Notes: generated by a model from the letters alone, not told the origin. A stretch of DNA of 64,000 bases from an uncultured Gammaproteobacteria bacterium (GCA_964524845.1 CAZGFX010000002.1:157422-221421), one strand, 5' to 3'. Numbered from the stretch's first letter, positions 1-64,000 are shown. Translations and numbers: made by a program.

Positions 1-879
1 AAACAATCTTTCTGGTCTAGCAAGGTCAGTTAAAAGCCAAAATGTCGTAGAATAAGCAACCAAACGACTCATTATAGGAGCTTCCCATGTATTATTACTA
101 TAAACAGCTAATGGTTGATAACTCTTTTTATGAGGTTCTTTTTGACTCAAAAAAACATATGTGAGACGTGAAAAATATTCTTTATGAGCTACTGTATCAA
201 CGTCAAAGGAGCTAACAATAACGTTTTCATAACTTATGGATCGTTCGTCTAAATATGTTTTAAATTGTTTGCCGGCATAATGAACATTTGATCCTTTTCC
301 AACAACTTCGTCTGGTAGATCAGCCGGATGAATTGTTATTATAAAATCAGCGAAGAAGTGCCCAAACTCTTTTTTTGCACGAACAGCGATCTCATTAAAA
401 TGTTCCTTTTTTCTTTCTTCTCCAGCAAGAACAACGTACATTGAGCGAGAAGGATAATTTGCTTCCAAAAGCGCCCTAATCGTAGCCGCAACAATCTCAT
501 ATGGTTCGTGTACCATTGGAAGAAAAACGACATGTTTAATCTCTTTCCATCGCTCAGGATATTCTCTTATAAGTTCTTCGAACCAGTTTTTTTCAACAGT
601 CTTCTTATATTGTATCCATGAATTAATCATGTAAACAGAAAGATATATTATTCGTATGAACCAATACATATCAAAAACGATTATAAAATAGATCGCGAAT
701 AAAGGAGCAAAAAAAGAAACAAGAAGAGCTGTTACGAGAACCGTCCATATAAAAGCCATTGGAATAATTTCCAAAATACGATAAAGTTGGTAATCGGATA
801 AAAACAAAAAGTTTTTTCTATCATTAACAAAAACCACATCACTTGGTGCCGTGCATTTTCTGTTTTTGTCGTATGACAT
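1..879 (-). CDS. glycosyltransferase family 2-like membrane protein (C-terminal part cut by window edge; start codon at 879)
   Basis: Minus-strand frame is open from ATG (complement of 877-879) to base 1 with no stop; it is absent from the ORF track only because it runs off the edge. Translation MSYDKNRKCTAPSDVVFV...IIPMAFIWTVLVTALLVSFFAPLFAIYFIIVF (TM helices) then VVFLPMVHEPYEIVAATIRALLEANYPSRSMYVVLAGEE...SSFDVDTVAHKEYF (GT-A-like, DxD-like DVD). Stop of the upstream gene at 886 gives a 4-nt operon junction. Confidence 0.5.
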   Translation of the reverse strand, partial: MSYDKNRKCTAPSDVVFVNDRKNFLFLSDYQLYRILEIIPMAFIWTVLVTALLVSFFAPLFAIYFIIVFDMYWFIRIIYLSVYMINSWIQYKKTVEKNWFEELIREYPERWKEIKHVVFLPMVHEPYEIVAATIRALLEANYPSRSMYVVLAGEERKKEHFNEIAVRAKKEFGHFFADFIITIHPADLPDEVVGKGSNVHYAGKQFKTYLDERSISYENVIVSSFDVDTVAHKEYFSRLTYVFLSQKEPHKKSYQPLAVYSNNTWEAPIMSRLVAYSTTFWLLTDLARPERLF

Positions 880-885
880 ACAATA

Positions 886-2028
886 TTATTTTTTCTTATA
901 ATAAATAAAGTTATCAAATCTGAGATCTATATATTTTATACTTCCTAGCTGATCCATAAATTTTGGCCAGGCCTCAGTCAAATTCTCAACTTGATCATCC
1001 AAACTAATCATAGGGTCACAAATAATCTCTAAACCATTATCAAGAATAATTCGCACAACAGTATTTTTTTCCGCAATAGAACGAATTATATATTCTTTTA
1101 TTGAGGTGTTCACAGCTACTGGCACGAGATCATTAAGTCTTGTAATTGCTTTCACTGTAGTATCAGCAAACAACGCATCTCCAATCATTATAAGAGGATT
1201 CTTTGGTATAAAAACATAAGTACCATTTCCGTCTTTTACCACATTTGGAAGAGGAACATCTAGAAGATCTGTAGAAACGTTTTTATTATTTGATTTAGTA
1301 TTCTGTATCGCACTTGCTGTTTCAACTGTTTTTATGTCTGCAAAAAACTTAATAAGTTCTTGTTTTTCTATTTCTGTAAGATATGTACTCATAAGTTCCT
1401 GATCTTCTGCGAGTTTTTCAAGCGGTATCGGATCAAACGCTACAACGACTCGAGGCAATCCGTTTTTTTTATCCTTATTCATATCATTGACAGGAATACT
1501 GATTGTCCCGTTCATACTCACAAAATATTCTTCTTTCCCATTTACCAAAACAAGTTTTGTCGTTCCTTCGTCAATTTGAACCTCAATTAAATTCGGGTAG
1601 TGTTTTTTAACTGTAGCACTTGCGAGATTAAACTTTGAAACAAGTTTATTAGAAAGTACATTTGTGTCAGCAAACCAATATTGGCGATGTGAAAAAACAC
1701 GAAAAGCTTTTTCTGATAAAAAACGTTCTACTTCATCTGAAAAATCGGCTTTTGGTATCATGTTATATCCAGATATAACCACCGTGTCTATTTTCAAATG
1801 TGGTGTCGTTACAAAAAATATACACGCATATGCTATAACAAAAGCTATTAGTGTATATATTATCTTATTTTTAGTTATTTTCTGATCTTTTTTTCTTGCT
1901 TCAAAATGCTTCCAACCAGGCATTGATTGGCGCTTATGATTAAACGTCCCACGATACATCATAGAACGAGGACGCACCGACTGTGATCTTTTTCCAAACA
2001 TTAGTGTGATACAATATTTTGAATCCAA
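886..2028 (-). CDS. membrane-anchored FtsQ/DivIB-like (POTRA-type) protein; true start probably near 1962 (MMYRGTF)
   Basis: 380-aa ORF with basic N-terminal tail, one TM helix (IIYTLIAFVIAYACIFFVTT) and an extracytoplasmic domain VVISGYNMIPKADFSDEVERFL...ATVKKHYPNLIEVQIDEGTTKLVL resembling the FtsQ POTRA pattern. The 5' 28 nt overlap the upstream hydrolase gene. Confidence 0.4.
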   Translation of the reverse strand: MDSKYCITLMFGKRSQSVRPRSMMYRGTFNHKRQSMPGWKHFEARKKDQKITKNKIIYTLIAFVIAYACIFFVTTPHLKIDTVVISGYNMIPKADFSDEVERFLSEKAFRVFSHRQYWFADTNVLSNKLVSKFNLASATVKKHYPNLIEVQIDEGTTKLVLVNGKEEYFVSMNGTISIPVNDMNKDKKNGLPRVVVAFDPIPLEKLAEDQELMSTYLTEIEKQELIKFFADIKTVETASAIQNTKSNNKNVSTDLLDVPLPNVVKDGNGTYVFIPKNPLIMIGDALFADTTVKAITRLNDLVPVAVNTSIKEYIIRSIAEKNTVVRIILDNGLEIICDPMISLDDQVENLTEAWPKFMDQLGSIKYIDLRFDNFIYYKKK

Positions 2029-2696
2029 TGAACAAGACTAGGATATGATATGTCCGGCTGTTCAAAAAACGGAAAGTGTCTACAATTAGGAATAATACAC
2101 ACATCTGTTTTTTCTGTGTTGTTTCCAACGTGTCTGATCGCATTTTTTGTCGCATGAGACACTCCGTCCTCTCCAACCATAATCAGTGTTGGTATACAAT
2201 CAAGTTTTTTAAAATCATTAATAGTACAATACGAGCACCACATCATATGGGTCGAAACATCTTTCTTTTTAAAAAACTTTTTACAATGATCGAAGAACAT
2301 TTTGAACATAGGGTACTTCGTTATTATAAATCTAGGAGCCACTAAAACTATGTTTTCAAGCCATTGCACACCCTGCTCAGCAAGCGCCATACCAACAACA
2401 GCTCCCATGCCATGCCCGATAATGGTGACATTTTTTATCCCCAGTGCTTGCGCAGATACATGAACATCGTTTGCTAGTCCTAGAAGTTCTTCTGGTGAAA
2501 GTATTTTTTTATCAATGGAATATCGTATATCTATAGCAACGCCACGATACCCTTCCATCTGATTGATAATGTCTGTCCACAACTCTTTACTATTTCCAAT
2601 ATCATGAAGAAAAAGAAGCACCGGGCCATCCCCACGATAGTCGTTATCAATATATTCGACCAAGTGATCATGCGCGATAATGTCTCCTTGTTTCAT
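2001..2696 (-). CDS. alpha/beta-hydrolase fold protein with the nucleophile-elbow Ser replaced by Gly (G-H-G-M-G)
   Basis: 231 aa; LLFLHDIGNSKELW (oxyanion region) then IIGHGMGAVVGMALAEQG in the canonical GxSxG position. I re-read the DNA at about 2380-2420: GGG CAT GGC ATG GGA gives GHGMG. A C-terminal HF motif is present. Confidence 0.7.
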   Translation of the reverse strand: MKQGDIIAHDHLVEYIDNDYRGDGPVLLFLHDIGNSKELWTDIINQMEGYRGVAIDIRYSIDKKILSPEELLGLANDVHVSAQALGIKNVTIIGHGMGAVVGMALAEQGVQWLENIVLVAPRFIITKYPMFKMFFDHCKKFFKKKDVSTHMMWCSYCTINDFKKLDCIPTLIMVGEDGVSHATKNAIRHVGNNTEKTDVCIIPNCRHFPFFEQPDISYPSLVHWIQNIVSH

Positions 2697-2701
2697 TTGT
2701 A

Positions 2702-3967
2702 TTATTTTGTAATTTTTTTCTTACCCATATAAGGAACTAGCGCTTTCGGAATAGTTATTGACCCATCTTCATTCTGATAATGCTCGATGAGAGAAATGAG
2801 AAATCTTGGGGTTGCAAGAGCTGTATTATTTAATGAATAACACATTACAATAGACCCATCATCATTTCGATATCTTATATTCATGCGTCTACACTGGAAA
2901 TCAAGCATATTAGAAACCGAATGTGTTTCTCCATATCCACCACGAGAATACATCCAACATTCAATATCTTTTGTATCATATTTTCCAAGAGACATGTCAC
3001 CTCCGCATAATTGCAGAACTCTGTGTGGAATCTCAAGTTCACGCACAATTTCAAGTGCGTTCTCAAAAATAAAATTATACATCCGAACAGACTCATCAAG
3101 ATCGGCTGGCATAATTACCACTTGTTCGACCTTATTAAACTGGTGAATACGATATAATCCTTTTATATCCTTACCATATGATCCTGCCTCTCTTCGAAAA
3201 CACGTGGAATATCCCGCATACAGAAGTGGTAATTTGTCTTTATCAATAATTTCATCTTTATGATACGCCATAATAGGAATTTCAGATGTTGCAATAAGAT
3301 ACTTATCATCCTTTTCACAATAAAACGCATCATCTTCTCCTCCTGGAAAATATCCGGTTCCTTTGAAACAATCCGGATTCACAATATAAGGTGTACTCAA
3401 TGGAACAAATCCTTTTTTTACAATATGATCAAGTGCAAACCGAAGTAGCGCCTGTTCTAATAACATTCCATCTCCTTTCAAGAAATATCCGCGCGCGCCC
3501 GCGACTTTAACACCACGATCAACATCCAACATGTCGAGATCTTGCATTATAGAAACATGATCTTTCGGCTCAAAATCAAATTTTCGTACATCTCCCCATT
3601 TCAGAACCTCAACATTATCATTACTATCAACACCATCGGGAATATGCGAAGCAACAATATTAGGAACAGAAAGAAGAAGTTTTGATAACATTTCTTCATT
3701 CTCGCGGGCGCGCGAGTTAAGTTCTTCCTCTTGATCACCAATCTCCTTCATTTTCTTTATAACGTCTTCTCTTTCTTTGCCTGATAAAGAAGGAATTTCC
3801 TTTGACGCGGTGTTTTTCTGGGCACGAATATCATCGAGTTTTTTTTGAAGCTCTTTACGCTCATCATCGAGTTTTATAATTTTATCAATATCAATATCCT
3901 TGCGCTTTTTTTTGGCCGCATTAATAACTTCATCTGTATGTTCTCTGATAAACTTTATATCCAACAT
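2702..3967 (-). CDS. serS: seryl-tRNA synthetase
   Basis: 421 aa; N-terminal coiled-coil arm (MLDIKFIREHTDEVINAAKKKRKDIDIDKIIKLDDERKELQKKLDDIRAQKN) and a class II catalytic core (motif 2/3 regions, GYSTCFRREAGSYGKD). Confidence 0.92.
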   Translation of the reverse strand: MLDIKFIREHTDEVINAAKKKRKDIDIDKIIKLDDERKELQKKLDDIRAQKNTASKEIPSLSGKEREDVIKKMKEIGDQEEELNSRARENEEMLSKLLLSVPNIVASHIPDGVDSNDNVEVLKWGDVRKFDFEPKDHVSIMQDLDMLDVDRGVKVAGARGYFLKGDGMLLEQALLRFALDHIVKKGFVPLSTPYIVNPDCFKGTGYFPGGEDDAFYCEKDDKYLIATSEIPIMAYHKDEIIDKDKLPLLYAGYSTCFRREAGSYGKDIKGLYRIHQFNKVEQVVIMPADLDESVRMYNFIFENALEIVRELEIPHRVLQLCGGDMSLGKYDTKDIECWMYSRGGYGETHSVSNMLDFQCRRMNIRYRNDDGSIVMCYSLNNTALATPRFLISLIEHYQNEDGSITIPKALVPYMGKKKITK

Positions 3968-3990
3968 AAAATTGTTATATGGATTTCGAA

Positions 3991-4635
3991 TTATTTCAGA
4001 TCGGAAATAGTCAAAGATGATATTATATCTCCTTGTGCTATAGCATTAACAACATTCTGTCCTTCAGTAACTCTGCCAAATATAGTGTGTTTTCCATCAA
4101 GCCATGGCGTCGCTACATGTGTGATAAAAAACTGGCTTCCGTTCGTGTCCGGACCAGAATTCGCCATAGCGAGAACACCTGGACCATCAAATTTAAAATC
4201 TGAAACAAACTCATCTTTAAACTGATATCCGGGACCACCTCGTCCCGTACCTTCTGGATCACCGCCTTGAATCATAAAATCCTGTATCACTCGATGGAAC
4301 GTAAGTCCATTATAAAATCCTTTTTGTGCAAGAGTTATAAAATTTGCAACAGTATGAGGAACTTTTTTTGCATATAATTGCACGACGATCTTTCCTTTTG
4401 ATGTTTCAAAAGTAGCTATCATATCATTAGCATATGACGCGGCATCAATTATTCCTCCCATCTCTTTTGCATCAATACTGACCTTGTTTTGTGTATTCAT
4501 ATTTGTGTTTTCGGCAGATGAGGGTGTCTCTGATGTTTTTAATGGGATTGTATTGTTCGAATAATTATTTGAAGCACAACCCGTATTCAATACAAAAACA
4601 AAAGTCAGAAAAAACACCACTATTCTCATTTGCAT
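3991..4635 (-). CDS. ppiB: cyclophilin-type peptidyl-prolyl cis-trans isomerase, probable lipoprotein
   Basis: 214 aa; signal peptide with lipobox-like LNTGC; [30 protein letters not shown] and [12 protein letters not shown] cyclophilin signatures. Confidence 0.9.
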
Positions 4636-4721
4636 ATAAAATAATAAAAATATCTAATTATAGCCAAATAATACCACTTTTTTATAATAAAAACAACAAT
4701 TTTGCACACCTTCTAAATTTA

Positions 4722-4750
4722 TTGACAAAAATAATATATGGTTGTAATAT
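4722..4750 (+). promoter_or_regulatory. sigma70-like promoter: TTGACA (4722-4727), 17-nt spacer, TAATAT (4745-4750), upstream of the Cys-rich ORF
   Basis: Consensus -35 and near-consensus -10 with optimal 17-nt spacing inside the AT-rich divergent spacer between ppiB and the 4806 ORF. GGAGG at 4817-4821 precedes an in-frame ATG at 4827. Confidence 0.5.
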
Positions 4751-4805
4751 CATTTTGGTAAAAATAACTTAAAAAAACAAAGAAACAACTAAAAGCCCTC
4801 TTTAT

Positions 4806-5294
4806 GTGGGGGCATGGAGGTGTGCGATGTGTAAAACGTGCGAAACAAAAGAACATAAAACAACAACAGATTTCGGTTCTAGGTGGGAACTTTTCGGAAC
4901 TTGTATGAAGTGCGGACTAAAAATCAACGTTCTGCAAGAAATATCTAGATATGGAAACAGGGTGTGCAAACAGTGCGGAGGAGCGTGGTATGAAAACAAT
5001 TGTATTATATGCAAAGGACCAATCGACTCCAGATACGAAGACACTCGCAAAAGATGTGTAACATGCAATTGGTTTATTTGCCCTCAGTGCGGAGGATGTT
5101 TTTGTACCGCCCAAGAAAGGCTATATCCCGATAAATTAGCAGAATTGCTTAGAAAATACGGCGATCCTTCTCTTGTAATTATTGATGATGATCCAACAAA
5201 TCCATATGGAAATGGATATTGCGCGTATTGCGGAATGGAAATAGACGGAATCATACACCCAGATGATGACTGTCCAAATTTTCCTGATCCATAA
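4806..5294 (+). CDS. cysteine-rich multi-CxxC (zinc-ribbon-like) hypothetical protein
   Basis: 162 aa with about 9 CxxC pairs (CAMC, CETKEH..., CMKC, CKQC, CIIC, CVTC, CPQC, CFC, CAYC). Only plus-strand gene in this stretch; own promoter and SD. Confidence 0.6.
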   Translation: MGAWRCAMCKTCETKEHKTTTDFGSRWELFGTCMKCGLKINVLQEISRYGNRVCKQCGGAWYENNCIICKGPIDSRYEDTRKRCVTCNWFICPQCGGCFCTAQERLYPDKLAELLRKYGDPSLVIIDDDPTNPYGNGYCAYCGMEIDGIIHPDDDCPNFPDP

Positions 5295-5373
5295 TTATGA
5301 GACGATAATTAACATTTTTAAACACAAATCCTGTTCACAACGAACAGGATTTTTTTTTGTAAGAAATTATTTT

Positions 5374-6918
5374 CTACTTCACCAAAGGAAACCAGACCAC
5401 TTCCTTGATGTTTTCTGTACCAGTTATAAGTGCGATAAATCGCTCAATCCCTATTCCTACTCCTGATATTGGTGGAAATCCGTGTTCCATTGCACGAACA
5501 TACTCATCATCCTTGCAATGAGCATCCTTATCTCCACATTCTTTTGCCTTAGCTTGGGCATTAAATCTTTCTGCTTGATCAATAGGATCAACCAGCTCCG
5601 AATAACCATTTACGACCTCCCACCCATTTACTACCAACTGAAATCGATCAACAATATTTTGATCCTCATCGTTTTTTCGAGCAAGAGGAGAAAGATCAAC
5701 AGGATGTTTAATTAAGAAAACCGGACCAAGCATTTTTGGACGCGAAACCTTCTTATAAAGAGAATCTATGAGATTTCCTCTTCCTAATACATCAATATCA
5801 TCAATATCTATTTTTCTCTTCTTTATCTCAGCTCGAAGATCAGAAGCTGTTTTATATGAATTTATATCAATTCCGCAATCATTTTTTATTAAATCAACAA
5901 ATGTAATTTCCTCCCACCTCTTCCCTCCAAAATCAACGTCTTGTACAACTCCATCATGACCTTTTATTGGAATCACGAGATTCCCTTTTGTTTCTTTCAA
6001 TACATGTTGGATCAGTTCTCTAGTAAACGTCATATTGTCTCTAAAATTCCAATATGCCGCATAATGCTCACACATCATAAACTCTTGCAAATGCGATGGA
6101 TCAATTCCTTCGTTTCGAAACACCTGTCCTATTTCAAATGTTTTTTCAAAACCAGCTCCAATGAGTTCTTTTTGATGTATTTCAAGAGCTATACGAAGAT
6201 AAAAATCGCGATCAAGCGCATTGTGATGCGTTACAAACGGCTGAGCCAAAGCTCCGGACGGAGCGTGTTGAAATACTGGGGTTTGCACCTCGAGAAAACC
6301 ATTTTTGTAATAAAACTCTCTCATTGCACGTATAAAATTCGCACGAGTAAGAAGAATATCCTTCACTTCTGGATTGGAAAGAATATCCAAATATCTTTGC
6401 TGATATCGAGTCTCAACATCTTTCAATCCGTGATATTTCTCAGGCATTGGACGAAGTGTTTTTGAAAGAAGTGTGTATTCACGCACAAAAACAGTCGGCT
6501 CTCCTCTCTTTGTAACAGCAATTTCTCCTTCAACTCCTATAAAATCACCGGCATCAATTAATTTAAGATTTTTGAAAGAATTTTCTCCTAAAGCATTTTT
6601 AGTTAAAGCTATTTGTATCTGTCCTGTCTCATCACGAAGTTGTGCAAATACGAGATTTCCATGCTCTCTCCATAACATAATACGACCACGAATTTTTTCT
6701 TTCTTGGTTTTTTTCTTTCCTTCAAGCTCATCCATATGAGGGAGCTTTTTGATATTTTTATCTCCGTACTCTTTAAGATCTGAAATTGTTATCGTCGCAT
6801 CATACTTGTCAGCATAAGACTGTATTCCGATTTCACGAAGTTGTCTGAGCTTCTCAATACGCATCATATACTCATCTCCCGTATCTATGTCGTTGTTTTG
6901 TGGTTTAAAATCAGTCAT
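5374..6918 (-). CDS. lysS: lysyl-tRNA synthetase, class II
   Basis: 514 aa; N-terminal OB anticodon-binding domain (GRIMLWREHGNLVFAQLRDETGQIQIAL) and class II core (FLEVQTPVF, GIGIERFIALITG). Confidence 0.92.
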   Translation of the reverse strand: MTDFKPQNNDIDTGDEYMMRIEKLRQLREIGIQSYADKYDATITISDLKEYGDKNIKKLPHMDELEGKKKTKKEKIRGRIMLWREHGNLVFAQLRDETGQIQIALTKNALGENSFKNLKLIDAGDFIGVEGEIAVTKRGEPTVFVREYTLLSKTLRPMPEKYHGLKDVETRYQQRYLDILSNPEVKDILLTRANFIRAMREFYYKNGFLEVQTPVFQHAPSGALAQPFVTHHNALDRDFYLRIALEIHQKELIGAGFEKTFEIGQVFRNEGIDPSHLQEFMMCEHYAAYWNFRDNMTFTRELIQHVLKETKGNLVIPIKGHDGVVQDVDFGGKRWEEITFVDLIKNDCGIDINSYKTASDLRAEIKKRKIDIDDIDVLGRGNLIDSLYKKVSRPKMLGPVFLIKHPVDLSPLARKNDEDQNIVDRFQLVVNGWEVVNGYSELVDPIDQAERFNAQAKAKECGDKDAHCKDDEYVRAMEHGFPPISGVGIGIERFIALITGTENIKEVVWFPLVK

Positions 6919-7022
6919 ATATTTAAATCTTGTTTAATTTTAGCGAAAAAACCACACGATGTCAAAAATAAAAAATCAAGAGCGAAAAAACGTCTCTTGA
7001 TATTTATGTGTTGGAAATTAAC

Positions 7023-7631
7023 TTATAACCTCGTTATTTTCCAAACTATAACCGACGTATACACTGTACTGCAAACAGCGAACAAAACAAGAACCCCTAT
7101 TATTGTGTTCGGAATAAACAATGATTGAAAAAACGGATAAAATGGAATGGCAATAAGAGAGAGTGCTATGGTCGTTGCAGTAAAAATAAGAGAGTTTTTG
7201 AGATACTTGTATGAACTTTCTTTATCATTTAACAAGCGAATAAAATAGTCTTCCTTCTCCTTAAGCAGTCTTTTAAAATGTTCTGGATGGTTCATGATTA
7301 AAGAAGGTGAAATATCTATAATATCACTTAGGTGCGCAACGAAATCAATATATTCCGGACTTCCTTCTTTGTATTTTTTGAGATCAAGTTTGTGTAACCA
7401 ACCAGAAAACCAAGCAAGCACCTCTCGATACTTTGTTCCAATAAGATCGTGTGGATTATCATCTTCTTGTAACTCGTATACAAATAACGCCTTAACCTCC
7501 TGTGTAAGTGTGTGTAGCTGATAATTTATACGAGTAAGTTTATATACTACAAATGTCGATGCAAGCGCGATAATTGCGGCAAGTGTCTGAGATATCGTAC
7601 TAAGCGTGAAAAACCAAAAATTCGAGTCCAT
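7023..7631 (-). CDS. hypothetical membrane protein
   Basis: 202 aa; hydrophobic N-terminal segment and two C-terminal TM helices (LIFTATTIALSLIAIPFYPFF, IIGVLVLFAVCSTVYTSVIVW). Confidence 0.5.
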   Translation of the reverse strand: MDSNFWFFTLSTISQTLAAIIALASTFVVYKLTRINYQLHTLTQEVKALFVYELQEDDNPHDLIGTKYREVLAWFSGWLHKLDLKKYKEGSPEYIDFVAHLSDIIDISPSLIMNHPEHFKRLLKEKEDYFIRLLNDKESSYKYLKNSLIFTATTIALSLIAIPFYPFFQSLFIPNTIIGVLVLFAVCSTVYTSVIVWKITRL

Positions 7632-7701
7632 AAAATAATATTTAAACTATCTTTATATAGTATACACGAAAATGTAAAATAATTGAATTTTTGTTAATTT
7701 T

Positions 7702-8127
7702 CTATTCTTTAATTTTTGAAATATTATCAACGGTCATCCATGCAACCCCCGAACCAAATCCTTTTTTATTAATAAAAAATGGTTCCCTTATAATTTGTGG
7801 GTCTCGAAGAAATATTAAAATACAATATTTTGGTAATTTATCCCATTTAGTAACATCCTTCTTAATCAAGCAAATTTTATCACCATATTCTTTTATAATT
7901 GAGTTCGCGTCAATGACGTTATTGATTGTAAATTGAATAACCCTTGATACTATCGCTTTAGCAATAACTGGCCCTCCTGAGTCTTTAAAAAAAACAACAT
8001 CATTTTCTTGTATTCTATTCCATGGTGCACGTTTTGTCTGATACCATCGCGATTCTATGGTTTTTTCTCCTGAAATAATTTTTGGAATAAGTTTCCAAGA
8101 CTTATTCATAATCGCGATATGATACAT
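7702..8127 (-). CDS. ASCH (PUA-like) domain protein
   Basis: 141 aa; MNKSWKLIPKIISGEKTIESRW resembles the ASCH N-terminal beta-barrel signature. Confidence 0.4.
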   Translation of the reverse strand: MYHIAIMNKSWKLIPKIISGEKTIESRWYQTKRAPWNRIQENDVVFFKDSGGPVIAKAIVSRVIQFTINNVIDANSIIKEYGDKICLIKKDVTKWDKLPKYCILIFLRDPQIIREPFFINKKGFGSGVAWMTVDNISKIKE

Positions 8128-8131
8128 GTTA

Positions 8132-8632
8132 TTAAATTATAATCAAAATTTTATTATCTAACCTAGCACTTAGTTTTTCGGCCAATGCCTTGCCTTCTTG
8201 ACTAAACGGCCATGCAAATAATTTAACATCTTTTGTGTGCGGTATATCTTTAATCGCTTCTTTAAACATCTCTACTGCATAACCCTTTCGTCTGTATTCT
8301 GGTATGGTAAACGCGGCACAAAGATATAATGCTTCATATTCATCCTGTGATTTGGTCAAATCAAGTAATTCTCGTTCGTTAATCTCTCTCTTTAAGAATT
8401 TCTCCATCAGTTCTGTTTGTGTCGGCAACACAACCACCCAGCTAATCGGTTCTCCGTTATCCAATCTATATACTACAGTTTTCGGATGCAACTGCTGTAA
8501 TTTGTAAAACGACTCCCGCGTTATTGGCATTTGATTAGGATCACTCGCGGTTCCGAAAAATCGCTCCGCAATATTTAACATTTTATCTAACACTTTTTCA
8601 TCCATATTTTTGTTTCTTACGCACCATAACAT
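8132..8632 (-). CDS. GNAT-family N-acetyltransferase
   Basis: 166 aa; LCAAFTIPEYRRKGYAVEMFKEAIKD matches the GNAT motif A (R-x-x-G-x-A) context. Confidence 0.5.
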   Translation of the reverse strand: MLWCVRNKNMDEKVLDKMLNIAERFFGTASDPNQMPITRESFYKLQQLHPKTVVYRLDNGEPISWVVVLPTQTELMEKFLKREINERELLDLTKSQDEYEALYLCAAFTIPEYRRKGYAVEMFKEAIKDIPHTKDVKLFAWPFSQEGKALAEKLSARLDNKILIII

Positions 8633-8675
8633 CTTTATTCCTCCTTCGCTAAATCCATTGAAGGATTGCTAGATG

Positions 8676-11432
8676 TCACTTCCCGTGACAATGTTTATAT
8701 TTAACAGGTGTTCCATCGGGTTTTTTTGCTCCACATGGACATGGTTCGTTGCGACCTATTTTTTCAACGTGTTCCGGTGTCAAAGAAGTGTTGGATTCGT
8801 TTTTCTTTTCCATTGTTTCAGAGGCTCCTGTGAGAACAAGTTTTTGTTCTTGTGGTTTTTGCACCAAAACAGCCGGATCGTGTGATACTTTCGTAAACTT
8901 GAATATATTATAAACAAACTCATTCTGAATACTATCAAGAAGTCGCATAAACATCTGATATCCTTCTCGTTTATACTCAACAAGCGGATCTTGTTGCGCA
9001 TATCCCTTTAAACGAATACTATCTTTCAGATGGGCCATATATGACAAGTGGTTTGACCAAAGCCTATCAAGAGATTCTAGATAAAGTCCCATTTCAAGAT
9101 TCGTCATCATATCATCGCCATACGAAGCAATGACAGCACTCTCAAGTGTTTTATATTTCTCACGAGCCAAATTCGCAATATATCCAAACAAGGCACTACG
9201 AGCAACCATATCCTGCATAGAATTACCAGCTTGTGCTCTTATTTTTTCAATCTCTGCAACAAAAGTGTTTTTATCTACGTCAAATATAGTATTAACGGTT
9301 TCATATACCTCTTCCGTGTTCCATTGTTTCTCATTGTTTTCAACTGTGTAAAACGAGACAACCTGCTCTATTTCTCCGTCAATAAGATCAATAGCCCAAT
9401 CGCGCGTATTAACAATTGCGCGCTTACCATCAAGCGACGGTGGAGCGATGGCTTCGTTTCTGTTTACAACCTGAGTATCGTGAATATGGAACAGTTCGTT
9501 ACGACGTCCATAAATTGTAGCTCGTTGTTTATTTAGTACATCATCATACTCAACAACGTGTTTACGAGCATCAAAATGATGTCCCTCAACACGTTTTTGA
9601 GATTGTTCAATTGCTTTGGTAATAATTTTGTTTTCAATTGCTTCATCTTCACGAACCCCAAGTCGCTGTACCATATTCTTCATACGGTCAGAACCGAATA
9701 TTCTCATTAAATCATCTTCGAGTGACACAAAAAATGTCGACATACCAGGATCTCCCCATCGTCCAGTACGTCCACGAAGCTGATTATCAATACGCCTTGA
9801 TTCGTGTCTCTCTGTTCCAATAACATATAATCCACCAAGTCCCTTCACTTTTTCAGCTTCTGCAATTTCAGCATTATCACCACCTAGTTTTATATCAACT
9901 CCGCGACCAGCCATATTTGTTGCTATTGTTACCGAACCAACTTTTCCGGCTTGTGCAATAATATCAGCTTCTTTCAAGTGATTTTTTGCGTTAAGAAGTG
10001 CATGTGGTATACCAGCTTTCGAAAGCATTTCGGAAAGCTCTTCGTTTCGCTCAATTGAAATAGTACCAACGAGCACTGGCTGGCCTCTTTTGTGCGATTC
10101 TGCAATTTCACGTACAATTGCTTTCATTTTCCCATTGTGAGTTGAGTATATTCTGTCATTAAAATCTTTTCTTCCAACAGGTTTAAAAGGAGGAATTGGT
10201 ATTACCTCAAGAGAATATATATTAATAAATTCTTCTTCCTCTGTTTTTGCCGTACCCGTCATACCAGCAATCTTTTTATACAAACGGAAATAATTCTGAA
10301 AAGTAATTGTGGCAAGTGTCTTTGATTCTTGTTTTACTTCAACACCTTCTTTTGCCTCAATCGCTTGGTGAATACCATCTGAATAACGACGACCCTCGAG
10401 CATACGACCTGTAAACTCGTCAATAATTTTAATTTCCCCATCTTGTACTATATAATCCTTGTCTTTTGAAAATAAAAACTGTGCTTTAAGAGCCGCTTCA
10501 AGATTGTGTACCATTGCTATTCCAGACTGATACAAATTATCAATTCCAAGTATTTTTTCGACTCTCATTACACCGCTTGTTGTCAAAGTAACCGCGCGCA
10601 TCTTTTCATCAATATTAAAATCTTCATTAACAGTAAGCTGACGAGCAATCGTCGCAAAACGCACATAAAGATCATTACTATCCTCTGCTGGAGCCGAAAT
10701 AATGAGCGGTGTACGAGCTTCATCAATCAAAATACTATCAACCTCATCGATAATCGCATATGCTAATCCGCGCTGACTTTTGTATTTTATTGATTGAGCC
10801 ATGTTATCGCGCAAATAATCAAATCCATATTCATTGTTTGTTCCATATGTAATATCAGCTTCGTATGCCTCGCGGCGCGATGCGGGACGCAAGTGTCTTA
10901 GGCGCTCATCATGCTGTCCTTCATCAACATAAGTTGGATCATATAAAAAAGTCGCGTGTCCAATAATAACACCCGTCGTAAGACCAAGAAAATGATAAAT
11001 CTGCGCCATCCACCCCGCATCGCGCCGCGCCAAGTAATCATTAACCGTCACAACATGCACACCCTCTCCTTTTAATGCATTTAGCACGACAGGAAGAGTA
11101 CAAACAAGTGTTTTTCCTTCTCCAGTAAGCATCTCTGCGATTTGTCCTCTGTGCATAACAATGCCTCCCATAAGCTGTACATTACGATGAGAAAAACCGA
11201 GTGTACGTTGCGCCACTTCTTTTACAATTGCAAAGACTTCATTAAGTACATCGTTCGTATTAGATTCACCAGTACGCACTCGTTCTCGAATAGACGCAAA
11301 CTCATCCTGAAGTTGAGCATCAGGCATTTGTCGATATTTCGATTCTAATGATTCGATTTCAGCAACGTATACAGCCAATTTTTTGACATACTTCACATCC
11401 GGATCACCAAATATTTTTTTCCACAGATTCAT
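8676..11432 (-). CDS. secA: preprotein translocase ATPase SecA (start taken at MNLWKKIFGD, 18 codons inside the longer frame)
   Basis: About 918 aa; DEAD-like motor (MAQIYHFLGLTTGVI, LTGEGKTLV), preprotein cross-linking and helical scaffold regions, and a C-terminal Zn-finger tail CPCGAKKPDGTPVKYKHCHGK. Confidence 0.95.
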   Translation of the reverse strand: MNLWKKIFGDPDVKYVKKLAVYVAEIESLESKYRQMPDAQLQDEFASIRERVRTGESNTNDVLNEVFAIVKEVAQRTLGFSHRNVQLMGGIVMHRGQIAEMLTGEGKTLVCTLPVVLNALKGEGVHVVTVNDYLARRDAGWMAQIYHFLGLTTGVIIGHATFLYDPTYVDEGQHDERLRHLRPASRREAYEADITYGTNNEYGFDYLRDNMAQSIKYKSQRGLAYAIIDEVDSILIDEARTPLIISAPAEDSNDLYVRFATIARQLTVNEDFNIDEKMRAVTLTTSGVMRVEKILGIDNLYQSGIAMVHNLEAALKAQFLFSKDKDYIVQDGEIKIIDEFTGRMLEGRRYSDGIHQAIEAKEGVEVKQESKTLATITFQNYFRLYKKIAGMTGTAKTEEEEFINIYSLEVIPIPPFKPVGRKDFNDRIYSTHNGKMKAIVREIAESHKRGQPVLVGTISIERNEELSEMLSKAGIPHALLNAKNHLKEADIIAQAGKVGSVTIATNMAGRGVDIKLGGDNAEIAEAEKVKGLGGLYVIGTERHESRRIDNQLRGRTGRWGDPGMSTFFVSLEDDLMRIFGSDRMKNMVQRLGVREDEAIENKIITKAIEQSQKRVEGHHFDARKHVVEYDDVLNKQRATIYGRRNELFHIHDTQVVNRNEAIAPPSLDGKRAIVNTRDWAIDLIDGEIEQVVSFYTVENNEKQWNTEEVYETVNTIFDVDKNTFVAEIEKIRAQAGNSMQDMVARSALFGYIANLAREKYKTLESAVIASYGDDMMTNLEMGLYLESLDRLWSNHLSYMAHLKDSIRLKGYAQQDPLVEYKREGYQMFMRLLDSIQNEFVYNIFKFTKVSHDPAVLVQKPQEQKLVLTGASETMEKKNESNTSLTPEHVEKIGRNEPCPCGAKKPDGTPVKYKHCHGK

Positions 11433-11483
11433 AAAACTACTTATACTAAAGCTTATAAAATTCCTTTTGCATTGTAGCACGCA

Positions 11484-11518
11484 CAAAAAATAAATGAAGG
11501 CCGCCTTTCGGCGGCCTT
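11484..11518 (-). terminator. intrinsic terminator after hpf (GGCCGCC-TTTC-GGCGGCC hairpin plus U-tract on minus strand)
   Basis: Perfect 7-bp GC stem at 11499-11516; on the minus strand it is followed by TTCATTTATTTTTT. Confidence 0.7.
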
Positions 11519-11529
11519 TTCTTCTTATC

Positions 11530-11847
11530 TTAGGCTTTTATTTTGTGGTCTGTTTTTCTCTCATGATCTTTTTCAAGTATATTTTTCAATATTTCGTGCA
11601 TTTCGTCAAAGGCTGCATAAAAATCTCCTGCGCTTCTCTCTACCTTATGGCTAATGCCATGTGGTATTTCAACAATAACATCGACAGTAAATACTTCTCC
11701 CTTATTATGATGGTGGTCTCTTTTTACAACAATATGAGCAAGCTCCATCTTATGGTCAAATTTTGTAAGTTTGCCCATTTTTTCATTTATATATTCCTTA
11801 ATTGTAGGTGTAAGCTCAAAATCCTTTGATGTTATGTTAATTTTCAT
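11530..11847 (-). CDS. hpf: ribosome hibernation-promoting factor / RaiA family
   Basis: 105 aa; MKINITSKDFELTPTIKEYINEKMGKL...VDVIVEIPHG is the S30AE/HPF fold signature. Confidence 0.8.
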   Translation of the reverse strand: MKINITSKDFELTPTIKEYINEKMGKLTKFDHKMELAHIVVKRDHHHNKGEVFTVDVIVEIPHGISHKVERSAGDFYAAFDEMHEILKNILEKDHERKTDHKIKA

Positions 11848-11966
11848 ACCGGATTACATATAAAAGGGTTATTCCCCTACCTATATTGTAACCTGATTGA
11901 ATAAAAAAATAAAATGTTTTTCTAAAAAACAAGTTATTCTATTTTTATCTACAATAAAAAGTTTTT

Positions 11967-12944
11967 TCAAAAACCGACATATGAAACCTCTTCTTGAAGC
12001 TGGATTCCGTACTTGTCTCTAATCTGCTGTTTAACAAAACTTATAAGCATCACAACATCATCTGATTTTCCACTTCCATTATTTATAAAAAAATTAGGAT
12101 TCTTTTCGGACACCGTAATTCCTCCTATTGTTTTTCCCTTGAAACCAGCATAATCAATTATAAAACCAGCTGAAACATGCCCTTGGATACGGAGTTTTTC
12201 TATGTCGATCGATTTCTGAATCATATTAGCAATTGTTTTCCCATCAAAAGCACTTTCAAGCTCATTGAAAGTAATGTGTCGAAACACAAAACCGCAACTT
12301 GGTGAATCCGTTGGTTGAATTAAATTTTTTCCTTTTTTATACTGATCCATTCTCGCTTTAATTTCGTCTTTTTTTCCTTTTTCCAATTTAAGTCGCACTT
12401 TTAGTATGGTGTATTTCGAATGTTTAAAAATACTATCGCGATATCCAAACTTACACATTTCACGAGATAGTGTTAATTCATTTCCTTCTTCATCTAGACA
12501 CACGATGTGTTCCACAAAATCTTTTATTTCTTTGTTGTATGCGTGGGCATTAGTACACACAGCACCACCAATCGTACCACAAATCCCAGTCAAATATTCA
12601 AGTCCTGTATATTCATTATTTATTGTGTGTGCGATACAATCACCGAGCAACACTCCTGCGCATATATCAAAAACACCATCGCTACTCGATTCAATTCGTC
12701 CTCCGTTTGTTTTAACAACAAGTCCTTTTACTCCTTGGCTTGACACAAGAATGTTTGATCCTCCACCAAACACAGTAACGGGAATAGATGCTTTTTTTGC
12801 CATACGAACAACCCCCTCTAATTCATCCGCGGTATGCGCAACAAAAAAATACTCAGCCGGACCACCAATTTTATAATATGTGTGTGGAGCCAATAATTCG
12901 TTAACTTGAATCGAATCCGCATACTTTCCAAATATAATATTCAT
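11967..12944 (-). CDS. murB: UDP-N-acetylenolpyruvoylglucosamine reductase
   Basis: 325 aa; FAD-binding N-terminal domain (YYKIGGPAEYF...IPVTVFGGGSNIL) and MurB C-terminal domain. Confidence 0.88.
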   Translation of the reverse strand: MNIIFGKYADSIQVNELLAPHTYYKIGGPAEYFFVAHTADELEGVVRMAKKASIPVTVFGGGSNILVSSQGVKGLVVKTNGGRIESSSDGVFDICAGVLLGDCIAHTINNEYTGLEYLTGICGTIGGAVCTNAHAYNKEIKDFVEHIVCLDEEGNELTLSREMCKFGYRDSIFKHSKYTILKVRLKLEKGKKDEIKARMDQYKKGKNLIQPTDSPSCGFVFRHITFNELESAFDGKTIANMIQKSIDIEKLRIQGHVSAGFIIDYAGFKGKTIGGITVSEKNPNFFINNGSGKSDDVVMLISFVKQQIRDKYGIQLQEEVSYVGF

Positions 12945-12989
12945 GGTCAGATAATATATATAAGAAACTGATATATATAGTGTACCACT

Positions 12990-13032
12990 AATTAAAATGA
13001 AAACGCCATGCTGTTCACTAACAACATGGCGT
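12990..13032 (-). terminator. intrinsic terminator downstream of the OM-barrel gene
   Basis: ACGCCATG...CATGGCGT 8-bp stem (13003-13032); minus-strand U-tract TTTTCATTTTAATT follows. Confidence 0.55.
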
Positions 13033-13046
13033 ATTTTAATAATTTC

Positions 13047-14117
13047 TTAATATCGCACCCCTATGCTGAGTTGCAAGGGATTTGCGGTCATTTCAGTCTT
13101 TGTGAACCCGCCGACATAGTATCCGGCGGAAAAGTCCATCCTTTCGTTGATGGTAAAACCCATCCCGAAAGTTAAGCGTGTTCTACCTCCTGCGGCTTCT
13201 GTCTCCGTATAGAGTCCTATACGAGTGCTAAACACCCTTTCTTCTCCATACAGGGTTTCAAAGCCTATGCTATGTCCGGTATACCGCAATGGCTTTTTCG
13301 TATGAGGCTTGAGTAGTAAAAGCGATACATCGTAATGCATACGAGTCATCGTATTTTCACTCTCAAATATAGGCATAATACCTCCAATATGCGCGGTCAC
13401 AGGAAGCGCATCATGAACACCTTTTTGGTAGGACAATCCTTTACCAAAATACATGTTCATAACACTTGCGCCGACTGCGTACCGGCCCTCATCAAAAACA
13501 CCGATAAGGCCGACATCAAACGCGAATGCGTCAGATGGTCCAACGCCTCGAAACTCATCGCCTCGAGTATCAGAAACTTTTTTAGAGAAAAGCTCAGAAT
13601 ATAGATACTTGGCTCCTAGGCCAAATGACCAATACTCATTAAACTTGATCCCAGCTGTCGTATGAAATATCATTTCATACTGTCGCCAAGTTCCAAGTTC
13701 GTCTCCGGCTTCGTTCAATATGTCGCTCTCACCAAGATCGAGATATTGAAAGCCATATCCAATGGAAATAGGATAAGCCATGTTTTGAGGAGTCCATGTA
13801 CCGTAAACACTCCCCATCCACATATCAAATCCCATTGCAGGATTAATACGCGAATAATTGAGATCGGCAGTGTTAAAAAAATCGCCTCTCTCAGTCGTAC
13901 GAAAAGCGTTTGCACCGAAGTGAGCTGGATTGAAATAAAATCCAGCACTTCTAGCATCGCTGTAAGCAACACCACCCATGCCCATACTTGAAACACGCGG
14001 GTCGGGAATGAGTTGCAGTACGGGCGCCGATGCAACACTTTGCGCAGACAAAACAGACACAAAGGTGCAATTTAAAAAAATTGCAGAAATTGTAAAAAGA
14101 ACAAAAAACATTTTCAT
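13047..14117 (-). CDS. FadL/OmpP1/PorV-family outer-membrane beta-barrel protein
   Basis: 356 aa; signal peptide; mature N-terminus PVLQLIPDPRVSSMGMGGVAYSDARSAGFYFNPAHF parallels the FadL hatch (FQLNE..SGLGRAYSGEGAIADDA..NPAL, NPA motif); alternating amphipathic strands; C-terminal beta-signal ...LQLSIGVRY ending in an aromatic residue. GC is about 45-50% against about 34% in neighbours. Confidence 0.7.
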   Translation of the reverse strand: MKMFFVLFTISAIFLNCTFVSVLSAQSVASAPVLQLIPDPRVSSMGMGGVAYSDARSAGFYFNPAHFGANAFRTTERGDFFNTADLNYSRINPAMGFDMWMGSVYGTWTPQNMAYPISIGYGFQYLDLGESDILNEAGDELGTWRQYEMIFHTTAGIKFNEYWSFGLGAKYLYSELFSKKVSDTRGDEFRGVGPSDAFAFDVGLIGVFDEGRYAVGASVMNMYFGKGLSYQKGVHDALPVTAHIGGIMPIFESENTMTRMHYDVSLLLLKPHTKKPLRYTGHSIGFETLYGEERVFSTRIGLYTETEAAGGRTRLTFGMGFTINERMDFSAGYYVGGFTKTEMTANPLQLSIGVRY

Positions 14118-14240
14118 TTTTTCATCTCCTTGCCATGCAAAATGCAGTGGCTTTTTAATTTGTTTGATTTATTTTTTAATTTGTTTATCATCACATCTTA
14201 AAACAAAATAATGATTTTGTCAACAAACTGTGCATAACCA

Positions 14241-14288
14241 AAAATACAACAAAAAAACCACGTTTTCAAGCCAAAAACATGGTTTTTT
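14241..14288 (-). terminator. hairpin plus U-tract terminator downstream of the acidic-protein gene
   Basis: AAAAAACCACG / CATGGTTTTTT arms (one mismatch), followed on the minus strand by TTTTTTTGTTGTATTTTT. Confidence 0.4.
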
Positions 14289-14305
14289 ATAATTCAAGTT
14301 TAAAT

Positions 14306-14692
14306 TTAAATATCCTCCTCTTCTAAATCTTTTGATTCTTTTGAAATTGATATCTTTTCAACAGATGTGATTCTTTCATCGATATATCCTAACGCTTGTT
14401 CTATCTCTTTTTCCAATCCATGCGGAAAAGCATCGTGCTGATAAAGATGATTCACCGCTTCCCACGCGACAATAGGAGCTGGTTTTTCAGCCACATTCAC
14501 ATTCTCAGTAACCCAATCTAGAAGTTCCTCTGCGTTCGACTCAATGTTTCTGCTCGTATAAAAACTATCCCAATCATAATTTTCTATCACCTGATTTACA
14601 AATTCGGCAATATCCTCTTCTTCGTCATACGGCGGAATGGAGCTAAGATCTTTTATATCAAACTCTTCTTGAACATCTTCGTCTAACATCAT
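14306..14692 (-). CDS. acidic hypothetical protein (128 aa)
   Basis: ORF with strong acidic bias (EEFDIKD...DEEEDIAEF); no recognisable family. Confidence 0.45.
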   Translation of the reverse strand: MMLDEDVQEEFDIKDLSSIPPYDEEEDIAEFVNQVIENYDWDSFYTSRNIESNAEELLDWVTENVNVAEKPAPIVAWEAVNHLYQHDAFPHGLEKEIEQALGYIDERITSVEKISISKESKDLEEEDI

Positions 14693-14806
14693 ATGGGTAA
14701 TATTTATTTTTTATGTATGCGCACATAATAAATAAAAAAGTAACTTATTTCAACAAAAAAATCTTATTTATAAACAATTGACAAAACCCGCTTTTCGTCT
14801 CAAAAA

Positions 14807-16543
14807 TTATTCACTAGCAAGCCCAAGTTCCTTATTTAAAATATTCAAATATTTTTTGTCTTTTTCTTTTTTATCAGCGTGCTCTGCTTCGACGGTGTTC
14901 ATATATTTAAAATCATATTCTGCTCCAACCAAATCTATACGAGTTTTAATATGTGTTCCAACATATTCTGAGAGCATCATATCAATATCTTCTTTCGCTT
15001 TTATTATCGATGCTCTGTCTTTATGAATTTTGCTTTTCGTAACACAAACCAAACAATTTTCTTCAACATGATCCGGATGAATATGAAGTAGTATAATAGC
15101 AAGAGCCGGACTTTTTTCTTTTACCAAATTATTGAAAACAACCCAATCTCGAACAAGTGAACAAATATCAATATTAATAGAATTTTCGGTTTGTTTTGGT
15201 TTTGTATTTTCCAACAATATATCTTCTTCCGCTATTTGTATAACTGGCAATTCAGGTTCTTTTTCTTTTTGTGCATCCGGTTTCTTTCCGTTTACAATAT
15301 TATTTGTTTTTTTCTCCTGCAAGATTTTTCCAGTTTCGTGTGTTTCGTTCTGTTTTTTTACAAAATTACTTGCAGAATAATTATTCTGGGATGTTTTTTG
15401 GTTTGTTTGATTAGAACTTTCACGCGCCACTCCCGATGCGCTTCCAGCACCACCTCCTCCAAATGTATCTGTTTTATCTTCAAGTATTTCAAGCACGAAA
15501 AGTTCCAAAGGAAGCGTCGGGAGTGGCGCGTACGCATACATTTCAGATGTACGAAGCAAAATTGTCAGAATTTTAAAAAATCCACACACCAACGGAAGAC
15601 GCGATGCAAGCACGCTGCTGTTTTCTGAATCAAACAAAACTTCTTTTCCGATAACCTTTTGGGAATATAATGAGAGAAGCCTAATATACTCGATCATATC
15701 AGTATGAAGTCGACGAAGATTAACTCCTTCTCGATGCCACTCGCCAATCATATTAAGTGCTTGTGATATATTTCGATCTGCAATGAAAAAAAGCATGGCG
15801 CTACATTTATCGTAATATACATGTGGAAGAACAGGAGCAACTCGATCAAGTGTTACTCTTTCGCCTCCTGAGAGGGTTATGCATTGTTCTAGGAGCACTA
15901 TCGCATCACGTCCGTATCCATCAGCATGATGAACGATCCTATCAAGAACATCTTCATCATACGAAACACATTCTCCACCACATATATGAATCAAGAGTTG
16001 TTTCATGTCTTTATCGGAAATTCTCCTAAAATCAAATCTTTGGCATCTAGACAAAATCGTAGCTGGTATCTGTTGTATCTCTGTTGTAGCAAGCACGAAC
16101 ACGACGCGCTCTGGTGGCTCCTCAAGTGTCTTAAGAAGCGCGTTAAAAGCAGGTGCTGTAAGCATGTGCACCTCATCTATAATAACGACAAACTGCCCTT
16201 TTGACTGACGTGCGACTCGCACAATATCTCGAAGCTCTCTTATATCATCAATTCCTCTGTTCGAAGCAGCATCAATTTCCAAGAGTTTCATTGATCGCCC
16301 TGATAAAAGCGATGTGCATTCTGTGCACTCATTACAAGGCTCACTTCCTTTTGGTTGTTCGCAATTAAGCAGTTTTGAGATTATTCGTGCTGTTGTTGTC
16401 TTCCCTACGCCACGAGGACCACAAAAAAGATATGCGTGCCCAAAAGTACCCATTTCAAATTGTTTTTGAAGCGTTGCTACAATGTGTGCCTGATCGACCA
16501 GATCAGCAAATGTCTGAGGTCGGTATTTTCTATAAAGACTCAT
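14807..16543 (-). CDS. dnaX: DNA polymerase III subunit gamma/tau (start at MSLYRKYRP)
   Basis: MSLYRKYRPQTFADLVDQAHIVATLQKQ...YLFCGPRGVGKTTTARIISKLLNCE is the clamp-loader AAA+ Walker A with Zn module CEQPKGSEPCNECTEC; also VVIIDEVHML and SRC. Confidence 0.92.
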   Translation of the reverse strand: MSLYRKYRPQTFADLVDQAHIVATLQKQFEMGTFGHAYLFCGPRGVGKTTTARIISKLLNCEQPKGSEPCNECTECTSLLSGRSMKLLEIDAASNRGIDDIRELRDIVRVARQSKGQFVVIIDEVHMLTAPAFNALLKTLEEPPERVVFVLATTEIQQIPATILSRCQRFDFRRISDKDMKQLLIHICGGECVSYDEDVLDRIVHHADGYGRDAIVLLEQCITLSGGERVTLDRVAPVLPHVYYDKCSAMLFFIADRNISQALNMIGEWHREGVNLRRLHTDMIEYIRLLSLYSQKVIGKEVLFDSENSSVLASRLPLVCGFFKILTILLRTSEMYAYAPLPTLPLELFVLEILEDKTDTFGGGGAGSASGVARESSNQTNQKTSQNNYSASNFVKKQNETHETGKILQEKKTNNIVNGKKPDAQKEKEPELPVIQIAEEDILLENTKPKQTENSINIDICSLVRDWVVFNNLVKEKSPALAIILLHIHPDHVEENCLVCVTKSKIHKDRASIIKAKEDIDMMLSEYVGTHIKTRIDLVGAEYDFKYMNTVEAEHADKKEKDKKYLNILNKELGLASE

Positions 16544-16666
16544 GGGCCAATTATACAAAAAAAATAACAAAAACACACTGTGTACAAAAAACCCGCCAAG
16601 GAAAGAATCTGTGACGAGTTTTTGTTTTAGTTCAAGGAAAGCTCTTCTAAATTATATGGGAAATAA

Positions 16667-17290
16667 TTACGAATTATCTCCATCTTCAGCAAAATCAGGA
16701 GGAGTAATTTTATCTACTGAACCCATCGGGGAACGTGGTCCAAGCTCGCTCATGATATTTTCAACCGCTCCGTGCATGCTCTGACCGTCTTTTGGAATAG
16801 ATACTGTAATTTTATCACCTTCTTCTCCTCTGAAATACGTTACAGAGGCTGTAATAAGCTTATAAATATGTCCATCTGGTGTGACAGCCTGCCACTCATT
16901 CGTTTCAGGAACGCGCGTAAGAATACCCTCGATAACCGACCTTTCAACAGGACCAATTTGTTTGTAAATAAACGTCCCATCAGGTTTTATATTAAGTTTG
17001 AGTATATCTCCTTCAACAAGTTTAGATTTTGACGCATAGTTTGCGGGCACCGAATACTTCTTTCCATCAGCACCGATCATCGTCGTGCCATCAAATACGC
17101 CCTCAACGATACGCCCTTCCGGGCTCTCTATACTTGTCAGATTCATAGCCTTCATCATGTGTGGAGATGATGTTTGCGTAACATCTCCTGTTAACTGTCC
17201 GACAAGCACTTGCAGTGTTTCAAGGTCCGCCGAGAGCTTTTTTATAACTTTCTGAAGCTGTTCAGCGACTTTTTTTACTTCGTTTTCCAT
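16667..17290 (-). CDS. hypothetical protein (207 aa), N-terminal coiled coil; GC-elevated (about 44%)
   Basis: ORF only; no recognised motif. Confidence 0.4.
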   Translation of the reverse strand: MENEVKKVAEQLQKVIKKLSADLETLQVLVGQLTGDVTQTSSPHMMKAMNLTSIESPEGRIVEGVFDGTTMIGADGKKYSVPANYASKSKLVEGDILKLNIKPDGTFIYKQIGPVERSVIEGILTRVPETNEWQAVTPDGHIYKLITASVTYFRGEEGDKITVSIPKDGQSMHGAVENIMSELGPRSPMGSVDKITPPDFAEDGDNS

Positions 17291-17439
17291 ATTTTTATTT
17301 TTACTTAAGATAGGCCCGGTTTATTCCGGTTGCGTAGATTATGACACGAAACCAAAATAAAATAAAGTATTTACCCACAGATAACCCACACTGCAAAAAC
17401 GTTATTTATAGTCAATTATCTTTGTTTTGAGAGTTTTGA

Positions 17440-17469
17440 AATAAAAAAATCCCAGAGACTTGCTCTGGG
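17440..17469 (-). terminator. intrinsic terminator (CCCAGAG-ACTTG-CTCTGGG) after the 17513-17827 gene
   Basis: 7-bp perfect stem at 17451-17469; minus-strand tail ATTTTTTTATTTC. Confidence 0.6.
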
Positions 17470-17512
17470 AAAAATTTAGATATTACTTTATTTAACGAAC
17501 AAATTAGAAACC

Positions 17513-17827
17513 TTAATCTGTTATGGTGCTAATTTGAGTTACGGTTCCGAAATCTTTTCTATCCGTTACCATTTTTCTAATTTTTCCAGCCAATTTAATT
17601 TTTATGAGACCGGTATCAAATCTGATACTTTTTTCCTTCATCCAATTATGAAGCCGCGGGTCTTCAACTGGAAGATTGCAAAAAAATTTACTTTCTTCTT
17701 CTGTAATTTTTATAACATTATTATCTTCTTTTTCATTTTTTTCACGAAGATCTATCACATTCCCCGCCAACATTTGTTTTTCCAAAAAGAGCCAAGCCGA
17801 TTTCAGAAATTTCAACATTTTTAACAT
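17513..17827 (-). CDS. small hypothetical protein (104 aa)
   Basis: ORF followed by a terminator; no recognisable family. Confidence 0.35.
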   Translation of the reverse strand: MLKMLKFLKSAWLFLEKQMLAGNVIDLREKNEKEDNNVIKITEEESKFFCNLPVEDPRLHNWMKEKSIRFDTGLIKIKLAGKIRKMVTDRKDFGTVTQISTITD

Positions 17828-18019
17828 AAGTCACTCCTCTTTTTTTGTTGTTTTCGGCCAAAGACCGATCAGCTTCGTCCCGTTCGCGGAATTTTAGCTG
17901 ATTGTTTATATTGTTTATCGTTAAATCATATCAAATATTAAACAATACATCAATGTGCTTTTTCGCAAACACAAAAAAGACTAAAAAGTCTTTTTTAAAC
18001 ACATAATTCACTTAAATTA

Positions 18020-20590
18020 CTATATCGAAAAACCTAATCTATCAGCCACCTCATGATCAACAATTTCTTTCGGCCTACCATATTTGAAACGAGAAAGTTC
18101 TCGGAGAGCTTTTACAAGTTCAGGATTACCACTTTGTGGAGGATAAATTATCATATTAAAAGGATTTGTTGGAACACTATTTATAAGTGTTTTTATATTA
18201 ATTGTATAAGCATCAGGATTCATCAGGTCATATGCAGTAAATATAGGATCGAATTCTTTTGCAATTTCTTCAGCATCCTCGACTCCAATACGATACACAC
18301 CCATCGTACCAACGTTTCCGAAAACAGCATCTTTTATCTTCGTGTCATTGCCTTTTATAAGCTGGGCTAAATATTGATGCGCAATAATTAATCCTAGCTT
18401 GTATTTTCTAGCTTCTGACAAAATAACACCTATACTATCTGTAACGAAATTTTGAAATTCATCCATATAAAGATAAAAATCTTTTCGCTCGCTTTCAGAC
18501 ATACTCGCACGAGATAGTGCAACCATTTGCAACTTACTTACCAATATCAAACCAAGAAGTGCCATATTAGCATCTCCTATCTTTCCTTTTGAAAGAGATA
18601 CGAGAAGAATTTTCTTTTCATTCATTATTTGTTCAAAATTAAAAGAACTTTTGCGCTGGCCAATTACATTGCGCATAATTTTGTTTGTAACGAAAGGCCC
18701 AAACTTCGAACTGAAGTATGGAATCATTTCTTGTTTTTCTCTATCTCCTGTCTGTGCATACTCGTTCTCCCAAAAATCCCTTACAGCAGGATTTTTAACA
18801 TTTTTTGTGTGTTCTTCCGTAAATTTTGGATCAGTGAAAAGACGCGGAATATCAATAAGCGTAGCTCCATATTCAGGATTTTCCATAAGAGTCAAGCATC
18901 CGTTTCGAAAATAATGTTGTAAACGAGGTGAGAATATTTCTTCTCCAAAAATTTTAATGAATATCTGTGTTGCTTCAAGCGCCGCCATATCAGCTTCGGC
19001 AGGAGAATTAATATCAAGCAAATTCAAAGACATCGGTCTATCTAGATCAGCTGGATCGAATACTATTACATCATCTGCTCTTTCTTTTGGAATATTTGCC
19101 AGAATACCATCAATAAGATCTCCGTGCGGGTCAACAACACAAACACCATTTCCGTTTCTTATATCTTGTATGACAAGGTTCTGCAAAAGAACAGACTTTC
19201 CTGTGCCTGATTTTCCTATAAAATACATGTGTCGCATTCTATCTTTATTATCTATGCGTATTGGAATGTCTTTACCCTGATATTCAACATGCCCCAACAA
19301 AATACCTTCGTTTGGAATATTTGAAGGTGGTGGTGGTTTTTTACCTTGCATCCACTCTATTGCAGGAACATCGTTGTTTGGAAGAGGAAAATGAAACAAT
19401 GTTGCCATCTCTTCAACATTTACAATTAATTTAAAATGTTCATCAAATCTGCGATGAATAAAATCAGACACGAACTGTCTTGACGACCCCATTGTAATCG
19501 CCTGAAACATATTTCCATACTGATAAATCGCATATTGGGAAAACGCATTAATAATATTCTGAAGATGAGCATCAACACTTCCCTCCGCAGTACCCGAAAC
19601 GACCACGCGAACATTGAGATCAAGTCCTGCTTTTGATGATTTTTCTTGTATATTTTTCGCCATCTCTTGTTCTTGTTGCGACAGGCTTATGGATTTCTGT
19701 CCTTCAAGTTGTGGAGAAAGAGACGAAGGAGTAAGAACATCCCCGAGTTTTCCGGTAATTTTTACGAACGAATCAACTCCCGTCTTACCGATTCCCGCAT
19801 CACGCATCGCCTGATCAATTCTTTTCCCCTGACTCATCTCACGTGCTACCTTATCACCTGAATTATGCCAAGATTTATGAGCAGAACGCATTATAAACTG
19901 AATTGCAGCTCCTTCGTTTTTTGGATTAAGTCTCGCAATTCCACTAACAATCGTCGTAAGAGGATCAGCCTCCATCTTCTTGTAAGACTTTATTGGAAAT
20001 ATATATGACTGTGAAAGTTTAAGATAAGCGCCTTTCACGATTGAGTCCGGACGAAATATATTATAATCAGTTACATCTTCAACGCGCGCATCAGGATATG
20101 TCGCATGAATATTTTCTTCTATATATGACTTCAAATTTGCCGGAACTACAAAATAAAAATTAATTCGCCCGTGATTCATAACAATTTCACACGCAACCGT
20201 ATCCTCACGACCAAAAAACCTTGATTTCCAACTGATCTTTGGTTTAAGTCCTCCTATACTTAAAAACAACATTTCTGCATAAGCGATGGAATCCTGCATA
20301 AATTGAGCACTATCCTGATTTTGCGCTTCAGAATATTTTTGCAGAGTTATTTTCATCACAATATTCGTCATGCCATATTTCTTTTTGTATTTACGACGAA
20401 CAATTATTTGAACAATGATTATCAAAATCATGATGACAATCAATAATCCAATTCCTATAAGTACCCACATAATCATTGGGTTATTTGCCCAATACCAAAA
20501 CAATCCTGACTCATCAGCATAAACACCGCTTGATAAAGATGGTGTCGTTGGTTTACCTAATGGAGTAATTGCAAAAATAGTCCAAAACAT
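18020..20590 (-). CDS. membrane-anchored VirD4/TraG/TraD-like (type IV coupling protein / HerA-FtsK-like) P-loop ATPase
   Basis: 856 aa; N-terminal TM (MIMWVLIGIGLLIVIMILIIIVQIIV), Walker A YFIGKSGTGKSVLLQNLVIQD, Walker B-like FYLYMDEFQNF, arginine-finger-like region toward the C-terminus. Confidence 0.55.
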   Translation of the reverse strand: MFWTIFAITPLGKPTTPSLSSGVYADESGLFWYWANNPMIMWVLIGIGLLIVIMILIIIVQIIVRRKYKKKYGMTNIVMKITLQKYSEAQNQDSAQFMQDSIAYAEMLFLSIGGLKPKISWKSRFFGREDTVACEIVMNHGRINFYFVVPANLKSYIEENIHATYPDARVEDVTDYNIFRPDSIVKGAYLKLSQSYIFPIKSYKKMEADPLTTIVSGIARLNPKNEGAAIQFIMRSAHKSWHNSGDKVAREMSQGKRIDQAMRDAGIGKTGVDSFVKITGKLGDVLTPSSLSPQLEGQKSISLSQQEQEMAKNIQEKSSKAGLDLNVRVVVSGTAEGSVDAHLQNIINAFSQYAIYQYGNMFQAITMGSSRQFVSDFIHRRFDEHFKLIVNVEEMATLFHFPLPNNDVPAIEWMQGKKPPPPSNIPNEGILLGHVEYQGKDIPIRIDNKDRMRHMYFIGKSGTGKSVLLQNLVIQDIRNGNGVCVVDPHGDLIDGILANIPKERADDVIVFDPADLDRPMSLNLLDINSPAEADMAALEATQIFIKIFGEEIFSPRLQHYFRNGCLTLMENPEYGATLIDIPRLFTDPKFTEEHTKNVKNPAVRDFWENEYAQTGDREKQEMIPYFSSKFGPFVTNKIMRNVIGQRKSSFNFEQIMNEKKILLVSLSKGKIGDANMALLGLILVSKLQMVALSRASMSESERKDFYLYMDEFQNFVTDSIGVILSEARKYKLGLIIAHQYLAQLIKGNDTKIKDAVFGNVGTMGVYRIGVEDAEEIAKEFDPIFTAYDLMNPDAYTINIKTLINSVPTNPFNMIIYPPQSGNPELVKALRELSRFKYGRPKEIVDHEVADRLGFSI

Positions 20591-20595
20591 AAATA

Positions 20596-20901
20596 TTACT
20601 TATTGTTTTTTAATCGCATAATTTTATCCGCTTTTATTTTTGCTTCTTGTTCCAAATAAAAAGGACTTGCATGAGGAATAATATCAAGCCATTCTTTAAT
20701 ATGTTGCGCAATCTGTATAATTTTGTTTTTCTTTGACAAAAAAAGCTTTTCAATAACTCGAGTTGTTTTTGTACCATACTCAACAAAACGTCTTTGGAGC
20801 TTCGGTGGCATGGTGGCATAATATTCGCCGATGCCATCTTCAAGAATTTTCTCTATAGAGAGAAATAATTCTGATTTTTCAATCTGTTTTTTTGATGACA
20901 T
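20596..20901 (-). CDS. small hypothetical protein (101 aa) immediately upstream of, and co-oriented with, the ATPase (5-nt gap)
   Basis: ORF; tight coupling to 18020-20590. Confidence 0.4.
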   Translation of the reverse strand: MSSKKQIEKSELFLSIEKILEDGIGEYYATMPPKLQRRFVEYGTKTTRVIEKLFLSKKNKIIQIAQHIKEWLDIIPHASPFYLEQEAKIKADKIMRLKNNK

Positions 20902-20996
20902 GGAAGTATTTTGACAGAGTTTTATAATTTCGGAGTAATTGTATCATATATTGGGTATAAGTGCCACATAATGCTACAATGCTTATATATTATAAT

Positions 20997-21344
20997 ATGA
21001 TAAAAGGATATAAGAAAAAACACTCCGTAATTGGAGAAGGGTCTCGAAAAAATAGTCTTGTATCTACGATTATTGAGATTCTGCTTAAACAATGTCCTAG
21101 TATAAACAAGGTTATATCTGGTCCGATTGACGCGACATTTGGAAATAATTTTCGTGGAATACGCATACGTCCTCATGTCCGCGAACAATTGCGTATGGTA
21201 TACTACAGCAACTCCGGAAAACAGACTTTTTTTATCTTTTTAAAAGGTGGTCATGATACCGCCATAAAAGAGATGGAAATTGCTAGGGTTTTAGTTGAAA
21301 AACATCTTGGTGAAAACGAGCATTTTATTATTGATACCAAATAA
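20997..21344 (+). CDS. RelE/ParE-fold toxin-like protein (orphan; start at MIKGYKK)
   Basis: FRGIRIRPHVREQLRMVYYSNSGKQTFFIFLKGGHD matches the RelE/ParE core pattern (R-I-R, R-[IV]-[IV]-Y, hydrophobic strand, GH). Stop at 21342-21344 sits 2 nt before the cysS ATG. Confidence 0.35.
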   Translation: MIKGYKKKHSVIGEGSRKNSLVSTIIEILLKQCPSINKVISGPIDATFGNNFRGIRIRPHVREQLRMVYYSNSGKQTFFIFLKGGHDTAIKEMEIARVLVEKHLGENEHFIIDTK

Positions 21345-21345
21345 T

Positions 21346-22776
21346 ATGAAATCTTTATATCTATTCAATACACTTTCTAGAACAAAAGAAGAATTTAAAT
21401 CGATAGAACCAGGAAAGATTAGAATGTATTCGTGCGGTCCTACGGTGTATAGTCGAGCACATATCGGAAATATGCGCGCGTATATTTTTGTCGATCTATT
21501 AAAGCGTATTCTTATGACACATGGATACGAGATATTTCATGTTATGAACATCACTGATGTTGGGCACCTTACAAGTGATTCTGACGAAGGAGCTGACAAG
21601 ATGGAGAAGGCGGCGCGCGAAACGAAAGAAACTGTTTGGGATATCGCTAAAAAATATACTGATCTATTCATTGCTGATACGAACAAGCTTCATATTCTTC
21701 CACCAACAAAAACAACAAAGGCAACTGAGTATATTCAAGAACAAATCGAACTCGTACAAACACTTGAGAAAAAAGGATTTACTTATCGAACATCAGACGG
21801 TATTTATTTTGATACTAGCAAATTCCCTTCTTACCCTGATTTCGCGCGCCTCAATATAAAAGGACTCGAACAAGGAGCTCGTGTTGAAACAAATCCTGAG
21901 AAGAAAAACCCAACAGATTTCGCCTTGTGGAAATTTTCAAAAACAGAAGAAAAAAGACAAATGGAGTGGGAAAGTCCTTGGGGAGTTGGATTTCCTGGAT
22001 GGCACATAGAGTGTTCGGCCATGAGTATGAAACTACTTGGAGACCACTTCGATATTCACACAGGAGGAGTTGATCATATACCAGTACATCATACGAATGA
22101 AATTGCTCAATCAGAATGTGCGACTGGACACAAAACTGTAAATTACTGGCTTCATAATGAGTTTATTCTTTTCAATAATGAGAAGATAGCAAAATCGGTC
22201 GGAAACGTTTATACACTCGATGATCTTGAAAATATGGGAATTGAGCCAATTATATACAAGTTTTTTGTACTTCAAACTCATTATAGAAAAAAAGTTAATT
22301 TCATCACCGAAGCTGTATTAGCAAGCAAAGAAGGATATAATAAAATTATAGAATGTATTAATCGTGTTTATTCTTTACCTGAATTATCAAAAACACATTC
22401 TGATAACACAATAATAAATACTTATAAAGAAAATGCTCTGTCAGCAGCAGCAGATGATTTAAACAGTCCTGAAATTATCGCATCTCTGTTTGATCTTATA
22501 AAAGAAATAAACTCAAATATCGATAAGGATGTTTCTGTTGATAAAAAAGAGATTTTATCATTATTTGATTTCTATGATGCGCTTCTCGGACTTGATTTCA
22601 AAGGACATGCGACAATCGATATTCCAAACGATATACGTAAACTTATAGAAAATAGAAAAAAAGCAAAAGAAGATAAAAGATGGGAAGACGCTGATAAAAT
22701 ACGCTTGGAAATAGAATTAAAAGGTTTTTCCATAAAAGACGGAAGAGATGGAATACAAACAATTCAAAAGAAATAA
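21346..22776 (+). CDS. cysS: cysteinyl-tRNA synthetase (start MKSLYLFNTLSR)
   Basis: HIGN (AHIGNMRAY) and KMSKS-like KIAKSVGN class I motifs; Zn-binding CGPT...C; about 476 aa. Confidence 0.92.
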   Translation: MKSLYLFNTLSRTKEEFKSIEPGKIRMYSCGPTVYSRAHIGNMRAYIFVDLLKRILMTHGYEIFHVMNITDVGHLTSDSDEGADKMEKAARETKETVWDIAKKYTDLFIADTNKLHILPPTKTTKATEYIQEQIELVQTLEKKGFTYRTSDGIYFDTSKFPSYPDFARLNIKGLEQGARVETNPEKKNPTDFALWKFSKTEEKRQMEWESPWGVGFPGWHIECSAMSMKLLGDHFDIHTGGVDHIPVHHTNEIAQSECATGHKTVNYWLHNEFILFNNEKIAKSVGNVYTLDDLENMGIEPIIYKFFVLQTHYRKKVNFITEAVLASKEGYNKIIECINRVYSLPELSKTHSDNTIINTYKENALSAAADDLNSPEIIASLFDLIKEINSNIDKDVSVDKKEILSLFDFYDALLGLDFKGHATIDIPNDIRKLIENRKKAKEDKRWEDADKIRLEIELKGFSIKDGRDGIQTIQKK

Positions 22777-22836
22777 GAATAAATTATCATTTTTTTTAAA
22801 AAAGCCACTGGTTTTTAGCCAATGACTTTTTTGATT

Positions 22837-23283
22837 TTAGTTTTGTAATGCTTTTAATCTTTCGTGCTCATCATAAGAGTATTGCCGCAAAAAAGACGAA
22901 AGACGCTTACACACCGATTGGAACTGGTTGAGATCAAACTTATTTTGTTTCCATCCAAGCCCTGATACGAATATTGTTTTTTCAAATCCGTTGATTATGA
23001 CAGAAACAATAACATTCGATATTGAAATCGTTTTTGATTTCTTGTCACATAATCCAATTGCAATCCCATATTCACCGGAAACCAAAAATGGCTCTGCACA
23101 AAGAATTTTTGTTGGTTTGCTTTCTGTTCCGACACATTGTGTTTTTAAATACTTATTTGACCGTGTTGCTTTCTTTATTTTCCGGAGAATCTGTGGTCCA
23201 AGTCTTTTTTGTATTTCCACGCCTTCTTTTAAACGATTTTGTGTCGTATCATATGCATGCGAAGGAGATTGAGAACAATTCAT
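22837..23283 (-). CDS. hypothetical protein (148 aa)
   Basis: ORF convergent with cysS; no recognised motif. Confidence 0.35.
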   Translation of the reverse strand: MNCSQSPSHAYDTTQNRLKEGVEIQKRLGPQILRKIKKATRSNKYLKTQCVGTESKPTKILCAEPFLVSGEYGIAIGLCDKKSKTISISNVIVSVIINGFEKTIFVSGLGWKQNKFDLNQFQSVCKRLSSFLRQYSYDEHERLKALQN

Positions 23284-23425
23284 AAAACATCCTTTTTTAA
23301 ATAAATTTTATATATAATTTTATTATTACTATTATTATATTAATCATTTTAAAAGTCAATGACCAAAAACGGAGTAATTATTGAGGCGTTTTTTTATTTA
23401 TGATAGGATCTGTATCGCTATACAT

Positions 23426-24523
23426 ATGAGTAATTTTTGGAAAGATCTTAAAAAAGCCGGCAAACCAATAATGGCGCTCGCGCCAATGGCGGGCGTAACC
23501 GACATGTCATTTCGCGGTATATGCAAAGAATACGGTGCAGATGTTATATATACCGAGTTCGCATCAGTTAACGCGCTTTTTTATGATAGCAAAAAAACAC
23601 TCGCTACGCTTAAGTTTCAGGAGCGCGAGCGCCCCATTGTTGTACAAATATTCGGAAAAGATCCAACATTGTTTGCTGATGCCGCAAAAAAACTTGAGAA
23701 GATAGGTTTTGACGGAATTGATATAAATTTCGGATGTCCGGCAAAAAAAGTATTCTCATCAGGTGGCGGAGTATCACTTATGAGAAACCTACCTTTGTGC
23801 AGAGACATTGTAATGGCAACACTTGAAGCAACTCGCCTTCCTGTTTCCATAAAAATAAGGTCATCTATAAAAAGAATACCAACAAAAGAAGAGATAATAT
23901 TTGACCCATCGTGTGAAAAAAACTCCTGTAATAAAAATATTTCAAATAAAACAAATAAAGAAAAAATTACCGCCGAAGACCTTGTTGTCACTCTTATTGA
24001 TCTTCCTTTATCGGCTATTATGATTCATGCAAGAAGTTATGAAACTCCTTTCGATGGAGAACCAGATTTACCTATGGTCAAAACAATTCGTGGATTGTAC
24101 GAAGGAGTTCTTCTGGCAAACGGAGGAGTCCGAGCTCCGGAAGACGCTAAGAAAATGATTAGTGAGACAGGTGCCGATGGTATCGGTATCGCTCGTGGTG
24201 CTTATGGAAATCCATGGATATTCAAACAATGTGAAGAATATATTAATAATGGGACATATCATGAATATACTTTTGATGAAAAAATAAACATTATTATTCG
24301 ACATGCCACGCTCGCAGAAGAAGCAAAAGGCCCTCATGGCCTTATAGAAATGAGAAAACATCTCGCATGGTATGTAAAAGGACTCCCAGGAGCATCTGTT
24401 CTTCGATCAAAACTTGTAAGAACATCAACAATTCAAGAAATAAAAGATATTTTAACACAATATACATTTGAACGACAAAACCTTCCTGATATAAACGAAA
24501 AACAATTAAGCGATATCAATTGA
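23426..24523 (+). CDS. dus: tRNA-dihydrouridine synthase
   Basis: MALAPMAGVTDMSFRGICKEYGADVIYTEF...VQIFGKDP...IDINFGCPAKKV is the Dus TIM-barrel FMN signature; start chosen at the ATG at 23426 (MSNFWKD). Confidence 0.85.
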   Translation: MSNFWKDLKKAGKPIMALAPMAGVTDMSFRGICKEYGADVIYTEFASVNALFYDSKKTLATLKFQERERPIVVQIFGKDPTLFADAAKKLEKIGFDGIDINFGCPAKKVFSSGGGVSLMRNLPLCRDIVMATLEATRLPVSIKIRSSIKRIPTKEEIIFDPSCEKNSCNKNISNKTNKEKITAEDLVVTLIDLPLSAIMIHARSYETPFDGEPDLPMVKTIRGLYEGVLLANGGVRAPEDAKKMISETGADGIGIARGAYGNPWIFKQCEEYINNGTYHEYTFDEKINIIIRHATLAEEAKGPHGLIEMRKHLAWYVKGLPGASVLRSKLVRTSTIQEIKDILTQYTFERQNLPDINEKQLSDIN

Positions 24524-24618
24524 CAAACATATCTACTATGGTATTTTATAAATAAGAAAAATAAAATAAATAACATATTTTAAATTAAACCAAAAATATA
24601 TCATGCAAGGAGGTTTTC

Positions 24619-25167
24619 ATGGCTTTGAATACCGCTTGTCTATCACAAACAACTTCTGAAAGTCCTGTAAAAATCGAGATTACAGACAAATGGATATATC
24701 AATGGAGAGAGTTGTTTGGAACATTAACTCCAATAGAAGCTATTATTCTAACTTGGCACATAATGGTGCCTGACAAGGTGTGGACACATGATAAATTAAA
24801 AGAAATTGTGTTCAAAATTAAAATAAACAGAAGACTTCCGACAGGATTTTCAAATGATTTTCTACATCAAAAAGAACATTATAAAATAACGGAACATCAT
24901 ATTATTCCACGTTCACGCGGAGGAAGTAATTATCATAGTAATATAGTTGGCCTTGATAAGCTTTTTCATCATTTATGGCACATTGTATTTATTAATATGA
25001 CACCGGAAGAAGCAATGCGATATATTAGAGCAAACAGAACAATAATAGCTAATTACACTTTTAAAAAACATTGTGAAGAAACGACAGAGGAGTTTCCTGA
25101 AAAATATCTAAAAAAATCTCATTTACAAATCATTCATACTGGGAAACATGGTCATTCTGAAAAATAA
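24619..25167 (+). CDS. HNH endonuclease-domain protein
   Basis: AAGGAGG SD 6 nt upstream; HHIIPRSRGGSNYHSNIVGLDKLFHHLWH matches HNH (H-H...N...H...H). Confidence 0.55.
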   Translation: MALNTACLSQTTSESPVKIEITDKWIYQWRELFGTLTPIEAIILTWHIMVPDKVWTHDKLKEIVFKIKINRRLPTGFSNDFLHQKEHYKITEHHIIPRSRGGSNYHSNIVGLDKLFHHLWHIVFINMTPEEAMRYIRANRTIIANYTFKKHCEETTEEFPEKYLKKSHLQIIHTGKHGHSEK

Positions 25168-25180
25168 GCACATACAAAAA

Positions 25181-25216
25181 AGCCGTTGGCAAAAACCAAT
25201 GGCTTTTATTTTTATT
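25181..25216 (+). terminator. intrinsic terminator after the HNH gene
   Basis: AGCCGTTGG-caaaaa-CCAATGGCT hairpin (one G-U) followed by TTTATTTTTATT. Confidence 0.65.
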
Positions 25217-25227
25217 AAGTACAAATA

Positions 25228-25872
25228 TTATTGCTCTTCTCCACCAGACTTTTTCTTAGTAAAAACCATGGCCAATATAGGACCCATAATCCACCAAAAA
25301 AGCGCTGTATCACCTGTAAAAACTTGTTTTGTGAACGGAGCCAAAGAATTGATCGATTCTTTCGGTAAAAATGAAAGTACGATGGCGATAAGCAATCCGA
25401 CATGTAATATAGAAAATATCATCACCTGCCACCACGATCCTTTTTGTTCGTTGTTTCCAACAATCGTATTAAGCAATGCCGAACGAGAAATTATGAAAAA
25501 TAGAATAACAAATATCCCTATAAATGAAGATATTTTTATAACAAAAAGATTTTCTATTCCGAAGTTTGTCTCGATTGGATTTTTTATAAACGGCGCGTAA
25601 TTCATAACAGCCAAAGACATATAAATACTCACGAGAATTGTCACTATGCGATCACGCCCGAGCGACATACCATAAAGAAGTGCCGCGACCACGAAAAATA
25701 ATATAATAAACAAATCCCATGATGGATTAGACCAATCAATAGATGTCATTGCATTCTGTGTGTGCACAATCGCTTGATTTGCTGTATCAGTAACAACCGG
25801 CGGAACTTGTATTGTTTGAACGACTTCTTCTACTCCTTGTGCATATGCACTCTGAATCAGAGAAAAAAACAT
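25228..25872 (-). CDS. hypothetical polytopic membrane protein (214 aa)
   Basis: Five or six predicted TM helices; no named motif. Confidence 0.5.
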   Translation of the reverse strand: MFFSLIQSAYAQGVEEVVQTIQVPPVVTDTANQAIVHTQNAMTSIDWSNPSWDLFIILFFVVAALLYGMSLGRDRIVTILVSIYMSLAVMNYAPFIKNPIETNFGIENLFVIKISSFIGIFVILFFIISRSALLNTIVGNNEQKGSWWQVMIFSILHVGLLIAIVLSFLPKESINSLAPFTKQVFTGDTALFWWIMGPILAMVFTKKKSGGEEQ

Positions 25873-25953
25873 GTTTATAAAACTAAAAATAAGCGCTTAT
25901 ATTATACCATATACACCACACAATGTTAAAGAACGTATCAACAGATCAAAAAA

Positions 25954-26775
25954 CTACTCGTTCGATATTCCAAATAGTCTTAATGTGTTTTTGTATGTCA
26001 GCTCTGATATTTCGGACACTGATAATCCTTTTATTTCCGCTATTTTTTCTATGATGCTTGTTATATACAAAGGATTATTTCTGCTACCCCTATAAGGAAC
26101 GGGCGCCAAAAAAGGCGCGTCAGTTTCAACAAGAATATTATCTTTTGATATATTTTTTACAATCTCGGAAAGCATACCAGTTTTATCAAATGTTATAATT
26201 CCGGTAATACCAATACCGAAACCCAGATCTTCAAAAGCTTTGGCTTGCAGAGCAGTACCACCAAAACAATGCATTGACCCTCCGCACAGGTCTTTTTTAT
26301 ACTCTTTAAGAATTGTATAAACATCATCATAAGCATCCCGCAAACAATTTTCTTTTTTCCCTGATCTAGCGTGTATTACTAAGGCTTTTTTGTGTGAAAT
26401 TGCAAACTCAATATGCGAACGAAATAATTGTTTTTGTTTTCCAATCAAATTATCATCTTCTATACCCTCTCCTTCTTGTATCCAATAATAATCGAGTCCG
26501 GTTTCTCCTACTGCGACTACACGAGAAGATGATTTAATTAATTTTTCAAACATTGTTTGATCAAAAAATTTCTTTCCTGCAAATTCTGGATGAATACCAA
26601 TCGATGCGTAAGAATTATTGTATTTTTCAGCAAGTGATACGGCTAATTCACTATCAACAAAATCGGTTCCTATATTAATAACAAGAACCCCTTCTGTAAG
26701 AAGTTTCGAATATATTTCATCGCGATCAACATCAAATTGCGACGCATTAAGATGTGTATGAGAATCAAAAAGCAT
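25954..26775 (-). CDS. tatD: TatD-family metal-dependent hydrolase / DNase
   Basis: MLFDSHTHLN...GIHPE...GETGLDYY...HIEFA..HKKALVIHAR TatD signatures. Confidence 0.85.
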   Translation of the reverse strand: MLFDSHTHLNASQFDVDRDEIYSKLLTEGVLVINIGTDFVDSELAVSLAEKYNNSYASIGIHPEFAGKKFFDQTMFEKLIKSSSRVVAVGETGLDYYWIQEGEGIEDDNLIGKQKQLFRSHIEFAISHKKALVIHARSGKKENCLRDAYDDVYTILKEYKKDLCGGSMHCFGGTALQAKAFEDLGFGIGITGIITFDKTGMLSEIVKNISKDNILVETDAPFLAPVPYRGSRNNPLYITSIIEKIAEIKGLSVSEISELTYKNTLRLFGISNE

Positions 26776-26777
26776 GT

Positions 26778-27347
26778 TTACTCAATATAGCTCTGTAAAT
26801 CCGTAAAATTACTTGGGAGAAGAATGTGAAATATTCCAGAAAGTTCGTTTACAATACCAATAAGATACGAATTATTTAACATAGAAATGACACTTGGAGG
26901 AAGATTTAAGCGCGATATAAAAAAGAAAAATGCGGCAATAAAAAATATACTATATACAGCCCCTAGAAAAGCTCCTAAAATTTTATTTAAAAGCGAAATA
27001 CCTGGAATAACACTAATAATATTAAGTGCCTTAAGAACAATTGAAAAAAGAAAAGAAAATATTCCATTAACAATGGCAAAAATCACTATAAAGGCAACAA
27101 CATATCCTGTTACTCCACTAAGATATGGAATTGACGAAAAAAGTCCGGCAACACCCAAAAAGAAGTGTCCGGCTACAATAATACCGATAATGGCCCCGAT
27201 AATGTTTCCAATCATGGCTACCAAACCTGTTTTGAGCCCACGTATAGCTCCAATAAGCACCACAAAAACAATTACGAAATCAATAATGCTCGTCGTAAAG
27301 AAGCCCTGTATAACACCTGTTATTGCGTCTTGATTCATATGCATCAA
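26778..27347 (-). CDS. CvpA-family membrane protein
   Basis: 189 aa, four TM helices with the small-residue-rich pattern typical of CvpA; family assignment is tentative. Confidence 0.4.
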   Translation of the reverse strand: MMHMNQDAITGVIQGFFTTSIIDFVIVFVVLIGAIRGLKTGLVAMIGNIIGAIIGIIVAGHFFLGVAGLFSSIPYLSGVTGYVVAFIVIFAIVNGIFSFLFSIVLKALNIISVIPGISLLNKILGAFLGAVYSIFFIAAFFFFISRLNLPPSVISMLNNSYLIGIVNELSGIFHILLPSNFTDLQSYIE

Positions 27348-27371
27348 TTATAACATTTTATATAAAAAAAC

Positions 27372-28853
27372 TCAAGCTAATTTTGGGAACAAAATATCTC
27401 CTGTTTCTAATGTGTTTCCTGTAAACAGTTTTTTAATCTTAATAGCAGAATCGGGAACAACTGGTTCTATATATTTAGTAATGATCTCGAGAGTATAAAC
27501 CAAATTACTTAATACCTGATCGAGTTTTTCAGTATCGTTTTTCTTCGCCAATTCCCACGGTTTTTCCATTTCAATATACTTATTTGCTTCCTCAACCATG
27601 TTCCATACCTCATCTATGTATTCTCGAATAACAAAGCGATCGAGTTTCGCATTAAGCGAAGTAATTAGTTCTTGTTCATTTTTTGCACCAATTAAAACAA
27701 TCTTACCTTCCGTATACTTTTTCGGAAGTGCTTCCGGATAGTATTTTTGAACCATAACCGTAATGCGCGAAACCAAATTACCAAGCTTGTTCGCAAGTTC
27801 GTTGTATCTGTAATCCATTCTATCATAAGAAAAATCACCATCTTGAAATTCTGGTATCTCACGAAGAAAGAAATATCTTGTGGCATCAGATCCATACTTT
27901 TTCACAACCTCTCTTGGATCAATAACATTTCCTATGCTTTTCGACATTTTTTCTCCATTAATTGTAACGTAATCGTGTACAAAAATCGTATTAGGAAGGG
28001 GGACTCCTGCCGACAAAAGCATTGCTGGCCAATATACTGCATGAAAACGAATAATTCCTTTTCCAATGACATGGGTCTTCTCTCCTTCTCCACACCAGAA
28101 TTTTTTATATTGGTCACTATCATCAGCAAATCCAAGTGCGTTGATATAATTTGACAGAGCATCATACCATACATACATGACATGATTTGGATCATCTGGA
28201 ACTTGTATGCCCCACCCATGAGCGCGTTTCATTGAACGAGATATCGAAAAATCTTCAAGACCACTACGCACGAAACTAAGTACTTCGTTCTTTCTATGAT
28301 CAGGAACTATACGAATAATATCTCTTGAAATAAGATCGTCTAATTGTTGCTGATATTTAGATAATCTGAAAAAATAATTTTCTTCTTCTACTTCTTCTGG
28401 AGCAATCTTGTGATCTGGACACTTCCCATCGATAAGATCTGATTCTTTATAAAACTGTTCGCACTCAACACAATAAAGTCCTTTGTATGTTTTTTTGTAT
28501 ATATCTTCCTTTTTTGTCATGGACCAAAGTTTTTGAGCACCAAGAACATGTCTCTCATCTCTTGTTCTTATAAAATCAGACAGCTCTATATTTAAAACTT
28601 CGCACGTGTCTCTAAAATATTTTGCATTTATAGCAACATATTCTTCAACCGGTATCTGTGCCCTCTCGGCCGCAAGTACATTCTTTAAAGAGTTATCATC
28701 TGTACCTGACAAAAAAAACACATCCGCGCCTCGTAAACGCCAGCATCTAGAAAAAAAATCAGCCTCGACAAACTCCAGAGCGTGTCCTACATGAGGCAAA
28801 CTATTAACATAAGGAATAGCCGTACTTATAAAAATTGGTTTTTTGTAATCCAT
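27372..28853 (-). CDS. metG: methionyl-tRNA synthetase (short form, no C-terminal EMAP domain)
   Basis: PYVNSLPHVGHALEFV (HIGH-type), KMSKSIGN, and Zn knuckles CVECEQF...CPDH. Confidence 0.92.
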   Translation of the reverse strand: MDYKKPIFISTAIPYVNSLPHVGHALEFVEADFFSRCWRLRGADVFFLSGTDDNSLKNVLAAERAQIPVEEYVAINAKYFRDTCEVLNIELSDFIRTRDERHVLGAQKLWSMTKKEDIYKKTYKGLYCVECEQFYKESDLIDGKCPDHKIAPEEVEEENYFFRLSKYQQQLDDLISRDIIRIVPDHRKNEVLSFVRSGLEDFSISRSMKRAHGWGIQVPDDPNHVMYVWYDALSNYINALGFADDSDQYKKFWCGEGEKTHVIGKGIIRFHAVYWPAMLLSAGVPLPNTIFVHDYVTINGEKMSKSIGNVIDPREVVKKYGSDATRYFFLREIPEFQDGDFSYDRMDYRYNELANKLGNLVSRITVMVQKYYPEALPKKYTEGKIVLIGAKNEQELITSLNAKLDRFVIREYIDEVWNMVEEANKYIEMEKPWELAKKNDTEKLDQVLSNLVYTLEIITKYIEPVVPDSAIKIKKLFTGNTLETGDILFPKLA

Positions 28854-28906
28854 AAATTACTTCACTGATATATACTACTAGTATTAAATAAAAAAATCCA
28901 TCATAT

Positions 28907-29599
28907 TTATCTTCCAATAACAATAACATACTCTCCTTTAATCGGATCGTCATAAACCTGTTTTCGAACACCTCCAACAGATCCTCTGTATATATTTTCA
29001 AACTTTTTCGTAAGTTCTCTTCCAACAACAATATAAGAATTTGTTCCTTTTGTTTCCATCAAAATCTTCTCATACTCATCAAGAAGTTTCGTGATTCGGT
29101 GACATGATTCAAAAAAAACAATCGGAACATGAGCTACCGCGACCTCTTTCAAAAACGTCTGTCGTCCTTTCTTATGAGGAATAAATCCTTTAAAAACGAA
29201 CTCCTGCACATTCATCCCGGCAACCGATAAAAGAGCTGTAAGCGCTGACGGGCCCGGAATCGGAACAATTGAAATTGACTTGGCATGATCCGCAATATAT
29301 CTTACAAACATACCACCCGGATCAGATATATTTGGAGTGCCCGCATCAGTTATAAGTATTGCGTTTCCGACAGTTTCAATTTCTTTAACAAATTTCTCAA
29401 ATTTATTAACGTCAGTATGGTGATGAAGTGAAACAAATTTCTTGTTTTTTGTATCAATAGTAAGTAAATTAAAAAGTTTTTTACTTATTCTCGTATCCTC
29501 CGCGAACACAATTTTTGCATCTTTCAAAACAGAAAGCGCACGAAGTGTAATATCATCTAGATTTCCTATTGGTGTTGCAACAACATACAAAATACCCAT
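28907..29599 (-). CDS. rsmI: 16S rRNA (cytidine1402-2'-O)-methyltransferase
   Basis: MGILYVVATPIGNLDDITLRALSVLKDAKIVFAEDTR tetrapyrrole-methylase-fold RsmI N-terminus. Confidence 0.85.
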   Translation of the reverse strand: MGILYVVATPIGNLDDITLRALSVLKDAKIVFAEDTRISKKLFNLLTIDTKNKKFVSLHHHTDVNKFEKFVKEIETVGNAILITDAGTPNISDPGGMFVRYIADHAKSISIVPIPGPSALTALLSVAGMNVQEFVFKGFIPHKKGRQTFLKEVAVAHVPIVFFESCHRITKLLDEYEKILMETKGTNSYIVVGRELTKKFENIYRGSVGGVRKQVYDDPIKGEYVIVIGR

Positions 29600-29637
29600 G
29601 ATTTTTGTATTAGATGACGACTAAATAATTATCCTTG

Positions 29638-31041
29638 TTAAAAACCCAACTTATTTTTTAGATATTCTGGAATTTCCTTTATAGCGATACGCTCTTGTGC
29701 CATCGTATCACGATCTCTTATGGTTACAGCGGAATCTGTAAGTGAATCAAAGTCAAATGTTATACAATATGGCGTTCCGATTTCATCTTGTCTGCGATAT
29801 CTCTTTCCAATGCTTCCTGTTTCATCGTACGCCGATGAATATGTTTTTTGGAGCGACATGAAAAGATCATACGCAGGTCCAGAAAGCTCTTCTTTTTTTG
29901 AAAGAGGAAGTACCGCCACCTTATACGGAGCAATTCTAGGATGAAATCGAAGAACAACTTCAACTTCTTTCACCGCTTCAGTAGTTGTACTTCTACCTCC
30001 TTCTATTTCTGTATAAGCATCACATAAAAACGCCAACATCGCTCTATCAGCACCGGCAGATGTTTCTACAATCCACGGAGTAAAACGCTCTCCGGTTGTT
30101 TGCTCAAAATATTGCAAGTCCTTACCTGAAAACTTCATGTGTTGAGAAAGATCCCAATCACCTCTATTATGAATACCTTCAAGCTCTTTCCATCCTATTG
30201 GAAAATAAAACTCTATATCATGTGCGGCACGCGCGTAATGAGCCAACTCATGTTCTCCATGCGCTCTATATCGCAAATGATCTGGATTAATACCATGATC
30301 GATATACCACTGACGACGAATCTCTTTCCACTCCCCGAAATATCTATCCGCCTCATCAGGACGAACGAAATATTGTTGTTCCATTTGTTCAAACTCTCTC
30401 GTACGAAATATGAAATTACCCGGAGTAATCTCGTTTCTAAACGCCTTACCAACCTGTGCGATTCCAAAAGGAATTTTCATGCGCGAGCTTTCTCTTACAT
30501 TTTCATAGTTTACATAAATACCCTGAGCCGTCTCCGGACGAAGATACACATTCGATGTATCTGTTTCAACGGCTCCCATTTGGGTTTTGAACATAAGATT
30601 AAACTGACGAACTTCAGAAAGCTCTCCTCCGCAATCAGGACACACTATCTCGCTCGCCATTCGAACTCCTGGTGTAAAATTTGGCTTAAGTCCCTTCGCT
30701 TCTAGCAAGTGATCGGCGCGCCATCTTTTTTTGCACTCTTTACAATCAACTAATGGATCATGAAATCCATCAATATGTCCGGATGCCTTCCATATCATCG
30801 GATGCATAAATATAGAAGAATCAAGAGGAACAACATCGTCACGAAGTTGTGTCATAGATCTCATCCACGCTTGTTTAATATTGTTTTTCATTAGTGTTCC
30901 AAGCGGACCATAATCATAACAAGAATTAAGACCACCATATATTTCTGATGATTGAAATATAAAGCCACGGCGCTTCGCGAGACTTACTATCTTGTCCATC
31001 GTCATATTTGGCTTTTCGTCTTCTATTTTATTTTCTTTCAT
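29638..31041 (-). CDS. glyQS: glycyl-tRNA synthetase, alpha2 (eukaryote/archaeal-like) type
   Basis: 467 aa; class II motifs, characteristic GlyRS insertion and C-terminal anticodon-binding domain ([14 protein letters not shown]..., [13 protein letters not shown]). Confidence 0.9.
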
Positions 31042-31230
31042 ATTAAAATATATTACTTATTCACGTACTGGATTATGGCTTATTTTACAATAAAAGTGAA
31101 GTCCTGATTCTTTTTTTTCCATATATTTATACACTTTAAATTAATATGAAAAACAAAACAATCAAAAAAAGCGAATAAAAGCCAAAAAGATGAGGATTTT
31201 TAAGTTTTCCACACATAATAAACAATAGAC

Positions 31231-31259
31231 TTGACTTTTTAGGAAGGATGATGTATGCT
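31231..31259 (+). promoter_or_regulatory. near-consensus sigma70-type promoter TTGACT-17-TATGCT
   Basis: TTGACT at 31231-31236, exact 17-nt spacer, TATGCT at 31254-31259; predicted TSS about 31266. No protein gene lies downstream on this strand. Confidence 0.5.
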
Positions 31260-31341
31260 GTTAACACTTGCTTAATGCGAGATTAAATAACTGAAACAAG
31301 AACAATTAGAAATCCGTTGTAAACGGAGAAGGAGCACGCAA

Positions 31342-31398
31342 ATGGCAAGAGCATCCCCGCTCAATAAAATGAGCAGAACGTCCTTTGAAGAGAAGTAA
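31342..31398 (+). CDS. micro-ORF MARASPLNKMSRTSFEEK (18 aa) with GAAGGAG SD, 7-nt spacer
   Basis: gaGAAGGAGcacgcaaATG; codons verified to TAA at 31396-31398. Confidence 0.25.
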   Translation: MARASPLNKMSRTSFEEK

Positions 31399-31823
31399 CC
31401 CGGCCCGCGACCGCACGCCAGCCATAACCCGAAAAACTCGGTCGGCTGTCTGAGCAGCGGTCAAATCGGGAACGCGCCCGCAATCCAATTTGTATAATGA
31501 AAAAATTGGGCGCACTCCCGGCTCGAAAAAAAATCCGCAAAACAATGATCGCGGAACAAAAAGTCCGGAAAAACTCCGGCACGATGAAAAACAACAAGAA
31601 AAACGGGGATTCAGAAATGAAATTAGATCACGGCTAGATTTAGGGGCAAAAGAAAAGCCCCGAAAAAAGCTTCGAAAAGAGGCATAAACCGGAGATTATT
31701 TTAAAAAAACAACACAAACCTCTCCGGGAAAAAAATCCGGCAAACCGGCAATCATATGCGGCACCAAAAACCATGGAGGCTACAGTGAAAATGAGATACG
31801 GTTGAATGCAATAAATTACATAT

Positions 31824-31862
31824 AAGTCCTTGTTATAATGACAAGGACTTTTCCGTTTTTTT
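31824..31862 (+). terminator. strong intrinsic terminator (AAGTCCTTGT-tataatg-ACAAGGACTT plus TTCCGTTTTTTT)
   Basis: 10-bp perfect stem at 31824-31850, U-rich tail 31851-31862. Confidence 0.8.
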
Positions 31863-31982
31863 AATAACAAACATTGATATTTTTATATTTTTATATACAA
31901 TTAACACAGCCTGCTTGACAGGTACAAATAACCTAAATAACCGAACAAGAGCAGTCTTTGATGACTGTAAGGAGCGTGTATC

Positions 31983-32033
31983 ATGGTTAAGATCAGAGGT
32001 CAGACGTCTTATCTTAAGATGTCGAAAGCGTGA
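31983..32033 (+). CDS. micro-ORF MVKIRGQTSYLKMSKA (16 aa), TAAGGAG SD, 8-nt spacer
   Basis: gtAAGGAGcgtgtatcATG; stop TGA at 32031-32033. Confidence 0.25.
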   Translation: MVKIRGQTSYLKMSKA

Positions 32034-32122
32034 AAGCGAAAAGAAAAAGGCCGCTGTTTCTCCTCGTTTATCAGCATGATTTTGCTGAAACCACGGAAAA
32101 AAAACATGGAAGGAGGTTCATT

Positions 32123-32170
32123 ATGAACCGCATCCGTGCCCAAAACAACCTGCATCAAAAAATGATGTAA
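32123..32170 (+). CDS. micro-ORF MNRIRAQNNLHQKMM (15 aa), GGAAGGAGGT SD, 5-nt spacer
   Basis: catgGAAGGAGGttcattATG; stop TAA at 32168-32170. N-terminus M-x-[KR]-I-R-[GA]-Q is shared with the previous micro-ORF. Confidence 0.25.
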   Translation: MNRIRAQNNLHQKMM

Positions 32171-32293
32171 GCGCCAAAAAAGCAAGGTCTCACCCAAGAA
32201 GTACTGGTCACTCCATTTATCGCAACAAATTAAGCGCGGTATAGAAGCGTGCCAAGAAAAACTTGGAAATAAAAACATGAAAGGAGTTTCAAA

Positions 32294-32314
32294 ATGAAAC
32301 GAAATTATGGCTAA
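32294..32314 (+). CDS. micro-ORF MKRNYG (6 aa), AAAGGAG SD, 7-nt spacer
   Basis: catgAAAGGAGtttcaaaATG; the upstream context aaaaacatgRAAGGAG repeats that of the previous micro-ORF. Confidence 0.15.
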   Translation: MKRNYG

Positions 32315-32380
32315 CCCTTCTCACAAAGACAAAAGGTTTTGTCAAAACTCGAGAGCGAGAACGATATAATAATTATAAGA

Positions 32381-32411
32381 CCCCACCCGAAGAGGTGGGG
32401 CATTTTTTATT
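32381..32411 (+). terminator. intrinsic terminator (CCCCACC-cgaaga-GGTGGGG plus CATTTTTTATT)
   Basis: 7-bp all-GC stem at 32381-32400 with U-tract. Confidence 0.75.
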
Positions 32412-32565
32412 GAAAAATAAACAATATTAAAAAATAATTTAAAATAGCATTTTTAAATCGATAAATATTGCACCAAACCCATATTGACAAATACATCATC
32501 AAGTCGAAACAAATTAACAATACTCACACAAACATAAATATTATTCATTCGTTTCTCATTTCAAT

Positions 32566-32592
32566 AAAAAATGCCCCGGTTTTTAACCGAGG
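32566..32592 (-). terminator. terminator downstream of the subtilisin gene
   Basis: Minus strand GCCTCGGTT-aaaa-AACCGGGGC (8/9 bp) followed by ATTTTTTATT. Confidence 0.5.
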
Positions 32593-32611
32593 CAATAATA
32601 GTCTACGCATT

Positions 32612-34096
32612 TCATTTTACGATTGTGAGTTTTTTTGAGACAGGTTTCATGTGTTCAGACTGAAGTCTATATATATATATTCCTGAACTGACCGCATGAC
32701 CATCATCGTTTCTACCATCCCATGTGATGAAGTGTCTTCCCGGATACTGATATGCATCAAAAAAAGTTCTGACCTTCTGTCCGAGTGTATTATATAGAAT
32801 TACAGTGGTACGACCAGGTCGACTGATTACATACTCGATCGTAGTTGATACATTGAACGGATTAGGATAGTTCTGATTGAGTTCCACAGATGGTTTTTGA
32901 AATGATCCCCTCTCTGGAAATATCGCTTCAAAAATTTTTGGCAATGACACAGCATTCTGGCTACCACCATCTTTATCAAGCGCAATGTTTCCGTTTTCTC
33001 TTATAATGTTTTTTATATCAATATTCTTTCCTGTCATAATCATAAGAGCAACGATTCCTGCAACTTGCGGGGCGGCATAACTCGTACCATCAACCCTGTG
33101 ATATCTAGAACCACACCATGTGGTCAGTACCTTGTTTCCAGGAGCAAACGCATCAACACTACCGAAATTAGACCAGTAAGAAACAGTTCCTACGGAATCG
33201 AGACTTCCTACTGATATGACGGATTTGTATCCGTTCGTTGAAATACGACCAAAATTCGTATAATGAGCTGGAAATACGGACATGTTCCATCCTTCGTTTC
33301 CGGAAGAGCACACGAAATAAATCTGAATTCCTGCAGAATCCGCTTTTTGTTCAGCGGTACGAATTAATTCTTCCCACGCCATAAGATCAAATTTTAAACC
33401 AAGACTCCAATTGATAACAAGATTTTTCTTGTTTTGAACAGCCCACAGAATTCGATCGTTTGCGGCAATAAGGATTGTACTTACATATCCATATCCATTG
33501 TCTTCGAGCACTCGCACCGCATACACATCTCCACAAGAAATACCGAATACTCCTTTTTTATTGTTCGCAGTAGCGCCGACAATGCCGGCTATTTCCGTAC
33601 CATGAACAAAAACCTCTTTCGGAACATACTCCATGGAATCTCCGTGTAGAACAGTATAGTTTTTCCCAAGTTTTATATTCTGAAGATCTTGATGTTCAAT
33701 TACCCACTTATCAGATCGTCGAACAAGTTCAATTCCGGAGTCATGAATATCAATCACAGTGTTTGACGGATCCAAAAGGTCGCCGTACTTTTGAAATACT
33801 GAAAAGAGTTCCATGTATTCAATAGCCCAGCTTCGCAATGGATCATTCGGATCAAACCGATATTGAGTTTTGTTTGACCCATATGCGGTCACCAAAGCAT
33901 CTTCTTCAATAACCTCAACTGAAGTGGTTTTTAAAAAAGATTTTGTCTCAACCTTGTACCAACTTCCAAACACATGCACCGCATTATTTGGAATATCTTT
34001 TTCGTTTTTCATCTTTATCAGATATCCTTGAGAATATCCTGAAAAAGAAATCAAAAAAGAAAAAGCAATCGTAATAATTACTTGAAATGTTCTCAT
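32612..34096 (-). CDS. secreted subtilisin-like (S8) serine protease with type IX secretion system C-terminal sorting domain
   Basis: Signal peptide; HGTEIAGIVGA (His box), GTSYAAPQVAGIVALM (Ser box); C-terminal 85 aa LNQNYPNPFNVSTTIEYVISRPGRTTVILYNTLGQKVRTFFDAY...ITWDGRNDDGHAVSSGIYIYRLQSEHMKPVSKKLTIVK is the Por_Secre_tail/T9SS type-A CTD pattern (NYPNPFN...G-Y-Y-L...KK-L-K). Confidence 0.85.
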   Translation of the reverse strand: MRTFQVIITIAFSFLISFSGYSQGYLIKMKNEKDIPNNAVHVFGSWYKVETKSFLKTTSVEVIEEDALVTAYGSNKTQYRFDPNDPLRSWAIEYMELFSVFQKYGDLLDPSNTVIDIHDSGIELVRRSDKWVIEHQDLQNIKLGKNYTVLHGDSMEYVPKEVFVHGTEIAGIVGATANNKKGVFGISCGDVYAVRVLEDNGYGYVSTILIAANDRILWAVQNKKNLVINWSLGLKFDLMAWEELIRTAEQKADSAGIQIYFVCSSGNEGWNMSVFPAHYTNFGRISTNGYKSVISVGSLDSVGTVSYWSNFGSVDAFAPGNKVLTTWCGSRYHRVDGTSYAAPQVAGIVALMIMTGKNIDIKNIIRENGNIALDKDGGSQNAVSLPKIFEAIFPERGSFQKPSVELNQNYPNPFNVSTTIEYVISRPGRTTVILYNTLGQKVRTFFDAYQYPGRHFITWDGRNDDGHAVSSGIYIYRLQSEHMKPVSKKLTIVK

Positions 34097-34285
34097 TTTT
34101 TCCTCCTTTTTTTCAGTCAGATTCGTCTATTTTCTTTTTAGAGAAAATGGCTCTTGGCTGAATTTTTTAATATTTTGTTTATTAATTCTATATTAACACA
34201 CAAATATCAAAATGTCAAACAAAATTGCTTGAATTCTACCATGAAATACAGTATAGGAGTTCTAAAAAAAACCATTTTAAAAACC

Positions 34286-35449
34286 TTATAATATACCGCT
34301 TTTAATACCGTTTCGTATTTGTTCCATTAATTTCAAATAAAACTCAATATTATTAAGTGTTGCGAGAGTAAGTGCCAACGGATCTCCGATTTTAAATAAG
34401 TGATGCAAATATGCTTTCGAGTATTTTTTCAACAAATTAACGTTTGATGTCTTCGAAATAGGAGAAAAATCTTGTGAAAATTTTTCGTTCGTTATTGTTT
34501 CTTCAATATAAAAATCTCTAGACAAGAATGAGTCCACTGCTTCAACAAATGAGTATAGTCTCGCATGGCGCGCCTCTCTACTTGGTATTACACAATCAAA
34601 CATGTCGACACCGCGCCTGACCGCCTCTACAATATTTTCTGGTTTTCCAACGCCCATAAGATATCTAGGTTTGTTTTTCGGCAACAAAGGACACACAACA
34701 TCAAGCATCTCATACATCTCTTCATGTGTCTCCCCAACGGCGAGTCCACCGATCGCAAATCCATCAAAATCAATCGCTGTTAATTCTTTCGCTGATCGTG
34801 CACGCAAATCTTCATATATCGATCCTTGCACTATAGCGAACAACTTTTGATCGTGCTTATATAATTTATTTGTGTTTTTATAATGAGCATATGATCTCTC
34901 TGCCCACTGTGTGGTCCTATCAACTGCGCTCTGCGCTATTTCATATGATGCTGGATTTTCAACACATTCATCAAGCACCATCATAATATCGCTTCCAATT
35001 ACTCGTTGAATATCAACGACTTTTTCCGGAGTAAACTTATGTGCGCTCCCGTCATATACGGATTGAAACTCGACTCCATCGGCGGTCAGGCGCGGTTTTT
35101 TTATTTTTGATAAAGATTCTGCTTGTTCATCACCAATCTGTTGTCTTCTTCCAAGCGAAAACGCTTGAAATCCTCCGCTGTCGGTAAGTATTGGGCCTGT
35201 CCACCTCATAAACGAGTGAAGTCCTCCTGCTTTTTGTAATATATCAAGCCCTGGTTTCAAATATAAATGATAAGTGTTTGAGAGTAAAATATTTGAATTT
35301 AGAGACGCAAAACGTTCAATATCAACAGATTTAATAACGCCTTTTGTCGCTATTGGCATGAAAAAAGGTGTTTCAATATCGCCATGATCAGTATGAAGCA
35401 AACCAAGACGTCCCGAATTATTTTTTGATGTCTGTTTTAATGTAAACAT
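34286..35449 (-). CDS. tgt: queuine tRNA-ribosyltransferase
   Basis: LLHTDHGDIETPFFMPIATKG...SGGFQ...Zn site CVCPLL..., about 387 aa. Confidence 0.9.
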   Translation of the reverse strand: MFTLKQTSKNNSGRLGLLHTDHGDIETPFFMPIATKGVIKSVDIERFASLNSNILLSNTYHLYLKPGLDILQKAGGLHSFMRWTGPILTDSGGFQAFSLGRRQQIGDEQAESLSKIKKPRLTADGVEFQSVYDGSAHKFTPEKVVDIQRVIGSDIMMVLDECVENPASYEIAQSAVDRTTQWAERSYAHYKNTNKLYKHDQKLFAIVQGSIYEDLRARSAKELTAIDFDGFAIGGLAVGETHEEMYEMLDVVCPLLPKNKPRYLMGVGKPENIVEAVRRGVDMFDCVIPSREARHARLYSFVEAVDSFLSRDFYIEETITNEKFSQDFSPISKTSNVNLLKKYSKAYLHHLFKIGDPLALTLATLNNIEFYLKLMEQIRNGIKSGIL

Positions 35450-35502
35450 GCTTTATATATAACAAAAAAACATAATCTCTGCAAACATTTTTATAAAAAA
35501 AC

Positions 35503-35530
35503 TCCTCGAACTTACGCTCGAGGTGACAAT
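35503..35530 (-). terminator. hairpin CCTCGA-acttacgc-TCGAGG with minus-strand U7 tail
   Basis: Minus-strand sequence after the hairpin is GAGTTTTTTTATAAAAATG. About 260 nt downstream of the 680-aa gene and overlapping the tgt 5' region, so attribution is unclear. Confidence 0.35.
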
Positions 35531-35573
35531 GTTCAGTCAAATTTACAATATTAGCCAAGTTGGCAATCCGTTC

Positions 35574-35754
35574 ACCCTGTGAAATAAGATTTGAGCCTTC
35601 TTTTAATAAACATCTTACCATAAAAAGTCTTTAAATACTTTTCTCTTCGTGTGGCATCCTGTTGATTAAGACAAGCCTCAAAATAAATAAGTTTTAAAGG
35701 TCTTCTCTTTTTTGTTGATGATATTAACCCTTTATTATGTCGCTCAAATCTTAT
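35574..35754. repeat. 23-bp perfect inverted repeat (ACCCTGTGAAATAAGATTTGAGC / GCTCAAATCTTATTTCACAGGGT) enclosing 135 nt; MITE-like or long-stem RNA element
   Basis: Arms at 35574-35596 and 35732-35754 are exact reverse complements (checked base by base); AATCCG occurs just outside both arms. Confidence 0.6.
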
Positions 35755-35789
35755 TTCACAGGGTAAATCCGCAATTCGTAATTATATTA

Positions 35790-37832
35790 TTATTCCTTCA
35801 CAATACCCTGCCCTATTATCTTTGGATCTTTTATAAGATTTGTTGAGAGAAGAGCACTTGTTATTGATACCGCCTTTTTCTCTATCATGTCTTCTGCATT
35901 AAGACGTGTAGTTTGCACAAGTGCGAGGCTTTTTCCTACCTCTGTCTCCGCTGGAATAACAGCCACATTAAAACGAGCTTCGTATATTTTTCCATCACCG
36001 GATACTGATCCGACCGCCCAACGAACCTCATGGGTCTGGTCATTATAACTCAAAGAATCTCCAGAAATTACAGAACCCTTCCATAATACATAAGCTGGTA
36101 ATTCAGCATAGACTACCGTTTTTTCAAGTTGATTTGGTTGAGATGATAATTTCCAAACTATCTGATAACCAGTTTCTTGCCCAACAGTAGGTGGAAGCGG
36201 TCCTCCTAATATTGGTTTCTTTTCCGCATTATTATATAACACGTACGAATCAAGAAGTATTTGATTTCCGATTCTGTGCGTAATCATATCACTCGACCGA
36301 ATTGTTATCTCCTCTGGTGTCTCTGTGGTTTTGTTTTCTTCTGTTTCTTTTTGTTGTTTTGATATAGTTGAAATCATTATTGGAAACTTAAGATCCTCAG
36401 ACTTAAAAGAAGACATATCCGATGGTTTTGGTATTATTTTTAATGACCATTGTACCTGAATAACATCATCTGTTTTCATTTCAGCAAGCGCTGGAATTTC
36501 TTTTTGTGACCAGGAAACAGTGCGTTTTTCCTTATCAATAGAGGGCAAAATATCTGATTTAAAAGAAGAAATATCAAATGATTTAGAAATCACCGGTATC
36601 GTTACCAAAACATCCTTTAGAACATTTTGACTCGTGTTTTTTATCACGGCCTTGTATTCTATTATGTCTTCCCAGTCTGTTGTTTGAATATCATCTTCTG
36701 ATCCATTACCTGACAACGTAATCTCAATTGGTGGTTTCACTACAAACAATGTCTTTTTTACTCTTGTGACAATTCTTTCTGTATCTTCTTCCGGTATTGA
36801 TACTAGAATGACAAAATCAACGGCATTAACATTTGTTTGACTTAATGCTCCATTGTAATCTATTTTCATCTCCTCTTCTTGAACAAGTTCGTTAATAATC
36901 CACGAGGAAAGTGCTTCATCATACGAAATACGAGGGTTTTTCGGATCTTTTGAATTTGGTTTCGCAATGGTAAAACCAAATGGTTTTTCGAGTATTACTT
37001 TAACATTTGAAAGCTTTGAGTTTGATGTATTACGAAGTGTAAATGAATAATTGTTTTCTTGTTGAATTACTATTTTGTTGTCCATAACCACATCTACTTT
37101 AACGAGCGCATCTGAAACCTTGATTGTTTTTTCGTTTTTTATTTGAAATTCCGTATTGAAAGCAACTGGTTTATATCCTGTTTGCACACCGAAAACAACA
37201 TCATCACCAACATCTCCGAGAACGATTCCGGACACGATTATTTCTTTTGACGAGCCAACATTAATCTGATCATCCTTAAACGCGAGACGTTTTTTTGTAA
37301 CATCATCAACCGAAGGATCTGTATTTTTTACAATGAAATTATCCGGAACAAACAACTCAGTAAGAACATTGCCTATCTCAACCGATTCTTGGTTTCGAAC
37401 TTTTATTGTAATGGTTACCTCTTTTCCACTAATAACTTCGTCTGGACCGGAAATCGAAAGTTCGACTTTGTTGCCATGCTTAACCTCTGGTGTAAATATA
37501 AAAAATCCTGCCGCAGCTACAATCAAAAGCAAAAAAAGCGCTGTAATCGCAATTGTAAGAAAATCATTAAGTTTGTTTTTCCGACGCGTCATAAGTGTCG
37601 TATAGTCACGAGAAGCACTCCCGTTTTTTTCTTTATATTCATCAATGAACTCGCTCATAAACTCTCCGTTTTGTAACTGAGTGTCTTTTGTTTTTTTCTT
37701 AAATTGTTCGTTTTGTTTCTTTTCTGTGTGTTCTGTTTGTTGCTGTACTGTTTTTTCAGCCGAGGTCCCGCGAACGGGATAAGACTGATTATTTTTTTGT
37801 TGATGTGAAGCTTTTTTTATTATGTCTGACAT
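35790..37832 (-). CDS. large membrane-anchored extracytoplasmic hypothetical protein (680 aa)
   Basis: Basic N-terminal tail, single TM (FLTIAITALFLLLIVAAAGFFIF), long beta-rich ectodomain; 13-nt overlap with recO. Confidence 0.5.
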   Translation of the reverse strand: MSDIIKKASHQQKNNQSYPVRGTSAEKTVQQQTEHTEKKQNEQFKKKTKDTQLQNGEFMSEFIDEYKEKNGSASRDYTTLMTRRKNKLNDFLTIAITALFLLLIVAAAGFFIFTPEVKHGNKVELSISGPDEVISGKEVTITIKVRNQESVEIGNVLTELFVPDNFIVKNTDPSVDDVTKKRLAFKDDQINVGSSKEIIVSGIVLGDVGDDVVFGVQTGYKPVAFNTEFQIKNEKTIKVSDALVKVDVVMDNKIVIQQENNYSFTLRNTSNSKLSNVKVILEKPFGFTIAKPNSKDPKNPRISYDEALSSWIINELVQEEEMKIDYNGALSQTNVNAVDFVILVSIPEEDTERIVTRVKKTLFVVKPPIEITLSGNGSEDDIQTTDWEDIIEYKAVIKNTSQNVLKDVLVTIPVISKSFDISSFKSDILPSIDKEKRTVSWSQKEIPALAEMKTDDVIQVQWSLKIIPKPSDMSSFKSEDLKFPIMISTISKQQKETEENKTTETPEEITIRSSDMITHRIGNQILLDSYVLYNNAEKKPILGGPLPPTVGQETGYQIVWKLSSQPNQLEKTVVYAELPAYVLWKGSVISGDSLSYNDQTHEVRWAVGSVSGDGKIYEARFNVAVIPAETEVGKSLALVQTTRLNAEDMIEKKAVSITSALLSTNLIKDPKIIGQGIVKE

Positions 37833-38596
37833 ACTAATTGAATCATTTCTCTTGTACGCACAGGCCTCTCAAGCCTAAATTGCCAGTATTCTGACAAAAT
37901 ATGATATAAACTCTCCTGCTCTTTATTAGTATACACTAAATTAGCAAAATCCGATAGGTTGGAGTTTTCAGCGATCTTACGTAAATTTTGTATTTCAATT
38001 AGAAGATTTTCTTCCAATATGTATCTCGTATGATGCGATAAACGAATACATTCTGCATGAACGACTCCGCCGTGTGAAGGATGAAACTCGCACATCGATA
38101 CAATCGGTTCGTGACAAACACAACAAAACTCCGTTTCTGGTCGTATACCAAGTATATGAAGTGTCTTAAGATAACACATATTCAGAATTATAAATCCGTC
38201 TCTTATGGGATCAAAAGATGGATTGTCTAATGCTAAAAAAGCATCCTTCATTATATTATATATTTGTTTAGAATGAGTATTATCCTCGTGCATATGAAGA
38301 ACGTTTTCCATAATGTGATATGCCAAATATGTACGCGCAACGCTTGAAACAATATTTTTATACAAACACTTCGTTGATACAGAAACGAGTCTTTCCGATC
38401 CTTTTCCACGAGCAATCATAATATCAACCTCTCGAAATGGTTCGAGAAATGGTCGAAGTTTACTCTTGATGTTTCGAGTTGATTTACTAATAAGCGATTG
38501 AAGTCCTTTTGTTGGACCATATATATGAACAATCGCGTCTTTTTCTCCTACATCGAATCTTCTCAAAACAAATGCATGTGTTCTGTATGTGGACAT
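37820..38596 (-). CDS. recO: DNA repair protein RecO (ATG start at MSTYRTHAF)
   Basis: N-terminal OB fold MSTYRTHAFVLRRFDVGEKDAIVHIYGPTKGL; C-terminal Zn-finger CCVCHEPIV...HAEC. Confidence 0.65.
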   Translation of the reverse strand: MSTYRTHAFVLRRFDVGEKDAIVHIYGPTKGLQSLISKSTRNIKSKLRPFLEPFREVDIMIARGKGSERLVSVSTKCLYKNIVSSVARTYLAYHIMENVLHMHEDNTHSKQIYNIMKDAFLALDNPSFDPIRDGFIILNMCYLKTLHILGIRPETEFCCVCHEPIVSMCEFHPSHGGVVHAECIRLSHHTRYILEENLLIEIQNLRKIAENSNLSDFANLVYTNKEQESLYHILSEYWQFRLERPVRTREMIQLVCQT

Positions 38597-38602
38597 GGGA
38601 AT

Positions 38603-38708
38603 AAAAGTCAAAAGTTAAAAGTCAAAAGTCAAAAGCTTGTACTGAGCGAAGCGAACGTATTAAAGGTTAGAAGTCAAAAGGCAAAAGTCAGAAGTCATAA
38701 GTCAAAAA
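38603..38708. repeat. two blocks of tandem heptanucleotide [A/G][A/T]AAGTC repeats (about 10 units) filling the ileS-recO spacer and abutting the recO ATG
   Basis: AAAAGTCAAAAGTTAAAAGTCAAAAGTCAAAAGC (38603-38636), 32-nt spacer, AGAAGTCAAAAGGCAAAAGTCAGAAGTCATAAGTCAAAAA (38669-38708). On the recO coding strand this reads as iterated TTGACTT (-35-like hexamers). Confidence 0.7.
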
Positions 38709-38724
38709 CAAGAATAACAAAAGA

Positions 38725-41655
38725 TTATGTTTTTTTCACTCTGACAGTACAAACCTCTCCGTTTATATCAAGATCCGATGGATTATCCCCTTCTTCGCCA
38801 AACACAAGAGTTCTCGAACGCGTATCAACCGATAACTCTTTGTTATAAGTTTCTAGTGCTTTCTTTATGTCTTCAGATTTTGTCGAATAATAAATATCAA
38901 CAACATCATGAATTGTAAGGCCTAGTTGTTTTCTATAATCGTTTATTTTGCGTGTTATTTCTCTTGAAATTCCTTTTATTTTAAGCTCTTGTGTAATTTC
39001 AATATCAAGACCAACAATTGTGTTTCCTTCTTGTTTTACGACAACTCCATCTTTCTCTTTAATTGATTCGGCAAAAACAACCCCTTCTACATTAAGTTCA
39101 TCTGCTATTATGTTTCTATACTCATCTGATATTTCTTTTTGCACAAACAATTTAGACAGCGGTTGTCTGATCTTAATTCCGGCATCATTGCGCAAAGCAA
39201 GACCGAGCTCAATTATTCTACGAGCTTCATCCATTGTTTTCTCAACATCTTTTGTTCCTGAAACAACAATTTGAGTTGGCCAAGATTGCATATGAACCGA
39301 CTCAGTATATCCGAGTCTTCGATACATATATTCAGAAACAAAAGGAACGAAAGGTGCCGCGACTTTCGCGAGTTCCGTTAAAATATGTCGAAGTGTTGCA
39401 GAAAATGCTTTCTGATCATCATCCATTATCTTATTACGATCACGTGATCGTCTTATATACCAAGTAGACAAACCGTCCACAAAATCCATTAATGCACGCG
39501 ACGCCTTAAAAATATCATAGGATTCCATATTTACACGAACATCTTCTATCAGGTTGTTTAGTTTAGCAACTATCCATATATCAAGTGGATTTTTCGTACC
39601 GGCAACAACTCCTCCATCTGATTTGTATGTTTCGTAATACACTATTACGTTGAGCCAAAGTAGAAACATTTTCTTTACTATCAAATCAACTCCTTTCTCG
39701 TCAAAATTTTTTGCATCTCCAGGCTGATTCATCGTAAACATATAAAGACGCGTAGCATCAGCTCCGTATTTTTCAAATATTGTCTCCGGATCAATGATAT
39801 TTCCTTTTGATTTTGACATCTTCTTACCGTGTTTATCATTGATGTGTCCGAGACAAATTACATTTTTATATGGACTAGGAAGCCCTAGGAGTGTCGAGAT
39901 GGCTAGAAGAGTATAAAACCAACCACGAGTCTGATCTATGGCCTCACATATATATTCAGCTGGGTATTCTTTTATTTCTTTGCTTTCACCAAATACGTGA
40001 TGATGTTGGGCATATGGCATACCTCCGGAATCAAACCAACAATCCATGACCTCGGGCACACGATGAGCTTCTTTTCCACACGTGTCACATTTAATAATAA
40101 CATCATCAACAAATGGTTTATGAAGATCAAGCGAATCAGAAACAGAAGTCAGTGATTTTTCTTTCAGTGTTTTAACTGAACCCATAACATTAATATGCTT
40201 ATCTTCGCATTCCCACACAGGCAATGGTGTTCCCCAATATCGTTCTCTAGATATTGCCCAATCCTTTACACCCTCTAACCACTCGCCGAATCGACCTTCT
40301 TTTATGTGTTCAGGAATCCAGTTTATTTTTGTGTTTTGTTTAACAAGTTCTCCTGATAACTCGCTCATACGAATAAACCACGATGGTTTCGCATAATAAA
40401 TGAGTGGCGTACCACATCTCCAACAATAAGGATATGTGTGTTTATATGCTTCGTGTTTTAAAAGAAGTCCTCGTGATTCCAAATTGGTTATAAATTCTTT
40501 TTCCAAACCGTCTTCTTTCACAAACCTCTTGTTTATTTGATTAATAAAATCCTTCTGATCATCAGAATCAAATAATTTCAAATCAAAATTTCCTGCTGTA
40601 TCAACAGTGTGATATTCGGGAAGCCCAAACTGTTTTCCAAGTTGATAATCATCTTCTCCATAAACAACAGCCGTATGAACGATGCCTGTTCCATCTGTCG
40701 TAGTAACAAAAGACGCAGGAAGAACAACATAAGACTGTTCGGATCCTTTACAATCAACCGTCTTATACAAAGGATCGTACTTTATTCCGAGTAGATCTTT
40801 TCCACTAAATTCCGACAACACTTCGTATTCCTCGTCTTTTAAAATTGTTTCTATTAAATTTTTTGCAAAAATTAAATTATCGCCATTTTTTAACTGGATT
40901 TTTACATATGTAACATCCTCTCCGACAGCAAGTGCAACATTTCCAGGAAGTGTCCACGGAGTTGTCGTCCATGCGAGTAAAAAGTCTCCCTGTTTAACTT
41001 CGGGTGACAAGCTTGAAAGCACCTTAAACTTCACATAAACTGCCTCATCAAAAACATCTTTATATCCTTGTGCGACCTCATGTGATGAAAGCGTTACCTG
41101 ATCCTTAGGACAATAAGGAACGACTTTGAATCCTTTGTATAAATATCCTTTTTTATTAATTTCAGAAACAATGCTCCACAATGATTCTATATATTCATTC
41201 TCATATGTAATATATGGATGTTCCATATCCACCCAGTATCCCATTCGTTCAGTCATCACTTCCCAATCAGATTTGAACTTCCATACAGATTCTTTACAAA
41301 GTTGATTGAACTTCGCAATGCTTGCACTTTTGTCTCCGAGAACTAGGTTTTCAATATCTTTCTTTCCTGAGATACCAAGTTCTTTCTCAACTGCTATTTC
41401 AACCGGGAGTCCGTGCGTATCCCATCCGGCTTTGCGAATAACTCTATATCCTTGCATCGTCTTGAAACGAAGCATCACATCTTTAAATGCACGAGCAAGC
41501 ACATGATGAATACCAGGTTTACCATTCGCGGTCGGTGGTCCGTCATAAAAAACAAACTCTCCTCGTGGAGAATCTTTCTGATCTGTTTTCTCCAAAGTTT
41601 TCTCTTCCTTCCATATTTTGAGAATGTCTTTTTCTACATCTGAAAATCGTATCAT
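38725..41655 (-). CDS. ileS: isoleucyl-tRNA synthetase
   Basis: 976 aa; HIGH-type PTANGKPGIHHVLARAFKD, KMSKS (GKKMSKSKGN), CP1 editing domain; no C-terminal Zn finger. Confidence 0.93.
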   Translation of the reverse strand: MIRFSDVEKDILKIWKEEKTLEKTDQKDSPRGEFVFYDGPPTANGKPGIHHVLARAFKDVMLRFKTMQGYRVIRKAGWDTHGLPVEIAVEKELGISGKKDIENLVLGDKSASIAKFNQLCKESVWKFKSDWEVMTERMGYWVDMEHPYITYENEYIESLWSIVSEINKKGYLYKGFKVVPYCPKDQVTLSSHEVAQGYKDVFDEAVYVKFKVLSSLSPEVKQGDFLLAWTTTPWTLPGNVALAVGEDVTYVKIQLKNGDNLIFAKNLIETILKDEEYEVLSEFSGKDLLGIKYDPLYKTVDCKGSEQSYVVLPASFVTTTDGTGIVHTAVVYGEDDYQLGKQFGLPEYHTVDTAGNFDLKLFDSDDQKDFINQINKRFVKEDGLEKEFITNLESRGLLLKHEAYKHTYPYCWRCGTPLIYYAKPSWFIRMSELSGELVKQNTKINWIPEHIKEGRFGEWLEGVKDWAISRERYWGTPLPVWECEDKHINVMGSVKTLKEKSLTSVSDSLDLHKPFVDDVIIKCDTCGKEAHRVPEVMDCWFDSGGMPYAQHHHVFGESKEIKEYPAEYICEAIDQTRGWFYTLLAISTLLGLPSPYKNVICLGHINDKHGKKMSKSKGNIIDPETIFEKYGADATRLYMFTMNQPGDAKNFDEKGVDLIVKKMFLLWLNVIVYYETYKSDGGVVAGTKNPLDIWIVAKLNNLIEDVRVNMESYDIFKASRALMDFVDGLSTWYIRRSRDRNKIMDDDQKAFSATLRHILTELAKVAAPFVPFVSEYMYRRLGYTESVHMQSWPTQIVVSGTKDVEKTMDEARRIIELGLALRNDAGIKIRQPLSKLFVQKEISDEYRNIIADELNVEGVVFAESIKEKDGVVVKQEGNTIVGLDIEITQELKIKGISREITRKINDYRKQLGLTIHDVVDIYYSTKSEDIKKALETYNKELSVDTRSRTLVFGEEGDNPSDLDINGEVCTVRVKKT

Positions 41656-41750
41656 AGTGGTTTCAATAACTTTTGTTACGGTAATTATATTACATAAAAA
41701 AAATCATACTGTCACCTCTCTGAACACTTAAAATGACTTATTTTAGCGTT

Positions 41751-44700
41751 TTATTGGTTTTCTACCATACTTACATCTGTTCCCGTTTCGCTCGTAGGAG
41801 TTGTTTCGCCTGATGATGTTGTGGTCACAGGAGTTGAAACAGGTTGATCAACAATAACTGGAGAAGCTGGGGTTTCCGGAATAGGCTCACTTGTTTCTAT
41901 TATCTCCGCAAGCGAATCTGTTGGTGGTGTTGGATTGTTTATATATATTGGTACGTTTGGATTTATCGTATCGCGATTAATCTGATCTGTACCCACTTCG
42001 AATGCGAGCCATGTCACATCAACAAACTTCGCACAACCAGGTTCAGTCGCGACATCACACACGGGCTCTGACATCTCTATATCAAAACCTTCTTCGGTTT
42101 GATTACTTACCCATACGCGTCCTTTCCACGATCTAGCAGTATCAGGATCTTCAAACTTCGGCGTCAATGAAACAAGAACCTCATTTTTTTTCGGTGCGAC
42201 AAATGCAATATGTTGTGTTATTTGATTATATGAAAATCTAACAGACCCTGCCACATCTTTTGAAACAACCGAGAGACCACCTTTCAATTCAAGATTCTTT
42301 TCAAGTGTTACTGCATCCCGTACGACAAGTGTTCCTTGTATTTCAACATTTCCTTTCACGACAAGATCTTTTTCAAATACCGCTTTTTCTTTCACAACAA
42401 GAGCACCCGTCAAAGACATTATTGCAACATCAATTTGTAAACCATCTCCCAAAGACCATTTATTGTATTGAGGATTAATGTCTTCAACAATATTTTGTAC
42501 GTTAGGATCTGGTGTTTGCTGAACATCGCTTGGATCAATATAGACTCCTTGTATATCTCCTGCGCTAGGCTGTACCTGAACATCATCATCGCCTTCGACT
42601 ACTTCTTCGTCATCAAAAACAAGACTTAAACCATATAATTCATCAGTCGTGGCCATTCCAATCCAATATTGCGGTTGAACAAAAACAATAACTGAATTAG
42701 TACTTGGTTCAATACCCGAACTCCATCCGCTCATCGCCTGTCCGACAACGAATCCAGGACCGGTTGCTTTGATAGCATATCCTGGCATATCAGGAGATGA
42801 AGATAGATAATCACCAGTCACAATATCAGCAGAATGATTTATATCAATCTTCACAGGTACTCGACCGACAAGCACGACAAGTTTTGAAGACTGATCGTCA
42901 GAAGTTGTTTCAAGTGTTGTGTTTGGATGTTCCGTAACAACTCCGATAACACTCTTACCAGATGTACGAGTTGCTTTAACAACCGACTCCGAATCAGACG
43001 GATCAATTGAAACCAAATCTCCTTGTTCTATTGATAAATCACCAACTTGATAATACTTAGCGAGATCAAATACTTGTCTATTAAGTTCATTTAAAGCACC
43101 GACAATTGATGTTGATGTGAATGTCCCATCAAGTTTCGTATTTGTATCATCCGCAAGCGCGATTGGTGATTCTGTGTGTGAATCAGCAAGTCCGTTTCCT
43201 ACATTTACGGTATCAGTCACTACTATATTTTTCGCAGTGAGTGTTCCTGCTCCGTTTGTTGAAATCAGCCCTCCGTCTGATGAGAATGATCCGATGGTAA
43301 GCGTACCACCAGAAATTCCGCTAGTTACAGCTAAATTATTGACCGATAGTGTTCCTAGTCCGTTTGATGTAATAAGACCATTATCAGATGAAAATGAGTT
43401 TGTTTTTATTGTGCCTGTTGTAATATTTCCCAAACCATCTGATTGTATTACTCCTCCGTCAGACGAAATTTTTGGCAATGAAAGCGCAAGCGTTCCGTTC
43501 ATAAGAGGATCGAGAATATTTGTTTTTGTTTTTTGCATCTCTTTGAGAAGCAACACGGATAGAATTTCATAATGAACGGAATCTGGGCGACCCTGATTAT
43601 CGAAAAACACAAGCTGAGGAAGAACTTCCGCTGCTTCTTCCGCAATCAAACCAAATGTCCTATTCTCTGGTAGATCAGGAAGCTCGTTTGGCGTATAACT
43701 TACTGGTCTCAAATCAAATATTTTCGATGTATCAGTTTCTATATCTGTAATACTCTTTTTATATCGTCGTGATGATGTATATTTAAATAATTGATTACTA
43801 CCATTTATATGAATAGCAGTACCTGCCGTACCACTCGAAGGAAGTCCATCAAAAGCAACTGTACTACTAGCATAAAAAGATCCTTCTATTTCTGTATAAC
43901 CCAAAAACGAATCTCCATTAACAAAAAAATCATTATCAGCTTCCAATCTTCCACCATAAAAATAGGCATCCCCATCTGAGGTAATAGAAAATCTGTTCAC
44001 ACTGTTTGTTTCTATATTAAAATCATTTGGGCCTGAGTTGGAATAAACTAAAACATTAGTATCGGAAAAAGCTATCTGTGGATCCTCGCTAGTAAGAAAA
44101 AGACTTCTATTCATATCTATGGAAGATCCGATTGTTATATTACTATCATCCGGGTCACCTAATATTAATTCGCGACCACTATATGAGACTGTAAGTGCCG
44201 TACCAGTCCAAGCACCACCATCACCTGACATAGACATTTTAAACTTACTAATATTAGGTGCAGAAGTATCAATACCCATAGAAACAGTATCATCGCCTGA
44301 TTTAAACATTAAAGTAGCATCCCCGGTACCCATTTGTTCTATTTTCAACATTGGTGTTGTTTCGGTACTGTTTTCATATATATGAAAATTTGCACTTGGT
44401 GCATTTGTGCCTAATCCAAATCTAATACTCGTTCCATTATAACCAGTATATCTAATATAAGAGTCTTCAAAATATCCTAATTTCATCTCTAAAGAATCAT
44501 CGTAAATTCCAGATAAATTTACCGATCCATCGCTAGGCATTACTCTAAAAAAACCATAAGAATTATCAAAAGTTGGCGGGTAAGATCCATCATTAAAACC
44601 TATAACAAAATCGTCATAAGATGTCGAACTATCAATACCCATTACATAATGTCCTGATGAAGACGATGTGTCAGAAACAAATCCAATTGCCGGATCTCCT

Positions 44701-47700
44701 GTACCAGCTTGTTGCAACATAAGCATAGGAGTTGTCTGTGTAGAGTTTTCATACAAGTGAAGATTCGTACTTGGAGTAGCAAAACCAAGTCCTATATTTC
44801 CACTCGAATCAATAACAAACCTATCACTTGTTCCAAGTCCTGTCGTGCTTATTTTAAACTTATCACTATCAGAATCATCTACGCCCATGGTAAATGAATT
44901 CGTTCCTTCAGCAAGTTGAAACCCAATCGCAGTATCATAATCACCTGCATTTGTGTTTACAACAAAAACATTTGTGTTTATAGCAGATGAAGATGCTACA
45001 TCAAGCATTGCATCTGGCGACGTATCACCTATACCCATATATCCATTACTGTTTATACGCATTCTTTCATAAAGATCACCATTAAGTGATGTTTGCAATG
45101 AAAAATAACTGTCTCGTGTCGAAGCGGTATCGTTCCACGCACCCTCAGTCCCAACGATAATTCGCGCCGACCCATCAACTCCTGGATCATCCACGGATCC
45201 TGAAAACCACTGATTAAACAAAACTCCTGTCTGTGTATTAGAAGAAGCTTGTCTTGTGTTCGTTATCTCAATAAAATCTGTAAGACCTCCATCAGTTCCC
45301 GTTTGTTCTATATCAAGAAGTGACGATGGTGGATATAATGGATTAGAAAAAGCTCCTACTCCAACAAGTCCGCCACTTGTTACAGATAAACGACGTGTTC
45401 CTGCTGTCGTGAGATCAATGGTATCTGCTCCAGATGAGTATACACCAGTATTTGTATCTCCAACAAAAGATATTGAAGGATTTCCTACTGCACCCAGAGG
45501 ATGATAAGCGTATCCACTTGAATTAACTTGAAACAAATCCCCACTACCGACTGTGAAGAGTGACGCAGGAGACGAATCTCCTATACCAACATATCCTGCA
45601 TTATCAACACGCATAGCTTCAATCATGCTTCCTGTATTTCTTACATTAAAACGCATCGACGAGACACCAGAATTAACACCCGCACTCTCCCAAACAGTAT
45701 CTATACTTCCGGCTTCAAGTCCCATACCATCATTATCCTCAAGATATGTGACAATTCCAGACCCAAGTCCTGTATTATCCATTGATGGACGAGTTACGTT
45801 CATAGTCAGTGTATCAATCACAGTGGCTGTGGTATTTGCTTTTGACAAATGAAGAATACTAGAAGGAGTATTCGTTCCTATTCCTATATTTCCACTCGAA
45901 TCAATTACAAACCTATCGTTTGTACCAAGCGCTGTTGTAGATATTTTAAACTTATCAGAATCAGAATCATCAATACCCATAGTAAAAGTATTTGTTCCAT
46001 CAGCGAGTTCAAAACCTATTTGAGAATCGTAATTTCCTGCATTCGTATTTGAAATTGTAAACTGAGTATTTGCTGCACCTGATGACATAATTTCAAGAAG
46101 TTGATCTGGTGTTATGTCTCCTACACCAACGTTTCCTCCATAAAGAAGTGTCATAACAGTGTTTGAAAGCGTCTGCCCATTAGTTGTGCCAGAAGAAAAA
46201 GCCAGATCGTTTGTATTCTGTTTGTGTATTGTCCAATCACCATATCCTCCTCCTTGATTATCAAATGTCAACCAGTTATATACACTTGAGTTTGCTTGAT
46301 TACTAGAAATAGTAAACTTACTATAAGATGTTGCCGTAGTACCAACACTTATGTTTCCAGAAGAATTAATCGTCATACGATTTGTTCCTCCTGTAGCAAA
46401 ATCTAGGGCATCTGCTCCTGATGAGTATATACCAGTGTTCGGATCACTGACAAAAGACACCGACGGTGTTCCTACTGCTCCGAGAGGATAAAGCGCATAT
46501 CCACTTGAATTAACCTGAAACAAATCTCCATTTCCGACTGTGAGAAGTGATGCTGGTGTCGCATCACCAATACCAACATTTGCGCTTAATATGTTCACAT
46601 AATCTGTCGCTTGATCATCGAATGCTATTCGTCCGGCAATTGATCCAAGACCCAACCAATCATCGTCTGCATTCGCATCAGAAAAAGCATCACCAGAAGT
46701 CATAGAACCAACAGATGTTACATCACCTGTTCCAGCAGATACCCATGTTAAATTTCCACTTCCATCGTTTCGAAGAACTGTATTTGATGAACCCTGAGAA
46801 CCAGGCCACGAGTATGTTACATTATTAACTTTTACGATGTTTCCGGATGAGTTGACTTGAAACAAATCACCATCTCCAACAGTAAATAAAGACGCTGGCG
46901 TTGCGTCACCAACACCAAGGTTTGCGCTCATTATATTTACATAATCGGTGGCCTGATCATCAAACGCAACTCGTCCAGCACTTGCTCCAAGTCCGAGCCA
47001 ATCATCATCAGCATTCGCATCCATAAAAACATCCCCTCCTGTCATAGAACCGACTGTTGTAATATCTCCTGTTCCTGAACCCGTAACCCATGTGAGTGTT
47101 CCGCTTCCATTATTGCTTAATACAGTACCTGCACCTCCTTGTGCTGACGGCCACGAGTATGTAACATTATTAACTTTTACGAGGTTTCCTGATGAGTTTA
47201 CTTGAAATGTATCTCCGCTACCTACTGTAAGAAGAGATGCTGGTGTCGTCTCTCCAATACCGACGTTCGCACTCAAAATATTTACATAATCGGTAGCCTG
47301 ATCATCAAAAGTAATACGTCCAGCAGCTGCTCCAAGTCCAAGCCAATCATCATCAGCATTCGCATCCATAAAAACATCTCCCGATGTCATAGAACCAACC
47401 GTAGTTATATCACCAGTTCCTGAAACGGTAACCCAGGTAAGATTACCACTTCCATCGTTTCTTAAGTATGTGTTTGATGCTCCCTGAGAAGCTGGCCACG
47501 AATATGAAACATTATTTACTTTTACAAGATTACCGTATGAGTTAACTTGAAATAAGTCTCCGTTTCCAACTGTGAAAAGAGATGTCGGTGAAGAATCTCC
47601 TATACCAATATATCCTTCATAACTAATTCTAAAAGCCTCTGACATTGAGCTGTTATTCATGTGATTAAATATTACAGAGGCTTTTTCTCTTGTTTCACGA

Positions 47701-50700
47701 GGATCCTCCCACACGACATCAATTCCAGCCGCCTGAGACAAACCATCTTGATCGTTTTCCAAATAAAATCCAATGCTGGCACCGAGTCCTTGAGCACCAG
47801 AACTATCATAATTTATTCTCTCTATACGTAACGCCTCCATAATATCAGACGCATCATTCTGAGAAAGAACCGAGAGTGTAGAAGCCGGAGTACTTGTACC
47901 AACACCAAGCCTATTATTTGTATCATCCCAGAATAGATTTGAATTATCTTGAGTGTACACACCACTTCCCCCAGCAAATACAAGTGAGCCCGATGTAAAT
48001 TGAGTACCGGTTCCTGTACCGCCTCTTGTAACATTTAAATATTGTTCTGATGTTAATGAGTTTGTTCCATTCCAATACGCTATATATCCGTTTGTTCCTG
48101 TTCCTGTTGCAACAGTTCCTGATGTTGGAAGCGTAATACTTGTAGCTCCTGATGTTGTAAAAAATAGCGTGTTCCCTGCAGTACCAAGAGGAACAACACC
48201 GGTATTATCTTGAAAAGTTATCGTCTTATCAGATACTGTTGGATCTGTTATAGCAAATGTTGTTTCGTATGTGTTGTCTGTTGCTCCTTCAAAAACCAGA
48301 GGAGAGGCACCTTGAATAACACCTCCGAGAGTCAGTGCATTAGAAGCGTTTCCGATCGATACAGCACCAGTTGATGTCCCTGTGTTTATATTTGTAGTAA
48401 AGTTTGAACTTGCATTTATAGAAGACGTTGCTCCTGACACAGTAAGTCCTCCTGTTCCTTGTATAACTCCTGTTGTTGAGTTAACACCAACAAAAGATGC
48501 TGCACCAGCACCTGAAACAGACCATTGTCCATCTGTAATAACAACATTTGCTGATGCATTTCCTATTGTAACCGTCCCCGTTGATGTACCGGTGTTTATG
48601 TTTGTAGCAAAATTTGAACCATGATTAATATATACAGTGTTTCCTGAAGTTACAAAAGAACCAGTGTTTGTAATACCCCGAACAGAAACTATTGCACCAG
48701 ATGAATTTACTTGAAACAAGTCTCCATTTCCTACAGTAAACAAAGAATCCGGAGATGAATCACCCACACCAACGTTTCCTCCATTAAAAACAGCAGAATA
48801 TGTGTTGTCACGACTATTTGCAGTATCAGTATCAACATATAAACCTGTAATTGTGTTTCTATATCCTCCAAAATCATCGTCTATGTTTATATGCATACCA
48901 TACACGGTGTCCACATAATCCTCGTTTTGTGGATTGTTTGAAATATTTAATTTATATCCATATAGTGTAGCAATATCACTTGGATTCATTGTTACATTAT
49001 GAGAAATACTTGAGGAAGCATCGGTTTGTAGATCTAAAGAGGTCAAACTAAGAACGGGATTTGTTACATCGCTTGACGAAATAGATATTGTATCATCTGT
49101 AATAGATGGCGAAAGGTTTGTTCCTGATCTGGTCCAATATCCCAGCGTTCCTGTTGATGGTGGTGTTGTAGTAAGATACCCTGAAGAATCAGTATATACA
49201 CCACTTTCCGTACCGAGCGAATTAAATAAAATATTTCCTGATGATGCTAAACCAGTGAGACCTGATGCGACACCGGCTGACGACACGTCCCACGATGATG
49301 TGTTTATAGCGAGCGTGTTTGATCCACCACCGATTGATACGGCGCCGGTTGATGTTCCTGTATTTATGTTTGTCGCGAAATTAGAACTTGCGTTCAATGA
49401 TACTGCTCCACCCGAGCTTGTCACTGCTCCAGTGTTTGTAATTCCTTGAACAGATGCTATTGCGCCAGATGAGTTGACTTGAAAAAGATCTCCGTTCCCT
49501 ACTGTGAAAAGAGATGCAGGAGTTGTATCTCCGATACCAATATTTCCTGCAGGAGTGATATTTAAAAATTCGTTCGTTCCTTCTAGAATACGCAAATTAC
49601 CTTCGCTTGACCCATCTGTTTCTTGTATACCGATTTTCCAATCGCGAGCAGTCGTTGTTTCGGCTGCGGTTGAATATACATGAAGCGATGATGGTCCTAA
49701 ATATAAATCTCTCCAACGCAAAGAAGACGATCCGAGATCATAAGAATCATCACTGTTTGGTCCAACTGATCCGGCAACTTGTAATTTAAATGTCGATGGT
49801 GCACTTGTGCCAACACCAACGTTTCCACTACTATTAACATATAAACTATTTACAGATGCGCCATCCTCAATTACAAAAACATTGATACTACCTCCTGTCG
49901 TATCTTGAATTCTAAAATCATCGTTTGCATTCACACCCATTTTCCATTGCCTAGCATCATTAATAAAATCAAAATCAGCAGCTCCATTAAGACCTGTATT
50001 TTCTATTCTTCCTGCAATATAACTTCCGGCCGCTGATCCAGAAACATGCAATCTTTGTTGAGGACTAGCAGTCCCGATCCCAAGCCTATTATTCGTATCA
50101 TCCCAAAAAAGGTTTGTATTATCTTGTGAGTACACTCCGCTTCCTCCAGCAAACACTAGTGATCCTGAAGTAAACTCAGTACCTGTACCGGTACCACCAC
50201 GTCCAACAGAAAGGTATTGTTCTGATGTTAATGAGTTTGTTCCATTCCAATACGCGACGTATCCATTTGTACCAGTTCCTGTTGCCATGGTTCCTGATGT
50301 TGGAAGAGTTATGCTTGTTGCTCCTGATGTTGTAAAAAATAGTGTGTTCCCTGCAGTGCCAAGAGGAACAACACCGGTATTATCTTGAAATGTTATTGTC
50401 TTATCAGATGCAGTGGTATCAGTGATTGAAAATGTAGTCTCATAAGTATCGTCTGTAGCTCCTTCAAACACAAGAGGAGAAGCACCCTGAATAATACCTC
50501 CTAGAGTTAATGCATTAGAAGAGTTTCCAATTGATACAGCTCCTGTTGATGTGCCTGTGTTTATATTTGTCGCAAAATTAGAATTTTCGTTGATAGATGA
50601 CGAGGCACCAGACACAGTAAGTCCTCCTGTTCCTTGTATAAGTCCTGTGGTTGAATTAACACCGACAAACGAAGCTGCACCAGCACCTGAAACAGACCAT

Positions 50701-52025
50701 TGTCCATCTGTAATAGCAACATTTGCTGATGCGTTTCCTATTGTAACGGTACCGGTTGATGTTCCTGTGTTTATATTCGTTGCAAAGTTTGAATTTGCAT
50801 TTAAAGAGATGACCGCACCACTTGCTGTGGTTGTTCCTGTAACAGTAAGGCCGGTTAAGCCTGATGCGACACCGGCTGATGACACATCCCACGATGATGT
50901 ATTTATTGCTAGTGTATTTGAATTTCCACCTATTGATACAGCACCCGTTGATGTTCCTGTATTGATGTTTGTCGCGAAATTAGAACTTGCATTCAGAGAT
51001 GCTATTCCGCCACTGGTTGTAGTTGCTCCCGTAACAGTAAGGCCGGTAAGACCTGATGCGACACCGGCTGACGACACGTCCCACGATGATGTATTTATTG
51101 CTAGTGTATTTGAATTTCCACCGATTGATACGGCGCCGGTTGATGTTCCTGTGTTTATGTTTGTAGCAAAATTAGAACTTGCGTTCAAAGATATTGCTGC
51201 GCCCGAGCTTGTGACTGCTCCAGTGTTTGTAATTCCTGTCATGTATGATGTTCCGTCCACTTCGAGATCATTCTGAATATATAAATCACCAAGTCCATCG
51301 GCGTTGTTTGCTGTACCAGCTGAACCAGTACGGATAAGTCCTCCATCTAGAACCCGAAGAGCGGATGTGCCATTGTCCTGTACATCGAGAATACCTCCTG
51401 TTCCTTGTTGATTGATGACGATCGCTGATCCACTTGATGTATTTACGGTCACAGATGTATTTGCTTGAAATGTGTATGATCCTGTTATTGTTTCGTTTTC
51501 TGATGTGTCTGCAAATTCTTCTTCTGATTTACCATCAAGAGCGTCTGTGTTAAATGCATAAGGAGATGCGGTCATTCTTTTTCTTGGCAAAAAAACTTCT
51601 TCGTACGATCCATTGTTATCAGCATCAAGACGAACCTCGAGATATAAGTTATCAGTATTGAAATCAAGAGAACCAGGAAGAGATGTATGAGTTCCTATAT
51701 CAACTGAGAATATTCCATCAGTAAGTGAAACTTGAGATGTTCCTGAATTCCACGTCTCTGTATAAGCGGCCGATCCTCCTGTGCTAACTGTAAAAAATGC
51801 AAACTGCATATTGTAACTGCTGTTTGCAATATTAATACCATTTGATGCTGTGATCTTGGCTTGATAAGAAAGTTTTTTGTTTATACCTGCGGCACCATAA
51901 ACAATCGGCACCCACGTAAAAAACAAACACGCTAAAACAAGCGCGGTAAGAAGCTTCCTTAAGACTGAAAATCGTATTAAAACAAGCATGGTAATTTTTA
52001 CGAAAACCTTTTCAGTTAGCGCCAA
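41751..52025 (-). CDS. giant (3424 aa) membrane-anchored, repeat-rich fibre-like surface protein with an internal phage tail-fibre S74-type intramolecular-chaperone-like module
   Basis: N-terminal TM/signal; Gly/Ser/Thr/Asn-rich beta-repeats; recurring motif [IV]G[IV]GDxxPxSL[FL]TVGxGDxFQVNSSG (tail-fibre-like NVGIGT..P class); about 64-aa and about 113-aa tandem repeat families; a large block duplicated 2160 nt apart. About 679 aa from the C-terminus lies SSRRYKKSITDIETDTSKIFDLRPVSYTPNEL...GLIAEEAAEVLPQLVFFDNQG...YEILSVLLLKEMQ (pattern of the peptidase-S74 chaperone domain), then a Pro/Thr-rich C-terminus. Confidence 0.85.
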   Translation of the reverse strand: MALTEKVFVKITMLVLIRFSVLRKLLTALVLACLFFTWVPIVYGAAGINKKLSYQAKITASNGINIANSSYNMQFAFFTVSTGGSAAYTETWNSGTSQVSLTDGIFSVDIGTHTSLPGSLDFNTDNLYLEVRLDADNNGSYEEVFLPRKRMTASPYAFNTDALDGKSEEEFADTSENETITGSYTFQANTSVTVNTSSGSAIVINQQGTGGILDVQDNGTSALRVLDGGLIRTGSAGTANNADGLGDLYIQNDLEVDGTSYMTGITNTGAVTSSGAAISLNASSNFATNINTGTSTGAVSIGGNSNTLAINTSSWDVSSAGVASGLTGLTVTGATTTSGGIASLNASSNFATNINTGTSTGAVSIGGNSNTLAINTSSWDVSSAGVASGLTGLTVTGTTTASGAVISLNANSNFATNINTGTSTGTVTIGNASANVAITDGQWSVSGAGAASFVGVNSTTGLIQGTGGLTVSGASSSINENSNFATNINTGTSTGAVSIGNSSNALTLGGIIQGASPLVFEGATDDTYETTFSITDTTASDKTITFQDNTGVVPLGTAGNTLFFTTSGATSITLPTSGTMATGTGTNGYVAYWNGTNSLTSEQYLSVGRGGTGTGTEFTSGSLVFAGGSGVYSQDNTNLFWDDTNNRLGIGTASPQQRLHVSGSAAGSYIAGRIENTGLNGAADFDFINDARQWKMGVNANDDFRIQDTTGGSINVFVIEDGASVNSLYVNSSGNVGVGTSAPSTFKLQVAGSVGPNSDDSYDLGSSSLRWRDLYLGPSSLHVYSTAAETTTARDWKIGIQETDGSSEGNLRILEGTNEFLNITPAGNIGIGDTTPASLFTVGNGDLFQVNSSGAIASVQGITNTGAVTSSGGAVSLNASSNFATNINTGTSTGAVSIGGGSNTLAINTSSWDVSSAGVASGLTGLASSGNILFNSLGTESGVYTDSSGYLTTTPPSTGTLGYWTRSGTNLSPSITDDTISISSSDVTNPVLSLTSLDLQTDASSSISHNVTMNPSDIATLYGYKLNISNNPQNEDYVDTVYGMHINIDDDFGGYRNTITGLYVDTDTANSRDNTYSAVFNGGNVGVGDSSPDSLFTVGNGDLFQVNSSGAIVSVRGITNTGSFVTSGNTVYINHGSNFATNINTGTSTGTVTIGNASANVVITDGQWSVSGAGAASFVGVNSTTGVIQGTGGLTVSGATSSINASSNFTTNINTGTSTGAVSIGNASNALTLGGVIQGASPLVFEGATDNTYETTFAITDPTVSDKTITFQDNTGVVPLGTAGNTLFFTTSGATSITLPTSGTVATGTGTNGYIAYWNGTNSLTSEQYLNVTRGGTGTGTQFTSGSLVFAGGSGVYTQDNSNLFWDDTNNRLGVGTSTPASTLSVLSQNDASDIMEALRIERINYDSSGAQGLGASIGFYLENDQDGLSQAAGIDVVWEDPRETREKASVIFNHMNNSSMSEAFRISYEGYIGIGDSSPTSLFTVGNGDLFQVNSYGNLVKVNNVSYSWPASQGASNTYLRNDGSGNLTWVTVSGTGDITTVGSMTSGDVFMDANADDDWLGLGAAAGRITFDDQATDYVNILSANVGIGETTPASLLTVGSGDTFQVNSSGNLVKVNNVTYSWPSAQGGAGTVLSNNGSGTLTWVTGSGTGDITTVGSMTGGDVFMDANADDDWLGLGASAGRVAFDDQATDYVNIMSANLGVGDATPASLFTVGDGDLFQVNSSGNIVKVNNVTYSWPGSQGSSNTVLRNDGSGNLTWVSAGTGDVTSVGSMTSGDAFSDANADDDWLGLGSIAGRIAFDDQATDYVNILSANVGIGDATPASLLTVGNGDLFQVNSSGYALYPLGAVGTPSVSFVSDPNTGIYSSGADALDFATGGTNRMTINSSGNISVGTTATSYSKFTISSNQANSSVYNWLTFDNQGGGYGDWTIHKQNTNDLAFSSGTTNGQTLSNTVMTLLYGGNVGVGDITPDQLLEIMSSGAANTQFTISNTNAGNYDSQIGFELADGTNTFTMGIDDSDSDKFKISTTALGTNDRFVIDSSGNIGIGTNTPSSILHLSKANTTATVIDTLTMNVTRPSMDNTGLGSGIVTYLEDNDGMGLEAGSIDTVWESAGVNSGVSSMRFNVRNTGSMIEAMRVDNAGYVGIGDSSPASLFTVGSGDLFQVNSSGYAYHPLGAVGNPSISFVGDTNTGVYSSGADTIDLTTAGTRRLSVTSGGLVGVGAFSNPLYPPSSLLDIEQTGTDGGLTDFIEITNTRQASSNTQTGVLFNQWFSGSVDDPGVDGSARIIVGTEGAWNDTASTRDSYFSLQTSLNGDLYERMRINSNGYMGIGDTSPDAMLDVASSSAINTNVFVVNTNAGDYDTAIGFQLAEGTNSFTMGVDDSDSDKFKISTTGLGTSDRFVIDSSGNIGLGFATPSTNLHLYENSTQTTPMLMLQQAGTGDPAIGFVSDTSSSSGHYVMGIDSSTSYDDFVIGFNDGSYPPTFDNSYGFFRVMPSDGSVNLSGIYDDSLEMKLGYFEDSYIRYTGYNGTSIRFGLGTNAPSANFHIYENSTETTPMLKIEQMGTGDATLMFKSGDDTVSMGIDTSAPNISKFKMSMSGDGGAWTGTALTVSYSGRELILGDPDDSNITIGSSIDMNRSLFLTSEDPQIAFSDTNVLVYSNSGPNDFNIETNSVNRFSITSDGDAYFYGGRLEADNDFFVNGDSFLGYTEIEGSFYASSTVAFDGLPSSGTAGTAIHINGSNQLFKYTSSRRYKKSITDIETDTSKIFDLRPVSYTPNELPDLPENRTFGLIAEEAAEVLPQLVFFDNQGRPDSVHYEILSVLLLKEMQKTKTNILDPLMNGTLALSLPKISSDGGVIQSDGLGNITTGTIKTNSFSSDNGLITSNGLGTLSVNNLAVTSGISGGTLTIGSFSSDGGLISTNGAGTLTAKNIVVTDTVNVGNGLADSHTESPIALADDTNTKLDGTFTSTSIVGALNELNRQVFDLAKYYQVGDLSIEQGDLVSIDPSDSESVVKATRTSGKSVIGVVTEHPNTTLETTSDDQSSKLVVLVGRVPVKIDINHSADIVTGDYLSSSPDMPGYAIKATGPGFVVGQAMSGWSSGIEPSTNSVIVFVQPQYWIGMATTDELYGLSLVFDDEEVVEGDDDVQVQPSAGDIQGVYIDPSDVQQTPDPNVQNIVEDINPQYNKWSLGDGLQIDVAIMSLTGALVVKEKAVFEKDLVVKGNVEIQGTLVVRDAVTLEKNLELKGGLSVVSKDVAGSVRFSYNQITQHIAFVAPKKNEVLVSLTPKFEDPDTARSWKGRVWVSNQTEEGFDIEMSEPVCDVATEPGCAKFVDVTWLAFEVGTDQINRDTINPNVPIYINNPTPPTDSLAEIIETSEPIPETPASPVIVDQPVSTPVTTTSSGETTPTSETGTDVSMVENQ
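46480..47560. repeat. three tandem copies of an about 339-nt (113-aa) unit inside the giant gene (VNNVTYSWP..QG...DANADDDWLGLG..AGRIAFDDQATDYVNILSANVGIGDATPASLLTVG)
   Basis: Near-identical DNA blocks starting near 46520, 46861 and 47200. Confidence 0.7.
50540..51290. repeat. intragenic tandem repeats of about 192 nt (64 aa: ASSNFATNINTGTSTGAVSIGGNSNTLAINTSSWDVSSAGVASGLTGLTVTG...) inside the giant gene; further copies near 48380-48620 and 49255-49450
   Basis: Repeated peptide strings visible on both the coding strand and antisense ORFs (50551-51276, 48382-48624, 49255-49449). Confidence 0.7.
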
Positions 52026-52103
52026 TTACTACTTAAAGTATAGCATAATTCACTTGTTCTTAACAGGTTTTACACAGATTATTAAACTGATTGTAATAAA
52101 ATA

Positions 52104-52138
52104 TAATAATAAAATAAAAATGGCTCTAATAAGCCATT
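52104..52138 (-). terminator. AATGGCT-ctaata-AGCCATT hairpin with minus-strand U-tract, downstream of the 52240 gene
   Basis: 7-bp stem; minus strand continues TTTTATTTTATTATTATAT. Confidence 0.45.
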
Positions 52139-52239
52139 ATTTTCACATTCTTTCTTCTGTTGACCATCTTGTTTGATTCGTTTTGTGTATAAGTTATATT
52201 AAAAATTGAATTATTGATTAATTATGATTATTCCGACTA

Positions 52240-53628
52240 TTATTTTATATATTCTTTATTAAGGATTTCTCGTGTTTTCGGACCGACATAGCCTGTCACT
52301 GAAATTCCTCTTGCACGCTGGAAATCTGCCACGGCATCTACTGTGACTTTTCCATAAATTGCACTTGGATTTGTGTTTGCTGGAAAAAATCCGATTTTTT
52401 GCAAGAATGTTTGAAGTAAACGAACCTCTTCATCGATAGATCCTTCTGTAAGAAACTTAGTAAACACAATTTTTGAATCAGTAGGAACCGGTTTTTGTTC
52501 AAAATTATCTGAAACAGAAGAACTTGTTGGCATTGAATTCTCGACTAGAATTGTATTTAAATCTGATGTAGTTATTCCTAAACTCAAAAACCTCATTATA
52601 GAATAAGCCGCGCTTCCGTCTTTCATGTAATACCTTTTTTGATCAGCTGGATTTATATACCACGCCTCTCCTCTAGATTCTACTTGAAGCAAAATTCTTC
52701 CGCTCAAACGATTAATTAATTTCGTATCATAAATTAAAGATCCACTTCCTATTGGATTTGTGTTTTTTATCAACGCCTCGTCTCCATCACTTATGCCATC
52801 TCCGTCCGTATCTTTCTGAGTAGGCGATGTTTTCAAAGCCTCCTCTAATTTATCAGATAAGCCATCATTATCCGTGTCAGCGTCTTTAAAACGATTTTCT
52901 GTTCCAATAGGTATCTTTGATAAATCAGAATTTGTAATTCCTAATCCGAAATTACGAAGCGCTTCATAAGCCACTGGACCATCTTTTAAATAAAAACGTT
53001 TTTTTGTAACAGGATACACATACCAAGCCTCACCCTTTGATTCTACTTGAAGAAGTATTTTTCCTGATACTCTATCCAACAAACTCCCACTGGTTATATT
53101 TTTATTAACCGAATTCGTGTCAGAAGAACCACCAACAACTAGCGACGGAAGTCCTTTAATAATGTTTGTTCCTTTTCCGTCGTTTGCTAGAATCGCCCCT
53201 GATATAAACTTCCATTCCGCAAATCCCTTCTTTTTTACAGTAAAATTAACAGTCATCACAAGACCCTTGTCTCCTTTAAATCCGGGATTGAATAAAACAC
53301 CTTCAAATTGAATCGCGTTCGTATTTTTTACAACGGGGGTTGTAAGCCAGAGCTGAACGATTGAATCGTTCGTAATAATCGAATCAACAGTAATATAATC
53401 CGATGAAAAAGACATCTCTCCAGAAACCGCGTTAATTGATTCTGAGTCGGAAGACGTTGTTATTTGTAAGGATCCTTTTTCCCCAATTGAATAATCTGAT
53501 TTGTTTGTTGTAATCGAAAAACTAGCAATTCCAATGGCATGTGTTTCCTTTTCGCACTGAAAAAAAAGTGCGCCTACAATAATTGCGACGAGGATGAAAA
53601 AATTAATTGTATAAAAAAATGTTTTCAT
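52240..53628 (-). CDS. secreted/anchored protein: cohesin-like beta domain, duplicated about 55-aa module, thrombospondin-type-3-like Ca-binding repeats, C-terminal peptidoglycan-binding (PG_binding_1-like) domain
   Basis: Start at MKTFFYTINFFILVAIIVGALF (4-nt ATGA overlap with the upstream gene); DADTDNDGLSDKLEEAL / DTDGDGISDGDEAL; duplicated SG[KR]ILLQVES[KR]GEAWY..P...KR[FY]Y[LM]KDG..AY; C-terminal EEVRLLQTFLQKIGFF...GKVTVDAVADFQRARGISVTGYVGPKTREIL. Confidence 0.6.
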   Translation of the reverse strand: MKTFFYTINFFILVAIIVGALFFQCEKETHAIGIASFSITTNKSDYSIGEKGSLQITTSSDSESINAVSGEMSFSSDYITVDSIITNDSIVQLWLTTPVVKNTNAIQFEGVLFNPGFKGDKGLVMTVNFTVKKKGFAEWKFISGAILANDGKGTNIIKGLPSLVVGGSSDTNSVNKNITSGSLLDRVSGKILLQVESKGEAWYVYPVTKKRFYLKDGPVAYEALRNFGLGITNSDLSKIPIGTENRFKDADTDNDGLSDKLEEALKTSPTQKDTDGDGISDGDEALIKNTNPIGSGSLIYDTKLINRLSGRILLQVESRGEAWYINPADQKRYYMKDGSAAYSIMRFLSLGITTSDLNTILVENSMPTSSSVSDNFEQKPVPTDSKIVFTKFLTEGSIDEEVRLLQTFLQKIGFFPANTNPSAIYGKVTVDAVADFQRARGISVTGYVGPKTREILNKEYIK

Positions 53629-54554
53629 GATGTTTTTTTGAGCTTGTATTTTAGAATCAGTTTTATAAGCAGACCAAGAAGCAGGATTCCACCAACCAAA
53701 TACCATACGTAATATATTATACTTATAGACTCAAATATGTTTCTTGGAGGAATTGTTATAATTCGCGCATTTCCATAATTATCAACTGCTTTTATTAATA
53801 TGGTGCTTCTTAACCGCTGGTCTGATAGAATAAAAGGACTTTCTGCTTTTTTCCAAACAACAGAATTGTAATCTCCATTAAAATTTTGAATCTCTGCTAT
53901 AAAATATTCTTTTATCCCGCTTTCTTTGTCTTGTGTATGAAAAATCAAAGAATTTTTTCCATCAAAAAGATTTTTATCTTGCCCGATTATAGGAGAAAAT
54001 ATTTCTGGTGGCATCTCGTCTTTTTCTAAATTTTTTGTTTTTATGCCATCATTAGAAACAGGTGCGTCAGTTTTTTTTATGCTTATTTGTATTACTGGTT
54101 TTGAAACAGATAATAAACTTCCAAGACCATCGTTTTTGAGAACAACAACATCTTGAAACAGAGCATTCCACACGCCATTATCAACTGCTTTGCATTTCAA
54201 TTTAAAAATATTTCCATTTGATGATGAATAACCTCCCGGAATAACTCCTGAAAAATCAATTATTCCCTTCTCGTCTATGATTGGTTTTTTTATCCACAAA
54301 GAAACAAAAGAGGTTCCTGTGTTTATACTATTACACGATAAAACCGAAGATTGAATTGATAACCTTCCTTCAATGGCGTTTAATGATTCTTTTTCAGTAT
54401 CTATTAAAACATCAATATCTAATACATCCCCTACTTTTTTATCATTATATATTGGCTCTATAAAAATACGTGCAGCATTTGAAAAAGAAGGAAATAAAAA
54501 AATAGAAAGGACTGCAACAAAAAATAATAATTTATATCTATTTATGATACTCAT
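53625..54554 (-). CDS. signal-peptide protein with cohesin-like domain and C-terminal TM anchor
   Basis: 309 aa; MSIINRYKLLFFVAVLSIFLFPSFSNA signal; beta-sandwich-like region VGDVLDIDVLIDTEKESLNAIEGRLSIQSSVL...GNIFKLKCKAVDNG; C-terminal YYVWYLVGGILLLGLLIKLILKYKLKK anchor. Cohesin call is tentative. Confidence 0.45.
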   Translation of the reverse strand: MSIINRYKLLFFVAVLSIFLFPSFSNAARIFIEPIYNDKKVGDVLDIDVLIDTEKESLNAIEGRLSIQSSVLSCNSINTGTSFVSLWIKKPIIDEKGIIDFSGVIPGGYSSSNGNIFKLKCKAVDNGVWNALFQDVVVLKNDGLGSLLSVSKPVIQISIKKTDAPVSNDGIKTKNLEKDEMPPEIFSPIIGQDKNLFDGKNSLIFHTQDKESGIKEYFIAEIQNFNGDYNSVVWKKAESPFILSDQRLRSTILIKAVDNYGNARIITIPPRNIFESISIIYYVWYLVGGILLLGLLIKLILKYKLKKTS

Positions 54555-54557
54555 ATA

Positions 54558-55634
54558 TTATCCTGTCCAATGATAAATCAATATACTAAAATCAACCAAG
54601 GTTATCTTTCCGTCCTTATTTAAATCCATATTATTCGGATATCCGCTTCTACCATACCAATACATCATTATGGAAAAATCAACCAAGTTGATTTTTCCAT
54701 CAGTATTAAAATCAACTCCTTTTACAACCAAAAGAGGCTCTGATTTGATTGTTTTATCACTTACATCAAAAACACTCAAAACACTCTCGTTGCTTTTTCT
54801 ACTATTTTTCATCGCCTGAACAAGAAATGAATATTCTCCCTTTTTTAGGTTTTCGGTACTAATATTGATTACATACGCACCACTCCTACCACTTTTGCTA
54901 TTTATATTTATTTGTTTCTCGCCACCGTTAAGACTTGTTGTTATATCACTATAAGGCATAGTATATCCAGAAACAATTAACGAATCTCCTTGTTTCACTT
55001 CCTTAGAATCTGTATATACTGTTGGGGAAATAAAAATATCATTAAACGAAACCGTTGTTCCTTTTTCTACTTTTACGGGAATTGACACGAATCCTGATCG
55101 AAGCCCAGAAGGATCTGTAACAAATATTGTAAAAGTATATTGACCCGGATTAACATCGTTGATACTAAAATTAAAAACTCCATCACTTCCTATATTAATA
55201 GTTTTGACGGAAACGGAATCTCTCAGTACTGACAAAATGCTATTAGGATATGCGTATCCTGAAAAAAACACATCCGTGGTTGTGATCTGTGAAATAATAG
55301 ATCCTCCTCCACCACCACCGCCTCCTCCACTTCCTCCGCTAGGACAAGAACCACAATCAACGGCACAATTACTACATGTTTCCGTTGGTGTTGTGCATAT
55401 TCCATTACCACAAATAACAGGGTCTGTTTCATCATTATCAAGCGCATCTATACATCCCGGATCTGTTGGAAAATCAATTTTTGTATCACTGTCATTATCA
55501 ATTCCATCACTACACTGTGATGTCGCTGTAATTTCAAGCGTGAATTGAGAAGTTCCTGCACTATATAAAATCATAGGCAGAATAATAAATCCACCGAGAA
55601 TCATTGAGTATATTACTGTTTTTAAAATTTTCAT
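54558..55634 (-). CDS. dockerin (type I)-containing secreted protein with Cys/Asp-rich Ca-binding-like N-terminal module and poly-Gly linker
   Basis: C-terminus DFNTDGKINLVDFSIMMYWY...DLNKDGKITLVDFSILIYHW is two canonical dockerin Ca-binding repeats (D-x-N-x-D-G-K-I-N/T-x-x-D); GGSGGGGGGGGGS linker; N-terminal TM/signal. Confidence 0.7.
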   Translation of the reverse strand: MKILKTVIYSMILGGFIILPMILYSAGTSQFTLEITATSQCSDGIDNDSDTKIDFPTDPGCIDALDNDETDPVICGNGICTTPTETCSNCAVDCGSCPSGGSGGGGGGGGGSIISQITTTDVFFSGYAYPNSILSVLRDSVSVKTINIGSDGVFNFSINDVNPGQYTFTIFVTDPSGLRSGFVSIPVKVEKGTTVSFNDIFISPTVYTDSKEVKQGDSLIVSGYTMPYSDITTSLNGGEKQININSKSGRSGAYVINISTENLKKGEYSFLVQAMKNSRKSNESVLSVFDVSDKTIKSEPLLVVKGVDFNTDGKINLVDFSIMMYWYGRSGYPNNMDLNKDGKITLVDFSILIYHWTG

Positions 55635-55651
55635 GATCTATATATATAATA

Positions 55652-58600
55652 TCAATTTGCGATAACGCTGACCACCATCGGGAGAGAATAACTACCAGCA
55701 CCCTGACTACTTGGGACTGTTTGTGATAATGTTGCTCCGGTTATATCCCAATAACATTCTGTTTGCGATAATGTGTTTGTTGAAAGAAGAGTAATAGAAT
55801 CAGTTACACCTTGATTAAATGCGGATGAGCCACCAACAGAAAGACCTATGCGTGTACATCCTGATTCAGGCGTAATTGTTATTACCGATGGATTGATTGT
55901 TAATTGTCCTCCAACACTATCTACATCTCCTCCGTCTGCGCACCCAACAGGAATACCGTTTGGATCATTAAAATCATATGCACTTCCTCCGGCCTGCCAC
56001 GTTGCTACCGCACCACCTGAAGGAGCTATCGAAAGTGTCCACCGATTGTTTCTGGTTGCATTCGATACACGTATCTTCTCAGCACTTACACCAAGTGTAC
56101 CTGTGGTTGTTTGACATTGAAATTGAGTAGTAAGCGCTGAAAAACCGACTGACGGTGATCCCACGCTTACACCTCCTGCATCAACTATATCAACTGACAA
56201 TATTCCAGCATCTTTTTTTGCCCACCTCACACTCATCATAGCAAAATCCCAATCCCTTGTTCCAGGATTTACAGCAGTACCAGCAGAAGTACGCATGCGC
56301 ATGTTCATATTGTTTGTGGATGTATTCACATTATCATCTGGCGATGTCTGATACTCCGAGTAAACCCAACTATCGCTCCACGAATATGTTGTTGCAGCGT
56401 TAGTGTCTGTACTTGGTGTATTCACCCATCCACTAGTTCCTGCAACTCCACTATAATCACGAATCTGCGGATCCATGGTTTGAGCGGCATTATTTGATCT
56501 ATATTTTGCCGCATAATGAACTCCTGTAATAGACGTATTTGCTCCAACCGACACAGGAAATGACATGTTTTGAGATGCTGCATATTCAGCTCCGGTTCCA
56601 TCTGCATCGTTATCCTGAGGATACCACGTTGTAGGAGTATATTCTGTTACAGCCGTTGCTTGCCAAGTACTTGTTGCTGGCGTTGCTGTTTTTCCTTCCC
56701 TTGTGTCACGAGTATTCACACAATTTGTCGCTGTTCCTGTTCCCCAAGATATTTCACATTGTGATGAGTCTGTATTAACAGATCCGAGCATCATATAAAT
56801 TCGATCAAACTGCATATTATAAACTGTTCCGGGAGAATTGGTTAAAAAACGAATCCAAATCTCACCTGTTCCGGATATATAATCGGAAAGAGTAAATCCC
56901 GGTATGGTAGTGCTATTAAACGCATATCCATACTCAGTATCAGTCGCGCACGCGGATCCAGTTACACTTCCTCCGAGTTGAGTCCATGTTCCGTTTGAAA
57001 ATCTTCTCGCATATACACCGAATGTAAGTGCTGTATTTGAAACACAAATTTCAGGCGAGACCAGAATTGTGTTCATTGTTGAATACGAATTTATATTTTT
57101 AAATATATAATAAAAATCAACAGCTTGTGATATGGCCGGCATAGGAATTGTAATCTTGTTGCCATCACTTGCTGTTAAATTCGTTGAAACAGCTCCAACA
57201 AGATCGGATATGTAATTTGTTGTTGTTCCAGCGCTTGTAATTGTCATGTTTGCCGGTTCATAAACAGGATCGACAGCAACTTCGACTCTTGCAACATCTA
57301 GTCTGTGCTGAACTGTGGATGCGACAGTCGAGTATGTACGAATAAGAACTCTGTTATTACTTCCGGTATTAATAAAATTTGTAAGTAGTGTACTTATTGG
57401 ACTTCCGGGGGTTGTGACGCGTGTTGAAAAATATCCATCATATATTTCATAGTTTCTTGATGTGTCTGCTGTGTTCGTATATGTTGTTTTTCTTGGATGA
57501 AGTGTTCTCCATCCTCCTCCTGTACACTGAGCATCAGCTGCATTATCAACACTTGTTGTTGATGTCCAGTCACATATCTGATGAATATATGCGTTTCCTG
57601 TTGTTATGTTCGTGTCCTCTATTGTTATAATCATCTTGTTCGCACCATATAACTCTACATTATCAAAATAAACCTGTTTATTCAGTCCTCCTGGATTTGC
57701 ACGAGCAGTAGTCCAATATATATCATCCGATCCGAAAGAACCTCTATATGAACGAACATTTGAAACGCTAGATGCGACCTCAGATCCTGTAACAAGCTGG
57801 CCACCTGTAACTGGATACTGAGCGATCAAAGTACGACGATTAGTCTCTTCTATCCATCTCACGCTCATCATTGCAAAATCCCAATCTCTTGTTCCAGGAT
57901 TTGTCGTGGTGCCAGCAGAAGTACGCATACGCATATTCATATTGTTTGTGGATGTATTCACATTATCATCAGGAGATGTCTGATATTCGGCATTCACCCA
58001 ACTATCACTCCAAGAGTATGTTGTTGCGGCGTTAGTGTCGGTACTTGGTGTATTTATCCATCCGCTGGTTCCTGCAATTCCGCTATAATCACGAATCTGT
58101 GGATCCATGGTTTGAGTAGCATTATTTGATCTATATTTTGCCGCATAATGTATTGCCGTCACAGACGTAAGTGGACTTACTGTTATTGGAAATGACTCGT
58201 TTTGAGATGTTGCATATTCAGCTCCAATTCCATCTGCATCGTTATCCTGAGGATACCATGCTGTAGGAGTATATTCTGTTACTGCTGTTGCTTGCCATGT
58301 TGTTGTTGCCGGCGTTGCTGTTTTCCCTTCTCTTGTATCACGAGTATTCACACAATTTGTCGCCGTACCTGTTCCCCAAGATATTTCACATTGTGATGAG
58401 TCTGTATTAACAGATCCGAGCATCATATAAACACGATCAAACTGCATATTGTAAACTGTTCCAGGGGTGTTGGTAGCGAATCTTATCCGTGCTTCTCCAC
58501 TGTTTGATATATGATCAGCAAAATTAAAACTAGGGATCGTAGTACTATTAAAAGCATATCCGTATTCGGTGTCAGTCGCACACACTGATCCGGTTACGCT

Positions 58601-59629
58601 TCCTCCGAGTTGAGTCCATGAACTGGAATTAAAATTATATGCATATATTCCAAAGGTCAGAGCTGCATTTGAAACACAAACCTCCGGAGAAACTAGGATT
58701 GTATTCATTCCTTTGTATGCTTTTATATTTGAAAATGAAAAATATATGTCCGCCGCCTGTGATATAGCCGGCATAGGCACGGTCATCTTCGTATCATCAC
58801 TTGCCGTAAGGTTTGTCGACACGGCCCCAACAAGATCGGATATGTAATTTGTTGTTGTTCCAGCGCTTGTAATTGTCATGTTTGCTGGTTCATATACAGG
58901 ATCGACAGCAACCTCTACTCTTGCTACATCTAAATGATGTTGATAATTAGATGTTATTGTAGAATATACACGAATAAGAATTCTATTATTATTACTTGTG
59001 TTTATGAAGTTTGTTAAGGGTGTACTTATAGGACTTCCGGGAGTTGTGACGCGAGTTGAAAAATATCCGTCATATATTTCATAATTTCTTGATGTATCCG
59101 CTGTATTCGTATATGTGGTTTTTCTTGGATGAAGTGTTCTCCACCCTCCTCCTGTACACTGTGTGTCGGCTATATTATCAACTCCTGTAGTAGAAACCCA
59201 ATCACACACTTGATGTGTATATGAAGCAGCTGATATCCTGTCTTCTATTGTTATAATCATCTTGTTCGCACCATATAGCTCTACATTATCAAAATAAACT
59301 TGTTTATCTGTTCCTCCTGGATTTGTTCGTGTGGTTGACCATAATATATCATCCGAACCAAAAGCACCACGATACGAACGAACATTTGTCGCACTTGATG
59401 CATTCTCTGTTCCAACAACAAGCTGGCCACCTGTAGGAGTAAACTCATATATCGCCTTTGCACTAGGAACTCCGTCATTATTTAAAATATTAGAATAAGT
59501 ATTATTATAAAAATTATTATCAAAAGACTTTGGAATAATATTACTTCCATTCAATAAAAATACTCCCGCAAGCACGAATATTGCGATAATGCGTCTAAAA
59601 AACAAAATATATTTTGTGTTTATTTTCAT
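55652..59629 (-). CDS. large (about 1325 aa) secreted Thr/Asn/Ser-rich surface protein with an about 1.63-kb tandem intragenic duplication and a C-terminal WxL-like domain
   Basis: Start at MKINTKYILFF (signal); two about 544-aa near-identical halves (antisense ORFs 56570-56764 and 58202-58396 are near copies, offset 1632 nt); C-terminal about 200 aa ...NNRWTLSIAPSGG...SQTVPSSQGAGSYSLPMVVSVIAN homologous to the whole 62525-63229 protein. Confidence 0.7.
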   Translation of the reverse strand: MKINTKYILFFRRIIAIFVLAGVFLLNGSNIIPKSFDNNFYNNTYSNILNNDGVPSAKAIYEFTPTGGQLVVGTENASSATNVRSYRGAFGSDDILWSTTRTNPGGTDKQVYFDNVELYGANKMIITIEDRISAASYTHQVCDWVSTTGVDNIADTQCTGGGWRTLHPRKTTYTNTADTSRNYEIYDGYFSTRVTTPGSPISTPLTNFINTSNNNRILIRVYSTITSNYQHHLDVARVEVAVDPVYEPANMTITSAGTTTNYISDLVGAVSTNLTASDDTKMTVPMPAISQAADIYFSFSNIKAYKGMNTILVSPEVCVSNAALTFGIYAYNFNSSSWTQLGGSVTGSVCATDTEYGYAFNSTTIPSFNFADHISNSGEARIRFATNTPGTVYNMQFDRVYMMLGSVNTDSSQCEISWGTGTATNCVNTRDTREGKTATPATTTWQATAVTEYTPTAWYPQDNDADGIGAEYATSQNESFPITVSPLTSVTAIHYAAKYRSNNATQTMDPQIRDYSGIAGTSGWINTPSTDTNAATTYSWSDSWVNAEYQTSPDDNVNTSTNNMNMRMRTSAGTTTNPGTRDWDFAMMSVRWIEETNRRTLIAQYPVTGGQLVTGSEVASSVSNVRSYRGSFGSDDIYWTTARANPGGLNKQVYFDNVELYGANKMIITIEDTNITTGNAYIHQICDWTSTTSVDNAADAQCTGGGWRTLHPRKTTYTNTADTSRNYEIYDGYFSTRVTTPGSPISTLLTNFINTGSNNRVLIRTYSTVASTVQHRLDVARVEVAVDPVYEPANMTITSAGTTTNYISDLVGAVSTNLTASDGNKITIPMPAISQAVDFYYIFKNINSYSTMNTILVSPEICVSNTALTFGVYARRFSNGTWTQLGGSVTGSACATDTEYGYAFNSTTIPGFTLSDYISGTGEIWIRFLTNSPGTVYNMQFDRIYMMLGSVNTDSSQCEISWGTGTATNCVNTRDTREGKTATPATSTWQATAVTEYTPTTWYPQDNDADGTGAEYAASQNMSFPVSVGANTSITGVHYAAKYRSNNAAQTMDPQIRDYSGVAGTSGWVNTPSTDTNAATTYSWSDSWVYSEYQTSPDDNVNTSTNNMNMRMRTSAGTAVNPGTRDWDFAMMSVRWAKKDAGILSVDIVDAGGVSVGSPSVGFSALTTQFQCQTTTGTLGVSAEKIRVSNATRNNRWTLSIAPSGGAVATWQAGGSAYDFNDPNGIPVGCADGGDVDSVGGQLTINPSVITITPESGCTRIGLSVGGSSAFNQGVTDSITLLSTNTLSQTECYWDITGATLSQTVPSSQGAGSYSLPMVVSVIAN

Positions 59630-59657
59630 CTTTTCAGTATGTAAAAAAGTGCAATTT

Positions 59658-61247
59658 TTATTCAATTATCATTTCTTTCTCTATGGTTGGAATTGTTTCA
59701 ATTCTTAATGATTTCTCATCTGTAAAAAACCGATAATCTGTTTCATTGATTGTGAAATTATTTCGTTCGATATCAGATTCGATGGTCTGTGAAATAATTG
59801 TGTTTGTAAGAAAATTAAATACGACAATTGATCCTTTATCGGGGCCTACCCAAAAAAGCATGTCATCAATATTCTGATAAGGTATATCGAAATTCATTGT
59901 TTCTTCATCTGCGACTTTTTGCCATTGTGTCTCATCGGTTTGTGTGTCAGCGCGCCACATCTCTTTTTTTCCTTCTGCAGTTTCAAGTGTGTAAATTTCT
60001 CGTCCATCATCAGTATTTTTTATATCAACAACATTATAAAAAGACATATCTATTCCAGGTGTGATGTCTCCGTCAAATTCTTCATATTCCACATCAATCT
60101 GTATTCCATCAACAACTAGCTCCATCCCGCGCTCAAGTGCTTTATCTGAAATAACAAATGAAACACTTAGTCTTTTCATATCCCAAAATGTTTTCAACGG
60201 AAGAATGAAATCGCTATCAAGAACACCGCCTTTTTCATATACTGGACCAAGCTCTATATCTGTTTTACCATCAAAAGAATAATACAAGAATGCCATTTCC
60301 ATATTTTCTTTTTCCAAAACATCTTCTTCTTTTTTATCTTGATTAAGTTCTAATAATTGATCCGATTCGTTTGGCACAATAATTGACTGTTCTTGATTTT
60401 CTTTATTTACATCAATATTCGGTGTATCAATTATTTCTTCATTCATTACTTGAGATTCGTCTGATTTTGTATTTGGTGTTTCATCGGTTTGTACATCTGA
60501 TTCCACTGCTGGAGCAATGTTTTCTTTTGGTTGTTCATCAAATAAAAGTGGTGTTGCGTTTATATCAGAATCGGCCTGAGTCGGCTCTTCCAAAATAAGT
60601 GTTTCCGATTCTTTGTTTTGGTCATCCACAACAAAAACACCACCATATGATGATTTACCAGCGATCATTTGTTCGCCTTGTTGAGAAATTGGTTCGTTTG
60701 ACTCAGAAACAGGCGGTGTATCTGCCGGTTTTTCAGTCTGATCGACTGATGTGGGTGTTTCTTTCTCATCAACGGTTGGTGCTAACTCTGTTGCTGTAGG
60801 AATATCCGATATTATTTCTGTTTCTTGAACAGGTTCTATTGCGCCTTGTTTTTCTTTTTCAGCTTCTTGTTCTGTTGCATCTGAATTATAAGATTGGTCA
60901 GTGACGTCTTGAATTGTTTTTTCTTCTGTTTCAGAAATTGTTTCAGAGGCGCGAGTTTTCCAATTAATATGCAGAGATGCTTTTTTAATAATTCCTCTTG
61001 GGACAATCCCTGTAAAAGAAGTGCACACTACACGAGATGATGGCACTTCTTTTTTAATTGTAGTATCTTCATCATTGTTATTTTCCTGTCTCAAAACATC
61101 AACATTTTCTTTAATAATATTAACTGTGGAACAAACAAGTGGACGGAACGACGACGTTGTCACATTTTCAGGAACAATATCAAGAGACCCCCACACAGCC
61201 CCACCTATACAAACAAGTAGCACAACAACAATACCGATGAGTTTCAT
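59658..61247 (-). CDS. membrane-anchored highly acidic low-complexity protein (start at MKLIGIVVV)
   Basis: N-terminal TM, then E/D/T/Q-rich disordered region and a C-terminal globular part; no named motif. Confidence 0.45.
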   Translation of the reverse strand: MKLIGIVVVLLVCIGGAVWGSLDIVPENVTTSSFRPLVCSTVNIIKENVDVLRQENNNDEDTTIKKEVPSSRVVCTSFTGIVPRGIIKKASLHINWKTRASETISETEEKTIQDVTDQSYNSDATEQEAEKEKQGAIEPVQETEIISDIPTATELAPTVDEKETPTSVDQTEKPADTPPVSESNEPISQQGEQMIAGKSSYGGVFVVDDQNKESETLILEEPTQADSDINATPLLFDEQPKENIAPAVESDVQTDETPNTKSDESQVMNEEIIDTPNIDVNKENQEQSIIVPNESDQLLELNQDKKEEDVLEKENMEMAFLYYSFDGKTDIELGPVYEKGGVLDSDFILPLKTFWDMKRLSVSFVISDKALERGMELVVDGIQIDVEYEEFDGDITPGIDMSFYNVVDIKNTDDGREIYTLETAEGKKEMWRADTQTDETQWQKVADEETMNFDIPYQNIDDMLFWVGPDKGSIVVFNFLTNTIISQTIESDIERNNFTINETDYRFFTDEKSLRIETIPTIEKEMIIE

Positions 61248-61339
61248 CGTATGAAGAGTAAAAAAATGATAAGCTGAATAATTTCGAGATTTGTAATCTC
61301 TTTTTTGCATTTGTTTTAGATATAATGCTCCATGTCAAC

Positions 61340-62488
61340 TTATGAATGAGGGGGAACTTTAATTTTTGTACCTGACAAAACAGTAAACGGTGGTCTTATA
61401 GAATTAACTTTAGCCAGAAGCCTCCACGAAACATTGTGTTTTTCTGCTATTTTCATGATGTCCTCATTTTCACAAACAATATAATCAACCCATGTTGTGT
61501 TTATCCATTTCTTGCGTTTAAAATACAATACGATAAGCGCAACAAGTACAATAATTAGAACTAGAATAATTAATTCAATAATAAGCGCCGGAAATGTAGG
61601 AAAACTAAAAAACCACTTGGAATCACCATCGATTATCTTCGATGGATTATCTGTTTTTACTCCTATACCAGCCGAATTACTTGAATCATATGCGATTGCG
61701 ACTGAGGTTTTGAAAAGACCTCCCCAAAAAGGCTTTTTGAGTTCAAAATTCCATTCTGATGTTTCTCCTCGAAGTACAGGATAATCTCCGCCGTGTGTCA
61801 TTAATAATGGACCAAAAAAATAACTGGTTGATAAATTTACTGTCGTATCAATTGAAACATTTCCATTGTTTTTTACTTGTGGTTTAAGCAAAAAGCTTCC
61901 ATCATCACGTTTCGTAATTGCAAAACCAACAATCTCAAGAGAACGTTTTATTTCTCCGGGTATTGTAATGGCGACACGAAGTCCTGTTCTAAGAGACAAG
62001 TTCATACCTGGAGTATCGGTGGTATCTTTCTTCTCTTGCATTAAAATACAACCATTATGTTCTCCTACGCTTGCGTTTCCTGGTACTGAGATAACAAATG
62101 GTATAATTTCGTTTGTTTTTGGTTCGAGTGTGACTTCTGTTTTTGAAAGACTGATCCATGCTCCAACGTCTTTCTTTTCTTCAACAAACTGTTTACAAGC
62201 GAACCCTCCTCCGGATGACGGAGTAGAATCAGCCGAGTATACGAGAATGGTTTTCTTTTCAGAGCTATTATTTACTACGACCACGCCTTCGTCTTTAGTT
62301 GAACCTGGCTCCAGTGTATGAATAAAAATATCCTCTGTACGAGAATTGTCTTGGCGCGGATACGCTGGCCGTCCTCCTATTCCGCCGTATTCAACTGCGG
62401 ATACTGGGATAGCCATAAACAGAGCAAGTGCGCACACGATTGTTGCGCACAAGCCCCGTTGTTTCTTAACCGAATTATATATCGACAC
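61340..62488 (-). CDS. cell-surface protein with signal peptide, DUF916/DUF3324-like (CscA-like) ectodomain, C-terminal TM anchor followed by a LysM motif
   Basis: 382 aa; signal MSIYNSVKKQRGLCATIVCALALFMAIPVSA; TM ALIIELIILVLIIVLVALIVLYF then KRKKW; C-terminal YIVCENEDIMKIAEKHNVSWRLLAKVNSI...GTKIKVP LysM-like. Confidence 0.45.
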   Translation of the reverse strand: MSIYNSVKKQRGLCATIVCALALFMAIPVSAVEYGGIGGRPAYPRQDNSRTEDIFIHTLEPGSTKDEGVVVVNNSSEKKTILVYSADSTPSSGGGFACKQFVEEKKDVGAWISLSKTEVTLEPKTNEIIPFVISVPGNASVGEHNGCILMQEKKDTTDTPGMNLSLRTGLRVAITIPGEIKRSLEIVGFAITKRDDGSFLLKPQVKNNGNVSIDTTVNLSTSYFFGPLLMTHGGDYPVLRGETSEWNFELKKPFWGGLFKTSVAIAYDSSNSAGIGVKTDNPSKIIDGDSKWFFSFPTFPALIIELIILVLIIVLVALIVLYFKRKKWINTTWVDYIVCENEDIMKIAEKHNVSWRLLAKVNSIRPPFTVLSGTKIKVPPHS

Positions 62489-62524
62489 AAGAATCTAAAT
62501 TAGAAACCAATTAGAAAATACTGT

Positions 62525-63229
62525 TTATGATGCAACGACGGAGAGTGTCATATTGATATCATAATCAGCAGCCGCTGGCTGTGAACCAGGAATTGTTTGT
62601 GAAACGGCAACTCCTTGAATTGTATAATCAGCAACATCGCTTGCGCTGGCAGCAGCAGTAGCGATTGTAATGCTATCAGTTGAATCTTCAACATAAGCAG
62701 CAGAACTTCCGAGAGTTACATTTGATGTGTTACATCCACCTACACATTGTCCGTTTGCTAGAGTCGCACCAGCTGGATTAACCGTCATTTGTCCACGAAT
62801 AGTGTCAGTATCTACTCCATCAGTACATCCTGATCCAGAAGAGTCATTGAAATCTAAATCGGTACCTGCGCTATCCCACATTGCTGTAGGAGCTGATGCC
62901 GCAAGAGACAATGTCCAACCAGAATCAGCAGCATCAGGATTCGCAACATATATTTGTTGTGTTCCTGTACCGAACGTACCTGTTGAACCAGGTGTCTGAC
63001 ACGCAAATGTAGCACTTACCGCAGAGAAGGCCACAGAAGGACTTCCAACACTTACATAAGATCCATTAACAATATCAGTAGATAATGTTCCTGGATTGAT
63101 CGTAAGTGTAAAATTGGACGTCGCAGAAGCGTATACATATGCTACTGTTCCAAAAGAAAGTGCAATAGCCACAAACATAGCGACACCAATGTTTGTTTTT
63201 TTCAAAATTGAATAAAAAATCTTTGACAT
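62525..63229 (-). CDS. small secreted WxL-like domain protein (CscB-like)
   Basis: 234 aa; signal peptide; SGWTLSLAAS motif; homologous over its whole length to the C-terminus of the 1337-aa protein (SVGSPSV[AG]FSA..., DSIT[IL], SQT[IV]P.SQ...[LM].[LV]SV[VI]A[SN]). Confidence 0.5.
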   Translation of the reverse strand: MSKIFYSILKKTNIGVAMFVAIALSFGTVAYVYASATSNFTLTINPGTLSTDIVNGSYVSVGSPSVAFSAVSATFACQTPGSTGTFGTGTQQIYVANPDAADSGWTLSLAASAPTAMWDSAGTDLDFNDSSGSGCTDGVDTDTIRGQMTVNPAGATLANGQCVGGCNTSNVTLGSSAAYVEDSTDSITIATAAASASDVADYTIQGVAVSQTIPGSQPAAADYDINMTLSVVAS

Positions 63230-63553
63230 ATTTTTATATTATATAACTATATAAACCTCAATATTCTTAAACCTTTTTTATAAACGAGGCTCCTTAATTA
63301 TAAACAATTTTGAAGAAAAGATAAAGAGAAAATAAAAAAAATAAGCCATAAAAATGGCTTATATAGAGGGTTGTTATAATATTTATAAATTTTATCTTCT
63401 TTTCATCGGGATATCTATTGAAATAAGGGATTTTTCATCTATTTGTATTATAATAGATTACCAGGTTTTATAACCGTTTTTTTCAGCTCTTATCGTATAT
63501 TTTCCTTGTTCTGAAGATAAAAAATATATTTTTATCCATCCAAAAACTTTTTT

Positions 63554-63588
63554 ATCAAAAAACCACTATACTTTAGTGGTTTTTTGAT
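63554..63588. terminator. 15-bp perfect-stem bidirectional terminator (ATCAAAAAACCACTA-tactt-TAGTGGTTTTTTGAT)
   Basis: Immediately downstream of the 63598 gene stop; T-runs on both sides. Confidence 0.7.
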
Positions 63589-63597
63589 AATTTTTTT

Positions 63598-64000
63598 CTA
63601 TTTTTGTGATAAAATATTGTTTGCCACCTCTCTCGTTTTTGGTCCAAAAAAACCAGTGCCTTTTTTTAATCCTGATGGAGATAATATTTGCTCAGCATAA
63701 GCCTCTTGGAAACGAATAACAGCGGCTTTAGTCAATATACCGAAAAGATCCGTTTCTAGACCTGGTGACCCAAGACCGCTATCAGCCAATTTGAATCCGT
63801 TTTCATTCAAGAATTTTTGCAATAAAATTATATCCGAATTTCTTTGACTATAACGCAAACTTTTCGTAAACAGAATCTTTTTACTTGAAACTTGTTTTAT
63901 ATCAGTTACTGGTATACTAATCTTCTTTTCTAAATCCAAAACCTGTGGAATATCTTTTATAATCTCTGGTTCGTAATAAATACTATCGCTAACAGTCTTC
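63598..64000 (-). CDS. peptidoglycan-binding-domain protein, N-terminal part beyond window edge
   Basis: Frame stays open upstream of the TTG the ORF track calls the start, through to base 64000 (...KTVSDSIYYEPEIIKDIPQVLDLEKK...); C-terminus LQKFLNENGF...AAVIRFQEAYAEQILSPSGLKKGTGFFGPKTREV resembles the PG-binding module of the 52240 gene. Confidence 0.55.
   Translation of the reverse strand, partial: KTVSDSIYYEPEIIKDIPQVLDLEKKISIPVTDIKQVSSKKILFTKSLRYSQRNSDIILLQKFLNENGFKLADSGLGSPGLETDLFGILTKAAVIRFQEAYAEQILSPSGLKKGTGFFGPKTREVANNILSQK

Follow-up and report, generated by a model that had tools for sequence, protein, structure and literature searches.

A probable Patescibacterial counterpart of the WxL/WxLIP cell-surface complex, conserved and syntenic across CPR lineages

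Our analysis of a 64,000-nucleotide stretch of DNA, here referred to as the window, revealed a gene cluster that is likely a counterpart, strongly diverged and restricted to CPR (Patescibacteria), of the Firmicutes WxL/WxLIP (Csc) cell-surface complex. The cluster encodes a membrane-anchored WxLIP-like protein (the anchor protein) together with a small and a large protein that share one C-terminal domain, here called X, and this trio probably holds variable sticky proteins on the CPR surface. A life attached to other microbes is assumed for the ultra-small Patescibacteria and, to our knowledge, little is known about how CPR adhesins are held on the cell surface. The module belongs to the few surface systems that are conserved in many CPR lineages, and a search of the literature yielded no paper that ties DUF916 or WxL to CPR.

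ORF calling on the window placed four genes in the same direction on the minus strand at 55652-63229 (Table 1), as a preliminary description of this DNA had it; chance ORFs were rejected as a reading of the cluster. In the order of transcription (the 234-, 382-, 550-, and 1337-aa genes), the genes are separated by 36, 29, and −8 bp. The unit runs on downstream of the 1337-aa gene with three further genes, to 52240, which are syntenic with the unit in other loci as well. Two terminator-like hairpins, one 5′ of the small X gene and the other near it, together mark the start of the unit, and a third one, 3′ of the 488-aa gene, probably closes the unit of seven genes. A promoter scan was uninformative, with 42 sites observed versus 46.6 expected.

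Table 1. Features of the gene cluster and its surroundings, with positions counted from the first nucleotide of the window
Feature	Position	Strand	Basis
Second terminator-like hairpin near unit start	63552-63590		Hairpin scan
Terminator-like hairpin, 5′ of small X gene	63341..63362	-	Hairpin scan
Small X protein, 234 aa, pI 4.05	62525..63229	-	ORF, hydropathy
WxLIP-like anchor protein, 382 aa, GTG start	61340..62488	-	ORF, Pfam, hydropathy, profile comparison
DUF916/WxLIP_PGBD domain, residues 41-150	62039..62368	-	PF06030, 28.5 bits vs gathering score 27.3
Single C-terminal TM helix, residues ~300-322, then KRKKW	61523..61591	-	Hydropathy 3.65
LysM domain, residues 336-379, predicted cytoplasmic side	61352..61483	-	PF01476, 22.0 bits vs 20.9
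Acidic accessory protein, 550 aa, pI 4.19, 20.7% D+E	59658..61310	-	ORF, hydropathy
Large X protein, 1337 aa; signal peptide or anchor, then cargo repeats 1 and 2, then X	55652..59665	-	ORF, hydropathy, self-comparison
Cargo repeat 1, residues 72-607	57845..59452	-	82% identity to repeat 2
Cargo repeat 2, residues 614-1151	56213..57826	-	82% identity to repeat 1
C-terminal X domain of large protein, residues 1154-1337	55655..56206	-	BLASTP E 6e-28 vs small protein
Syntenic accessory protein, 358 aa	54558..55634	-	Pfam Y_Y_Y, Big_6, Dockerin_1 (E 4e-7)
Syntenic accessory protein, 309 aa; beta domain between signal peptide and C-terminal TM helix	53625..54554	-	ORF, hydropathy
Syntenic accessory protein, 488 aa	52240..53706	-	Pfam PG_binding_1 2e-15, TSP3_bac 1.4e-12
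Terminator-like hairpin, 3′ of 488-aa gene	52119..52138	-	Hairpin scan

The anchor protein, which the NCBI gene call (P0498) likewise gives as 382 aa, consists, in this order, of a signal peptide, a DUF916/PGBD domain, a second beta domain, a TM helix, and a LysM tail. PF06030 was matched by 31/31 anchor relatives (best E value of 6.6e-9), and the profile of the anchor family, searched against the PDB, recovered the EfmWxLIP1 chains 9i25_C/9i1y_A at an E value of 5e-7. Compared by hhalign with seven Firmicutes WxLIP proteins, it reached a probability of 96.9% (E value of 1.7e-10) over 201 columns. Judged by these profile comparisons, the homology of the anchor protein to Firmicutes WxLIP/CscA is real across its DUF916 domain. 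The preliminary description had read it as having the CscA/DUF916-DUF3324 architecture, and of this the signal peptide, DUF916, and the C-terminal TM anchor hold, whereas DUF3324 was not detected. PF11797 (DUF3324) remained unmatched in the anchor protein and its 31 relatives at E<=1, while Firmicutes controls score 97-113 bits, and the isolated second ectodomain yielded an hhalign probability of 0.2% against the Firmicutes HBD. A beta domain of DUF3324-like size does follow DUF916, with weak fn3_5 matches in 16 of the 31 relatives.

In the anchor, a single TM helix separates LysM from the exported ectodomain, and the positively charged side comes after the helix: the 15 aa that follow it contain a mean of 5.1 K+R, versus 0.7 before it (31 relatives). 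By the positive-inside rule the LysM tail is thus predicted to be cytoplasmic, as had been proposed from simple topology. PF01476 (LysM) was matched by 31/31 relatives (best E value of 3.2e-11), and the profile of the anchor family matched PDB LysM chains, among them 4s3k and 4b8v, with E values of 8e-5 to 1.5e-4. The tail after the helix, LysM included, spans ~60 aa, compared with 6-20 aa in the seven Firmicutes WxLIP proteins. LysM domains are usually extracytoplasmic, where peptidoglycan or chitin can be contacted, and the cytoplasmic tail is an unexplained, testable oddity. It should be noted that a cytoplasmic LysM has no place in the WxL model and counts against a WxL-type reading.

The 234-aa and 1337-aa proteins share the X domain. 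Residues 47-234 of the former align with residues 1154-1337 of the latter at 41% identity (BLASTP, E value of 6e-28), and by this score the similarity is far above chance. Homology with the C terminus of the 1337-aa protein had been claimed before and was found over its last 184 aa, along with the motifs quoted at the time (GWTLSLAAS/RWTLSIAPS and SQTIP...NMTLSVVAS/SQTVP...PMVVSVIAN). In the small protein, X (residues ~47-234) is preceded by a signal peptide or anchor (residues ~12-34) and an N-terminal extension (residues ~34-47). More than 280 homologues of the small protein, 55-72% identical and all bearing CPR names, were found, and neither they nor the small protein itself had a Pfam match; the X domain of the large protein has 120 homologues. 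A search with the X profile returned 769 cluster representatives (50% identity clusters), 511 of them with E<=1e-30, which, at the level of sequence, defines X as a large uncurated domain family that could receive a profile and a name. The C-terminal position of X is obligate: of 147 representatives, which range from 200 to 2069 aa in length, 145 have X ending within 5 aa of the C terminus, and X occupies the C-terminal end of all 41 large proteins of syntenic loci. This position, the sharing of X between small and large proteins, and the size of the family suggest a docking-type module. The X domain of the small protein is predicted to be all-beta by an AF2 model with a pLDDT of 92.3, which was built on a more diverse alignment, a shallow one having given a pLDDT of only 58. 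Both X and DUF916 carry conserved cysteines, which fits an extracytoplasmic location of the two domains.

More than 550 relatives of the anchor protein, 50-60% identical to it, were found under the names of many CPR lineages, and the lineages that carry the module comprise Parcubacteria groups, Microgenomates, Gracilibacteria, Peribacteria, Dojkabacteria, and Saccharibacteria. In 58 of the 61 eligible CPR loci the gene immediately upstream of the anchor gene encodes a small X protein, and in 41 of 46 a large X-tailed protein is encoded downstream. This synteny is phylum-wide, contrary to the preliminary view that such a cluster is not expected in a CPR-like genome. The likeness of the gene order to cscA-cscB-cscC loci was confirmed, since small, anchor, and large follow each other as small WxL, WxLIP, and large WxL do in the Vagococcus and E. 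mundtii plasmid WxL loci. The relation to the Firmicutes WxLIP system is remote and visible at the profile level only. WxL sequences were reported to be >91% Firmicutes (PMC9772566), and with the CPR module the WxLIP/DUF916 system reaches far outside the range known for it.

The X domain, which had been described as WxL-like, is not demonstrably a WxL domain, the sequence comparisons yielding a weak collinear motif resemblance only. PF13731 (WxL; gathering score of 25 bits) was unmatched in Pfam scans of the 234-aa and 1337-aa proteins at E<=1 and of 34 X relatives even at E<=10, while genuine small WxL proteins reach 143-229 bits with the same tool. An NCBIfam scan of X gave no match, the X profile had 0 matches at E<=10 among PDB sequences, and HMMER comparisons in both directions with 13 Firmicutes locus proteins (12 WxL-cluster proteins and one Ig-like neighbour) stayed at <=12 bits. 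By hhalign, the probability was 0.7% (E value of 0.084) for X against verified WxL proteins and 0.8-1.4% (E values of 0.04-0.07) on trimmed domains, 1.4% being the maximum over local, low-MAC, and global modes and over small-type, large-type, and pooled WxL alignments; the control, small-type versus large-type WxL, reached 95.1% (E value of 3e-8). A tblastn search of X against plasmids and phages returned nothing at E<=1, with >120 WxLIP loci present in the plasmid collection. Nor did the high-confidence X model have a significant Foldseek match in PDB or BFVD, the solved WxL chain 9i25_A lying outside its top 50 matches.

WxL domains are defined by two conserved Trp-x-Leu motifs (PMC9772566), and this dual motif was not found in 79 X sequences. 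At the first site, Trp is present in 77/79 sequences, followed at +2 by Leu (28), Ala (24), or Val (22); at the second site, Leu is present in 60/79 and Trp in 0/79. The alignment of the motifs of X and WxL is weak but fully collinear, covering 160 columns at a low threshold with an hhalign score of 17.9, which was matched by 1 of 100 column shuffles, and the C-terminal position of X agrees with that of WxL domains. X and WxL may share a common ancestor.

In the large protein, X follows two tandem ~540-aa cargo repeats, 82% identical over 538 aa, which had no match among Pfam, NCBIfam, or PDB sequences and have homologues in 6 other CPR loci. The length of 1337 aa is counted from a TTG codon, and an ATG start 12 codons further down is also possible. 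Elsewhere, the cargo of X-tailed relatives consists of lectin-like, Ig-like, beta-propeller, or uncharacterised modules, and its lectin- or adhesin-like domains include Laminin_G_3, H_lectin, DUF2341, and Ig, which points to an adhesive role of the cargo.

The acidic 550-aa protein has a single hydrophobic segment, at its N terminus (TM or signal anchor), and no domain recognised by Pfam or NCBIfam. Its homologues occur in only 3 of 80 CPR loci (L040, L052, and L054), all with cargo of the 1337-aa type. We regard it as a lineage-specific accessory and reject it as an equivalent of CscD, a parallel implied in the preliminary description. The genes downstream of the large X gene are more widespread. 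The 358-aa protein comprises a signal peptide, a Cys-rich region, a Gly run, Ig-like domains, and a C-terminal dockerin, and its homologues follow the large X gene in 36/80 loci, as well as in L004. The 309-aa protein, which lacks a Pfam match, has homologues in 27/80 loci, and the 488-aa protein, composed of an N-terminal TM segment, the same beta domain as in the 309-aa protein, TSP3 repeats, and PG_binding_1, in 29/80. Cohesin HMMs matched neither of the latter two proteins nor their relatives, and to call them cohesin-like is therefore an impression.

WxLIP associates with WxL proteins, AlphaFold predicting a DUF916 hairpin inserted into WxL (PMC10599100, PMC9772566), and the PDB entry 9i25 comprises EfmWxLIP1 and a "WxL domain surface protein." This documented association and the near-obligate adjacency of the small X and anchor genes argue for a direct partnership of X with the anchor. 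We propose that every product of the unit would be exported by Sec, as judged from the N-terminal hydrophobic segments, and that the 382-aa protein would be held in the membrane by its single C-terminal helix, displaying the DUF916 Ig-like domain (of the WxLIP peptidoglycan-binding-domain type) and the second beta domain outside, with the 60-aa LysM tail remaining in the cytoplasm. X would act as a docking module that binds non-covalently to the DUF916 ectodomain, a contact suggested by analogy, and perhaps to the wall, so that small and large X proteins would both be kept on the cell. The variable N-terminal cargo would face outward and bind glycans or host-cell surfaces, and the downstream dockerin-bearing, TM-anchored, and PG_binding_1 proteins would probably extend the surface assembly. 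A very conserved small protein and anchor combined with hypervariable, often lectin-like cargo form the pattern expected of a generic platform that displays host-specific binders. As Saccharibacteria carry the module, genetic tests would be feasible in any cultivable strain that encodes it.

The same architecture could be read as a system for donor-strand fibres, in which chaperone-subunit logic is applied in a monoderm cell, a reading that we consider unlikely. Here the small X protein would be the polymerising major subunit, its N-terminal extension the donor strand, the membrane-anchored two-domain DUF916 protein the strand-donating chaperone or assembly platform, and the large protein, which has X without the extension, the tip adhesin. 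The extension (A-S-x-T-S-N-F-x-x-T-I-N-P-G in the small X protein of the window, A-S-x-T-S-x-F-x-Q-T-I-N-x-G in the family) is indeed kept in 72 small X proteins and missing in 36 large ones, although it may be merely the first strand of the fold or a signal-peptidase site. With the X model, Foldseek gave weak leads only to donor-strand-complemented subunits, namely CfaB, FimA, Caf1, CsuA/B, and CanA (probability 0.57-0.85); however, every fold match has E>0.01, with TM scores of 0.25-0.36 and an rmsd of 8-15 Å. The small X protein is unusually conserved across CPR classes for a surface protein, weak Peptidase_M73 (TasA/camelysin) matches occur in two small X proteins (E value of 0.05), and a strand of Firmicutes DUF916 is predicted by AlphaFold to complete the WxL sandwich (PMC10599100). 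Against this, usher and sortase are both absent from the unit, and the SipW-type signal peptide was unmatched in NCBIfam. It is an improbable extension of this reading that WxLIP-type proteins are strand-donating chaperones or platforms, and that the CPR module, and Firmicutes WxL clusters, build a donor-strand-linked surface fibre. The cargo-bearing X protein would then cap the fibre, and assembly would be linked to the inside of the cell through the cytoplasmic LysM tail. If true, bacteria that lack an outer membrane would have a chaperone-subunit pathway, and the fibre would be a candidate for the structure by which episymbiotic CPR cells attach to their hosts.

It is also doubtful that X is an autonomous cell-wall anchor that, like SLH, CWB2, or WxL domains, binds peptidoglycan directly. 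The DUF916-TM-LysM protein would then be a separate element, e.g., a wall-linked scaffold or a protein signalling via its LysM tail, and the co-localisation of the genes would reflect co-regulation rather than contact. Like cell-wall anchors, X always stands C-terminally behind variable cargo, peptidoglycan binding has been reported for WxL domains (PMC9772566), and the unit encodes another wall-binding domain, PG_binding_1. However, X is unmatched by any known wall-binding family in Pfam, NCBIfam, or PDB, and both the adjacency of the small X and anchor genes in 58/61 loci and the documented WxL-WxLIP association (PMC10599100; PDB 9i25) speak for a direct partnership. Recent horizontal transfer of a csc/WxL locus from Lactobacillales into a CPR genome, to which the gene order would conform, is highly improbable and was rejected, because the >550 anchor relatives lie in CPR lineages while Firmicutes WxLIP is reached by profiles only, X has no detectable Firmicutes relative, Firmicutes WxLIP proteins lack the LysM tail, and the GC content at the cluster (0.35-0.41) equals that of the remainder of the window.

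Viewed as a diverged WxL/WxLIP counterpart, the CPR module can be set beside three known systems. With cohesin-dockerin scaffolds of the cellulosome type it has in common a dockerin protein and TM- or wall-anchored beta-domain proteins encoded in one unit, and type II cohesins are among the weak fold matches of X (probability 0.05-0.2); unlike in these scaffolds, no unit protein has a cohesin HMM match and no enzymatic cargo was identified. Chaperone-usher pili (PapD/FimC, FimA, FimH) resemble it in the two-beta-domain protein, with strand donation predicted in the WxL system, in the small subunit with an N-terminal extension, and in the large protein that joins cargo to a subunit domain without the extension, to which the weak pilin Foldseek leads may be added. 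The CPR module differs in having neither usher nor outer membrane, in the membrane anchoring of the would-be chaperone, and in the lack of a significant sequence or fold match; PapD and usher families had no Pfam match in any gene of the unit.

In the Csc clusters of Lactobacillales and Bacillales, CscB is a small WxL protein, CscC a large WxL protein, CscD an LPXTG protein, and CscA, i.e., WxLIP, combines DUF916, DUF3324, and a TM helix. The CPR unit departs from this scheme in its host, which is CPR rather than Bacilli, and in its shared domain, which is not PF13731 and lacks the second Trp motif and any significant profile or fold match to WxL. One domain type (41-72% identity) recurs in its small and large proteins, whereas small WxL is distinct from large WxL. 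In its anchor, DUF3324 is not recognisable as the second ectodomain, and LysM is added on the cytoplasmic side. In place of an LPXTG/CscD protein, it encodes dockerin-bearing, TM-anchored, and PG_binding_1 proteins. Common to both systems are a membrane anchor that combines a signal peptide, a homologous DUF916 domain, and a TM helix at its C terminus; a small single-domain protein, acidic in both; a large protein with the same domain C-terminal behind adhesin- or lectin-type cargo; and the identical order of small, anchor, and large.

Our analysis of the region 55652-63229 revealed four co-directional ORFs on the minus strand, separated by gaps of 36, 29 and −8 bp and termed here w234, w382, w550 and w1337. 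Every protein of the unit carries an N-terminal hydrophobic segment. Residues 47 to 234 of the small protein w234 are 41% identical to residues 1154 to 1337 of the large protein w1337 (BLASTP E value of 6 × 10−28), which confirms the homology asserted in the preliminary description of this DNA, and the motifs quoted there are present in both proteins. The shared domain is hereafter called X. In w1337, X follows a hydrophobic N terminus and two tandem repeats of about 540 amino acids (residues 72 to 607 and 614 to 1151, 82% identical); the TTG start of this gene lies within the preceding gene (8-bp overlap), and an ATG located 12 codons downstream is equally plausible. The w550 protein is indeed acidic (pI of 4.2), and its N-terminal segment is its sole hydrophobic one. 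Its homologues occur in three loci only, the same ones that have w1337-type cargo; w550 belongs with this kind of cargo as an accessory and is outside the core of the cluster.

Terminator-like hairpins upstream of w234 and after w488 suggest that w234 through w488 constitute one seven-gene transcription unit. The beta domain common to the paralogous w309 and w488 looks cohesin-like by eye, but it was matched by no cohesin HMM. A small basic protein is encoded just upstream of the module (small X, anchor and large X genes), set apart from it by the terminator-like hairpin at 63552-63590, which has a 17-bp stem. Directly downstream lies a gene for a giant secreted, repeat-rich protein with Peptidase_S74 at residues 2751 to 2806 (E value of 1.2 × 10−7), followed by about 600 more residues. 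In endosialidases and tail spikes, Peptidase_S74 serves as the intramolecular chaperone; the giant protein is a tail-fibre-like surface fibre that may cleave itself. In the window, nearly all 2-kb bins have negative GC skew and the minus strand encodes nearly all the long ORFs; the 64 kb yielded no tRNA genes.

Features of the module and its surroundings
Feature	Position	Strand	Description
PG_binding_1 gene	63598-63939	minus	113 aa
Terminator-like hairpin	63552-63590		upstream of w234
Terminator-like hairpin	63341-63362		upstream of w234
w234	62525-63229	minus	ORF, 234 aa; small X protein
w382	61340-62488	minus	ORF, 382 aa, GTG start; anchor protein
w550	59658-61310	minus	ORF, 550 aa; acidic accessory
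w1337	55652-59665	minus	ORF, 1337 aa; large X protein
w358	54558-55634	minus	Ig-like domains and Dockerin_1; syntenic in 36/80 loci
w309	53625-54554	minus	signal peptide, beta domain, C-terminal TM; syntenic in 27/80 loci
w488	52240-53706	minus	TM, beta domain of w309, TSP3, PG_binding_1; syntenic in 29/80 loci
Terminator-like hairpin	52119-52138		after w488
Giant protein gene	41751-52025	minus	3424 aa

X is a large, uncurated family. More than 280 relatives of w234 were found at 55 to 72% identity; those that carry a name all belong to Patescibacteria, and Pfam domains are absent from every relative. Searching a library at 50% identity (1.84 billion proteins) with a profile built from 79 X domains of small and large proteins retrieved 769 representatives, 690 of them at E values of ≤1 × 10−10 and 511 at ≤1 × 10−30. 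X is a shared, obligately C-terminal unit, ending at most 5 residues from the C terminus in 145 of 147 of the best matches, which comprised 35 small (<300 aa) and 112 large (330 to 2,069 aa) proteins.

The module is native to CPR. Scanning GTDB species genomes with the alignment of anchor proteins yielded 80 loci, with titles that include Doudna-, Colwell-, Falkow-, Kerfeld-, Magasanik- and Uhrbacteria, Levybacteria, Microgenomates, Peri- and Gracilibacteria, Dojkabacteria and many Saccharibacteria, so that such a cluster, previously judged unexpected in a CPR-like genome, is at home there. When six-frame ORFs were searched with the X and anchor profiles, 58 of the 61 eligible loci had a small X gene directly upstream of the anchor gene in the same orientation, and 41 of 46 loci encoded downstream a protein with X at its very C terminus and a length of 330 aa or more (343 to 2,741 aa, median 787). 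The three genes thus travel together across CPR, and loci L001 and L004 show the same arrangement. The cargo of ten large relatives carried Laminin_G_3, H_lectin, DUF2341, an SdiA-regulated/phytase-like propeller, Ig-like domains or no known domain. The slot between the anchor and large X genes holds variable accessories; in Nomurabacteria-type loci, a Beta-lactamase2-like protein replaces the acidic one (L004, 9090-10073; also L005 and L006).

Several loci deviate from this picture. Tandem modules of two consecutive small-X/anchor pairs occur in L063 and L066, and in L056, L057, L073 and L038 the anchor gene follows a set of two to four neighbouring paralogues of small X. Six Peribacteria or Gracilibacteria loci (L019, L026, L031, L035, L059 and L062) were left out of the synteny counts; their anchor and X genes are split into several short ORFs under table 11, consistent with the alternative code (UGA as sense) of these groups. 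Nine loci (L028, L033, L043, L058, L060, L067, L070, L078 and L080) are titled archaeon, Gammaproteobacteria, Pseudomonadales, Ectothiorhodospiraceae or Limnocylindria, and are likely mislabelled or contaminated MAGs; their anchors are 37 to 58% identical to w382, like those of labelled CPR genomes.

The DUF916 domain of w382 is homologous to WxLIP of Firmicutes. Taken alone, the matches of w382 to PF06030 (WxLIP_PGBD, formerly DUF916; residues 41 to 150, 28.5 bits versus a gathering score of 27.3) and LysM (residues 336 to 379, 22.0 versus 20.9 bits) are marginal; however, both domains were matched by all 31 diverse relatives, with best E values of 6.6 × 10−9 and 3.2 × 10−11, respectively. 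The family profile also matched solved EfmWxLIP1 chains (9i25_C and 9i1y_A, E value of 5 × 10−7), the CPR motif RPAYPrxDNPRTESIFVHTLEPG falling on a 23-residue WxLIP motif, and hhalign against seven plasmid-derived Firmicutes WxLIP gave 96.9% (E value of 1.7 × 10−10, 201 columns). Some relatives are already labelled "DUF916 domain-containing" or "LysM peptidoglycan-binding" by NCBI. The proposed DUF916-DUF3324 (CscA) architecture holds for its first half only: PF11797 (DUF3324) matched none of the 31 relatives, while Firmicutes WxLIP proteins scored 97 to 113 bits, and the isolated second ectodomain reached 0.2% in hhalign, so that by sequence it is not recognisably DUF3324.

The w382 protein has a single signal peptide and a single strong TM segment (residues ~300 to 322). 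Its gene was called 358 aa long in one Logan assembly and 382 aa by NCBI (P0121 and P0498); the longer form with the GTG start is preferable because it alone contains the signal peptide. Among the 31 relatives, K+R averaged 0.7 in the 15 residues preceding the TM helix versus 5.1 following it, and therefore the ectodomain is predicted to lie outside and the ~60-aa LysM tail in the cytoplasm, in line with the topology suspected earlier. Firmicutes WxLIP tails, in contrast, comprise 6 to 20 basic residues without LysM. The E. coli protein Kbp/YgaU is cytoplasmic. This BON-LysM K+-binding protein provides a precedent for a LysM role other than wall binding (PMC6562680).

The identity of X as a WxL domain, suggested in the preliminary description, could not be demonstrated. 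PF13731 matched neither w234 and w1337 nor 34 relatives at E values of ≤10, with genuine small WxL proteins scoring 143 to 229 bits. Against nine verified WxL proteins, hhalign gave a probability of 0.7% (E value of 0.084; trimmed domains, 0.8 to 1.4%), whereas small- and large-type WxL compared by the same procedure gave 95.1% (3 × 10−8). HMMER cross-searches reached at most 12 bits, and a plasmid collection with >120 WxLIP loci gave no tblastn match to X at E values of ≤1. X does not have the dual Trp-x-Leu signature: its first motif has Trp in 77 of 79 sequences, followed at position +2 by Leu (28), Ala (24) or Val (22), and the second has Leu, never Trp. What remains is a weak but fully collinear resemblance between WxL and X motifs, pairing GPLSIDYV with GTLSVDIV, VQVxDxRGxxxGWxLxV with IYVxNPDAADNGWTxSLA, LxGAxxSL with GGQMTV, GxGTW with IGDW, and YxxxLTWxL with YDINMTLSV. 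Recovered by hhalign at low threshold (160 columns, score of 17.9, attained by 1 of 100 column shuffles), it may serve as a lead, not as proof.

We consider it probable, by analogy with WxL/WxLIP, that the module acts by docking. X would form a non-covalent attachment to the DUF916 ectodomain, and perhaps to the wall as well; this would retain both the small protein and the large, cargo-bearing one on the cell surface, the cargo facing outward and binding glycans or host cells. In Firmicutes, WxLIP and WxL associate, with predicted strand insertion (PMC10599100, PMC9772566), and PDB entry 9i25 includes both partners.

An unlikely alternative is a donor-strand fibre in which small X, large X and anchor would parallel FimA, FimH and FimC. 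For a surface protein, small X shows unusual conservation, and its N terminus bears a conserved 13-residue extension (A-S-x-T-S-x-F-x-Q-T-I-N-x-G) missing from the large proteins. Modelling of X from a shallow alignment was unusable (pLDDT of 58), but a more diverse alignment yielded an all-beta model of 11 strands (pLDDT of 92.3, pTM of 0.80). Foldseek found no match to it in PDB or BFVD at E values of ≤0.001; the best of the weak PDB leads were type II cohesins and the donor-strand-complemented fibre subunits CfaB, FimA, Caf1, CsuA/B and CanA, the latter being the sole fold leads named for a fibre. These leads had TM scores of 0.25 to 0.36 with large rmsd, and none of the supporting matches is significant. 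The WxL chain 9i25_A, reached by the WxL profile at an E value of 3 × 10−4, is outside the top 50 fold matches of the X model, the presence of 9i25 in the fold library not being established. Similarly doubtful is a direct binding of the wall by X, with a separate role for the anchor protein. Recent transfer of the locus from Lactobacillales is scarcely credible given the CPR-wide distribution, a relation to Firmicutes that exists purely at the profile level, and the CPR-specific LysM tail.

The module would represent an uncharacterised display platform that extends across the phylum and presents hypervariable, lectin-like cargo, in organisms that depend on attachment; with it come an unexplained LysM, predicted to be cytoplasmic, and an unnamed protein family. 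We found no paper linking DUF916 or WxL with CPR. Compared with WxL/Csc clusters, the module lacks a recognised WxL domain, a recognisable DUF3324 and the short-tail architecture. The resemblance to csc gene order noted earlier is real, as plasmids of Vagococcus and E. mundtii carry small WxL, WxLIP and large WxL in the same small-anchor-large order. By analogy, the module probably works like such a cluster, and its DUF916 domain is the one true homologue.
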